Assembly: GCF_030684315.1 (NCBI RefSeq)
Contig: NC_081382.1
Span: 4,000,833-4,064,832, forward strand
DNA: 64,000 nucleotides
DNA from: Stegostoma tigrinum
Lineage: Eukaryota
Reading direction: 5' to 3'
Shown: positions 1 to 64,000 of the stretch, one piece after another
How the letters are laid out: the number at the start of each line of letters is the position of its first letter
How positions within the stretch are numbered: the first letter of the stretch is position 1
The notes under the pieces: generated by a model
Seen by the model: only the letters and a program-made list of their open reading frames with translations
Databases searched by the model: none
Told to the model about the DNA's origin: nothing
Translations under genes and position numbers: made by a program

Positions 1-105
1 AACAGTTTTCACTTGTTTAACAAAACTATTTGTCAAATCTCCTCTTAACCTTCTCTGTTGTAAAGTATATGCACAGATTGCGAGTTAGTCTCAAGGTGCT
101 GTTAC

Positions 106-272
106 CTGGAGGGGTATACACTGCAGGATTCAGCCAGTCCTGTTTGGTACTTTGAGCCACGTCTTCCTCAGCCTTCTCCATGGTCCAGTGCAGCATGTCA
201 TGTTTAACATCCAGCAGATTGACAAACGTGTCCAATCCAAGCAACACAAAATTACACCAATACCTTCCGAAT
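106..272 (-). CDS. Internal exon of a CHAT-domain (TTC28-like) gene: end of CHAT domain and following segment (R)FGRYWCNFVLLGLDTFVNLLDVKHDMLHWTMEKAEEDVAQSTKQDWLNPAVYTPP(G); gene continues left of the window
   Basis: Acceptor tttgtatctttgcag| and donor CAG|gtaaca on the - strand. 167 nt with an open frame in phase 2 to phase 1. Joins the 8470-8617 exon in frame (AG|A = Arg). 'W.xF.L.G.D' is the terminal CHAT motif (TTC28: WAGFMLIGSD). Confidence 0.8.
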
Positions 273-469
273 CTGCAAAGATACAAACTCTCCCTTAATC
301 CAGCAAAACAAATAATGAGAAATTACAATGATGTTAGGCAGTGACAGTGAAGTGGAGATCTGTGTGAATTAAGACCATCTCACAGGTTAGTAAGAAATTG
401 TACTCAGTTTTTAAAGTCTAAAAGTTAAAATCTGATGTCAATTAGTTGTAAAAACAATCTGGTATTGTC

Positions 470-890
470 CTCCAGGACAGGTCACCTGCTATTGACACCT
501 CATCCCGCTTCTGTGTAGTTTATATCCCAAAGGTCACCAAATTCTATCAACTTTATTCTGTGCTTGCTGACCTACACTGGCTCTCAATGAAGCAATACCA
601 CTATTTAAAAAATCTCACCCATGTCATCAATTTCCTCAATGGTTGCTTCTCTCCCCACCTCTGAAACGTTTTCTAGCCCTAAAACCTTCCCAGCTACATG
701 TACTCATCTAGTTCTGGCCTCTCGCACATGCCAGCTTTTAACTACTCCATTTGTGTGCATGCCTTCAGTAGCCTGGGTCTTACATGTTGGAAATTCTACC
801 CCAAATCTCACTTCTCCATTCTCTAGGCTCTTTCATCCATGAAATACGCCTTACAACTGAACTCTTTGTGCCAGATTTTGACATTAGGAG
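470..890 (+). mobile_element. Degenerate L2-like LINE 3' fragment
   Basis: Resembles the end of L2 ORF2 and its 3' tail (…ctacactggctc…atacgcct…ctctttg…). Heavily decayed. Confidence 0.4.
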
Positions 891-1169
891 TCAAAAGGAG
901 TGAGTGCAGAAGGAGTGACTGTGGCTGGAGAGGGCATAGACAGGAATGTGTATGGATGGAATTGAGTGCGGATGGATTGAGTGAGGATGGAGGGAACATG
1001 GATGGAATAAGTATGGATGGAGGGAATGTGGCTGGAGTGTGTCTGGGCAGGAGTGAGTGTAGATGTGAGTGAACATTGATGGAGTGATTTTCTGTCTGTA
1101 AAATTATCCACAATCTTCCAGCTGCCTGCAACTTCAAAACACCACTGGGTTCCTTGGCCAACATCTCTA

Positions 1170-1595
1170 CTGTGAGTTTGCTTCAGTGTCCTGGTGAGGC
1201 TCGGTGCAAACTGGAAGAACAGCTTCTCATTTTCTGCTTGGACTCTGCAGTCTTCAAGACTCAATATCTTATTCAATAATTTTAGAAACTGCACACCTTC
1301 TTCCATCCTTTACCCACCCTCACACACCAGGCCCTGTCAAGACATGGATTACTTTCAGCATAAGCTACCAATTCTCATCGACTCACTGTCCCCATTATCA
1401 GCTTTTCTCCTTCTCTGGCTTACCATCACACATCCCATTGTCTGTCTAACTCTCTCTTTCTGGCCTCATCTCCATCATATCTGTTTACTCCCCACTTTTT
1501 ATCTTTATCATATATACCACCTTTACCCAGCTATCATCAGTTCTGGTGAAGGGTCATTGGACCCCAAACATTAACTCTACTTTCTTTCCCCAGAC
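1170..1595 (+). mobile_element. Old Penelope-like element 3' fragment with a decayed hammerhead motif
   Basis: cagtgtcctggtgaggctcggtgcaaactggaagaacagcttctcatt resembles the GIY-YIG C-terminal region of the younger copies. It is followed by a pyrimidine tract and ctggtgaagggtcattggaccccaaac. Confidence 0.6.
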
Positions 1596-2625
1596 AGCGG
1601 GTTGTGATGGAGGGTTGTTTTTCAGACTTGGCCTGTGACCAGTGGTGTGCCACAGGGTCAATGCTGGATCCACTTCTCTACGTCATTTACATAAATGATT
1701 TGGATGTGAAGATCGGAACTATGGTTAGTAAGTTTGCAGATGACACCAAAATTAATTGAGTGGACAGTGAAGAAGACTACTTCAGAGTACAGTGGGAACA
1801 TGATCAGATAGGCAAATAGCTGAGGAGTGGGAGGTGAAATTTAATTTAGTTAAATGTGAGGTACTGCATTTTGGAAAGGCAAATCAGAGCTGGTCATATA
1901 CACTCAATGTTAAGTTCCTGGGGAGTATAGCTGAACACAGAGAGTTGGAGTACAGGTTCATGTTCCTTGAAAGTGGAGTCCCAGGTACACAGGATAGTGA
2001 AGAACGCATTTGGTATGCTTGCCTTTATAGGTCAGTGCATTGATTACAGGAGTTGGGAGATCATGTTGTGACTGTATAGGACATTGGTAATTGTGTGCAA
2101 TTTTCATTACCCTGCTGTAGGAAGGATATTGTGAAACTTGAAAAGGTTCAGAAAAAAATAAGAAGAATATCGCCAGGGTTGGAGGGTGTGAGCTACAGGG
2201 AGAGGCTGAATTTGCTGGGGCCGTTGTCCTGGAGCATTGGAGGCTGAGTTGACCTTATAGAGGTTTATAGAATCATGAGGGGTATGGATAGGGTGAATAG
2301 CCAAGGTCTTTTCGCTGGGTGGGGGAGTCCAAAACTGGAGGGCATAGGTTTAATGTGAGAGGGGAAAGATTTATAAGGGATCTAAGGGGCAACTTTTTCA
2401 ATGCAGAGGGTATGCACATATGGAATGAGCAGCTGGAGGAAGTGGTAGAGGCTAGTACAACTACAACATTTAAAAGATGTCTGGATGGGTATATGAAAGG
2501 AAGGGTTTTGAGGGATATGTGCGAAATGCTGACAAATTGGGCTAGACTAATTTAGGATGTTTAGTTGGCATGGACGAGTTGGACTTTAGAGTCTGTTTCC
2601 GTGCTGTACAGCTCTATGAGTTTAT
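1596..2625 (+). mobile_element. CR1 LINE, 3' part (RT C-terminus and tail), decayed
   Basis: Translations contain SGVPQGS, KFADDTK, KFNLVKCEVLHFGK and RGNFF…WN motifs with frameshifts. Confidence 0.9.
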
Positions 2626-2669
2626 GCAGTCAGACCTGCTGAGTTTCTCCAGCAATCTTTGATTTTGTT

Positions 2670-2980
2670 ATAAAAGCAAGGATGTTACGCTTTAGTGTAT
2701 TGCAGGGTATTGGTGAGACCACACCTCGAATACAATGTGCAGCTGAGGTCTCATTTATCAAGGAAGGATGTAAATGCATTGGAGGTAGTTAGAGGAGGTA
2801 TACTTGGAATGAGTGGGCTATCTTGTGAGGAAATATTGGACAGGCTGTGGGTGAGTCCAGAAACAGGACACACTGTTTTAAAATTAGGAGTCACTCTTTT
2901 AGGATGGATGTGAGGACAATTTCTTTCTTGCAGTGAGTTGTGCAACTTTGGAACTCTGCCTCAGAAGGAAATGGAAGCCA
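2670..2980 (+). mobile_element. CR1 LINE 3' fragment
   Basis: LVRPHLEYNVQ motif in ORF 2695-2913. Confidence 0.75.
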
Positions 2981-3795
2981 TTTCACATCCCCTTTTCTCT
3001 TTCTCCGCTATTAATAACCCTTCTATCTTTTGCATTGGGCCTGTATCTCTGTTAAGAGCATAAAAACTTTTTTCCAACATCTTTCTGTTCTGAAGAAGGA
3101 TTATACGAGACTCAAAATGTTTAGTTGTTTCTATTTCCATAGATGATGCTAGACCTGTTCAGTTTCTGCAGCATTCTCTGTGTTTGTTTCAGATTATAAC
3201 ATCCTTTGTTCATTGATTCTCAGCTGCTATTTTGTGGTGGAACATTAAGACCAATGAAAAAATTAAGTCCCTGTTTGGACAAGGTTTATGTCTCTGCTGA
3301 AGAGAAAGCAAGGAATAGCCTTGGCATCTCCTTCCTTGCCAAACAATGAGATAGCCTGAACTGTCCTCAGAACTGAGCAACTGGACACTGAAGAAAGTTT
3401 GGGCATTCTCTTAAACATTTGGGTAAAGCTTAAATGAAAGATTACTTCTCGAATGCCTAAGAAGCTTAGTTGGACTATGATGAGTTGAGAAAAAGGATGG
3501 TTCTTCCTTGGAAGAATACGTCATAATGTCAGCTTTTCTTCGAAATTCACTCATGGATGTGGGCATCACTAGCTAGCCAGCATTTATTTCCGGTCCTTAG
3601 TTGTCCATGAGAAAGTGGTGGTGATCTGCCTTCTTAAATTGCTGCATTCAATGAGCTGGGTAGTTGACCTCAATGCCCTTAGGCATAGAATTCCAGGATT
3701 TTCACCCAGTGACAGTGAAGGAACGGTAATATACTTCCAAGTCAGGATTGTGAGTGGCTTGGAGGGGAACTTGAAGGTGGTGGTGTTCCCATATA

Positions 3796-4072
3796 CAGGT
3801 GGTTCTGCTGTAATGCTTGTTTCATTAATGCGAATTGGCTGTAACATGATTGCTGAATAGTGGACTCACCCAGAACCTGTTCTATATTTCCTCACAATAC
3901 AACCCACTCATTCCAAGTATCAATCCAGTTTGGATAACACAAACTTTCTGCTGTGTGGATATAGCGATATTCTACAGCAATTTCCCTATAACATGATTTT
4001 CTACGGCAAGTTTCTAAAGTGTGATTTTCTATAGTGTGAGATCACATAAGAACGCAATAGGAGAACTACCTG
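3796..4072. mobile_element. Non-autonomous Tc1/mariner-superfamily (pogo/Tigger-like) MITE, 277 bp
   Basis: Terminal inverted repeats CAGGTGGTTCTGCT … AGGAGAACTACCTG flanked by TA at 3794-3795 and 4073-4074. Removing it rejoins the host LINE (gtgttcccata|tctgctgcccttgtcc). Confidence 0.75.
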
Positions 4073-4589
4073 TATCTGCTGCCCTTGTCCTTCTAGATGG
4101 AAGTGGTTGTGGGTTTGGGAAGAGGGTGTCTAAGAATCTACGGTGAAATTCTGCAAAGCATCTTGCAGGTAGTATACACTGCTGCAACTGACCACTGACG
4201 GTGGAGGGAGCGGGTGCTTGTGGATGTAGTGCCAATCAAGCGGGCTGCTTTGTCCTGGATGGTGTTAAGCTTCTTAATTGTTGTTGGGGCTGCACCCTCC
4301 AGGCAAGTGGGGAGTATTCCATCACACTCCTGACTTGTGCCGTGTAGATGGCAGGTAGGCTTTGGGGTGTCAGGAGGTGAGTTACTCGCTGCAGTATTCC
4401 CAGCCTCTGAACTGCTCTCATAGCCACTGTGTTTACGTGATAAGTTCAGTTGAGTTTCTGGTCAATGGTAACTTCAAAGATATTGATAGTTGTGGATTCA
4501 ATGATAAGAATACCATTGAATGTCAATGGATAGCGATTAGATTATTTCTTATTGGAGATGGTCATAGCCAGCCATTTGAATGGGGCAAA

Positions 4590-4965
4590 GGGTTGGCACG
4601 GTGGCTCAGTGGTTAGCACTGCTGTCTCATAACACTGGGGACCCAGGTTCGATTCCAGGTCATAGACTTCATTCACAAGTGACTCTTTGTGTGGAGTTTG
4701 CATGGTCTTCCCTCCTCTGCACGGGTTCCCTCCGGGTGCTCCGGTTTCCTCCCACAGTCCAAAAATGTGTAGGTTAGATGAGTTGGCCATGCTAAATTGC
4801 TCATAGTGTCCAGAGATGTGCAGCCTAGGTGGATTAGTCATGGGAAATGCAGGGTTACAGGGACAGGGTAGGGAGGCAGCTCTGGGTGGGATGCTCTTCA
4901 GAGGGTCATTGTGGATTTGATGGGCTCAATTGCCTGCTTTCACACTGTAGCAATTCTATAATTCA
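4590..4965 (+). mobile_element. HE1-type tRNA-derived V-SINE
   Basis: A/B-box head ggcacggtggctcagtggttagcactgctg…ggttcgattcc, V-domain gtgtggagtttgca…ccggtttcctcccacagtcc, CR1-like tail. Confidence 0.9.
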
Positions 4966-5734
4966 ATGAATGTTACTAGCTACTTGTCAGCCCAAAACTG
5001 GATATTATCCACATCTTGTTAGATTTGAACATGGACAGGTTCAGTATCTGAGGAATCACAAATGGTGTTGAACATTGGTGAACAACCTCACTTCCGACCT
5101 TGTGCTGAAAGGATGGTTATTGATGAAGAAGTAGCTGAAGAGGTTTGGTCTAGGACATTACCCTGAGGAATGCCTGCAGAGATGTCCTGGAACTGAGATG
5201 AGTGACCTCCAACAACTACAACCATCTTCCTATGTGTCAGGTATGATTCTAAACAGCAAAGAGTTTGCCCCCAATACCCATTTGTACCACTTTTGTTAAG
5301 GCTCCTTGTGCCACACTTGGGTGAATATGGCCTTGGTGTCAAGAGCTGTCACCCTCATCTTACCCCTGGAATTCAGCTCCGTTGTCCATGTTTGAACCAA
5401 GGCTGTCATGAGGTCAGGAGTTGGCTGATCTGGCAGAACCCAAACTTGGCATCACTGAGCAGGTTATTGCTGAGCAGGTGCTGCTGGATAGCTCTGTTGT
5501 TGATGGTTTCCATCATTTTACTGATGATCGAGAGTATACTGATAGAGTGGTAATTGACTGAATTGGATTTGTCCTGCTTTCTGTGTGCAGGAGATATCTG
5601 GGGAATTTTCTGCATTGTCAGGTAAATGCCAGTCCTATAGCTGTACTGGAACAGCTTAGCAAGGGGACAGCAAGTTCTATCATTGCCAGAATGTTGTCAG
5701 AGTCCAGTGCCTCCAAACATTCATTGATATCTTT

Positions 5735-7655
5735 GAAATTGCAGTGATTCCAGCTGGAAATGTCTACACCCGTACTTGCCTTCCAAGTATTGGACTGCAC
5801 AAGAATATCAAACAGAGACAGGCCCTTGATCTTAACCAGAATCTGATTGATGTGCTTTTAGATCAGATGTCAGAATCTTCAATATAATTTCTTTCGGCAA
5901 AGCATTCATTTTTGTCCATCTTCATGAGCTCATCGATAGTGACACCAAAAATGGAGAATACAATGCTAGGAGCATTTCAAAGTATGGGGCCGAAATGGCA
6001 GTACAAGGGAAAATTCACACATGAGAAGAATGACAATAGGGTGGCTATGATGGGCAGTTGTAGTGGAAGGGTGTACCACAGGAATAACTATGGGATGGTT
6101 AACAGATGTTCCAGATGTCACTCAAAGTATGCATTCAATTGCCCAATAACTGATACTTTAACATTGAAGGAGAGGAGGAGTCCCAACTGTTTGATTTATG
6201 GTACTGTGGAGTCCGTGGACCATGTGTATTTTGGGTGTGGGCATTTGCATTCCTTTTTTTAGTTACCTGAAGGACCTTCTCCTCTGCATTTGGTTGCACT
6301 TCAGCCCTACGCTCCTGATCTTTGGGCACCCAGTGTGGACGGGTGTGGGGAGGTCAGACGATCTCCTTGTGGGCCATGCTCCTGGGCCTGGCCAGCCTGG
6401 CTATAAGTACATTCAGGCAGCGGGCTACGGCTAACTGCCTGCCCCTTTTCTCCAGTTATGTTCCAGCCCATACTCTCAATGCCTTTAGAGAGAGGTGGGC
6501 ACCACGGAGGCTGAAGTGCTTTATTTCCCCTCCAACTTTATTTTGATTTGAATTTCTACCTTCCCTCTTCACTTTGTTATTATCATTAAAATTATTTTGC
6601 ACATGATGTTTTTAAGAAAAAAAGTGGAAGGAGAGGAGGATAATACTGACCAATTAGAAGGAACTGTATTAGTCACTAGAGATTTAGTCCAGTCACGAGC
6701 ACACTGGTTGGAGATGCATTCAGTGGTGCTATGGTAGACTGTTGGTATATGTTATCGATATGTGATTTGGACTTGTTAAAGTGTTACATTGATTTTCTAA
6801 GAGTGAATCAAGGACAAAGAATATGACAGCTCTATTTGATTCAGGTTGAATCTCGTTAGCACATTGAAATCTCTAAAATTAGTAGCAACTGTGTGTAGAA
6901 TAGCAGGGGAATATATCACTTTGTATGCAGTGACGTAGTATCCAGTGAAACAAGTGAGTCCTTGTTCAAAAAAGCCTAAATGGAGTTAGATATGAGGCAT
7001 GACAAATTGATTGTCTTTGGGAAATCTGTAGATTTGCAATTTACACAATCAGGACATTATCGTATACACTTATACAAGGCAGAATGTTAGAGGCATAAAA
7101 GGCACCCTTGCATAGGGATCTAAAGGAAAAGAAGCAGATTATTTCAAAGCTACATCCAAGAGTTTGCACATCTACCTTGTTATAACAGGTCTATCATGAT
7201 AGCTTCATTAAAGATCCTCACCAATAATGTTCTCTTTTATTTTTATGAAATTAATATCTTTCACAAACTAAAGGATACAAGAATACTGCACTGATCTTAT
7301 CAAAGATATTAATAGAAAATGAGGCATTTCTGAAAAAAAGGAGAAAGTCATTGAGATCTCTGCCAAGTGTTGCATTGGTGACGGACTTTAATGAAACCTC
7401 AGTTGTGGATGAAGACTTCCTTTTACATACAGACTAGACTTGGCCTGTCAATTGTAACTTATAGTAAATAGAGAAAATAATAATCAACAAGATGATGGCA
7501 AGATCGATAAGAATGAGGTTGGGAGCGCTAGCCAGATTCTAATGCACTGTGGAGGAGAATAAACCGATGAGAATTTTAGGAGTATGTGTGAGAATCTGAA
7601 TATTGCTGAAATGTGCATAGTGACAGGAAGTTCTTTAGAATAGAATTTATGACAA
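5735..7655 (+). mobile_element. Fossil Ty1/copia (GalEa-like) LTR retrotransposon: gag, protease, integrase; RT and LTRs not seen
   Basis: Decayed frames in copia order: gag PVLAFQVLDCTRISNRDRPLILT and RCSRCHSKYAFNCP knuckle; protease LVGDAFSGAMVDCWY…CYIDFL and VFGKSVDLQFTQSGHY; integrase KLH…FAH, DFNET, CGGE*TDENFRSMCENLNI. Confidence 0.7.
6150..6610 (+). mobile_element. Tx1/L1-like LINE 3' end inserted in the copia fossil
   Basis: C-terminal zinc-finger-like ESVDHVYFGC, then LLLCIWLHFSPTLLIFG and LLGLASLAI…FRERW, followed by a T-rich tail. Confidence 0.65.
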
Positions 7656-7659
7656 TCCT

Positions 7660-7895
7660 GTATCAATATCACCCCTTTCTTTTTCCTCAACTCCTCCTGC
7701 ACAGTCCAGCTGCCCATGATGCCCCAAACATGGCCTTGACTGCACTCCCCTGAGGAACCAAGACTGTCATCAGTTTCCAGGATGGAAAACTGATTTGTGA
7801 AAGGGATGCTGGGGAACTCCTGCACAGCCTGCCTGTTTCTATTGGTCAGCCTCGTGGCCACCCATTCCCTTTCTTCTTCCAGGAACCTAGGCTGT
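7660..7895 (-). mobile_element. CR1 ORF1 fragment
   Basis: QAVQEFPSIPFTNQFSILET…SGECSQ resembles the CR1 ORF1 segment preceding the esterase-like domain. Confidence 0.55.
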
Positions 7896-8469
7896 GGTAT
7901 ATATACTAAGGACGTGCTGAAGGGCTCTTGTGCTGCAGTGGTGGTGACCCTACATCTGGACCAGGAGGCCTGGGTTCACGGTCCACTAATCCAGAGGTGT
8001 GCATCAACATCTCTGAACAGGTTGATTAGAAAATATCAACCGAGATGTGTTAAAGTGTCCTATGGCACCATAGTAGTTTCCCAACCTGTGTGTTGGGCAG
8101 GGTTGTATGTGAATGTTTTGAATGCAGATGGTAGGTTTGCAGAAAGCAATAAACAGTCTCATTAAACTATTTTTGTCTCTGTGTATGCTCCTCAAATAGG
8201 TTTTGAAGTCTAATGATGATTGTGTTTCAGGAGCAATGAAAATGACAGCACCTGTGCACTCTACAGGCACATGCTGAGTTGGGGTTTCTGAATTGAAAGA
8301 CTACTTCTTAAAGCTATGCCCCTTTCCAAGTGTGTCTGTGAAAAGGGAAATCCTGAGCTATGGTCAGGCTTGGACCTCCTGAAATTCCAGGCAGCGTTCA
8401 GGAGCTGGTTTAAGACTGAACCCTGTGACGGTCCTTTCTACTCAGTAACCCGAAGCAGCTGTATTTTAC

Positions 8470-8617
8470 CTGGTGTCATTCTGCATCTGGTACTTTGCAT
8501 ATTCCATGGCACCACTGATGTAAGAGCCACTCCACAGAGCAATGTAGAAGTGATGATAGAAGGTAAGCAAGGCCTGCACAGGAACTGGTTTAATCTGTAT
8601 CAGCACAGAAGTAGCTC
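8470..8617 (-). CDS. Internal exon of a CHAT-domain (TTC28-like) gene: (G)ATSVLIQIKPVPVQALLTFYHHFYIALWSGSYISGAMEYAKYQMQNDT(R)
   Basis: Acceptor ctctctcatctttcaacag| and donor CAG|gtaaaa; 148 nt, phase 1 to phase 2. Aligns by eye with TTC28 CHAT GAQCVLVSLWPVPVAASKMFIHAFYSSLLNG…AL. Confidence 0.8.
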
Positions 8618-9071
8618 CTGTTGAAAGATGAGAGAGAGATTTAGTATGAAAGAGCTGATGCTTCCTGTTCACACTGGGAGACTTGTACCTCTAGCAGGTG
8701 CTTCCAGCCCTATCCTGTAATCTACTCTGCACTTTGATTAACCCGTCCCTTGTTTCCTCATAGATAAAAGAGATGGTAGCATGGTGGTACAGTAATGAAC
8801 TAGTAACCAAGAGGACTTGAATAATGAACTGGAGATAATTCAAATCCCATCACACATCAGATCGGGTCATTTAAATTTGATTCATAAATCTGGAATGAAA
8901 TGCTCATTAATAATAAAGACATTGCTGGATTGTTTTTAAAAAGCTATCTGGTTAACTGATGTCCTTGAAAAAGGGAAATCTGGCATCCTTTCCTGATCTG
9001 GCTTACGTGTGAGTCCAGCCCCACAGCAATGTGGCTGATTCTTACTTGTCCTCAGCAAGCCATTTAGTTGA

Positions 9072-9270
9072 GATAACAAGGTGTGGAGCTGGATGAACAC
9101 AGCAGGCCAAGCAGCATCATAGGAGCAGGAAGGCTGACCCTCTGAAGAAGGGTCTAGGCCCGAAATGTCAGCCTTCCTGCTCCTAAGATGCTGTTTGGCC
9201 TGCTGTGTTCATCCAGCTCCACACCTTGTTATCTCAGATTCTCCAGCATCTGCAGTTCCTGCTGTCTCTG
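9072..9270. mobile_element. Palindromic Penelope-derived mini-element with hammerhead motif; 15-bp TSD
   Basis: Two inverted partial copies. TSD aagccatttagttga at 9057-9071 and 9271-9285. Confidence 0.85.
9142..9169 (+). ncRNA. Minimal hammerhead ribozyme motif
   Basis: CTGAAGA-A-GGGT/CTAG/GCCC-GAAA-TG-TC. Confidence 0.55.
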
Positions 9271-10449
9271 AAGCCATTTAGTTGAACATGGTTTGCCATC
9301 TAATGACAAAGGGATATTAGAGATGGAGAAATGCTGCCCTCGCCAATGATATTCAAAATCTGAGAATGAATGACAAAATAGTTAATTGAGTAATGCATCA
9401 TATACACCCATCCTCAGCCTCGGTAGTTAGGCCGGTTATCAGAGTGGAGGCCGTCCCCTAGAAATCTCCACTTCAGCCCCATGGAGGGGGAACCTTGTCC
9501 TCCCTTGTCCTGTGGACAGGTCACTGACAGACTCCAATGGGTATTGGCAGTGACTTCACTCACAGTGCAGTCCCAGAGCTCCCACTTCAAGGGACAGGTT
9601 GCAATAAAGGTGAAGATCTTGATGGAATCCTTGAAGCTATCACAGGCCTCGGGTTTAAACTGTACCTGGAATTGAGTAATATCCATGTGCTGCCTAGAAC
9701 AACACTGCATCGGTGCTCTGGGGTCCTGGTAGAGAGATGTTATGTCTGAGGTATGTTCCCAGCAGATGGTACTACTGGGTAGATCAGGTCCCTGAATGAA
9801 ATCTGGCTGAACAGACCATTTGTTACAGTCACTCAGCATGGTGGTCATTCACTAGGAAATATTAATACTAGGCTGCAGATTCTCCTTAACAACAAAACAG
9901 ACCTGTATCACTAAAAGAACAATAAAGTAAAAACCCAAGCTACGTAATTAAAAGCGGAGAATGACCGTAAAGCAGACAGTAAAACAAAGTCTCAGCCTGG
10001 TTCCGATACTTTCCATTACACAGGCTCAAGTCCAGAGAAATTAGGCCTGATTTCAATCCCTTAAGATCTTTAACTGTCTCCTTACAGTTTCATTGTTGTG
10101 GCCTGTAGAGATCTTTTGATGAGTCCTTTATACATTTGTCGACATGAATCTTTTCATCAATCTGACAGCAACTGCAGCTTTCTAATGAAATTCTCCTGGT
10201 TTGGAAGCTTCACAAACTAAACCCTTCAGCTGAGGTGACTTATATCCTGAATAGCCCTGAATTCTATACAGAAGAGAAACTAGTCTTGCTTCGAAACATG
10301 ATCCCGGCGCCTTCTCAACTGAATTTGAAAATAAAATTGTTCTAACTTCTTCTGAACTGAAAACAAAGTTAATGTCCCGCATGAGTAACCTACCCGTTAT
10401 TAACACAAAAACATAAACATCTTTATGTTGACAACACAGGTCTGCAATC

Positions 10450-11952
10450 GTGATAACGGGAACCGCAGATGCGGGAGAATCCAAGATAATAAAGTGTGAA
10501 GCTGGATGAACACAGCAGGCCAAGCAGCATCTCACAAGCACAAAAGCTGACGTTTTGGGCCTAGACTCTTCATCAGAGAGGGGGATGGGGTGAGGGTTCT
10601 GGAATACGTAGGGAGAGAGGGGGAGGCGGACCGAAGATGGAGAGAAAAGAAGATAGGTGGAGAGGAGAGTATAGGTGGGGAGGTAGGGAGGGGATAGGTC
10701 AGTCCAGGGAAGACGGACAGGTCAAGGAGGTGGGATGAGGTTAGTAGGTAGGAAATGGAGGTGCGGCTTGGGGTGGGAGGAAAGGATGGGTGAGAGGAAG
10801 AACAGGTTAGGGAAGCAGAGACAGGTTGGGCTGGTTTTGGGATGCAGTGGGGGGACGGGAAGAGCTGGGCTGGTGGTGTGGTGCAGTGGGGGGAGGGGAC
10901 GAACTGGGCTGGTTTTGGGATGCGGTAGGAGAAGGGGAGATTTTGAAGCTGGTGAAGTCCACATTGATACCATTGGGCTGCAGGGGTCTCAAGCGGAATA
11001 TGAGTTGCTGTTCCTGCAACCTTCGGGTGGCATCATTGTGGCACTGCAGGAGGCCCACGATGGACATGTCATCTAAAGAATGGGAGGGGAACCATTGGGG
11101 AAACCAAGCGGAGGCTTGGGGACTGTTTTGCAGAACACCTCCGCTCGGTTCGCAATAAACAACTGCACCTCCCAATCGCGAACCATGTCATCTAAAGAAT
11201 GGGAGGGGGAGTTGAAATGGTTCGCGACTGGGAGGTGCAGTTGTTTATTGCAAACCGAGCGGGCGTGTTCTACAAAACAGTCCCCAAGCCTCCGCTTGGT
11301 TTCCCCAATGGTTCCCCTCCCATTCTTTAGATGACATGTCCATCGTGGGCCTCCTGCAGTGCCACAGTGATGCTACCCGAAGGTTGCAGGAACAGCAACT
11401 CATATTCCGCTTGGGAACCCTGCAGCCCAATGGTATCAATGTGGACTTCGCCGGCCTCAAGGTCTCCCCTTCCGCCACCGCATCCCAAAACCAGCCCATT
11501 TCATCCCCTCCCCCCACTGCATCACACCACCAGCCCAGCTCTTCCCCTCCCCCCACTGCATCTCAAAACCAGCCCAGCATGTCTCTGCCTCCCTAACCTG
11601 TTCTTCCTCTCACCCATCTCTTCCTCCCACCCCAAGCCGCACCTCCATTTCCTACCTACTAACCTCATCCCACCTCCTTGACCTGTCCGTCTTCCCTGGA
11701 CTGACCTATCCCCTCCCTACCTCCTCACCTATACTCTACTCTCCACCTATCTTCTTTTCTCTCCATCATCGGTTTGCCTCCCCCTCTCTCCCTATTTATT
11801 CCAGAATCCTCACCCCATCCCCCTCTCTGATGAAGGGTCTAGGCCCGAAACGTCAGCTTTTGTGCTCCTGAGATGCTGCTTGGCCTGCTGTGTTCATCCA
11901 GCTTCACACTTTATTATCTCGGATTCTCCAGCATCTGCAGTTCCCATTGTCA
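10450..11952. mobile_element. 1.5-kb inverted-repeat (fold-back) Penelope-like element, GIY-YIG 3' part plus pLTR in both orientations
   Basis: Arms ~10450-11186 and ~11217-11952 are reverse complements. Mirror-image ORFs (LQEQQLIFRLGTLQPNGINVDF) appear on both strands. Confidence 0.9.
11827..11854 (+). ncRNA. Minimal type I hammerhead ribozyme motif (intact core), predicted cleavage after C11854
   Basis: CTGATGA-A-GGGT/CTAG/GCCC-GAAA-CG-TC. Palindromic ACGT at helix III, as in Penelope-associated minimal hammerheads. Confidence 0.7.
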
Positions 11953-11954
11953 CT

Positions 11955-12395
11955 CACACATAGCAGAACACCCTCCTTATCTCACATCAATTGAGATGCA
12001 CTGTGAGATCCTTGAAAACATGGATCATCTTCTGTGCGTCAGGAGCCTCCTGATGGAAGGATAACTGTATCTATCATTGCTCCTTGCACCAGCTCCGCCT
12101 TCAGCCAATTGTGGAGAAGACCATTTGAGAAACTCAAACTCGAGACTAAGGAGATGGCAGCAGAGATCTAGGCCTAGTCGACCTGCATGAAGCACCTTAA
12201 AATATTGGAGACGTACCTCCTGAGGATCCTCTAAAGCCAGTGGTAAGAGAGTTGATCCCATAACAACATCCAAGTCATATAGCACAATATTGATGCACTA
12301 ATCATTCAAAAGCAGCTGTCTGGCCTGGACATGCCATTTTTATGTCTGACACCAGACTCCTGAAGCAACTGTATAAAGTATTTAGCACAGTGAGC
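11955..12395 (+). mobile_element. RTE-clade LINE fragment
   Basis: Decayed ILENMDH…, SSAFSQLWRR, KHLKILE…LRIL and MSDTRLLKQLY motifs typical of RTE ORF2 after the RT. Confidence 0.7.
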
Positions 12396-13039
12396 CCTTG
12401 CAGGCATTCAAGAGTTAATGGAAGTCGGGACCAAGGTGCAGGATTTGTGATTTATGTTATCAGTATTGTTTTTCTGAGTTAACCACAGCCTACTCAAGCC
12501 TTGGGAATGGTTTCATTGGTAGCTGACATGGGCCTCCTTGCTGTGATTTGCTGGGAAGCTGGTTATCTCTCTAATCTATGCCGTTTATCTGACACACAGT
12601 ACCAACTGGCACAGAGTCTTTAAGTCACAGCTACAGGGTGGCATTTACACGAAGGAGCACCTATTGTTGAAGAATTGACATTCAACAAGGACACAGCTTA
12701 CAGCGATGGAAATGCTACTCAGCTCCGTAGAGGTGATACACCATGAATCCTCAAAGGCTGACATCAAGGCAGTGAGCACTGCAGGACATCTGGCTTCACA
12801 GGTGAGTGTTGGGAATCCTGTTAAACTTGATAGTGCGCTCAGGCTGTAGGAGAGGCTGTCAATGCAAAACATGCTGATGGACTGGGAGGCATGGAAGCAC
12901 AAAGTTGGGAGGCTAGTATTGTAAACTTTGGCAAGCAGCAGCTTTTGCCAATCTGTCAGGAAGAAGCAGACTTTGATGTTAATGTCACTGCCAGTCGCAG
13001 GAAGACAGATTTTTACAATAATGTGGATACTAGTCTGGA

Positions 13040-13385
13040 TAGAGTCAATAGCTGAGGTCTTTTCCACTGGGTAGAGGAGTCTAAAACTAGAGGTCATAGG
13101 TTTAAGGTGAAAGGAGAAATATTTAAAAGGGACCTAAGGCATAATTTTTTTCAGGTGGAGGCTGGTGCATGTATGCAACAAGCTGTCGGATGAAGCGTTG
13201 GAGACTGGTATAATCACAGCTTTTAAAAGGCATCTGGATGGGTATATGAATAGGAAGAGTTTAGAGGGATATGGGCCAAATGCAGGCAAATTGGGCTAGA
13301 TTAATTTAGGATATCTGATCGGTCTGGACAAGTTGGAGCAAAGGGGCTGTTTCCATGCAGTATAATTCTGTGACTCAATGACTCT
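13040..13385 (+). mobile_element. CR1 3' tail directly upstream of the RING exon
   Basis: aaaactagaggtcataggtttaaggtgaaaggag…tttagagggatatgggccaaatg. Confidence 0.85.
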
Positions 13386-13415
13386 ATTCTCTTTGCTGAA
13401 GCACAGAGTAAAACT

Positions 13416-14681
13416 ATGGAGACACTGTGGACCTTTCAGGAGGAGAGTGAATCGAATGATGAAGGACAGCAATGCAGGATGTTTAATGAGCCAACTCACC
13501 CAAAGGTGGCTGAGAGACAAGCACTGAATTCTGAACAATCAATCCCTTCTGTGGAGCAGGCAACAAAGGGGATATTGTCTGGGCCCAGCCAAGGCCCTAC
13601 GGCCCAGTATCTCATGGCACATGCCAAGGAGAACAACCTTCAAGAGAAACAGCATTGTGAGTTTACCAGTGAGAGTGGGGTGAGCAATGACAATGTCAGT
13701 AACTGCAATGTTTTACAAACAGTGCAGATGGCAGCTGAAGCTTCAGTGACTCTTGTTGTTCCTCCTGCAACCGGTGACCCTACAATGTCTCAACAGGAAC
13801 GATCCAACTGGGATCACCCAACATCAACGGCTACAACGCAAGCCACCCAGGCGGACAGCTACTGTCATTCCCAGAAAAATCCCGCAGCCAATGAGACAAA
13901 TAGTAGGCTGGTAAAGAGTGGAGCATGCAGTTCAGTGGAGTCCCTGCTGGTCCTTGATGATGGAGCTCCCCTGTCTGTTATAGAGAAAGATGGGGGACGG
14001 GACACAGGAGGCAATTCCTTGGCCAGAGGCGAAAGAAGTCAGGCCATGTCTCCTGCAACAGGCAGTAAACTTGGGGAAGATAAAAATGAGCACAAAATGC
14101 CAGTGCTGCCTGATAATATGTGTGACACAGTATTGCATGTGACAATGGATAGTGAGGAACAGGAATGTCCCGTTTGTATTGAACTGTATGACTCTGGCAC
14201 TCACAAGCAGGCTTTGCTGAACTGCAACCATAGCTTTTGTGACAGCTGTGTGAAGAGCATTATGGAGAAGGCAGCAGTGAGCAACACAAGCCAGATCTGC
14301 TGCCCGATCTGTCGCCAGAGAACCCCAATGCCTGAGTGGGAGATCCGTCAGCTTCAGGAAGAGATGACGTGTTTAAACGGGGTAGTGGCTGGCAGATTGG
14401 TCATGATACCCACATCTCCAGCCCCACAGGAAAGGCCATGCATGAGGCTGCAGCAGGCCTTTCGTCAACGTTTGTTGACCACCCGGAGGTGTGGCTACTT
14501 GCCATGCCTGCAATACCCACTGTGGCTGGTAAATGCATTAGCACAGTGTGACCAGATATCACCATATTGTTACCTCTGCTCCATTCTCCTCCTGTATGGG
14601 CTGGAGTTACTGTGTCTTGCTCTCATCTTCACTCCTGTGATTATACTAATCTTACTTTTCACATTACTGGACAAAGAGTGA
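13416..14681 (+). CDS. RING-HC E3 ubiquitin ligase with C-terminal transmembrane region (RNF183/RNF186/RNF152-like group), 421 aa
   Basis: Uninterrupted 421-codon ORF. C3HC4 RING CPVC…CNHSFCDSC…CPICRQRT at ~14166-14315. Hydrophobic tail SILLLYGLELLCLALIFTPVIILILLFTLL. Low-complexity S/T/Q/E N-terminus. No orthologue confidently recognised. Confidence 0.85.
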   Translation: METLWTFQEESESNDEGQQCRMFNEPTHPKVAERQALNSEQSIPSVEQATKGILSGPSQGPTAQYLMAHAKENNLQEKQHCEFTSESGVSNDNVSNCNVLQTVQMAAEASVTLVVPPATGDPTMSQQERSNWDHPTSTATTQATQADSYCHSQKNPAANETNSRLVKSGACSSVESLLVLDDGAPLSVIEKDGGRDTGGNSLARGERSQAMSPATGSKLGEDKNEHKMPVLPDNMCDTVLHVTMDSEEQECPVCIELYDSGTHKQALLNCNHSFCDSCVKSIMEKAAVSNTSQICCPICRQRTPMPEWEIRQLQEEMTCLNGVVAGRLVMIPTSPAPQERPCMRLQQAFRQRLLTTRRCGYLPCLQYPLWLVNALAQCDQISPYCYLCSILLLYGLELLCLALIFTPVIILILLFTLLDKE

Positions 14682-14869
14682 GCTGATGGGAACATGGGTC
14701 ATAGACCCAGTCATCTACAATTAATATACCTGCATTAAAATAGGACAATGACAATCTGCAAACATTGCAAAACAATGCTAGACCTGAGTAAAACATTGGA
14801 ACTCACAGGGGATGGAATATAACCTGGAGGGAGGAGGAGCCCTGAGGTGTTAGGAGTACAGCAGATGGA

Positions 14870-15950
14870 ATCAGATATTGGGATTAGGCTGTGGAAGACC
14901 CAGTTGGATTAGGCATTGGAGTGACCAGGAACTGTTGGAATTGGGATTTAGAGTAAGTAGGGGCTGATGGATTGATTATTGGAATGAGCAGGAGGCAGTT
15001 GAATTGGTGATTGGGGTGAACAGGAACTGATTGGATGAGGGATTGGGGTGAACAAGAGCTGGTTGGATTGGGGATTGGGGTGAACAGGAGTTGATTGGAT
15101 TGGGGATTGGGGTGAATAGGAGCTGGTTGGATTGGGGTGAACAGGAGCTGGTTGGATTGGGGATTGGGGTGAACAGAAGCTGGTTGGACTGGGGTGAACA
15201 GGGGCTGGTTGGATTGGGGTGAACAGGAGCTGGTTGGATTGGGGATTGGGGTGAACAGAAGATGGTTGGATTGGGGATTGGGGTGAACAGAAGCTGGTTG
15301 GACGGGGGTGAACAGGGGCTGGTTGGATTGGGGTGAACAGGAGCTGGCTGGATTGGGGATTGGGGTGAACAGGAGCTGGTTGGATTGGGGTGAGCAGGAG
15401 CTGGTTGGATTGGGGATTGGGGTGAACAGGAGCTGGTTGGATTGGGGATTGAGGTGAGCAGGAGCTGGTTGGATTGGGGTGAACAGGAGCTGGTTGGATT
15501 GGGGATTGGGGTGAGCAGGAGCTGGTTGGATTGGGGATTGGGGTGAGCAGGAGCTGGTTAGATTGGGGTGAGCAGGAGCTGGTTGGATTGGGGATTGTGG
15601 TGAACAGGAGCTGGTTGGATTGGGGATTGGGGTGAACAGGAGCTGGTTGGATTGGGGTGAACAGGAGCTGGTTGGATTGGGGATTGGGGTGAACAGGAGC
15701 TGGTCGGATTGGGGATTGGGGTGAACAGGAGCTGGTTGGATTGGGGATTGGGGTGAACAGGAGCTGGTTGGATTGGGGTGAACAGGAGCTGGTCAGCTTG
15801 GGGATTGGGGTGAGCAGGAGCTGGTTGGATTGGGGATTGGGGTGAACAGGAGCTGGTTGGATTGGGGTGAACAGGAGCTGGTCAGCTTGGGGATTGGGGT
15901 GAGCAGGAGCTGGTTGGATTGGGATTGGTGGGAACAGAAGCTGATTGTTT
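14870..15950 (+). repeat. G-rich minisatellite of mixed 25-bp and 32-bp units (gaacaggagctggttggatt[ggggatt]ggggt), degenerate at the edges
   Basis: About 30 near-identical tandem units between ~15010 and 15930. Confidence 0.95.
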
Positions 15951-15975
15951 CAAGCCATTGTTTCAGACCTGTACA

Positions 15976-15981
15976 AATAAA
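15976..15981 (+). terminator. Candidate polyadenylation signal (AATAAA) for the + strand RING gene
   Basis: First AATAAA after the stop, with a T-rich stretch downstream. An alternative ATTAAA lies at 14734-14739. Confidence 0.35.
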
Positions 15982-16929
15982 CCCTTTCAAAGCAACACCA
16001 GTTTGAGAATCTTTGTTTTATTGCTTCCTCTGTGAAATGCAACAGGTAATCAGAACATCAGTCTGTGTGGATAATCTAGGATCTTGATTAATTCGTGATG
16101 GGAACCAGTGTAGATTCAGCCAAGGGTAGTTGATATTTCTATTAGAACAGGGCCTTCTTCTTAGGTTAAGAAGCAGCTGGAATAAGTTGGGTTACTGATT
16201 GGGGGATGAAGCTGTTTGATGTGAGAAGGAGCCAGTTAAGGGTTGTTGTGGTTTACTTTGCATGAAACTGTTTAGCGGCACGCCTTTTGCAGTGTTGCTG
16301 TGAGTAATATTGTACTGAACAGATTCACTGTTAAGTTGTTGCAGTTATAAACCCTGCACAGAAACTGTCAGCATTCTGAGTTAGATTGTTTGGAACAGTC
16401 ACCTGAAGGGAATCACATTGAATAGTAATATAGCTACTTTGTAGGGATCTGGCTACCTGCATGTATACGTTGGAATGGCTTAGAGTTACGGTATGTGAAA
16501 AGACAGGAAGGTAGAAATGTCAAACCAAACTTCAATTCAAAGCTTGAAACAGCACTTGTTTAACAAGAGTGAATATCTGTTAATTGGTTGAAGGCTATTC
16601 TATTCTTAAATTTTAAGAATATACACTTTGGTAGTAGAGTTAGTACGATTCATAAAAAGCATCATAGGTAAGTGAATAGCATAACTAAATAATAAATTCA
16701 CAACTCATTAAAAACGGCATCGCAGGAACTATGCCAAAGCTGCAGTATGTGAGAGCTTATGGATACCATTATGATACAGGGTAAACATATCTGCGGTAAA
16801 TGTTAAAAGGTTGAGCAGCTTTGGCTCAAAGATAGTGAACTGGGCCTGAACCACAGACACTGGAATGCATCAGGGAGAGTGAAAGTTACCTAGCTTCTTC
16901 ATACCAGGAGCCAGTCACACCTCTTAGGA

Positions 16930-17160
16930 TGAGATAGCAGGAACTGCTGATACTGGAGAATCTGAGATAACACAGTGTCAAGCTGGATGAACACAGCAGA
17001 CCAAGCAGCATCAGAGGAGCAGGAAAGTTGACATTTTGATCCTTCTTCAGAAGAAAAAAAAAAAAAAAATTCTGAAGAAGGGTCTAGGCCCCAAACGTCA
17101 GCTTTCCTGCTCCTCTGATGCTGCCTGGCCTGCTGTGTTCATCCAGCTCTACATCTTGAC
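16930..17160. mobile_element. Palindromic Penelope-derived mini-element with central poly(A)
   Basis: Opposed copies meet at two hammerhead remnants separated by an A-run. acacctctta occurs at both flanks. Confidence 0.8.
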
Positions 17161-17444
17161 ACCTCTTACGACATTGTGTCCTGATGTGGTCAGTGAGTCA
17201 GGGACAGGAGGATGTGACTGCAATTGAGGCATGTTAGGCACCTAGAGGAGGGGAGAGCCAGCCTCTGAAAATAGGTTTGATGAATGTGGGGCCTGAGGGT
17301 TGAATGAGTAAAATCAGCATGGTATCACGATACAGGAACACATTTTATGTGGATAGAGCCAAAAGGAATGTAATGGGACATTTGGGGATTGTCAGGGGGA
17401 TTTCTCTGCAGCAAACAGTGTGAGACCAGGCAGCTGTGTTGTCT

Positions 17445-17577
17445 CGGTGATAATGGGAACTGCAGATGCTGGAGAATCCAAGATAATAAGATGTGAGGCT
17501 GGATGAACATAGCAGGCCCAGCAGCATGTCAAGAGCACAAAGGCTGACGTTGCGGGCCTAGACCCTTCATCAGAGAG
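17445..17577 (-). mobile_element. Penelope-derived short element with hammerhead motif; TSD agctgtgttgtct
   Basis: TSD at 17432-17444 and 17576-17588. Confidence 0.85.
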
Positions 17578-19300
17578 CTGTGTTGTCTGTCTGGTGCAAG
17601 GGTCCAGTTTGTCTACTTTGGGCTGGAGAAGAGCTTGCAGTGGGAGGAGAAACATCCAGTCTCATGGTCTATGTAGGCACCAATCAAATAAGTAGAGCTA
17701 GGAAAGAGGCTTTACATAGTCCATTTGAGGAATTAGCACCAAAATTAAGAGGCAGAACTTTAGAGGTAATAATCGCGGGTCTATTACCTGAGCCATGTGC
17801 AAGTTGCTCGAAGGTAAACAAGGTTAGAGAGATGAATGTGTGACTGAAAGATTGGTGTGGGAGAAGTGGATTGGGGAAAAATGAGATCTGTACTGTTAGG
17901 ACTGTCTACACATGCACCACACTAAGGCTGGTGTTCCTGTGAACTGTATAACTAGGGAAGTACAGCAGGATTTAAAATAAATATTGGACCCTGACAGCCC
18001 ACATTTGGGAAGTTGTGGTGAATCAAAGAATGGGAAGAATGCAACAGAGAAAGGAATTAATGCGGGAAATGATAAAACAATGACAGGAAGGGAGAAAGAA
18101 CACATATCTAAGAGCAAATTGCCAGATAGGAATGGAGATGATAAAAGTAATAAAAGGGTGAAACCTAATGCACTGTGTTTGAATGCACATAGCATTCAAA
18201 CCAAAGAAACAAAGCAGATGAACCAAAAGTACAAATTGAAATAAATAGTATGATCTTATGGACATTACTGAGATGTGGCAATAGTTTGACCCTAGGCTGG
18301 GGCCTGAATATTGAAGCGCACGTGATATTTAGGTAGGACAGAAAGCTAGGAAAGGGTGGAGGAGTGGCTCTGTTAATTAAAGATGATATCGGTACAATAG
18401 AGAGGGATGACCTAAATTCAGGAAATCAGGATACAGAAGCAATCTGGATAGACGTAGGGAATGATAAAGGCAAGAAGTGACTTATGGGAGTTGCGTACCC
18501 TTAGCAGTAACCACATGGTAGGACAGGTACCAAGGAAAAAATAATGAGAGCTTGTCAGAAGGGAACAGAAATTATGATGATTTCAACATACATACAGACT
18601 GGAAAAAATCAGACATAGTAAAGGAGTATAGATGAGGAATTTATTGAATGTTTTGGGGACAATTGCTTAAACATGCATGTTAATGGAACCAACCAGAGAG
18701 CAGGCTATACTAGACTAAGTTTGACCAACGAGGTAGGTTTACATATTGACCTCATATGAAATCGTCCCGGGGTAGCAACCACCATAATATGATATAATTT
18801 TTACAGAGAGTTGAAGTGTGGGTCCAAGACTACAGTTTTAAATTTAAACAAAGGTCATGAGGGCAGGAAAGCAGAGTTAGTGAAAGTGAACTGGCAGTTT
18901 AGGTTAAGGGATAGGCCAATATACATGCTGTGGCAAACATTGAGGGGATTTTCTAGAAAGCACAGATTAGATACATTTCAACAAATAAGAAAAATATTCT
19001 AACGGACAACCCTCCTTCCATAGTTAACTAAAAATATCAAAAATCGTATCAAACTCAAAGAAAAGACATATAATTCTGCAAAGATTGGTGACAGGTCAGA
19101 GATGAACTGAATGTAAGAAGAAAAAAACCCAAAGAATTACTAAAAGATTAGAGTATGAGCGAAAGATAGCCAAAAATATAAAAACAGGTAGTAGACGTTT
19201 CTTCAGGTGCTTTAAAAAAAAGATTTAGTGAAGTAAATATTATTCCTGTAGTAGTCTGGGGAATTAGTAATGGTAGATAAAGACAACTGGATAAGTTGAA

Positions 19301-19440
19301 TAAGACCCTCTCTGATGAAGGGTCTAGGCCCAAAACGTCAGCTTTTGTGCTCCTGAGATGCTGCTTGGCCTGCTGTGTTCATCCAGCCTCACATTTTATT
19401 ATCTTGGAATTCTCCAGCATCTGCAGTTCCCATTATCTCT
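19301..19440 (+). mobile_element. Penelope-derived short element with hammerhead motif; TSD tggataagttgaa
   Basis: TSD at 19288-19300 and 19441-19453. Begins ctctctgatgaagggtctaggccc. Confidence 0.85.
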
Positions 19441-19789
19441 TGGATAAGTTGAACAGATATTTTGCATCAGTCTTCACTAGAGAGGATACAAGTAACATTC
19501 TGGAAATAGCTGTAAATCAATATTTGAAAGGGAGGGAAAAACAATCACCAGAGAAGTCATACAGAGTAAATTGTTGGAAGTGTCAGTTGACAAGTTCCAG
19601 GTTCTGGTGATTTCCATCTAGGGTATTAAAAGAACTGGGCAGTGAAATAGCTGATGCAGTGGTTTTAATTTTCAGGATATCATGAGCTGTGTGCCACAGG
19701 GGTCAGTGTTGGTGATTTATACAAATGATTTGGATAAAGGGATCGAAGATATGGAGCTAACTTTGTTGATGCTACAAAGATGAAGAAAA

Positions 19790-22180
19790 GGCACAGAAAA
19801 GGCCCTTTGGCCCATTGAGTCTGCGTTGACAATAGCTACCACTAAATGTGCACTAATTCCAATTTCCTGCACTTGCCTCATTTCCTTGAATATTATGCTT
19901 TTTTATGAGTTCGTCCAAATATTTTTTAAAGGTAGTAAGGTTTATGGTGTCCACTACCTTCCCGGGCCATGCATTCCAAATTCCATCACCCTCTGAGTGA
20001 AAAGGTTTTTGTCAAATCCCCTCCGAATCTCCGGCCCGTTACTCTCAAACTGTGTCTCCTCATGATTGGTCCCTCAACCAAGGGGAAAAGCTGTTCTCTA
20101 ATTACCCTGTCCATACTCATCAACCTTTACCTGTCAATCATGTTTCCTCTCAGTCTTCCCTGCTCTAAAGAAAATAATTCAAGCTTTTTTAGACTCTCCT
20201 TAGAGCTCAATTTCTCCATGCCAGGCAACGTTCTGATGAATGTCCTCTGTAACCCCCTCTAATGTTATCTCATCCTTCCCATAGTGAGGTGGCCAGAACT
20301 GCACACAGTACTCCAGGTGCAACCTAACCAACGCTCTATATGACTCCAACATTATCTCCCTGCTCTTATATTCACACCACGACTGATGAAAGCAAATATC
20401 CCATGCAGTGCCTTAACTATCTTACTTCTGTGCTCTGCCAACTTCAGGGATCTGTGAATAATTATCCAGGATCCTTCTGTTACTCTAAGCTACCCAGTGT
20501 CCTACCATTCATTAAATACTCCCCCATCTTGTTTCTTCATCCAAAGTGTAAAATCTATCTGCCACTGCTCTGCCATCTCACCAACCCATCTATACCTTCC
20601 TGTAACCTGCAAACATCTTCTTTGCTATTAATCACTCTACCAATCTTGGTGATAGTAAGAACTGCCAAAGTCGGAGTCTGAGATAACAAGGTGCAGAGCT
20701 GGATGAATACAGCAGGCCCCCACAGAAGAAGGGTCCAGACCCAAAACATCAGCTTTCCTGCTCCTCTGATGCTGCCTGGCCTGCTGTGTTCATCCAGCTC
20801 CACACCTTGTTATCTACCAATCTTGGTGTTGTGTGCAAACTTGCTTAACATACCCCCCGACATTTTCATCGATATCATTTATGTATATAACAAACAAGAA
20901 GCATCCCAGTACTGATCGTTGTGGTACAACGCTGGACACCGCCCTCTAGTCACCTAAACAGCCTACTACCACTACTCTTTGTGTCCTATTACTAAGCCAG
21001 TTTCTGATCCATCTCACCAAGTTTCCCTCAATTCCATGTTCTTTATCGTTCTCAACCAGGCTCCCATGTGGGACCTCGTCAAAAGCTTTGCTAAAATCTA
21101 TATTAACTATATCAACTGAACTTCTGTCATCAACAGACTTAATTACATTTTCAGAAAATTCTTACAACTTTGTTTGGCATACACACGCCCAACAAAACCA
21201 TGTGATAATGGGAACTGCAGATGCTGGAGAATCCAAGACAATAAAATGTGAGGCTGGATGAACACAGCAGGCCAAGCAGCATCTCAGGAGCACAAAAGCT
21301 GACGTTTCGGGCCTAGACTCTTCATCAGAGAGCAAAGCCATGCTGATTATACATAATTAACCTATGCCTTTCCAAGTGGTTATTAATTCTCCCCTTTTGA
21401 ATTTTCGCCAAAAGTTATTCACTACTGTTGTGGGACTCACTGTTCTGTAATTTTATGGTTCATTTCTACAATCCTTCTTGAAAAGTGGAACTACATTAGC
21501 CAACCTCCAGTCCTCTGGCGCATACCCTGTGGTCAAAGAGGAATTAATCATTTGTGTCAGAGCTCCTGCAATTTCCTGCCTTGCCTCCCACAGCGGCCTG
21601 AGATGCAATTCCTCTGGGCCAGGGGATTTGTCTGTTTAATGCCTAATAAGGCATCCATTATCTCCCCATTTCCTATGTCAAACTGTGCAAGTTCTTCACA
21701 GTCCCTTTTCCTGAATTCCATACTTACGTTCTCCTTTTCTAGAGTAAAGACTGAGAAGAAGTATTCATTCAAACCTATACCAATATCCTGCAGTTCTCAC
21801 ACAGATTGTCCCCTTGGTCCCTATTCTTTCCCCAGTTAACAGCTTCCCTTTAATGTGTTTATAAATACCTTAATAAATAGCTAATCACATTTGCAAGTCC
21901 TTTCTCATGCCCCCTTTTTGCTTTTCTAATTGCTTTCATAAGTTTCCTCTTGAACTTACTGTATTCCTCTTAGGGCTGCATCAAAATGCTCCCTTTGTAC
22001 GTTCTCTTCTTTGTCATCCAGTCCGGTATGGTCCGAGATATCCAGGGTTCTTTGAAATTATTGCTGCTACACTTCCTCCTAAAGTGTACATGTTGGACCT
22101 GCTCTTTTTGAATGCCCCCCTTCCCACAGTTCCGCTGTTGACTTACCCGCAAGGAGCAGTTCCCAGTGAATGTTTGGCCA
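19790..22180 (-). mobile_element. CR1 LINE ORF2 remnant with two Penelope-derived insertions (20652-20812, ~21203-21332)
   Basis: MNEYFFSVFTLEKE and KIGRVINSKEDVCRLQEGIDGLVRW. TSD tctaccaatcttggtg around the 20652-20812 palindrome. Confidence 0.85.
21301..21328 (-). ncRNA. Minimal hammerhead ribozyme motif
   Basis: Reverse complement CTGATGAAGAGTCTAGGCCCGAAACGTC, with one stem II mismatch. Confidence 0.55.
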
Positions 22181-22235
22181 GTCCTGAGGAAGAGTCACCA
22201 GACCCGAAACATTAACTCTGTTTTCTCCTTCACAG

Positions 22236-22560
22236 ATTAGATTAAATTAGATTCCCTACAGTGTGGAAACAGGCCCTTCAGCCCAACAAGTCCACACCGC
22301 CCCTTACAGCATCCCACCCAGACCCATCCCCCTATAACCCACACACACCCTTGAACACTATGGGCAATTTAGCAAGGCCAATCCACCTAGCCTGCACATC
22401 TTTGAACTGTGGGAGGAAACCGGAGCACCCGGAGGAAACCCACGCAGACATGGGGAGAATGTGCAAACTCAACACAGACAGTCGCCCGAGGATGGAATTG
22501 AACCCGGTCCCTGGTTCTGTGAGGCTGCAGTGCTAACCACTGAGCCACTGTACCACCCCG
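22236..22560 (-). mobile_element. HE1-type V-SINE inserted in an older Penelope-derived short element
   Basis: Reverse-complement tRNA head and V domain. Host element pieces at 22180-22235 and 22560-22645. Confidence 0.85.
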
Positions 22561-23174
22561 AAATGCTGTTATACCTGCTGAGCTTTTCCAGCAACTTCGC
22601 TTTTGTTCCTGATCTACAGCATCCGCAGTTCTTTTGGTTTTTATTTGGCCAGATCCTGTTTGATTTTAATGAAATCAGCCTCGCCCAATCCAAAGCCTTC
22701 TTTCCTTGACTAATACATGGAATAAGCAGATTGCCTTATTAGGAAAGCCTAGACAGGCTGGGCCTGTATTTGCTGTCTAGAAGAGTCAGAGGTTAATTGA
22801 AACATATATAATCCTGAGGAATGTGCCTAGGTGGATGTTGAAAACATGTTTGCTCTTGTGGGAGGATCTAGAACTAGGGGTCAAAGTTTAAAAATAAGGG
22901 ACATCCATTTAAAACAGAGAAGAGGAAACTTTTATTTTCTCAGAAGGCTGAAAGTCAAAGGCAGAATCTTTAACTATTATTCAGGCAGAGGTCAATAGAA
23001 TCTCGATTCCCAAAGGGATGAAAGATTATTGGGAGATATGCAGAAATGTAGAGCTAAGGTTAAAATCAGGTCAACCATGACCTTATGAAAAGCATAGCAG
23101 GCCCAAAGAGCTGAGGCCTGCTCTTGTTCCTTTTTCATGTGTTCACTTGTACAGAGTGTTGCTATAAGTTTCAG

Positions 23175-23508
23175 GGGCAGCATGTTGGCTCAGTGGTTAA
23201 CACTGCCGCCTCACAGCGTCAGGATACGGGTTTGATTCCAGCCTTAGGTGGCTGTGTGGAGTTTGCACGTTCTCCCAATGTCTGCATGGGTTTCTGCTGG
23301 GTGCTCTGGTTTCCTCCCATGGTCCAAAGATGTGCAGGCTAGATGGATTAGCCATGCTAAATTGCCCTGCAGAGCCCAGGGATGAGTAGGCAAGGTGGAT
23401 TAGCCATGGTAAATGTGGAACTATGGGGACAGGAATGGTCTGGGGAGGATTGGTGCAGACTTGATGGGCTGAATGGCCTTTCTCCACTGTAAGGGTTCTA
23501 GGATTCTA
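23175..23508 (+). mobile_element. HE1-type V-SINE
   Basis: ggcagcatgttggctcagtggttaacactgccgcctcacagcg… gtgtggagtttgcacgttctccc. Confidence 0.9.
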
Positions 23509-23529
23509 AATTAAAAGCAAGTAACCTAT

Positions 23530-23680
23530 ACCCCTGCTGAATAAACAGTGATCATGTATAGATATTCAGTGAACAACACTTATCTCGCTGAATAAATTGC
23601 GATCCACTTACACAGTGAATAACCCTCACCTTGCTGAATAAACTGTAATCATGTATACTTACACAGTGAATAACCCATGC
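23530..23680. repeat. Diverged ~50-bp tandem repeat, ~3 copies (gctgaataaa…cagtgaataac)
   Basis: Recurrent gctgaataaa and cagtgaa motifs. Confidence 0.6.
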
Positions 23681-25151
23681 GCAATCTTTGATATTGCTGA
23701 TCACCTCCAGCAAATATTTCTGTACCACCCTGTATTAAATCAGTTATCTGCAAGCAGGTAGTAATGGTGAATGGTGATGGTAGTTGCGGGGAGGCGGGGT
23801 GTTGGCTCTGACTGAACTGTGTCAAACTGGTCTCTTACATGGGATGTCACCATAAACCACACTCAATTACATTGAGAGACCCTGGCCCTGCTGAATAGAC
23901 TATGGCGTGTCAAGTGACAATGTTGGCGGCCCATAGAGAAAACAATGGAATTAAATTCTGCAGGAAGGCAGTCTGATCTGAAGTTAATCAAGATATAGCT
24001 TTCCCATCTTGCTCTGTCCATGTGGACTGTTTCAGAATGAGGTCTCTGTTTGCCCTGCATGGCTAGATGGTGCTCTCAGACTGAGCGGCTCCTTTTTAGG
24101 GTTGAGAGATGACAGGCCTGCCCCTTAAGGCAGTCCATACAGCAGTGAGAAGGAGACTTCTGCAGCACAGTAAGGGAGGACAACTACACACATTTGGAGC
24201 AAATAAGCATGAAATGTTTGGAATGTGCATTTCCAAGGGTTTATGAGTGACAAAGTTATTCTTCAAACCCTAACATTCTGCTCAAAGAACACTGTGGAAA
24301 TGTTTTGGGAAAAATACCTGCCAAAACTTTCTTGGATTCTGTCTACGTAAGCAGAGGGAATCCAGTCGCCCTGTAGGCTTTTTTATCAGAATAATACGTC
24401 CCTCAGTGCAAATGCTCCGTCATTCAGTATGATTTTTGTTCATCAATCATGAGACAGTCATTCCCTGGAAATCACGCTCCTGTGGAAAAGAGAATTCAGA
24501 TGCAAAGACCAGAGAAGAGGAGAGATAGTAGGAACTGCAGGTCTGAAACGTCAGCTTTCCTGCTCCTCTGGTGCTGCTTGGCCTGCTGTGTTCATCCAGC
24601 TCTACACCTTGTTATGTCAGAGATTCTGTTCACTCTGACAACTGGCTCTGAGGGAACTGGATCAGTGTCAACGACATTCCACATGTAAATAAATAGTAAC
24701 TTGGTGATGGAATATTGGCCTCTGTGGAGCTATCTTAGTGGCATACTTATAGTGTCACCAGATAGTAAGCCAGAACCATTGGCTAGAGTTCTGGGGACAC
24801 GAGTTTGAATCCCACATTGGCAGGTTCTGAAATTTGAATTACATAAAACATGCTGGAATAAAAAAAAGCGATGTAAGTGCTAGTCAGTGTACTGCTGATT
24901 GTCATTAAAAATCCATTTGATTCTTTAGGGAAGGAAATCTGCCATCCTTACCTGGTCTGGCTTCCATGTTACTCCAGGCCCAAAGCAATATAGTTGAGGT
25001 TTGACTGATCACTGCGCAATTAGGGATGGACAATAAATGCCTACATTTCATGAACAAATTAAAATAAAACTCAGCCCAGGTCACTTCACCAACTGCTTCC
25101 TGAGATAATCTATTTAATCCTCCCTCTTCCAAAGGATTTCCAACTGGTTGG

Positions 25152-25360
25152 AGATAGTAGGAACTGAAGATGCTGGAGAATCTGAGACAACAAGGTGTAG
25201 AGCTGCGTGAACACAGCAGGCCAAACAGCATCAGAGGAGCAGGAAGGCTGACGTTTTGAGCCTTTCTGAAGAAGGGTCTGGGCCCGAAACGTCAGCCTTC
25301 CTGCTCCTCTGATGCCGCTTGGCCTTGCTGAGTTCATCCAGCTTCACACCTTGTTATCTC
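25152..25360. mobile_element. Palindromic Penelope-derived mini-element; TSD caactggttgga
   Basis: Inverted halves meet at the hammerhead. TSD at 25141-25152 and 25360-25371. Confidence 0.85.
25266..25293 (+). ncRNA. Minimal hammerhead ribozyme motif (intact core)
   Basis: CTGAAGA-A-GGGT/CTGG/GCCC-GAAA-CG-TC. Confidence 0.65.
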
Positions 25361-25759
25361 AACTGGTTGGACTCTGGTTGCACAGATTTCGGAGTTTATT
25401 CCCCAAACTGTGCTGTTTCTGACCTCATTCAGGGCAGTGGCTGGCTTTCAATGCCGTTTGCTAAGGGAGAAAGGAACTCAGTCAGGGGTAATGGAGCAGG
25501 TTATTCTCTTGTTTACAAGCATGAGTGGCTGTTGGATGAGGATAGCTTGGAATGAGGCATGACTCCCATTACTGCTGACCACTGCATACCATCTGGTCAC
25601 ATCCGTAAGGCACTTGGCGAAATCTGAGAGTCAGGGTCCTCTCCGGGTTGGGCAGGGATGGACCTGGGGTGTGGGGCTGGGGGCTACTGTTGTGCTGTTA
25701 ATTACAGGCACTGACAACCTGGTTATACTGTACTGTACATCTTTCTGGTGAACTCCAGT

Positions 25760-26160
25760 GAAAAAAAATCCCTATCTGGCCTCTCCTTATAACTCAAACC
25801 TTTAATTCCTGGGAAATCTTTTCTGAACCCTCTCCAGTTTATTAATATCCTTCCTACAACAGAGAAACCAGAACTGGACATAGTGCTTCAAAAGGGGCCT
25901 CAACAATGTCCTTTACAACCTGAACATGACGGCCAACTCCTATACTCAGAGGTGTGAGCAATGAAGGCAAGTGTTATCCAATGCCTGTTGGATGTGGGTA
26001 CAGTTACAACATTGAAAAGCATTTGGATAAGTACATGAATAGGAAAGGTTTGGAGGGATATGCCAAGAGCAGGCAGGTGGGGCCAGTTTAGTTTGTGATT
26101 GTTGTTGGTGTGGATCGGTTTGCTTGAACGGTCTATTTATGTGCTCCATGACTCTATGAC
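25760..26160. mobile_element. CR1 3' fragments in opposite orientations
   Basis: - strand CR1 RT end followed by a + strand tail (ggaaaggtttggagggatatg…). Confidence 0.7.
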
Positions 26161-26164
26161 TGGT

Positions 26165-27370
26165 GGGCCAAATCAAGGAAGGATGGCAGATTTCGTTGAT
26201 GGGGCAAAACAATACACAAAGTGACAGTATGACTCCCACCCATCTCCTCCAACTTTGACACAGTCTCAGGCAGCGAGGTTAGTATCACTTGTGAAGGAGT
26301 GTGGTTCTTACCCCAAGTGTTCACACAGCCCTCTAATTAGGGATGGTCTGTGGACAGTTGGCCAAAGACTGCCCTATCATAGCTCAGATTGACTGTCCTG
26401 CTCTTGAGCCAGATGCCCTGTGTCTCAGCTGAGCCAATACCTAGCAATCACAAGTATGGTACTGGGCGACAGTCACATCCAGCCCAAGAGGGTTGTAAAG
26501 GGTGAGGCTGCCACAAACTCGGCCTGCAGGAGCTTCGGGATCCATAAACCTCAGGATGTTAAATCCTGACAGTGAATGTTGGTCTGGGGAGGTAGGGAGA
26601 CCCTGGTTTTGATGGGTAGGCATTATAGCCCACCAGCATCTGCCACATCATTGGATGCTCTACATATGGGGCAAACAACTTGGAAAGTAGTCAGTTCCAC
26701 CAGTTTCTCGAGGGAGCCCTAACAGAACGTGTGTAGGCACAGGGGGAGAATGTGAGAGCATCTCTCAGTCTCTAGGTGATAGTCCTCCAGACACACTGTG
26801 CATCAAATGCCCTCAGCAGGCAATATCTGTGGCTAATTGTGATCAAAGATAATGGGAACTGCAGATGCTGAAGAATCTGAGATAACAAAGTGTGGGTCTG
26901 GATTGACCTATCCCCTCCCTACCTCCCCACCTATACTCTCCTCTCCACCTGTCTTCTCCTCTATCCATCTTCAGTCCGCCTCCCCCTCTCTACCTACTTA
27001 TTTCAGAACCCTCTCCCCATCCCCCTTTTCTGATGAAGGGTCGAGGCCCGAAATGTCAGCTTTTGTGCTCCTAAGATGCTGCTTGGTCTGCTGTGTTCAT
27101 CCAGCCCCACACTTTGTTATCTGTGGCTAATTTCCTGTTTCTGTCATTGCATCAGTTCAAACACAGAATACCCAATCCTCCAGTTTCTAGAGAGAGGTCT
27201 GTTCATCTCCCTGAGTCCACGCATCACTTCCAGTAACTGTAACACCTTTAAAGAACAGGACCTCAGACCCTTTGAGCGGTTGGCAATCTGCGACTGATGA
27301 TTAAGAGGTCTCGAACAAATAGCCTCGACAAAAGCCAGGTGTTCTGTGGTATTTTTAAGATGTGCCAAGT
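26165..27370 (-). mobile_element. Very old LINE remnant (possibly Tx1/L1-like ORF1/EN region) with a Penelope-derived palindrome at ~26845-27120
   Basis: Decayed GC-rich coding-like sequence. The insertion is flanked by tatctgtggctaatt on both sides and has a hammerhead core at 27030-27057. Confidence 0.4.
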
Positions 27371-29569
27371 TTTGCAGAGACTAAGAGGAATACACAGAGC
27401 GAGATGATCCAGTTTCTGGGTAAAATAAGAACCCAATTTTTTGCAACGGATGCACGCTAAAGTTAAAACAAATGCCCAATTTGTTCCACCAGAACAATTT
27501 TAAGTCAGTTTTCTGTGCATTCCGCAAACCAACTTTGTCACACTGTTAGTTGCCTGTTGCAGGCAGGCTCTCTGGCAGTTTACTGTCAGCTCTCCGCAGC
27601 TAGGAGCCGCTAAATATTTTATCTGCAAACTGTGTGCAAACAGGAAGAGGTTAAAAGTTGCCTTCTTTTTGTGGTGTACTATGGCACATGCCTGACCAAG
27701 TATAAGAGAATGCAGTTGTGGTCTGTAGCACCTCTGAACATGGCTGACAACAACATCAGGGAGAATTCAGCGCTGACAGCTGCGATCAGAGAGACACAGG
27801 CCTTTCTTAAACATTGAGCTGGGCTGCAGCTATTTCTAAAACGCAAGAACTTGCCACTCAAACAGCTGTACATAGGCCTGAAGGTGTTAATAGTGACTGA
27901 ATGCCATTAGCACAACTCACTGTGATGATGTCAAGTGAACGGGTTGCGGAGAATAAAAAAGAATTTTGAAGGAGTTACAGTTACCAACCAGTGCTCCTAA
28001 AAGTTTATGTCAGAACGTACACCACATTCTTATACCCTGTCAACAGTTCCAGAGATGTAATAACCAGTATCCTGTTTACCATAAGGCACTCTTCCAATTA
28101 GGCAAAAATATAACTTCTCCACACTAGACTGCACAGGTCTGAGAGAAGGATCTCGCTAGGCACTGGTGGCAGCAGGTTCAAGATGATATTTAGCTTCACC
28201 ATCCGGCATAAACAAGCCTGCCCCTTTAATCTCCAGTCTGCATAGATTTGTGTATTCACTCCCAAATCACTAGTGTCTTTGTACAGTTCAGTTTGATTAT
28301 AATCCTCACTGGCTGTTTATGTTCAGTCTAAACAGTTTCACTACTCTTATAGTTGTACACATTTTCCTTCACATTCATCACTTTAACTTCACATGAAGGG
28401 GAATGAAAAGATGTAAGATCGATATTTCTAATCTCAGAAATGTTAGGACACACCTTTATAGCAGGTGCAGCTTGGACCTAGGCCAAAGCAGCAACACTAC
28501 CACTGTGCCACAAGAGCCCCGCAAAGGCAGAGGATCGGCTTTGGCATTCGAAATAAAGCATCTGTCATTGCAATAAACTGCTGAAGCAGTCTCTCATGAT
28601 ACAATTACAGGTGAATGTTTTCATAATATTTGACAGTGTGAGGGTGAAGGATCACAGTTCACTCACAGTGCTGGCAGCTGATTGGCTTGTCTGGCAGTTC
28701 CATTTTGAAGTAACTATTTTGGGTTGGTTAATCTTAGATTTCTTTACTTTCACAATCCCACAAATGCAGCTATTGAGATTGCAAACTCCCAAAAGAGCAA
28801 CATCACAATAGCAACATTCTTCCATTTCAGTAATCTCTACAGTATATCCAAAATCTCAAACCTGGCAATCCTAATATGATCTAAGATTCGGACTGTGGAG
28901 TCACTCAGGAACTTGATTCTTTATCATTCATTTCTGGTATCACAGCCACTCTTGGGGAAGGTGATATCCTTGGTGAGGATCAGTAGACGTCATTGGAAGC
29001 TAGGCTTTTGGAAATAGGATTGGCTTGACTATATGCAGAAAATAGGTTGTTACCGAGGGCATTACGCTTTAAGGGACACCAAATTCACCATTTTGAATGC
29101 TAAGTGAATGGAGGTAAAATTTCACTCGACTTTTTGTTTCTTTATTGAATGGGGTTTGGGGGAAAGGTATCAATATCAAAGGGTGCCAAACATTAGTCCT
29201 ATTTAGTAAGCGCTTATTAACTTTTTATTCAGCATTCTTCTAACTATTGGCAGGAAAAGGTTTAACACAAAACTATCTCTGCCCAGAAACTGTTACCATG
29301 TGACATTCTGCAACACTGATTATTAAAGGACTGGCTATTTACATATTTAGCATGAACCCTTTACACTACATTACTAAAGTACTACTGAAGAGTTAGGTTA
29401 GATTGGAATCTGACCCACTTAACATGGTGGCAGTGCCACAGGCCGAGATAGAGGATTGCCTTGATAGAACTTGGTCTCCACAAGGACTATGTGTTGGTCA
29501 CTCCTACCAATACCGTCACAGATAGAGACATCTTCAAAAAACAGACTCATAACAAAGAGATCAAATAGA

Positions 29570-29870
29570 CAGAGTCACAGAGTTATACAGCATGGAAACA
29601 GAACCTGTAGTCTAACTCGTCCATGCCGACCATGCTTCCCAAACTAAACTCATTCCATTTGCCTGCATTGGCCCATAAACCTTATTCTTGTACCTGTCCA
29701 AGTGTCTTTTAAATGTTGTAACTGTACCTGCATCTACAACTTCCTCTGGCAGATCATTCTACACATGTACCACCCTCTGTGTGAAAAAGTTGCCCCTCGG
29801 GTCCCTTTTAAATCTTTCTCCTCTCATTTTAAGACTATGCCCTCTAGTTTTGAACTCTCATAACTTGGGG
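29570..29870 (-). mobile_element. CR1 3' tail
   Basis: cagcatggaaacaga…caccctctgtgtgaaaaagttgcccctc. Confidence 0.85.
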
Positions 29871-30179
29871 TTCCCTTCTGTTGATCTCATTGCAAGTGTT
29901 CCAAGCCCAGTTAGACAGCTGTGTCCTTGAGGCTTTATCCAGCTCACTCAGTAGTTGTGCTACTGACCTAGAAGCTTTACAGGATGGTAAGTTGTATTGA
30001 AGATGTGGAAACTACTTCAAGTTAAATTATGGTAGGAGGAAAGATGGGTATGGAAATGAATAAATCTAGGTTCCATGACAGGAAATGTCCCTTCCTACAA
30101 TAAGAAACTAAAAATAGATTGGAATTCTGTAAAACAAAGCCTCTTGAACTGTTTCTGAAATATTGGGAGAAAGGAAAAG

Positions 30180-30930
30180 AGAAAGTGCTGCATAAACTTT
30201 GCAGGTCCAGCAGCATCTGTAGAGTGAGAAACACAGTTAATGTTTCAAGTCCAGTGATCCTTCTTCAGAACTAGAAGTTGGGAAAAGGTACTCTTAATGC
30301 TGATGATAGTGGATTGGGCGGAAAGGTATGAGTGATAGATGGAGACGAAGCACAGAAAGAGAGAGACAGAGAAAGAAAATGAGAGAAAAAGGTCGGTAGG
30401 CAACGGGATTGTGATCATAAGCCAGGGAAGAAGACAGTGTAGATAGATGCTAATGGGACCATGAGTGGGTGAAAGCGTATTGACTGTGCTGAAAGTAACT
30501 CTCTGATGAAGGGTCTAGGTCCGAAACGTCAGCTTTTGTGCTCCTGAGATGCTGCTTGGCCTGCTGTGTTCATCCAGCTTCACACTTTGTTATCTCATTT
30601 CAGGACATAACCTGGGTTGTGGGGTTGGGTATAGACACAGAAGGAACTGTTCATGTTCTTAAAATGATTAAACTTGGTTAAGTCCTGAAGGCCTCTGCAT
30701 GTAAGCAGAAAATGAGATATTGATCCTCTAGCTTGTGTTCAGTTTCCCTGGGGCACTGTATCAGGCCTGGAGCAGCAATGTTGTCTCCATTAGCCTTTAT
30801 TTTTGCCTCCTCTTTTTTTCTCTCTCTCTCTCTCTGTGCTCTATCTCCACCTACCTATCAGCTCACTCCTTCCTTCATTCTGGTCATCAGCCTAAATACT
30901 GGTTTTCATTCTAAAGAAGAGTCACTGGGC
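30180..30930. mobile_element. Old Penelope-derived element(s) with a younger hammerhead-bearing copy nested at ~30500-30597
   Basis: Decayed hammerheads at ~30240-30268 (-) and ~30910-30935 (+); intact core CTGATGAAGGGTCTAGGTCCGAAACGTC at 30503-30530. Confidence 0.7.
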
Positions 30931-30979
30931 TCAAAATTGGTTACAGAAATCATTAAGTCATGTCACACCTAAATCTGTT

Positions 30980-31270
30980 CAGCCTCCAACCCACATCTCC
31001 CCAGCCTCATCAACCCTCCACCCCCAATCCGCACTCTCCCTAGCGTCACCAACCCCACCCCAGTTCCCACGCCCCCAACCTCTCCAACTCTCACCACCTT
31101 CCACCCCATATTCCCAACCCCAACGCACATCCCCACCTCGGCATCCCCAGCCTCACCAATCTCCATCCCACATTCCCAAACCAAACTCCCAGCCTCACCA
31201 ATCTCCATCCCACATTCCCATACCAAACTCCCAGCCTCACCAATCTCCATCCCACGTTCCCATCACCCCA
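30980..31270. repeat. C-rich tandem repeat, 42-bp unit (ccagcctcaccaatctccatcccacattcccaaaccaaactc), ~3 good and several decayed copies
   Basis: Explains the repetitive ORFs MEIGEAGSLVWECG. Confidence 0.85.
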
Positions 31271-32149
31271 CACATAGGCGTGTTTGTGTTTTCCCCTTTC
31301 TTGAATGCAAAAAACGGGGGTTAAAAACCAATTCCACCTCGGGTGTGTGTGCTTGGGCACTGAGGTACATGTGAGTGCTAGTATATTGTGAAAGGCATAG
31401 TCCGAGTACAATCCACTAATCACCGCGGGTAAAGGATTCACTCACTCAACATGCTGGAAGCAAGCCAGCAAATCAATCAAAAAGCAACAGAATAAAAGAA
31501 TTTCAGCCAACTGGTTAAGTCAATATTAAAATCAACTGCTCATCTATCAACCTTGCACTGTCTTTTCTTCACAAACAACCCAGAAATTAAAACATATATC
31601 TTTCATCTTCCTTTGGAACCTGATTTCTAATCTATTTGAATGTGTGTTGCATTATTATTTCTTTCTCACGCACAGGAAACGTTTTAAGCTCACATTTTTG
31701 ATATGCGTAGATTAAATGCTTAAATTGGCTTTATTTGAAACATATTAATTTCATATGGGAGAAAGGGAGAAGGTGTCCCTTCCTTCACATTAACCTGCGG
31801 CAACCAAGCTAGGATAAGACCAACGAAGAACAGGAGCTAGTACGCTCTGCCTCACCTGGGAATCAAAAATTTGAGGTGTCTTGATTGGAATGAGAAAAAA
31901 TTGGGGAAAGCCACCAGGGACAGATGGTAACACCATGTTCTTTTATTTTCAATGTAACGGTTAAACTCTGTACTCATTTTTACTGGGGGTAAACGTTGTT
32001 CACTATTTTACACTTTATTTAATGTGGGGAAACTCATTGCAATTCTGTTTATTTACAGTAAAGATCACTCACTGTACTATTGGTTATTTAGAGTAAATGT
32101 TCCTCCTTGCCTTATTAGTTGCATAAAGAGTTACCTACTTAAAAAGTTA

Positions 32150-33820
32150 GTTAGGAGAGTAAAATAGGAAATGAAAGAATGATAGCTGGTAAAGTAAAGG
32201 AAAATCCCAAATTATTTCGCAACTGCATTAGGGATAACATGATAACTGGGAAAGAGTGGGACTCATTAAGTGCCACAGCAGTAATTTGTGCATGGAGCCA
32301 GAGTATGTAGGTAGGGTTCTAAATGAATATTTTGTTGGTATTCACTAGTGAGAGGGACTATACGCGTTCAGAAACCAGGGAGGACTGTGATACACTTAAA
32401 TAAGTTAGCATGGACAGAAAGGAGTTTCCAAGTGGTCTGGCAGGCTTAAAACTAGAAAGTTCTCCAGGCCTGGATGAAATGTATTCTAAGCTGTCATTGA
32501 GGCAAGGGAGGAAATAGCAGCCATGCTGGCAAAAATTTCCAGTTGCTGTCCGACTACAGGAGAGGTGCCAGAAGACTCTCTAACAGCCATCATGATAACA
32601 TTATTCAAGAATGAAACAAGAATAAATAAGGAAACTACAGCACAGTCAGTCTAACCTCAGTGATGGAGAAGATATTGGAAGTAATTCTGAGGGACAGAAT
32701 GAATTTGTATTTAGAGGGGCAGGGATTAAACAAGAACAGTTAGCATGGTTTTGTTAAGGAGAAGTCATGTTTGGCTAAATTGATCGAATTTTCGAAAAGC
32801 TGACCAGTTGGGTAGATGATGGCAACACATTCAACGTTGTCTCCTCCAACTTCAGCAAGGCTTTTGATAAGGTCCCACATGCAAGATTGATAGCAGACGT
32901 AGGAGTGCATGGGATCCAAAGAAACTTGGCAAATAGAATGCACAATTGGCTGAGAGGCAGGAAGCAGAGGGTGATGATTGAAGGGTGTTTTTGTGACAGG
33001 AAGCTTACGTCCAGTGGGGTCAGTGTTGCTGCTTGCTGTCTGTCATGTATATACAAATGATTTACACTTGAATATAGCATAGATCTGTACATTCATGGAT
33101 GATACATAAATTTTTGGGGTAGTAAATGGTGAGGAGGATATAGACAGGCCAGCCAGATGACTGATAAATGTCAAATGGAATGTAATCTGTATAAGTGTGA
33201 TGTGATGCACTTGGGCAGGACAAACAAGCAAAGGGAATGCATGATGAACAGGAGGAGCCTGGGAAGCACTGAGCATCAGAGGGACATTTGTGTGCATGTA
33301 CACCGGTCCCTTAAGATTGTGGGACAGGAGGATAAAGTGGTTAAGAAGGCATAAGGGATGCTTGCCTTCATTAGCTGAGGCATAGCGTTTAAAAGCAGAG
33401 AGGTTTTCCTGGAATTGTTTAAAATTTGGTTAGGTCACAGCTAGAGTATTGTATGCAGTTCTGGAATCCATATTAGAGAAGGAATGTGACAGCACTGGAG
33501 AGGGTGCTGAGGGAGATTTACCAGGATGCAGCCTGGGTCGGAGAGTTTTTTTAGTTACGAAGACAGGCTAGACTGTTGAATTGGGGTTATTTTCCTTGGA
33601 GCAGAGGATATTAAGGTGGGACATGATTGAGATGTATGAAATGAAGGGCGTAGATAAGTTAGGCAGAAAGAACTTTTCCCCATGATGGAGCAAGGTAAAT
33701 TGAAGCTAAGGGTCAGGAGGTTTAGAGAAGATGTGAGGTAAGTATTTTTCGCTCAGAGGGCGCTGGGAATCTAGAACTCACTGCCTGAAAGGGTGGTGGA
33801 GGCAGAAACACTCAAAACAC
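32150..33820 (+). mobile_element. CR1 LINE ORF2 remnant
   Basis: HGFVKEKSCLANL, FSKAFDKVPH and KCDVMHLGRTN motifs. Confidence 0.9.
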
Positions 33821-34441
33821 ACTCTCTATGTTCTTGTTTATTTCGAGGTGCTCATTGTTTTCCTGTTCCTTTAAAACTCTCTGTGTTCCACTGCATTTAA
33901 ATAAGGCTTAATCTCTGTTCTGCTTTATTTAACACAAGGGTTAACTACTGTTTCTTTAAAGTTAGGATCACAACTCTACATTTTAGTTATTTTAAAGTAA
34001 GGATTCCTCACTTATTTGTTTAGAGTAAGCTTAACTTATGGTGTCCCTGTTTAATTAGATAATGATTAATTAGATTAATTCCTGATTATGTCAAAAAATG
34101 TTACTGTATTCTTGTTACTTAAAGTAAGATTCACTCATTGTATTCTTGTTTGTTTAGAGGAAAGGTTACTCTGTGTTCCTGTTTATTTAGATTGCTCACT
34201 CTGTTCTTGTTTCTTTTGAGTAAGAGTTACTCACTGTGTTCCCCTGTACATAGAATAAAAATCACTGTCTGTGTTCCCATTTATTTAGTTACTCTATATG
34301 CTCCTGTTTATTTAGAAGAAGAGTTGCTATGTTTCTGTCTCTGTTTATTTACAATAAGGCTTATTATTTAATACAATACACCACAGGAACAGGCCCTTTG
34401 GTCCACCAAGCCTGCGCTGATTCCTAATCCTAATTTAGACG

Positions 34442-35002
34442 CACTTCTGAGGCTTTATAAGGCTCTAGTTAGGCCCCATTTAGAATACTGTGTCCAATTT
34501 TGGGCCCCACACCTCAGGAAGGACATACTAGCCCTGGAGCGTGTCCAGCGGAGATTCACATGGATGATCCCTGGAATGGTAGGTTTAATGTATGATGAAC
34601 GGCTAAGGATCCTGGGATTGTACTCATTAGAGTTTAGAAGGTTGAGGGGAGATCTAATAGAAACTTACAAGATAATGTATCGTTTAGAAGGGGTGGACAC
34701 TAGGAAGTTGTTTCCGTTAGGCGGGGAGACTAGGACCCGTGGGCACAGCCTTAAAATTAGAGGGGGTAAATTTAAAACTGAAATGAGACGACATTTCTTC
34801 AGCCAGAGAGTGGTGGGCTTGTGGAATTCATTGCCGCAGAGTGCAGTGGAGGCCGGGATGTTGGATGCCTTCAAGGCAGAGATTGACAAATTCTTGATCT
34901 CAAAAGGAATCAAGGGCTACGGGGAGAGTGCAGGGAAGTGGAGTTGAAATGCTCATCAGCCACGATTTAAATGGCAGAGTGGACTTGATGGGCCGAATGG
35001 AT
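34442..35002 (+). mobile_element. Young 5'-truncated CR1 LINE
   Basis: Intact 127-aa ORF2 C-terminus MIPGMVGLMYDERLRILGLYSLEFRRLRGDLIETYKI…FFSQRVVGLWNSLP. Confidence 0.95.
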
Positions 35003-35654
35003 ATTTATTACACATCAGCAATTTCTATCCCTCTGTTCACATCCCATTCATGTGTCTATCAAGATACACCTGAAATGTTGCTGAAGTGCCTGCTTTTACC
35101 ACCTCCACTGACACTGCATTCCAGGCACTCACAACTCTCTGTGTGAAAAATGTTTCCCTCACTTCTCCCCTAAACTTTCCCACTTCACCTTGAACCTGTG
35201 CCCTCTTGTAGTTGACCTTTCCACCTGGGAAGAAGCCTCTGACTATCAACCCTATCTAAGCTGTCATAATTTTGTAGACTTCTATTCTCTATGCTCTTTT
35301 TTTCTTATTTCTCACTTGTGTTCCTGTTTATTTAGAGTAACAGTTTCCACTGTGGACCTCTTCATTTCATATAAGTGTTACATTTTTCCTATTTATCCAG
35401 AGTAAGGCTTATTCTCTATATTCCTGTTTTTTAGACTAAAAGTTGCTGTGTCCCTGTTTATTTAATGGAAGGCTAACTCATTGTTTCAGTGTATTTAAAG
35501 CATGGGTTACGCAGTATTCCTATATATTTAGGGTTTAGAGGTAAAGTTACTTTGTGTTCATGTTGATTTAGAGTGAAGCTTATTTATTGTGTTTCTGTAT
35601 TGATCACTGTCTAGAGTATGTGTTACTCTCTGTCTTCCTGTTTAAAGGAAAAGT

Positions 35655-36280
35655 CATAGACTCATAGAGATGCACAGCATGGAAACAGACCCTTCGGTCC
35701 AACTCCTCCAGGTTGACCAAATATCCTAGATAAATCTAGACCCAGCATTTGGCCCATTTCCCACTAAACCCTTCCTATTTCATATACCCATCCAGATTCC
35801 ATTTAAATACTGTAATTGTACAAGCCACCACCACTTCCTGTGGCAGCTCATTCCATACACGCACCACCCTCTGCGTCAAAAAGTTGCTCCTTAAGTCCCT
35901 TTCGAATCTTTCCCCTCTCACCCTAAACCCATGTCTCTAGTTTTTAACTCCCCCGCCCCAGGGAAAAGACCTTGTCTATTTAACTTATCCATGCCCCTCA
36001 TGATTTTATAAACCCCTATAAGGTCATCCCTCAGCCTCCGATACTCTAGGGAAAATAACCCCAGCCTAGCTAGCATCTCCTTATAGGTCAAACCCTCCAA
36101 CCTGGCAACTTCCTTCTAGATCTTTTCTGAGCCCTTTCAAGTTTCATGGAGACCGAAATTGCAAGCAGTATTTCGAAAGTGGTCAAACCAATGTCCTGTA
36201 CAGCCGCAATGTGGCCTCCCAACTCCTGTACTCAATGCACTGTCCAATAAAGGCAAGCATTTCAAATGCCTTCTTCATTA
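35655..36280 (-). mobile_element. CR1 3' fragment
   Basis: MEGLTYKEMLARLGLFSLEYRRLRDDLIGVYKIM. Confidence 0.9.
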
Positions 36281-37177
36281 TTACTCACCGTGTTCCTGTT
36301 TATTTAAAGTAAATGCATTTATTTATTCGGTGTCCCTGTTTGTTTAGAGTAAAGCTTACTCTGTATGCTATAGGCTGAAGAAGGGTCCAGACTTGAAACG
36401 TCAGCTTTCCTGCTCCTCTGATGCTGCGTGGCCTGCTGTGTTCATCCAGCTCAACACCTTGTTATTTCAGACTCCAGTAACGAAAGTTCCTACAATCTCT
36501 TACTCTGTAAGCTCATGTTTATTTAGAGTAAGGACTACTCACTGCGTTCCTCTTTATTTAAAGCAAATGTTACTCTCTGTGTTCCTGAATATTTAAAAGA
36601 AGAGCTACTCACCATGTTCCTGTTCATTTCAAGTAAGTCTTACCTTTTGTGTTCTTGATTATTTAAAGCAAGGGTCAATTACTGTGTTCCGTTCATTTTT
36701 AAAATAATGGCTGCTTTGTGTTACTGTTTACTTAGAGTAAGGCTTACCTTTTGTGTTCTTGTTGATTTAGAGCAAGGATTATGCTCTGTGTTCATGTTTA
36801 GTTAGAGTAAGGGTTTTTCACCATCCCAGATTCTCCCACAAGAGGAAGTTTCCTTCCCACATTTATGCCATGAAGCCCCCTCAGATTGCTACATGTTTAA
36901 ACCAAGTCTCTGCTTAATCTTCTAAACTCCACTGTGTACAAAATTACCCTGTCCAATCTTCTGTCGTAACACTGCCGACCCATTACAGACATTAGTCAAG
37001 AAAGCCTTAGGGTCATAGAGTCAGACAGCATGGAAACAGACTGTTCTGTCCAAATCATCCATTTATAAAGTCATGGGGGGCATAGATGGGGTGAATAGCC
37101 AAGATCTTTTTCATACGGTGGGGAGTCGAAAATTAGATGACATATTAAGATAAGAGGGAAAAATGTTAAAAAGAACC

Positions 37178-37521
37178 AGGTATACAAGATAATGAGAGGC
37201 ATAGATAGAGTTGATAGCCAGAGACTATTTCCCAGGGCAGAAATGGCTAGCACGAGGGGTCATAGTTTTAAGCTTGTTGGAGGAAAGTATAGAGGGGATG
37301 TCAGAGGCGGGTTCTTTACACAGAGAGTTGTGAGAGCATGGAATGCGTTGCCAGCAGCAGTTGTGGAAGCAAGGTCATTGGGGTCATTTAAGAGACTGCT
37401 GGACATGTATATGGTCACAGAAATTTGAGGGTGCATACATGAGGATCAATGGTCGGCACAACATTGTGGACTGAAGGGCCTGTTCTGTGCTGTACTGTTC
37501 TATGTTCTATGTTCTATGTTC
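37178..37521 (+). mobile_element. Young CR1 3' end with (TTCTATG)n tail
   Basis: MRGIDRVDSQRLFP…FFTQRVVRAWNALP; tail tgttctatgttctatgttctatgttc. Confidence 0.9.
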
Positions 37522-38709
37522 TTGGATCTTTAGAGTAGCTGTCACTCTTGTGTCCTTGCTTACTTACAGCATTGATTTCTCTTTGTGTTTCTGTTTCTCT
37601 GAATGTTATCTGGGCTCCTGAATTAGCAGTCCAGCAATAATACCACTAGGCCGTTGCCTCCCCTCCAGTAGGAATTGTTTAGAGGGATATGGGCCAAATG
37701 GAGGCAAATGTTCAGTTTAGGATACCTGGTTGGCATGAACAAATTGGACTGAAGGGTCTGTTTCCATGCTGTATGACTCTAAAACTGTGACTGTATAAAA
37801 TTAGTTGGCCCAGCATATGTCTTTGATAGCTGTTACTTATTTTTCTTCTCTTTACTATGCTCTGGCCTCAGTGCTGCACATACAGCATCTTCTGCATCCA
37901 TCCTCATTTAAATGTATCCATTGTTGCTCTAGACAAGCTCCGTATTTGTATGCTGCTTCTGTACTTTGTGAAAGATAGATTTGCAATGACTCAAGAAGAC
38001 AGTTCTCTAACACCTTCTCCAGGGCAACCAGGGATGGGCAATAACTACTGTCCGAGGCAGTGAAACCCACATCCTGTGAATGAATAGAAAATAATCCACA
38101 TGGGAGTCCTTACCTCAACATGCCTTATCCTACCAGGCTTTCCTTACTCAATCTGGCTTTACCCTAGTCAGAGTTGACCACTGCCTCAACTGCTTGTATC
38201 TCCTCTTGCGTTTGGTGATCCTTCTTTATGCAGGCACTGTGTACCACTATCCTCTAGGAATAATACCTCAAACATTTTCCAGTAATTCCACAGCTCTCAG
38301 CAGCTCCTTATCCAAACATAACCATTTTGATGTAGGTGCTGCCAATGTTGCCCGGCAACAATTTTCAGGCTTTCCAATATTTTGTGCTGAATAAAGAAGT
38401 CTTTGGCTGCTGAAACCCTGTAACGAGCAAGATCTAGCACGGGAGTTTCCACAGGAAAGGATGTCTAAACATACCTGTAACATTGCTTTGCTATGCACTG
38501 TTCACATTGCCAATAACAGGAAATTGCACACCGAAACATATTCTAGAATTTTTCAGCACGGTAAGGAGTATGTAACTGTGTGATCTTCCTGTTGATTCAG
38601 CAGTGTGAGGATTACACAGTTTTGATGTAGAGGACCCGAAACGTTAACTCTGATTTTTTTCTTCACCGATGCAGCCAGACCTGCTGAGCTTTTCCAGCGA
38701 TTTCTGTTT

Positions 38710-41285
38710 TTGTACAAAACTTGGTTATCAGTTTCTGCTCGGCGATTCTGCATTGTGTATCTCGAAAGCTGCCTTGGATTTCGCTTACCTGAAGATCGAA
38801 GGCTGGATGTCCTTTACCACTGAAGTGTCCCCTGACTGGAAGGGAACAGGGAACATCCTGCCTGGTGCTTGTTGCATATACATTCATCTGTTTTCATAGC
38901 CTCTGCATGTCTTGTCAATATACCATGCCTCAGGGCATCCTTGCCTGCAGTGTTTGCGATAGACAACACTGGCCGAGTCACTTTACTATCTGCCATATAC
39001 ATGTTAGGTGGTGTTCTCATGTGTGATGGTAGTGTCCATGTTGATGATCAGACATGTCTTGCAGAGGTTGCTGTGTCAGCGTTGTGTAGAGTTATGGTCC
39101 TGTTGTTGCCCTGAAGGCTGGGCAGTTTGCTGAGAACGATGGTCTGTTTAAGGATTGGTAGTTGAAGGCGAGACATGGGGGCATAGGGGCGCTCTTGGTG
39201 TAATGCTTGTCGTCATCAATGACATGTTGAAGGTTGTGAAGAACATGGTGTTCTGGCTGATGAAGTGTACTCTATTGGTTGCGTCCTGCATCTGTCTTCT
39301 GTGGAGGTGGATGCAGTTTTTTGCTGTGCCACATCAGAACTGGCGATCGATGAGTTGAGCATCATATCCCGTTCTTTTGAGGGTGTCTTCCAGCATCTTT
39401 AACTGTCCATTGCGTTACTCCTCACCTGAGCAGATCCTGTGTATGTGCAGGGCTTGTCCATTAGGGGTGACTTCTTCATGTTTAGGATGGAAGCTAGAGA
39501 AGTGCAGCATCATGAGGTTATCCATAGGCTTGCAGTAGAGTGAGGTACTGAGGTGTCTGCTCCTGATGGAGCTGTTTGTGTCCAAGACCAAGACTGATTC
39601 AGAAGAGTAGTCCATGATAAGTCTGAAGGTGGCATGAAACCTGTTGATATCATTATGTAATTGTTTCAGTGATTCCTTGCCATCAGTCCAGAGGAATAAA
39701 ATGTCATCAGTGTATCTGGTATATAGTATCAGAGATAATGGGAACTGCAGATGCTGGAGAATCCAAGATAACAAAATGTAAGGCTGGATGAACACAGCAG
39801 GCCAAGCAGCATCTCAGGAGCACAAAAGCTGACGTTTCAGGCCTAGACCCGAAACATCAGCTTTTGTGCTCCTGAGATGCAGCTTGGCCTGCTGTGTTCG
39901 TCCGGCCTCACATTTTGTTATCTGGTGTATAGCGTTGGTTGGAAGTCCTGTGCAGCAAAGTAGTCTGTCTTGACCATATGTATGAAAATGTTGACAGGGT
40001 TAGCACTGCAGCCTCACAGCGCCAGGGACCCAGCTTCAATTCCCACCTCGGGTGACTGTCTGTGTGGAGTTTACACATTCTCCCCGTGTCTGCGTGGGTT
40101 TCCTCCAGGTGCTCCGGTTTCCTCCCACAGTCCAAAGATGTGCAGGCTAGGTGGATCGGTCATGCTAAATTGCCCGTAGTGTTCAGGGTGTGTGGGTTAT
40201 GGGGGATAGGTCTGGATGGGATGCTTCAAGGGCGGTGTGGACTTGTTGGGCCAAGGGGCCTGTTTTCACACTATAGGGAATCTAAAAAAAATCTCAAATC
40301 TAAAAATATTGGAGTACACATTTTGTCCTTTTGGCTGTTCCATGTGTCTGGATGAAGAACTAGTTGTTGAAGGTGGAGATGCTGTGGTCAAGGATGAAGG
40401 GGATGAGTTGTAGGATGGCATCTGGAAATTGGCAGTTGGCGATCTAGACTACCGAAGCTGTTGCTGTGAAGCAGTCTTTCTGGCAGATGCTGGTGTAGAG
40501 TGTCAAAACTATACTCAGAATGGTCTGTAGGTGCTGAGTTGCTGTAAGAAATCTGTACAGTCACGGCAGAAAGTGGCATTCTTTGTACAATGGGTTGCCC
40601 TCAAACTAAGCAGAGAGGTTCTCACACAGAGTCCCGTTGCCTGATTCGATGCCTCCAAAGCAGCCTTCAAGATACAGGACAATGCAGAATTGCCAAGCAG
40701 AAGCTGATAGCCAAGTTCTGTACCCATGTAGACGGCCTCAACCATGATCTTGGGTTTATGTTGTGCTACATGTAAACCCACCATACTGTTCTGTATTTGT
40801 AAAATCTTCCCTAATACCATGGTTTGACACCATCACCTTGATAAATTATTATAATCTCTGTACCTTAATTAGTTTGTACAGTTACTTTGGTTAGACCCTC
40901 GGCAGGTGACTCTCATACCTATCATGTTATTCCAGCCGTTTGGTTTGTCTCCATCACAATCTTATTTTCAATTATTTGCAATTATCTCTGTGCCTCAATT
41001 AATTGGATTAAAGGTCATCCCATTCTCCTACTATTCAGCTGTTGATACTTTCACACTTTACTGACACTTTTGATCACCTGCACAGATTTCTTATTCAGCA
41101 CTGTGCTCACACCATTTGTACGATCTTTTGAGCTCTCTGCCCAAAGATGTGTCTGCCTATAAATTCTGTGCCTCTGCATGCTTTTCTTCACTTCACCTGA
41201 TAAAGGGTCAGCATTTCGAAACTTGTGATTTCAAGTAAACCTTCTGGATTATAACATGGTGTTGTATGACTTGTGGCCATGTTTA
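38710..41285 (-). mobile_element. Penelope-like element: RT and GIY-YIG remnant on -, joined to an inverted 3' end/pLTR on + (~40590-41285)
   Basis: RYTDDILFLWT…YCKPMDNLMMLHFSSFHPKH…GQALHIHRICS (PLE RT). AEQKLITKF on - and AKQKLIAKFCTHVDGLNHDLGFM on +. Decayed hammerhead at 41193-41228. Contains nested palindrome 39730-39920 and HE1 SINE ~40000-40285. Confidence 0.85.
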
Positions 41286-42534
41286 AGCTTCATAGTTTAA
41301 GATATTGGGTAAGCCATTTAGGCCTGAGATGAGGAGAAATTTCTTCACTCAGAGAGCAGCGAGTCTGTGGAAATCTTTGCCACAGAAAGCAGTTGAGGCC
41401 AAAACACTGAATGTTTGCAAGAAGGATAGTTCTTGGGGGTAAAGTGATTAAGGGCAGGGGGAGAAACTGGGAATAGGGTACTGAATTGATCAGCTATTAT
41501 CATATTGAATAGTGGAGCAGGTTCGAAGGGCTGAATCACCTACTCGTGCTATTATTCTTTTCTCTATGTTTCTATGTATATGTGACTCTGAATGTGTGCA
41601 TGTTTATTTGTTTGTGTTACAGTCTGTGTAACAGATGGTGCACCTCAGGTGAAGCAACACAAATGAGAAATCTAATTTCAGCAATACACAGGCAATTCCT
41701 GAAGCAGCAATTTATCTTGTTTGAAGTGATAGAGTAATCTCTGTGGACATTAGCAAGGCAGAATGGTGCTTGCACTATGCATTTAAATGCATGTCTTATG
41801 GTAGGGAGACAGACAAATACACGCACATAGTTTCTCAGTCAGACAATCGGTAAACATGAGTGCATGGAAAGTCAGACATTCTCGCAAGAAAGCAAACATA
41901 CAGACATCTATATATATGTGATGCACTGATGTATAACGACACACATGCATACGACACTATTGTACACAGGCATGTAGATTAAATACTGATAGACATATAC
42001 ATGACATACTGTGTGTATTTTATATATAAATAATCTGACATACTCAAGCACGTATTTAACACATAATTACACATAACATAACTAAACATTATTCGTAAAG
42101 AATCCAGTTTTTGATGTGCAATGTATGAACAAATAGTCCCAGTCAGGAATTTAGATTTTTCATAAAAATGTGAGAGACATGAAAGCATTCCTAACCAGAA
42201 GAATCCAGAAGTTTAAGGTATTCGTGACGGAGCCGGCTTCACATTAATCAGTTCTGATAAAGGATGGAAAACAATCTCTCACACTAAATTTGAGAGTGGT
42301 CTGAAGATGTTGACTTAATTTGATCACGCCTTTATAGCGAGGCCCCGTGATTGTCTGCATTTACCACATTCCATGCAGTCACAGGATGTGTAAAAATGAT
42401 GCTGGCTGAATCAGAGAACAGTAGGTGGTTGATGACTTATAAGTAAGGGTTGTATAGTGTTTTGGGAAATACAGCACACTGTCCTGGCAGCATGAACACT
42501 TGAATTCAAGCCCAAGTCAACTGGATTGAGCAAT

Positions 42535-42945
42535 GAGCTCCGCAGTGGCACAGTTTGGTGAGAGTCTTGTGCCTCTGCGTCAGAACGTCATGGATTCAAG
42601 ATGTACTCTCAGAGGCTTGAGCACAATGTCTAGGCTAAAACTCCAGTTCAGTAACCAGCAAGTGCTGCACTGTCAGGTGTTGTCTTTTGGAATATTGCTT
42701 AAACCAGAGCGGTCTCTCAGAGCGATGTGGAAGATTCCATGGTGCTACTTTGAAGACATTCAGCAGATTTGTTTCCCTGGTATCCAGGTCAAATTTAATC
42801 TTTAATCATAATTACCAAAGCAAATGAACACATTGCTGACTGTGGGATTTGCTCTGTGCAAATTAGCTGATCGCATTTCTACATCCCACTAGGAAGTACA
42901 CTTTAAAAATACTCACTGGTTGTAAAGTGCATTGAGATGACCTTA
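42535..42945 (+). mobile_element. Deu-domain SINE (SacSINE1/AmnSINE-like), decayed
   Basis: tRNA-like head then gtgctgcactgtcagg…ttaaacc…aagattccatggtgctactttgaaga. Confidence 0.7.
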
Positions 42946-43149
42946 AGTCTGAATTCTTTGATTTCTAACTCTCAGTAGGAGGGATCATGTCTGAATTGCG
43001 TTTGCTATGAACTTGGGTATTTTGCAAGTAGCTTCTTAGATTCAGGAGATAGAAAAAAAGAGTTAGAAATAAAGGTGTGCTAATGACAGGTGTAAGACAC
43101 AAAAGTTAATGGAGAACCAGTCTGAATAGAGAAGGTTCGGAAAGGAGAT

Positions 43150-45400
43150 AAAAAAAACAAGAGAAGCAAAGACAGGCTATGAAAAGAGACTGGCAGCTAA
43201 TATAAAAGGGAATCCTAAAATCATCCGTGGTTACTTAAATAATCAAAGGGTGGTAAAAGGGGTGGGGTCAATTAAGGACCAAGAAAAGTGGTTTTGCACA
43301 TGGGGGCTGAAGCCTGACTGAGGGTCAATCCAATAAAAGAAAAGCAATCGGTTTATCTTTGGTGGTGAAGAAACTCATTTGGGCCAGAATTAGTAGTCGC
43401 ATGGACAAATGTAATTAGAAAGAACCAGAGATAATGGGAACTGCAGATGCTGGAGAATCCAAGATAATAAAGTGTGGAGCCGGATGAACACAGCAGGCCA
43501 AGCAGCATCTCAGGAGCACAAAAGCTGATGTTTCGGGCCTAGACCCTTCATCAGAGAGGGGGATGGGGTGAGGGAACTGGAATGAATAGGGAGAGAGGGG
43601 GAGGCAGACCGAAGATGGAGAGAAAAGAAGATAGGTGGAGAGAGTATAGGTGGGGAGGTAGGGAGGGGATAGGTCAGTCCAGGGAAGACGGACAGGTCAA
43701 GGAGGTGGGATGAGGTTAGTAGGTAGGAAATGGAGGTGCGGCTTGGGGTGGGAGGAAGGGATGGGTGAGAGGAAGAACAGGTTAGGGAGGCAGAGACATG
43801 CTGGGCTGGTTTTGGGATGCAGTGGGGGGAGGGGAAGAACTGGGCTGGTTGTGTGGTGCAGTGGGGGAAGGGGACGAACTGGGCTGGTTTTCGGATGCGG
43901 TGGGGGAAGGGGAGATTTTGAAGCTGGTGAAGTCCATATTGATACCATTGGGCTGCAGGGTTCCCAAGCGGAATATGAGTTGCTGTTCCTGCAACCTTCA
44001 GGTGGCATCATTGTGGCACTGCAGGAGGCCCATGATGCCATGATGGACTGTCATCTAAAGAATGGGAGGGAGAGTTGAAATGGTTCGTGACTGGGAGGTG
44101 CAGTTGTTTATTGTGAACCGAGCGGAGGTGTTCTGCAAAGCGGTCCCCAAGACTCTGCTTAGTTTCCCCAATGTGGAGGAAGTCACACCGGGTACAATGG
44201 ATACAGTATACCACATTGGCAGATGTGCAGGTGAACCTCTGCTTAATATGCAAAGTCATCTTGGGGCCTGGGATAGGGGTGAGGGAGGAGGTGTGGGGGC
44301 AAGTGCAGCACTTGCTGAGGTTGCAGGGGAAGGTGCCGGGTGTGGCGGGGTTGGAGGGCAGTGTGGAGAGAACCAGCATGGATTTGAGGGAAAATCATGG
44401 GGAACTGACATGCTGGAATTTTTGAAAGAGTCGTGGCTTTCCAAAAGGTTTTTAATACGCAAAACAGAGCAAAGTTAGAGCACACGGAATAAATAAGGCA
44501 GCAGAAACATGGATACAAAATTTACTGTGGGACAGGCAGTAATGGTTAATGGATACTTTTTGGACTGAAGGCACATTTGGAGTGGAGTTCTCTACGAGCT
44601 TGTTTTGGGTCTTTCATTTTCCTTATATACATTGATAACCTAAACAGAAGGCAATTTCAAAGTTTGAGGACAATATGAAACATGGAAGCACTATAGGTTT
44701 TGAGGAGGGCAGAGTAGCACTCTGACATTGATTAGCTGAGAAATAAATAAAGTCTAATGCAGAGAAATGCAAGATGATACATTTTGGTAGAAAGAACGTA
44801 GAGAGACAGTGCAAAATAGAAGGTACAAACTCCAAAGTATTTGCAGGACCAGAGGCGCCTGGATGTATGTGTGCATAAGCTGTTCAAGGTAATAGGACAG
44901 GTGGAGAGTGCAGTTAATAATGAATACTATATCCTCAGCTTTAATAATAGAGCCATAGAGTTAAAAAGCAAGGAAGTGATGCTGATCTTGTATAAGACAG
45001 TGGCTGGACCTCTGTGGAGTATTGTGTCCAGTCCTGGGCACCACGCTTCATGATGGATGTGAATGCATTGGAAAGAATGCAGAGAAGGTTTCTGAAAATA
45101 GTTCCAAAAAGTAAAAACTTCAGTCATAAAGATATACTGGAGACGCTGGCGTCGCTGGACCTGAAATGTTTACTCTGATTTCTTGCTGTCAGACCTGCTG
45201 TCTTTTGTACCCAGAATGCAGAACTTGCAAGTAAGATGGAGGCAGATTCACTTCAGACATTCAAGAAGCTTTGGATGATTATGTGAGTAGGAGCAATATA
45301 CAGGGTTATGGGGAAAAGGCAGAAGAATAACACTAAACCATACTGCTTATTCAGAAGCCAGTGCAAAAATAATGGCATCCTTCTGCACTGTAACAATTCT
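43150..45400 (+). mobile_element. Old CR1 LINE interrupted by a Penelope-like element
   Basis: IELKSKEVMLILYKTVAGPL and other CR1 motifs on both sides of the insertion. Confidence 0.75.
43428..44370 (-). mobile_element. 5'-truncated Penelope-like element (GIY-YIG endonuclease plus pLTR with hammerhead at 43527-43554)
   Basis: HIKQRFTCTSANVVYCIHCTRCDFLHIGETKQSLGDRFAEHLRSV…VTNHFNSPSHS. Flanked by agaaccag. This is the likely source family of the short elements. Confidence 0.92.
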
Positions 45401-46719
45401 ATTCCTCCGTAATTCAGTACCTGCCTGTCGCTAGTATTGTACCCTTCGATGGAAGTTGACTCTCAACACCCTATATATGTCTGAATGGCAGTGCAGCCTG
45501 GGCAGTTACCATAGAATAACCTTGTGAGCTGAATTGGCTATTTGAACGTTCCTTAATTTCTTCAAAGATGGAATCTGAGAGAATATATGGCAAAACAAGG
45601 CGATACATAACCTGTTTCCCTTCCCATTGAGTCAATTTACAGATTAATAGTTAACAACCCACTTAACCGAATCAGAATATCAGTGTCAACTTGGACCAAT
45701 GGAAATGTATCTCTTTGCTGGATGTGGGATTTTACTGTTTACACATCAGCTCCTGTGGTTCTTCCCACAATGGGGACGACTCTCTGAAAATGATTCCTTA
45801 GCTGTGAAACACTTTGGAGGTCACAGTCATAAGATGCTCTTTATATAACGTATAATTATCTTCATGACACAAATCAAGGAAACCTTATGTTTCCCACATC
45901 ATCTTCCTTGAACAAGAGGTTTTCTAAGATTCTTCCACCATCAGTTTGATTTTCAGAAGTTATTTAAAAGTCTAGTGGCTCTCCATAACCCTCTGTTAAA
46001 AAAGCCATCTTCTACTTATTTTTCTTTCTACATATACAGATATATATCTTTACATATATATTTTACATATACAGATATATATCTTTACATATATCAAGGA
46101 GCTACCCAAGAAAATGAGAACTGGGCAATGAATGGTTTCCTAGGTTATTCCAGAATGCAGTTAATGAACCACCACATCGCTGAGGGTCTGGATTCATATA
46201 CATCTCAGACTGGGTTTCCCTTCCTGAAGATTTCCTTTCCCAAAGGGCATCAGGAAACGAGATAGATTTTTGTGACAATCCAGTGACAATTTTGTGACAT
46301 GTTCATTACTATTAATACTAGCATTTTCATTCCAGATTTATTTAATCAAATGAATTTAAACACTACATCTTTCTTTGTAAGACTTGAACTCTTGTCTATA
46401 AAGCACAAGTCCAGACCTCTTTATTCTCAGCCATTATGCTCCTGCGTATCTGTTGCCTAGATGCCTTCTTTAGAAAAAAATGAATATGTTTTGCTCAAAC
46501 ATTAAATATAATCCATATTTTTTTTTAACAACAGTACGAGGTTTAACCTGTAACAGAACAGAATTGATGCAATCCTGTCCCTTTGTTTGAAATACTGATT
46601 TTTCACACTGTTTTCCAGTCCTCAGAGATAGGACCCATTTTTAACATGTCCCTGAAAAGCTTGGGGTCCATCTGCATGTTCTCTGTTACACTTGTACTTG
46701 CACTGAAAACTCACACATG

Positions 46720-47335
46720 CACTTGTCAGCTGTGGCTGTATGGATAGTCCTGTCATCTCTGAGTCACAAAGTCTGGTTTCAAGATCCACACCACAACTTG
46801 AGCGCAAAGATCAAAGCTGACACTTCAGTGCAGAATGGAAGGAGTCCATTCCTGCACAAATCCAAGTATGGGCCTATAGGCCTGCATACTACAGGTGTGA
46901 AATGAAAAAAATGGAAAGGCTTCACATTTGTTTACTGCCTTCCCTGGCCACCAGATGTCCCAAAGTGCTTCTGAAGTGTAGTATCTACTGTAATGTACGA
47001 AACATAGAAGCCAATTTAAGTTGAACAAGCTTCCACAAACAGCAACAGCATCTTTCGAAAGAGATGTTAAACTGAGGCCCGCTCTGCCTGTTCAGGTGGG
47101 TGTAAAAGATCCTTTGGCACTGTTTTGAAGAAGTGCGGGGGTCATCTCCCTGATGCGCTGGTCAATATTTATCTTTCAATCAGCATGGTTAAAGCAGATT
47201 ATCTGCTCTTGATCACATTGCTCTTTGTGGGAGTTTATTGAGTGTAAGTTGATTTCCATATTTCAAAAGTATTTCATTGATTGCAAAGTACTTTACGATG
47301 TTTGGTGGTGACAAAAAGTCTACAGATGTGAAACC
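46720..47335 (+). mobile_element. Deu-domain SINE with an internal insertion
   Basis: tctttcgaaagagatgttaaactgaggccc…aggtgggtgtaaaagatcctttggcactgttttgaaga. Confidence 0.75.
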
Positions 47336-47959
47336 TTTCTCGTTTACTTCTTTCTCTCTCCAACATGCACCACACGCACATGCACGCATACACACACAGG
47401 AAAGAATACTTCACACAAGAACATCTACTTGCAATCACTTTCACATAAACATACAGTTACACACAGCTACATGTATTCATACACAGACATGTACTTTACA
47501 AATGGAAAACAATAAAAATCCTGGTTGCTAAGATATGAAGGGAGACGCTGAGCATGATGAGCAGAGGCTTGGTTAAAGGTTGGGTGTTAACATGTTCATT
47601 AGGACAGTAAATGCCAAAAAGCAACACATCTCATGACAAGATATTTTAAAAAATGAGGCAAAGGGGAACTTGAGGGCTTGGGGTGAGATTTTCACATAAT
47701 GTGGTGAAGACAGTTAAATGCTTAGTCCTTGAAGGTGAAAAAACCCACAAAACAATCAAAGGGCCAAAGGGTGGTGAAATAAGTCTCAAAGTGGAAGTAG
47801 AGGGAGATGATAATGAAATAGATGGGGTGGAAAATACTGACCATATTTGACAGTCTTGTAACAAATCAAGCCTACCTCAAAAAAAGACTGGGATCCCAAC
47901 CTAGTCAAAGATCTGCTGACAGCTGTTCTTACTCAATACAAGCTAAACCAAAAGTCTGA

Positions 47960-48120
47960 TGGACATAAACTATACAACACAACATGACTGACACAAACTA
48001 TACCGCACAATGTGACTGACACAAATTACATCTCATTGTGTGACTAACACAAACTAAACAGTCTGATATACACAGTCTACAGCACATCGTGTGACTGACA
48101 CAAACTACACCACAGCATGT
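47960..48120. repeat. Diverged ~28-bp tandem repeat (tgactgacacaaactatac…)
   Basis: About 5 copies of tgactgacacaaac. Confidence 0.7.
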
Positions 48121-50162
48121 CTAATCATTTTCCACTAACTTTCAGACCTATTTGCTTTTCTATGAACATCAACATTTGACTGGTGCTTTGGTTTTTGTAT
48201 CACTTAGTTATTTAGCAAAGTTACATTGGTGTTCCAGTCTCAGTTTCACACAGTGAGAATTGCACTCAACACTGACATCTAACTGTTGCTGATCAGCAAC
48301 CTGATTGACCCTAGGGGCTATTAGAGAGACACAGAGGACACATATAAAGAAAGGGAAAGGGAGACAGTAAGAGGCAGGGAAAATTGAATGATACAGAGAC
48401 AAAGAAAGAAGGAACGATAGAGAGAAGGCAAGAACGGGAGAAGCAGACAAGAACTAGGCCAAAGAGAGAGACAGACAAAGAGACCAAGAGAAAGGGAAAG
48501 ACAGAGATAGAGGAAGAGGGAGTCAGTAGAGGACTGTAATCTATCCTGATGTACACAAACCCTGCTTCAAAACAAAAAATGGAGCAGAAGATTTAGAGAG
48601 TGGGAGAACATTGTATTTTTATGCTTGGGACGTATCACAAGAAATTCAATTGATATTTACAATTTCAGTCAAAAGCTGTCAGAACAAATCGTCACTGGCC
48701 CTTTGAGTCATCGTTGGTCAATAAGATCTGACTAAAGGAATTCTACTTTCCAGCTCTTGGCTGATAGTCCTGGAAAATACAGCAACGCAAGTGATACTTG
48801 TCCTCAGGGTATACTCATTTCCATGGGTAGCATGGTCAGGGCAAAGGGCAAAGGGCAAAGGTCTGCAGCCCAGTGTTGCCATTTTGTTCACCCTGCAATG
48901 TTACAACAACAAGATTTCCTAGAACACCTTGGCTTACAGTAGATAAAACAAGCCATCAGATCTACATTAATAAGGTACGAGTTGGCATTTCTGCTCTTTC
49001 ATGTCATCTTTCTCTAAACTCCATGGCAGACAGTCATAGCAGAGAGTCACTGGTGAAACACGGCCCTCAAACACACTGATCTGAAGGTTTCTGGCACAGG
49101 ATGTCCAGTGAAATAGTCCCTACAAGCTGCACTCAGACCCCCAAAGTTTGAGATGGGAATGTAATAAATAGTGAGGAGGACAGTAGTCAGCTTTTGAAGA
49201 GCACTGACAGGTTGGTGAAACAGGTACACACATGGCAGATGAAATTTAAGAGCAGTATAAACTTAGCTGGAAGAATGAGGAGAGATAATATGACTTAGCT
49301 AATACAGTTTTAACGTTAGTACAAGAATAAGCAGATTAAATGGATGCCTGAAAGAGGAGTGTGGAAGGCACGGCATTTGAAATTTGAGGCTATTGCAATA
49401 AGACAGCACTGTTCCATTTGACAGATTTTATTTGATTTGGGTTGGGATTGGTGTCCGGATGAATCAAACAAATCAGGCAGTATTTTAAACCAACGAATTT
49501 AAATAATCCAGGGTGCAGTGGTAATGGCTCGACCTCTGAGCCATGAAATCTGGGTTCAAGACAAAACCTATTCCAGAGGTCCATAATAACATCTCTGAAC
49601 AGGTTGATGAAAAAATATTTTTTGAATCTAATGAAGGGGAGGAGGGGAGGATTTTAGAATAGGTAAATTGAAAGCAGTAAGAGAAAGTCAGGCTTGCACA
49701 GCAACGTCGTGATTTGCGTCAAAATGGGTAGTGATTCAGGAAAGGAGAGGAAGAGAGGAAGGTAATAAAGCATCAGTGACTTAATGTAAGATTAGGGGAA
49801 ATTACAAACATTTAAAGCTAGGGTAATATATGAGAATATGTAAATCATAGAATGCACAACAAAATAAATTAATCAATAGCACGGATATAAATAAGTGGAT
49901 TTGATCTAACAGTGTCATGGAGATGTGTTTGCAAAGTGACCAGGAAACTTAAAGAAGAAATAAGTTAAATGGAAAAGAGGCAGGGGTGATTCCCTCAATA
50001 AAAACTTGGATAAAAGAAATAGAGGGAAAGGATCTTAGCACATAGGTTTGTAGCAGAATCAGCTACAGGGAATGGAAAAATATCATCAGAGTAGCTTACA
50101 GCTCTCCCAAAGTGTGGATTTAACATTAAGCAGTGTAAAAGTTAGAAAATTAGAGATGCACT

Positions 50163-50470
50163 GGAGCGGCACAGTGGCTCAGTGATTAGCACTGCTGCCT
50201 CACAGCGCCAGGGACCCAGGTTTGATTCCATCCTTGGGCTACTGTCTGTGTGGAGTCTGCACATTCTTCCCGTGTCTGTGTGGGTTTCTTCCAAGTGCTT
50301 TGGTTTCCTCTCACAGTCCAAAGATGTGCAGGTTAGGTGGATTGGCCATGGGGAATGCAGGGTTACAGGGATAATGTACAGAGTGGGTCTGAGTGGGATG
50401 CTTTTTGGAGGGTCAGAGTGGACTCAATGGGCTGAATGGCCTGCTTCCACACTGTAGGGATTCTGTGATT
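50163..50470 (+). mobile_element. HE1-type V-SINE within a decayed CR1 endonuclease region
   Basis: gcggcacagtggctcagtgattagcactgctgcctcacagcgccagggacc. Confidence 0.9.
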
Positions 50471-50729
50471 CAATACAACAAAGGTGAATCAGGAATCCTG
50501 TTCGATTTTAACTTTCATAAAGACTAGGCAGATAAAATATGTTGGAATAGTGCTGAGATGGGTTCATGGAATGCATTCAAAACCATTTTCTTGACCAGAA
50601 ATCAACATGGGAATAAGACATAATCCTGTACAATGAGAAAAGGTTAATTAATAGCGAAGAAGCCTTTGGGGAAGAGCGATCATAATATGATAGCATTTTA
50701 AATTGACTTTGACAGACATATACTTTGGC

Positions 50730-52820
50730 AAAGAAGATAAGAGCAGGAGGCTGCCATTCGGCCCTTTAAGTCTGCTCTGCCATTCTTCATTATCATGGCT
50801 GATCATCTGACTCGACAGCCTAATCCTGCTTTCTCTCCATAACCTTTGGTCCCATTCACCCCAAGTGCTATATCGAGTCACCTCTTGAATGCATTCAATG
50901 TTTTAGAATCAACCACTTCCTGTGGTAATGAATTTCACAGGCTCACCACTCTTTGGGTGAAGAAATGTCTCCTCATGTCTGACCTAAATGGTCTAACACA
51001 AATCCTCATACTGTGACTCCTGGTTCTGGACACACCCACCAACAGGAACATCCTCCCTGCCTCCACCCTGTCCAATCCCGTTAGAATTTTATAAGTCTCT
51101 ATGAGATCCTCCTCATTCATCTGAACTCCAGCAAAAACAATCCCAACCTAGTTAATCCCTCCTCATACATCAGACCCACCATCCCCAGGATCTGCCTGGT
51201 AAACCTTCGCTGCACCCCCTTGAGAGCAAGAGCAACGTTCCCCAGGAAAGAAGACTAAAACTGCACACAATATTCCAGATGTGGTCTCACCAAGGCCCTG
51301 TACACCTGCAACAACATCCCTGCTCCTGTACTCGAAACCTCTTACAATGAAAGCCAACATACCATGTGCCTTCTTTACCACCTCCTGCACCTGCATGCTG
51401 GGGCAGCACGGTGGCTCAGTGGTTAGCACTGTAGCCTCACAGCACCAGGGACCTGGGTTCAATTCCAGCCGCAGGTGACTGTCTGGTTGGAGTTTGCACA
51501 TTCTCCCCGTGTCTGTGTGGGCTTCCTCCGGGTGCTCCGGTTTCCTCCCATAGTCCAAAAGATGTGCAGGCTAGGTAGATTGGCCATGCTAAATTGCCCA
51601 TAGTGTTCAGGGGTGTGTGGGTTACAGGGGGATGTGTCTGGGTGGGATGCTTCAAGGGGCGGTGTGGACTTGTTGGGCCAAAGGGCCTGTTTCCACACCT
51701 TAGGGAATCTAATCTAATCTAACTTTCAGCAACTGGTGCAAAAGGACACCCAGATCCTGCTGCACACTCCCCTCTCCCAATTTACAGTCATTCAGGTAGT
51801 AATCTGCTTTCCTGTTTTTTCTTCCAAAGTGAATAACCTCACATTTATCCAAATTATTACTGCATCTGCCATTGATTTGCTCATCTCACCCAACTTGTCA
51901 AAATCATGCTGAAGGAGCTCTGCATCCTTGTCACAGTTCACCCCGTGCCCCCACCCAACTTGGTATTGTCTGCAAACTTGGAGATGTTAAATTTTGTTCC
52001 CACATCCAAATCATTAATACATATTATGAATAACTGGGGTCCCAGCACCAATCCCTGTGGCACCCCACTAGTTACAGCCTGCCAATTTGAACAGGACCCA
52101 TTAATTCCTAGTCTTTGTTCCCTCTTTGCCAACCAGTTTCCTATCCATCTCAATATACTTCCCCTCAAACCCATGTGCTTTAATCTTGCACATTGATCTC
52201 TTATGTGGGAATTTGTCAAATGCTTTCTGAAAATCCAAATATACTACATCGACTGGCTCTGCCTTCTCAACTCTACTCATTACATCCTCATGGAATTCTG
52301 ACAGATTTGTCAAGCATGACTTCCCCTTCATAAATCCACGCTGACTCTGTCTGGCCCTGCGGCAGCTTTCTAAATGCTCTGCTATAAAATCCTTGACAAT
52401 GGAGTCAAGAATTTTCCCCGTTACCACTGTCAGGCTCACCGGTCTATAATACCCTGTTTTCTTTTTACCCCACCTTTTTGAATATTGGAGTGACATTAGC
52501 CATCCTTCAATCTGCACGGACTGTTTCAGAGTGTATAGAATCCTGGAAGATGACCACCAATGCATCCACTATCTCTAGAGCCACTTCCTTAAATACTCTG
52601 GGATGTAGATGATCAGGCCCTGGGGATTTATTGGCCTTCTAGCCCAACAATTTTCCCAGCACAATTTCTTTACTGATATTGATCTCCATCAGTTATTCCC
52701 TTTCACTAAATTTTACATTCTCTGACAATTCTGTTAAATATTTGTGTCCTCTTTTGTGAAGATAGAACCAAAGTATGTATTCCATTCCTTAGCCATGTCT
52801 TTGTCTCCTCTTATACATTC
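50730..52820 (-). mobile_element. CR1 LINE ORF2 (RT) remnant with HE1 SINE at ~51400-51720
   Basis: YRPVSLT…KSCLTNL…[23 protein letters not shown]…[10 protein letters not shown]. Confidence 0.93.
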
Positions 52821-52829
52821 TTAAACAAT

Positions 52830-55800
52830 GAGCCATTGTTCTGGACCCCCATCTCCCACATCCTTTCTACATATAAATGTCTTGTCCTGTTAGAATTTTA
52901 TTGGTTTACAAAAGATTACACCTTCATTCTTCTAAAATCCAGTGAATGTAATAACAGACTCAATCTCTCCTCATGCGTCACTCCTGCCGTTCCAGGAATC
53001 AATAGGGTAGACATTTACTGCACTTGCCTCTATAGTAACAGCACCTTTCCTCAGATAATGAGCCCAAAATTGTACACAACATTCCAGGTGTAACCTCACC
53101 AATATCCCTTATAGCTGCAACAAAGCATTCTTGTTCCTGTGCTCTCACCTTCTCGCTATGAGGACCAACATACAGTTTGCCTTCATTACTGCCTGCTGCA
53201 TCTTTACATTTACTTTCAGCAACTGGTGCATGAAGATGCCCAGGTCGTGTTGAATATTCTCCTCTTTCAATTTATAGCCATTCGAATAACAATTTGCCTT
53301 CCTACTTTTGCTACCAAAATGAACAATCTCACATTTCTCCACATTATACTGCATCATCTGCCATGCATTTGCCCACTCACTCAGCCTGTACAAATCATAC
53401 TGCCACATCTCTGCATTCTCCTCGAAGCTCACCTTTCCACCGTCATTGGAGTCATCTGAAAATTTTGAGAAACTACATTTAGCTCCCTCATCTAAATCAG
53501 TAAGCAATACTGGAAGTTAAGTCTGAAATTCGGGTTTAAATCAGAACAAAGCAAACTTTCTAGGTTTGAGGGATATGTTAGCAAAGGAACATTGGGAACT
53601 TAGATCAATAGATATGACAGTAGTTAAGATGTAGCAAATATTTAATTAAATAATATATAATTCACAACAACATACATTACATTCTTTTAAGTAATAAAAG
53701 AATTCCAGAGGATAAGCGGACCAACAAAGAAAAATTAAGGACTGTGTTATATCTGCCTTCACAGTAAAAAATCCAAAAATAGTGGAAAACCAAAAATCTA
53801 GTGAGATTGAGGAACTTAGTTTCAGTGAAGAAATACTACTGGAGAAATGGGACTAACTTAGAACTAGTCCCTTGTACCTGAAGAACTACAATCTAAGTTT
53901 TTAAGGAGGTAGTTCGACACAGTGGTGGATTTGTTTTGATTTTCCAGAATTCCTTAAATTTTATGATGGCACCTGTGGACCATGTCCAAATATTCAAGAA
54001 ATGGTGGGGAGGTATCAATGTTGGACTGGGGTGGACAGGGTCAAAAATCACACGACACCAAATTATAGTCCAACAGGTTTATTTGAAAACACAAGCTTTC
54101 CGAGTCTCACTCCTTCTGCAGGTGTCAGTGAGAGAGTTGTCATCAGACACGGAATTTATAAGCAAAAGATCAAAGGGTCATAGAGCTGTTGCGAATGTAT
54201 TGAATAAACTTAAGATGGCTGTTAAATCTTTAATCACTTAGAAAAAAGATGCAGGTTTCGATTGATTAATATGCAAAGCACAGAATTTCTTTCAAGTCAC
54301 TGCCCTGAGATCATAGATCATAGAATTTCTACAGTGTGGAAACAGGCCCTTCGGCCCAACATGTTCACACCAACTCTCAGAACATTCCACCCACACCCAC
54401 TCCCCTATAACCCACCTAATCTACACATCCCTCAGCACAATGAGCAATTTTCCATGGCCGATCCACTGCGGCCAAAGGTTTTATCACTATACCAGAGGTG
54501 ACATCTCAGGTCAGAGAATGCATTCTAGGTGTGAGGCCTTGTTTAGAATCTGGTTGTGTTTTAATTTGGAGTCAAACTGGTTTTATTTCCAAAGTAGGAA
54601 TTTATAAAATGCTACATAGACTATCTCTAAACTGTATGCTTTTTGAGCAAAATACAAGCTATCTGCAATGCAAATCGTTTGTTTAATACATTGGCATCAG
54701 TTCTATGACCTTTTGATCTTTTTCTTATAAATTCTGTGTCTGATGTACCTCTCTCATTGATAGCTGAAGAAGGAGTGAGACTCAGAAAACTTGTGTTTTC
54801 AAATAAATCTTTTGGGCTATAACCTGGAGTTGCGTGATTTTTGACCATCAAGAAATGGATAAGAGAAAAAGCAGGAAACTATGGGTCAGTTAACTGGAAA
54901 ACAGCAGTAGGGAAAATACTAGAATCTATCATTTGGGACATGATTGCACTTAAAAACACATAGTATGGTTGGACAATCTGGACAAATTTGGAGCTAATAG
55001 AATTGGGTCTTAGGATGGATTGAAGATTTAGTAATGAACAGAAAACAGAGTGGTAAATGCCACAAGGGCCAGTGGCTATGTCTCATATATTTCAATTACC
55101 CGAATTAGGAGCCATGTGAAGTATATGAAGGTTTCTGGCAGTACAGTATAAGCTGTGAGGAGGAGGAGGAGGAAGAGAGGTTACACAGGGATTATACGCA
55201 TTTAAATGGGCAAGAAAGTGTCAATGGAGCATCTTGTGACGAAGTATGAAATTATCCACTTTGGGTGGAAAAATAGAGAAGCATATTTTTTAAAATGGCA
55301 AGAGATTGAGAAGTGTTGGCATTCAAAGGAAATAGGTGTTCTTCTGTATGAATCACTGAAATTTGACATGTGCATCAAACTAATGCTCTGCAGCCTTTGT
55401 TCCAAGGGTTTGCAGAAGAAGAGTATAATCGCTGTGACCACATGTGGAGTACTGAGCAGAGTTTTGGTTTTGTAAATCAAATGAACAGCATACTTACCTT
55501 ATGCAATAAAAATGTGTAAAGTATTTTAACTCTGAAGGGGCTTAATAGGGTAGAATTCTTGGGAAGATGTTTCTCCTGGCTGGGAGAATCTATGGATGAA
55601 GTCACAGAATAAGGGACCAGCTATCTAGGATTATCATGTGAAAAAATTTCTTCACTCAGTGGGGTGCGCATTTTGGAATCATCTATCCAAGAAAGCTGCA
55701 GATGTTCACTCAGGAATAGTTCAAGTCAGAGATTGGCAGATTTTTCAAACAAAAGGAAATTAATGATATGGGGACAAGGGTGAACACATGGAGTTTTAAG

Positions 55801-55860
55801 ATAGAAGACAGGTCATATGGTAGGGCTGGCTTGGAGAGCCTGCTTGATCCTGTTTATATT
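52830..55860. mobile_element. Cluster of older CR1 fragments (- to ~53505, + thereafter)
   Basis: SKFSDDS…MQYNVEKCEIVHFG; KYEIIHFGWKNRE. Confidence 0.75.
54005..54847. mobile_element. Second-family Penelope-derived palindromic element with two hammerhead motifs; partial HE1 SINE inside
   Basis: Inverted arms ~54039-54209 and ~54677-54846. Flanking direct repeat tcaagaaatgg at 53994-54004 and 54848-54858. Confidence 0.8.
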
Positions 55861-56149
55861 TCTTAGGCCTGTCTAGCAAATAGTGTAGATTATTTTAAAA
55901 AGACTTTACGACCCTTGCATTTATGAATATAAACATTGAATACAAAACTGGCTTAGAGGCTAACCCCATTTCTTCAGGCCCATATTTTTGTACACACTTA
56001 ACTTAGAAGTCCCCTCTTTCCAAACACGAGTAGCTCTCTTCACCTTAGTAGTCAGCCTCATTTTACATTGAGTAAAATATTCATTTGTACAAAGTGATTT
56101 ATAAATGATTGTAAAGAATTAAGCAGGTGTTGCAGGCTGTATTCTACTA

Positions 56150-57420
56150 TCGAACAGACCCTTTAGCACATTAAGACTGTACTGCCAAAAATATACTACT
56201 ACCTACACAGATCACACTTTCCCGCACAAGGCCCATAACCTTGAACATTATGACACTTCCAGTGCTCATCCCAGTACTTTTAAAAAATTGTGAGGATTCC
56301 TGCTTCAACTCCCCTCCCAGGTAGTGCATTCCAGACACTCACCACCGTATGGGTTAAACCTTTCTCCTCAAATCCCTTCCAAACTTTCTGGCTTTCTCTT
56401 TAAAGTTGGAGTTTTTGTTCTTGAATCTTCAACAAAGAGGAGTAGGTGCTTTCTATTCACCCTATACATGCCCCGTGATCATTGTCACCTCACTCAGGTG
56501 TCCCCTCAACTTTCTCTGCACCAAAGAAAACAGAACAAGCTTATCCAGCCTCTCTTCATTGCTGAAGTGTTCCTTCCCAGGCAACATCCTGATGAATCTC
56601 CAGTGCAATCACATCCTTCCTATGGTGTGTTGAGCAGAACTGCACACAGTACACCAGCTGAGGCCCAATCAAAATTCTGCACAGCTTCAAAATAACCTCT
56701 GTACTCTTACATTCTATGCCACGACTAATAAAAGGTACGCGGGCAAGCACCATGAGAACCCTTGGTTCCTCTGAGCTTCCTAGTGCCTTGCCATTCGTTG
56801 GATTCTCCCTCATCATGTTCCTTCTTCCAAAGTGCATCACTTCACATTTATCAGGATTAAATTCCATGTCACTGATTTGTACATCTGAACAATTTGCCTG
56901 TATTCTCCTGTAACCGTAGATCTTCTTAGCAGCTGTCAACCACTTTGCCAATCTTTGTGCCATCAGCAAACTTACTTATCAACCCCCCACGTTCTCATCT
57001 ACATCATTTCTGAATATCACAAACAATAAGGGGCCCAGCACTAATCCCAGTGGTATGCTACTGCACACCAACTCCAGTCACACAAACAGCCCTCTATCAC
57101 CACCCTCTGTCTCTTGCCACTAAGCCAATTTTGGATCCACAGTGCCAAAGTTACCCTGGATCCCATGTGCTTTTATCTTCTTTATCAATTTCCCATATGG
57201 GACTTTGTCCACAGCCTTATTGAACTCAGTATAATGTGGAAGCACATTAGCTGTCTTCCAGTCCTCTGGGACCCCTCCTGAGGAGAGAGACATTTTAAAA
57301 ATTTGGGTCAGGGCCCCTCTAATTTCCTCTCTCATCTCCCACAACAGTTTGGGATACAATACGTCTGAACTTGGAGATGTGTCCACTTTTTAACTCATCA
57401 AAATCTCCAATGGGCTTCTT
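56150..57420 (-). mobile_element. CR1 LINE remnant
   Basis: GVPEDWKTANV, FNKAVDKVPY, MEFNPDKCEVMHFGR. Confidence 0.9.
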
Positions 57421-57949
57421 ATATCAGTCTGCACTAGAATTTCATAATCCATATTGTCAAATCCTGTGTTGTGAACTTGTGCAGGAGTTTCAGATACACT
57501 CAGAGCCAAAATGGTGAATGTCAAAGATCTTACCCACATTCACGGTTTACTTTTTTTATTTGGCAGGCAGTTGGTCCTCATTCTTGGAGGGATTTGTTGA
57601 TGTTTCAGCTGTTCACTTCTATGCAGATGTTTACAGTCCTCGTTAAGTTAAGAGGCTTGATGGCAAAATAAATCATCTGCTTGAAAGGCTAACTTGGATT
57701 CTGTCTCAACAAGGTGGTGCCTGGCCTGCTGCATACAACCAACATTTTCTGCTTTTATTTTAGATTTACAGCATCTACTTAACTTTGCTGTTGTTTGTTA
57801 TTAAAGTTTCTATACTTTGTGGCGCTGAAAGCTGTAAAATCACTTCTGAGCCAAAACCAGCATAAAGAAGTTCACGTCTCAGGACTTCAGAAGATCGAAC
57901 CTAACTGTTGCTAAAAAAAATGACCCCAGTTGCACAGAGCTCTCCAGCA

Positions 57950-58175
57950 GATTATCCAATCAGACTCTGTTTCCCAAACCAACCCTGAGAAACTATCCAA
58001 TCAGACTCTGTGATTCCCAAACCAACCCTGAGAAACTATCCAATCAGACTCCGATTCCCGAGCTGATCCTGAAAAACCATCCAATCAGACACCAATTCCC
58101 AAACTGATTGTGAGAAACTAGCCAATCAAACTCTGATCTCCAAAACCTGCCCTGGCATGCTGTTCAATCAGGTTT
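57950..58175. repeat. 41-43-bp tandem repeat, each unit with a CCAATCA box
   Basis: CCAAT at 57956, 57997, 58040, 58081 and 58122; decayed TCAAT at 58164. Confidence 0.85.
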
Positions 58176-59477
58176 TGAACCCCAAGGCAATGCTGACCCC
58201 AAACCTTATAATATTCAATGGATGCATGTGTGTTATAGTTCACTCGTGTTGCTAAGGCAATGTGTGTTTTACACAACTTTGTAGCTTGGAGCTAGACAGT
58301 GGCAGTAGAGGCTCCAATTTTCCTTCTATCACAGGGATTACCTGGAATCTCTCCCATTCCTAACTTATATCATTGCATTCAACCTGTTTGGCTACAGTAT
58401 GAATTCATCTTCTTTGGTCTCAAGCCCTGAAATGGGCTTGGACTTGCAGCTTCTGGCTCAGAAGCAGCGATGAAACCCACTGAACCACAACATTTTCTCT
58501 TTAGCCAAGTATTCAACCCACACCCAATCAGACTATATCGAAACTCTGCAACGTTCAACTCACAGCCTGACATATCTGTAATATCAAAATTACACCCTGG
58601 AGAACTGAAACTGAGTTACTCAGACTAAACCTTGCAATATCCAACTTATTTCAGTTCCACGAATTGCACCATGCAATTATTCCCTAACATTCTTGTTTTG
58701 TAATACCCAACCTACAACTTCAAATATTCAAGCTATGACCAAGTACACTCGAAACACCTTTGGAAATACAATTACCCTGAAATACTCTGTTTTCTCTCAA
58801 ATAGTCAAGTCACATCTTCAAATCGTATCCTGAAATACTTAATCAACACTATGTGACAGCCGATGTTCTCTAAAGTAGCCGCACCATACCTTGAAAGACT
58901 CAATCTGCACAATGATACACTCAAAATGGCACACTCTGAAATTTTCCACTCACATCCTAAACTTCGGCACAGCCTGCTCTCAACGATAGTCACCAAGGTG
59001 CATGCTGCACTCTTTCTGTCGTCTGTGCTGTGTGATACTGAGGCAGCACCATGTTATCTAACCTGCATCTGCGATTTCGAAACAGTGATGTACGGTCTGC
59101 AGCTTTGTGGCCTGTGGCACATGGGCTGCTACCTGTGATATTCACCTTACTGTCTCCATTCTTTAGACTGCTTCCCTGCATCTTAGTTAGCAGCTGATGA
59201 AAAACAGCTCGCTCTTTCAGCACCATTTGACACAGAAATATTTTGATAATAAAATTTGATATGAGTATTTATATATGTAGTGTGAAGTGAGGGGAGAAGA
59301 TGGAGTGAGGAACCCACTCAGAGGCACCCCATTATGTTGTAGTGTTAGTCTTTGCACCAATGTTCACCAGTCATTGCTCTGAATTTAACCCTTTGCTGGG
59401 AGATGCACTAATGCTTACCTACTTCATTCATTAATTATTGTAGTAGCACAAAGACAAATGGAAGGTCTAATATAGAG

Positions 59478-59483
59478 TTTATT
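59478..59483 (-). terminator. Candidate polyadenylation signal for RNF208 (3' UTR ~1.1 kb)
   Basis: tttatt on + equals AATAAA on -, at the end of a repeat-free stretch below the stop codon. Confidence 0.5.
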
Positions 59484-60589
59484 CACAGAATACAATCAAT
59501 AAAGAAACATTCTTTGTGTTCCTAGCACTGCTCTCGGTGAGCTCTCCAGCACTGACTGTTAGCTTTGGCCGTAGGTGCTCTATACACCTAATTTGGAGCC
59601 AAAGATGAGTATTTCTCCATCTGTTGTGTTAAAGGTGTGAATGGCTTCTTGGGACCCAAGACTAGGATTGTGGGTGGGGCAAGGAGCAAAAGCAAAACCA
59701 ATGCACTCAGACACACAGGTGAGAGCAGCCTTTGTTAAATGTTTACTGTGACTGACAGGTCGATGTGGAAACCTATGGTCGTGACCCTTTTCAGCCCAGC
59801 TTCCTCCAGAACCACAGTGGCTTGGAGGTGGGAGGTCAGAGGATGGAGGGTGTAGGGTGGGAGGTTAGAGGTGGGGTTCGGGGGAGGTTGTACAGTGCTG
59901 AGGCAGCTGGCCCAGTTCGAGCACTCCCGGTGCTGATTTTGGCTGGGTTGACACCACACAAAAGCTACTAACATGCCTCTGATGTCATGGAGGTTTGGGG
60001 CAGGGCTGTGGCTTAGGTGAGGATGTTTGCAATTAAAAATAAGTGCAGCTAAACCCTTCTCTAATTATCCAACCATCAAAATCGAAACTTCAGGTTAAAG
60101 AAATGCTCTCGCCAGACACTGTGTTCTGGTGAAAGATTGAGGGCACTGGGCAGGGCCAAGAATGAGGGTCTCGATAGGCTGCTGGATAGTGTGGTGTGCA
60201 TCTAGAACACATTAAGCTTTACCAACCTAGAGAGGGCAACACTTTAAAACACTTGCTGCTTTGGCAATGGTTTTAGGCGTCGTATAATACTGGGGTGGAG
60301 AAAGAAGCAATTCCGAGGTCGTAGTCAAGAATGTGCAGGTTGCTTGGCAACACTGCCTCTCAGGCAAAACTATCAAGACTGCATAATACTTGCCACTCAA
60401 CCTGAATTTGATACCTTTGATTTCACAGAAAACACAGAAACTCCCAGATGAGATAATGCAGTTATAGATAATTTACCATATAGGTTGCTGAGAAAGAACA
60501 GCAAGTTGTTCAGTCTTGGAGCAGTAATCCTTATTTTGGTCACAAATGTTACTCTGTGACATGGGGAAGGGCCTTCTCTCTCTCTTCCT

Positions 60590-61327
60590 CTACATGATGA
60601 CACAGGAAGACAATGGGTTTCGGAGCTGGCAGCTGCAGGCTGCCCCGCAATACTGCTGGAAGGTCTGGTAGCAGCTGCGGTCAGCCTCACTGCCCCATTG
60701 GCCCGGGTTGGCAGTGAGGCCTTCAGCTGGCAGCCGGGCCAGGATGCTGGTGTTGATTGCCAGAGCTGCCAGGCCATAGTCGGTGAAGAGGACGGTCTCC
60801 CGGCGGCAAGTAGGGCACGAGATGAACTTGTACTTGGGGCAGGACTCGTAGAGGATCTGCAGGCACTCCTCGCACACCGAGTGTAGACAGGAGAGGATCC
60901 GTGGACGTTTGTTGGTGGCATTGTACACGTGGCCACAGGTGGGGCATTCCAGGGGTTCAGAAGTGGTTGACTGGTGAAGAACGTACTGATTAACGATGAC
61001 CTCATCTGATGGGGTCTGCCGGTGGTAACACAGTTCGGCACTAGCCTTGCGATGGCCCTGGACAAATTTTTCACGGCGGGGTGGTGTCCGGGCCAGCCCG
61101 CTAGGGCTCCGGGCTTTCTCCAGGGTGGGGACGTCAGCGCAGGCCTGGTTTGCGATGATCTCGGATTCTAGGGGCCAGGCACACTTTCCCACAAGCGGTG
61201 GCTCACGTACGCACTGTGAGGGCCCGTACCGGCCCTGTGAGCTTGAGCACTCCGCAAACTTCTCCACTGGCACAATCTTCACTGCCTCCATCTTGATGGC
61301 AGCCTGCTGCTGTTTCAGGCACGCCAT
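60590..61327 (-). CDS. RNF208: RING finger protein 208, 245 aa, single coding exon
   Basis: Recognisable throughout: KMEAVKIV.EKF, EIIANQAC, DEVIVNQYV, EPLECPTCGH…PRILSCLHSVCEECLQILYESCPKYKFISCPTCRRETVLFTDYGLAALAINTSIL, CYQTFQQYCGAAC…NPLS.C.IM. Start context gcccATGg. Confidence 0.97.
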   Translation of the reverse strand: MACLKQQQAAIKMEAVKIVPVEKFAECSSSQGRYGPSQCVREPPLVGKCAWPLESEIIANQACADVPTLEKARSPSGLARTPPRREKFVQGHRKASAELCYHRQTPSDEVIVNQYVLHQSTTSEPLECPTCGHVYNATNKRPRILSCLHSVCEECLQILYESCPKYKFISCPTCRRETVLFTDYGLAALAINTSILARLPAEGLTANPGQWGSEADRSCYQTFQQYCGAACSCQLRNPLSSCVIM

Positions 61328-61773
61328 GGGCTAGGGGTCTGAGAGTCCCAGCTGCGATTAGGCAGCTTGCTTCACAGGTAGGGCCTGCACTCCCTTCCCT
61401 GTCTGACCATCTCTGCACCTTTGCAGGTTTCTCTCTTTGCACCAGGAGTCTTCACTATCCATACAGTCAATTCAGGCTGCAACACAATCTGTAAGAATCA
61501 TCCTGAATCGTTTGCACAGTCCACATCAGTTTCAAACACGCTGCTCTTTATACAATGAAGCTAAGGTGTCAGTTTTTATAACTGTATGTCCTGACTTCTC
61601 TTCCTCTTTTGGATGCTCAATCTCTTAACGGCAGTGAATGCTGCAAAATGAGCAGGCGAACACTGCAAACATATCCCAGAAGAAAGCTTTATGACAGAAC
61701 TGAGTCAACGACACAGAAGCTCTCAGCTTAGCAATAGTGAATTATATGAAGATGCTTGCTTGAATCACGTTAC

Positions 61774-62030
61774 CTGCACTTGTAGTAAATCTGGTGGTTC
61801 CAGTTTTCAATTGAGCAGTCCTCCTTCTAGCTAGCTGCACAGTGTCTGTCTCTGTATTGACAGTAAGGGCAGTGGCTGCTCTGCAGCTTGCTCTCTCTCT
61901 CTCTCTCTCCTCTCTCGGTCTGTCTCTTGGAGCCCTCTGTTTACCTTCGATGGCAGTATTGTCTGCAGCAGCACTGCAGTACTGCAGCGAGCTCACATTT
62001 CTCTCATTCAGCAGTGTAGGGGCTACAGGC
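61774..62030 (-). other. RNF208: Possible non-coding 5' exon/promoter-proximal region of RNF208 (intron 61489-61773)
   Basis: Donor CAG|gtaacg at 61774/61773 and acceptor gattcttacag| at 61489/61488. GA microsatellite at ~61891-61915. 5' boundary unknown. Confidence 0.35.
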
Positions 62031-63659
62031 CGCAGTACCTCAACTCAGGCTACCTTTGCAACTGAAACCAACGTCTAGCTGCTTGTATTTTTCATTCATC
62101 TGCCTAACCTTCAAAGGGTTTGCGCCGTGTTGCAATCGATGCTGAGAAAGCAGAGGATGATGCTGTTGCCATTTCCTTCCTGAGTCACAGTGGCTTAGTG
62201 CTGTTACTGCAAGAGAAGGCAGCTATTCCCCTGACTACTTCACACCCTCCTAGTCAGCGAGGTCACCTCTAGATAGTTCACACACTTAACCCCTCCATTC
62301 TCCCTCTGTGTTCAATGTTGACTGCTGTCTTCTGACACCTCTGACTATCTGCAGTTTGATAATGGGCAATGACGAAAAGGAAATAATATTTGTTTTTAGT
62401 CCCTTTTGAAGTCTGTTTGACCTGTTTTCACTCTCAAAATGTCTCAATACAGTGACATTTATTAAAAGTTTGTGACAATGGCATTTGAATTTTCAAGACA
62501 AAGGGGACCCAACAAAATGTTTAATTCCATGAGGTGCTTCCAAAGAAAGTTAAAGTGAATGTTTTCAGTTCATTAAGAAACTTTAGTTTAAGGATTGACT
62601 GTTTACAATTCAGAAAATGACACAGATCAAACAGATTGGCAGAGAAGGCAAGATAAATCTTGAAGTTGTCAGAGACAGATACTAAGCTTGAGTTTTAAAA
62701 CCCTGCTGATTGCAAGCTGACAGTCGGTTGATGAGAGGAAAGGGTGTTCTACACTGTGTTAAAGTACACTGAGTCCTCAGAACAGTTTAGGACAGAACTT
62801 AATGCAAACAGTACTTTACAAAGACATGGAATAACTCAATGAGAGAAAAGAATAAATTCTGACCCAATGAGAACAACGTAAGGAACAACATCTGGGACAT
62901 ATCGAGACAATGAAAAGATTCCCTGAACACCAAAGAGCATTTGGACTCTTCCCTGGATTAATGGGCTAAAAGCATTGGCTATCCCCTGCTGTTAAGGCTT
63001 GTAAATTAAATGTATGTGGACACTCTGAGCTTGGAACCTTGCATATGGTTTGGAGTTTCTAACTCAAGGCTGGCTGTGCTTTTGGTGGGGGATGTGGCCT
63101 ACAAAATAGATTAGGCAGCACACCACCTTCCCAATGATCCTTGAAGTGCCCTCATGATACCAGGCTGCAGGTGAGGTTGAAACTGGGCGCATACTTATTC
63201 AATGGTCTTCACTGTGGGTAAATAATTAATAACTACTTAGGCCTCAATATTATGTTGCCCTTGTTGTAAAATGGTTGACATTGGCAGATAGGCTGCTTGA
63301 TTTTTTAAAAAAATAAAGCTTTCAAAAGAACTGGAAGTAAAAGTGGTACAATTAATGGAGGGTGTCGTTTTTACATCAGGGCACCCGCGTCAGAAGATGA
63401 TCCTCACCCTTCCCACCTCTCCATCTGGAATTGAAACCTACATCCTTTACCCTCTTGCCCCGCTTCCTAAGATGCTTGAAACCTCTCCACTCAGTGCTCT
63501 CAACTTATGTTGGTCTGAGATCCCACTGGCTTCTATCCTGGGAATGTTCACATGCCCAGCAATGCCCACTATTGACTCCTTGTGCTGCTGGCACTGCAGG
63601 AGTTGACGATGGGTATTTCTCCCACTGCCAGAGGGAACTCACAAAGCTGGCATCCACGT

Positions 63660-64000
63660 TCAGCAGGTAATAGGGAAGGCAATTGGGATGTTGGCCTTTA
63701 TTTTAAAGGGAATTGAGTGTAAAAGTAGGGTGGTCTTGCTAAAATGATACAAGGCACTAGTCTGACCAGAGTTGGAATTCTGTGAATAGTTTTGGGCCTC
63801 TTATCTAAGGAAAAATATTCTGGCATGGGAGGTAGTCCAGAGAAGTTTCCCTTGGCTGATATTGGATTTGGGGGGACTGTCTTATGAGAGGATGTTGAGA
63901 AGGTTGGGCCTATTCTCATTGGAATTCAGGAGAATGAGAGGTGACCTGATTGAAACAGAAAAGATTCTTAGGAGATTTGAAAGGGTAGATGAGAGAGGTT
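63660..64000 (+). mobile_element. CR1 3' fragment running off the window
   Basis: gggatgttggcctttatt…ggaattcaggagaatgagaggtgacctgattgaaac. Confidence 0.85.

Follow-up and report, generated by a model that had tools for sequence, protein, structure and literature searches.

A TTC28-like CHAT gene of Stegostoma tigrinum, probably an ancient TTC28 paralogue encoding a pseudoprotease scaffold

The window analysed here, a 64,000-nt stretch of the Stegostoma tigrinum genome, holds two minus-strand exons of a much larger gene (Table 1). Exon 13 encodes the final core strand and two helices of a CHAT domain, and exon 14 encodes the terminal CHAT strand (W..F.L.G) and a linker helix leading to the first of two PUB-like repeats. 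A previous sequence-only reading had joined these exons in frame through AG/GT sites; the splice sites, phase and translation are as it described, with a predicted phase 2 join that completes an Arg codon (AG/A), and the RefSeq-named protein P0159 carries both exons joined identically. Its assignment of the pair to the CHAT family is also borne out. Taken singly, exon 13 matched Pfam CHAT weakly (positions 224-269, E 0.12) and exon 14 had no match to that family. Against a profile built from 26 prokaryote-type CHAT domains, the joined 104-aa peptide scored 11.4 bits, whereas the best of 1,000 shuffled controls reached 7.6 bits; exon 14 is 69-93% identical to seven chondrichthyan proteins. Contigs of X1 and X2 continue across the exon-intron borders as genomic DNA would and bear on splicing in neither direction. 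Because the peptide outscores its shuffles, exon 14 is conserved and P0159 has the same join, we conclude that the CHAT match is not due to chance. P0159 itself matches Pfam CHAT (PF12770) over aa 741-1084 with 107.9 bits (cut-off 24; E 8e-31).

Table 1. Features of the host gene and its nested RING genes. Plain positions refer to the window.
Feature	Position	Strand	Remarks
Exon 11 (dyad exons 11-12)	G000:C37:4175373-4175154	-	upstream of intron 12
Exon 12 (dyad exons 11-12)	G000:C37:4166485-4166264	-	upstream of intron 12
Intron 12, 3' 55 kb	8618..64000	-	whole intron 156,814 nt, GT-AG, phase 1
Single-ORF RING gene	60590..61327	-	same strand as host; 245 aa
Single-ORF RING-finger gene	13416..14681	+	antisense to host; 421 aa from first ATG; C3HC4 RING, hydrophobic C-terminus
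Coding exon 13 of 21	8617-8470	-	148 nt, acceptor ...caacAG, donor GTAAAA; P0159 aa ~1023-1072
Intron 13	273..8469	-	8,197 nt, GT-AG, phase 2, rich in repeats
Coding exon 14 of 21	272-106	-	167 nt, acceptor ...ttgcAG, donor GTAACA; P0159 aa ~1072-1127
Intron 14, start	1..105	-	2,881 nt in all; exon 15 next at C37:3998056

The whole gene comprises 21 coding exons over ∼264 kb of the minus strand, from an ATG at C37:4222707 to a stop at C37:3958839, and its ORF contains no internal stop or frameshift. The gene model agrees with P0159 (1,716 aa) at 1685 of 1686 residues. The gene had been called hidden, which is incorrect: RefSeq has models of it for many sharks and rays, labelled 'TTC28-like', the automatic name of P0159, and the sources of two family members (P0031 and P0036) call them simply 'TTC28'. 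The encoded protein is composed, in order, of TPRs, a two-lobed CHAT domain, two PUB-like repeats, an acidic tail and a C-terminal motif specific to the family. The CHAT core is spread over exons 11-14, and intron 12 separates the dyad exons 11 and 12 from exon 13; no host-gene exon was found upstream of exon 13 within the window (8618..64000). A Pfam survey of 150 of the 164 candidate ORFs of at least 75 aa in intron 12, which genes with short exons could escape, identified three RING ORFs and three retroelement fragments, and six ORFs from the flanks had no Pfam match. We take two of the three RING ORFs to resemble RNF208 and RNF224, adjacent genes in human and turkey, the 245-aa ORF presumably being RNF208-like. 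Exact look-ups of six variants of the three RING ORFs found none of them.

The sequence-only reading held that protease activity could not be judged. It can be, since the dyad exons were located 157 kb upstream and the position of the catalytic His is occupied by Tyr (Tyr951 in P0159). Among the 31 family rows with a residue in this column, none has His (20 Tyr, 9 Phe, 1 Pro and 1 Trp), compared with 25 of 26 prokaryote-type rows. In an alignment with DdvA, a CHAT protein of solved structure (8rot), the family Tyr falls on the His of ATHG. The catalytic Cys is present in P0159 (Cys1000) and in all 12 chondrichthyan rows that cover this position. Across the whole family it is found in 22 of 31 rows and is variable in invertebrates, with Ala, Phe or Ile in a nemertean, one row pair and Ciona; four invertebrate rows without it carry a Cys at the preceding position. 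The CHAT core is the best conserved of eight segments in five of six comparisons, its identity being 82% to skate, 67% to chimaera, 46% to amphioxus and 32% to Nematostella. Because the catalytic His is absent, the protein is likely a pseudoprotease scaffold rather than a protease, and the retained or nearby Cys may support some chemistry. The dyad of TTC28 is reversed, with His kept (followed by Ile) and Tyr in the Cys column. Complementation in trans, with His from TTC28 and Cys from the window protein, was considered and rejected, as both residues lie on adjacent strands of one domain.

That the gene is separate from TTC28, as had been proposed, is supported by several observations. The true shark TTC28 is on another contig (C34), where a single ∼700-nt exon encodes most of its CHAT core, and the two cores are 35% identical (69 of 198), compared with 46% between catshark and amphioxus members of the family. 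A tree was built from 42 CHAT regions, excised with a profile made from the family, and contained a single TTC28 and some long branches. In it the 21 family rows formed one branch without TTC28 in roughly species order (support 99/97), with TTC28 as its sister (100/99); an AU test on this separation was borderline (p=0.049). The family's C-terminal motif is common to Nematostella and shark and has no match in the last exon of TTC28. Only in part does the sequence after the CHAT domain differ from TTC28 as claimed: it is divergent, but it is homologous, with post-CHAT exons of TTC28 scoring 32.0 and 12.6 bits on the family profile. The window protein shares with TTC28/TPRBK N-terminal TPRs, a two-lobed CHAT, two PUB-like repeats, a long low-complexity tail and an incomplete dyad, but differs in losing the opposite dyad residue, in exon structure, in its shorter chain and own C-terminal motif, and in that no named bony-vertebrate member was found.

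Orthologues of the family were identified in Nematostella, spiralians (snails among them), ambulacrarians, amphioxus and other chondrichthyans. This distribution points to a second pan-animal TPR-CHAT orthogroup, apparently undescribed and lumped in databases as 'TTC28-like'; a literature search covering few subscription papers found none on this paralogue, the papers listed dealing, by title and opening of the abstract, with coral genomics or unrelated subjects. Protein searches that were word-limited or clustered at 50% found no named orthologue in bony vertebrates, where the gene has apparently been lost. Generic TPR proteins filled the results of a family-profile protein search, which failed to recover known invertebrate members, so its lack of bony-vertebrate matches carries little weight. 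According to the accessible text of PMC12314368, most metazoans carry one or two TPR-CHAT genes; the coral-expanded TPR-CHATs treated there and in PMC9145168 share the TPR-CHAT architecture but, unlike the family, are tandemly expanded and variable, and the accessible parts of both papers contain no description of the orthogroup or its dyad.

An 807-aa AF2 model (pLDDT 82) predicts a caspase-haemoglobinase (clan CD) fold of the two-lobed separase/Csx29 type for the CHAT domain. Residues 1-540 matched Csx29 (Z 24.6, rmsd 3.6, 340 aligned), DdvA (Z 18.9) and separases (Z 21-23), and Foldseek returned E 1e-7 to 4e-4 to the same three. The prokaryotic TPR-CHAT proteases (Csx29/Craspase, DdvA and SAVED-CHAT) resemble the window protein in PF12770, TPR-CHAT order and predicted fold (Z 15-25), but they keep the His-Gly and Cys and have neither the post-domain PUB repeats nor the tail, and signal-gated proteolysis is not supported for the window protein. 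Separase (peptidase C50) shares the arrangement of helical solenoid, pseudo-lobe and caspase-like lobe (Z 17-23), at 12-19% identity in structural alignments, but is an active His-Cys protease. The ciliary central-pair chains 7n6g_1N (Z 16.6) and 9ijj_B (Z 15.3), which we take to be FAP46/CFAP46, are large solenoid proteins of 2,600-2,800 aa whose C-terminal region matches the two-lobed fold at 13-15% identity and with no sequence-level match. They offer a precedent for a structural role.

Beyond the CHAT domain, the model predicts two PUB-fold repeats, the fold of the PNGase and UBXD1 PUB domains. Repeat 1 matched the PNGase PUB (2hpl; Z 9.0, rmsd 2.6, 92 of 100 residues), and repeat 2 showed weak internal similarity (hhalign E 0.004, probability 8%). 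None of 10 family proteins matched Pfam PUB (PF09409, searched to E 2) or Gasdermin_C, and a TTC28 exon matched PF09409 below the cut-off (E 0.084). The NP.E.KY..I..N stretch of PUB domains, which has a role in p97 binding, is present in an ordinary PUB exon of the shark genome and absent from the family repeats, making p97 binding by these repeats doubtful. Sequence searches with the post-CHAT region against the PDB and ESM Atlas gave no usable match; an ESM Atlas search with P0018 returned TPR-CHAT clusters only, with few taxa recorded, and a PDB profile search with the family alignment gave only TPRs among the best 60 matches listed. For residues 569-807 of the 807-aa model, gasdermin C-terminal domains (Pfam 'Gasdermin PUB', PF17708) were the best matches and took in the two repeats together (5wqt, Z 9.6, rmsd 3.8, 160 aligned; viral A47 8gbe, 9.4; 7z1x, 8.8; 5b5r, 8.3), a resemblance that is weakly indicated and serves as a lead only. 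The pore-forming gasdermin N-terminal domain (PF04598) is absent from P0159. Gasdermin matches of the shark genome lie on C2, C9 and C41; a PF17708 profile search of that genome returned no matches even for its controls and is uninformative.

The two exons thus end the CHAT domain of an intact TPR-CHAT-tandem-PUB protein, an ancient TTC28 paralogue, and taken together the results make it probable that this protein is catalytically dead and acts as a binding scaffold. That the gene is instead the TTC28 orthologue of sharks, or a duplicate of TTC28 that arose within vertebrates, would fit the shared domain order, the database label and the borderline AU value, but is largely excluded by the separate canonical TTC28 with its different exon structure, by the identity values, and by the C-terminal motif and tree. 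Five of 11 partial or variant models examined stop or start at intron 12 (P0014, P0169 and P0170 end at aa 1022-1023; P0001 and P0002 begin in exon 13), and one nested RING ORF is on the host's strand, as might be seen if the two halves were separate transcription units or the gene were decaying, broken by the 157-kb intron. We consider this very improbable, given the uninterrupted ORF, canonical phase-matched sites at intron 12 and full-length models that join across it (P0159, P0004-P0008, P0010 and P0012). Moreover, a split would cut the predicted CHAT fold in two, and each invertebrate orthologue is one continuous chain; two of these come from contigs of 5.6-5.7 kb that resemble spliced transcripts.

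It is also unlikely that the protein is active, at least conditionally, as a clan CD protease of non-canonical type, using Cys1000 with another base (e.g. His947) or none. Although the Cys is widely kept, the upstream His947 is invariant (21 of 21), and the core is strongly conserved with a full two-lobed fold predicted, the His947 column sits in a core strand and is conserved in prokaryote-type CHATs as well, where the catalytic His follows four residues further on; furthermore, the catalytic His column is aromatic or Pro throughout, and the Cys itself is replaced in some invertebrates. The gasdermin-like matches raise the possibility of a cell-death or immune regulator, in which a dead caspase-like domain and a gasdermin-C-like module serve as decoy or adaptor in caspase-gasdermin signalling. 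On the repeat-2 profile a gasdermin C-domain exon ranked top among 2,517 ORFs (E 0.032) and, at 8.0 bits, exceeded 909 background windows and 2,000 shuffles, and the accessible text of 10.1101/2021.06.07.447441 describes bacterial gasdermins without the C domain, often beside CHAT proteases. However, Z below 10 for a helical domain is in the range of common arrangements; a shorter model matched the PNGase PUB first and gasdermins at Z 6.1-7.9, and Foldseek found nothing at E 0.001. Two ordinary PUB exons outscored gasdermin on the same profile (9.5 bits), the hhalign probability is 4-11%, the family is low-copy and conserved, in contrast to the coral TPR-CHATs, and PUB-gasdermin similarity is already known and, in the accessible part of 10.1101/187211, judged insufficient for shared function. 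We therefore regard such a regulator as improbable. A long shot as well is the proposal that the autoinhibitory domain of animal gasdermins, absent from bacterial gasdermins, has its true relative and possibly its origin in the tandem PUB of the family and TTC28, and that a dead-caspase and gasdermin-C-like protein was an ancestral decoy or regulator in caspase-gasdermin cell death discarded by bony vertebrates.

As a scaffold, the protein would capture a partner with its TPR solenoid, hold, uncut, a peptide or the surface of a partner in its well-conserved, unarmed caspase-like cleft, and dock further partners through the PUB repeats and conserved C-terminal motif. The weakest step is the setting, which we tentatively place at a microtubule structure (centrosome, midbody or cilium) because of the analogy with TTC28 and the CHAT-fold central-pair proteins; according to the accessible text of PMC11648667, TTC28 is found at the midbody together with tubulin and Aurora B. 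The gene would have split from TTC28 before the cnidarian-bilaterian divergence, and after the apparent loss of the host in bony vertebrates the RING genes nested in its giant intron would have persisted. If this loss holds, the locus is one more ancestral gene kept by sharks, and RNF208 and RNF224 are explained as ex-passengers in the intron of a vanished host. TTC28 and the window gene would form a pseudoprotease pair missing opposite halves of the dyad, so that a comparison of the two offers a way to test what the CHAT domain does in animals. In both the window protein and human TTC28, the predicted tandem PUB module after the CHAT domain is without Pfam annotation, and it provides a possible lead on the origin of the gasdermin C domain.

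The sequence-only reading had joined two minus-strand exons of the window into a hidden, possibly uncharacterised CHAT protein that looked distinct from TTC28. The exon pair stands at the positions first noted, with canonical sites and a phase-2 in-frame junction, and the joined peptide scored above all 1,000 shuffles with a profile of prokaryote-type CHATs. Pfam CHAT scored exon 13 alone below threshold (E 0.12), and an exon 14 search matched seven proteins, all chondrichthyan (identity 69-93%). The window occupies C37:4000833-4064832. A full-length relative mapped onto contig C37 at 20 places, and spliced alignment across 464 kb gave 20 exons in a single open frame; adding a first exon yielded 21 coding exons over ~264 kb. 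P0159, the Stegostoma tigrinum RefSeq protein (1,716 aa), is identical to this model in 1685 of the 1686 residues aligned, differing by 7 residues in the choice of exon 9 donor, where the P0159 site is more canonical; the exon 10 donor is GC. The window gene is thus a real gene and a TTC28-type TPR-CHAT member. The claim that it is hidden and uncharacterised survives in part: RefSeq annotates it automatically ('tetratricopeptide repeat protein 28-like'), yet it is apparently undescribed within the literature searched.

The same reading held that protease activity could not be judged, the dyad lying in exons that it did not find; it missed them because the window includes just 55 kb of the 156,814-nt intron 12. 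With exons 11-12 located (motifs VHIATYG and VVLSSCG; register anchored on the solved CHAT protein DdvA), this no longer applies. In a CHAT alignment with 31 family rows, among them isoforms and closely related sequences, no family row carries the catalytic His, which 25 of the 26 prokaryote-type rows do; the Cys column held Cys in all 26 prokaryote-type, 12 of 12 chondrichthyan and 22 of 31 family rows. One prokaryote-type protein, P0063, has Tyr at the His column and retains the Cys. TTC28 has His-Ile and Tyr at the dyad columns, in contrast to the family's non-His and mostly Cys. Judged from these columns, the window-gene family has lost the His half of the dyad and TTC28 the Cys half. Tested as an active CHAT protease, the window gene fails; the CHAT core nevertheless ranks first in conservation among the segments in 5 of 6 comparisons. 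Such conservation despite a broken dyad is, we infer, the usual mark of a pseudoenzyme that has kept a role in binding.

A Pfam CHAT search of the genome found a sole locus, on contig C34, a floor in that the search missed the window gene's short exons. We take this locus to be TTC28 on its sequence features: the TPR exons are long, most of the CHAT core sits within one exon, and the last exon is Ser-rich and encodes 597 aa. HMMER with the post-dyad half against 1.84 billion representatives returned 21 matches: 7 named chondrichthyan, 11 named invertebrate (amphioxus, two hemichordates, two echinoderms, Ciona, two molluscs, an annelid, a nemertean and a flatworm) and 3 without a name; Nematostella is also among the named matches. 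Near-full-length members (1,300-1,800 aa) have a common layout and C-terminal motif. In a tree of 42 rows and 304 columns, with all rows kept and a 20-row outgroup assumed to be prokaryotic, the 21 family rows formed a single branch (99/97) sister to TTC28, roughly in species order, with amphioxus adjoining the chondrichthyans. Forcing the chondrichthyan rows with TTC28 cost 29.7 log units, a borderline result (AU p 0.049) limited by one TTC28, long branches and regions cut with a family-built profile. The proposed distinctness from TTC28 is therefore upheld by locus, by branch and by CHAT cores only 35% identical, and the TTC28-orthology test failed.

In an AF2 model of aa ~558-1364 (pLDDT 82, pTM 0.69), a region of two lobes matches Csx29, separases, DdvA and two chains of the ciliary central pair; the 240 residues after the CHAT domain fold as two alpha/beta-hairpin repeats. 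Another model, of P0001 (pLDDT 76.5), stops short of the last helix; it matched PNGase PUB first (Z 9.0), and each of its best seven rows is a gasdermin C or PUB domain. Across both repeats of the longer model, gasdermin C domains align at Z 8.3-9.6. A repeat-2 profile selects a gasdermin C exon of the genome, but ordinary PUB exons score equally well. From these models and profiles, we read the repeats as probable PUB-superfamily kin with a common tandem layout, and possibly with a closer link to gasdermin C. The earlier view that the post-CHAT sequence is unlike TTC28 holds less well, as TTC28 carries homologous repeats. At the N-terminus, the three TPRs look like those of co-chaperones, but most carboxylate-clamp residues are missing from them in the alignment.

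We consider it likely that the product is a non-catalytic scaffold, in which the TPRs would capture a partner, the unarmed CHAT cleft would bind without cutting, and the PUB repeats and C-terminal motif would dock further partners. That it is not a canonical protease is held more firmly still, as very probable. A non-canonical protease, to be weighed with the Cys kept in every chondrichthyan row and the His absent from all family rows, is unlikely, and we give a cell-death decoy the same small chance. Partial models from other species could suggest a split or decaying gene; set beside the single open frame and the P0159 match, this is very improbable. Kinship with TTC28 notwithstanding, a TTC28 copy is the least credible reading given the separate branch. 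For the scaffold, a microtubule or ciliary setting may apply, at somewhat below an even chance, by analogy with TTC28 (PMC11648667) and the central-pair matches. This is no new kind of system; it is an unnamed, probable pan-animal pseudoprotease family, and a tandem PUB module without existing annotation is brought to light.

Intron 12 contains three single-ORF RING genes. The first (421 aa, C3HC4) has a long low-complexity N-terminus and a hydrophobic C-terminus, and shares just 27% identity with the third across 71 aa; the other two presumably resemble RNF208 and RNF224. The RNF208-like ORF, on the host's strand, could give read-through or alternative last-exon transcripts with the host. Of 11 incomplete or variant models in other elasmobranchs, 5 break at intron 12, which suggests that it is long there too. 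In RefSeq isoforms P0011 and P0013 (sawfish, stingray), either exon 12, which holds the Cys, or the stretch of exons 13-15 is skipped in frame; such a skip would disrupt the CHAT fold.

Published positional gene lists give NDOR1, RNF208, RNF224 and SLC34A3 in human (PMC4074351) and NDOR1, RNF208, RNF224, LRRC26 and GRIN1 in turkey (PMC8470100); neither has a TPR-CHAT gene beside RNF208/RNF224, though lists of this sort omit unnamed loci. Receptor, FAD_binding_1 and cotransporter exons within 1.2 Mb on C37 are consistent with the same block. Protein searches matched no named bony-vertebrate or cyclostome protein, among 50%-identity representatives that can hide members; the genome-level vertebrate search covered Stegostoma tigrinum. 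With these two absences, loss of the gene in bony vertebrates is likely but unproven, an apparent loss of a host whose nested genes survive.

Features of the window gene, its neighbourhood and related loci in the Stegostoma tigrinum assembly (RNF likenesses are presumed)
Feature	Location	Strand	Remark
Exon 13	window 8617-8470	-	
Exon 14	window 272-106	-	
First exon	C37:4222707	-	
RING ORF	window 13416-14681	+	antisense to host
Purine-rich minisatellite	window 14903-15947		directly after first RING ORF; units 25-32 nt, higher-order 57/89 nt
RNF208-like RING ORF	window 61327-60590	-	host's strand
RNF224-like RING ORF	C37:4162203-4163078 (L019:7371-8246)	+	antisense; 3.2 kb into intron 12 from exon 12
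Ionotropic glutamate receptor exon	C37, 3.73 Mb		
FAD_binding_1 exon	C37, 3.03 Mb		
Na/Pi cotransporter exon	C37, 2.80 Mb		
Tandem array, ~55 kb	L027-L033, C37 about 4.245-4.30 Mb		starts ~23 kb upstream of start codon
139-aa ORF	L041:7365-7781	+	~70 kb past the gene's 3' end
TTC28	L045-L049, C34:18.18-18.23 Mb		catalytic Cys missing
Gasdermin N-domain matches	C41:9.43 and 10.67 Mb; C2:54.97 Mb; C9:44.50 Mb		four loci

The tandem array was recognised from many near-identical matches in the spliced alignment. The 139-aa ORF resembles a signal-anchor first exon and had no Pfam match. Pfam annotated neither of the two PUB-like repeats after the TTC28 CHAT (best E 0.084). At window position 8572, in exon 13, sequencing run X1 (one contig, depth 20) has A for G, an Ala-to-Val allele.
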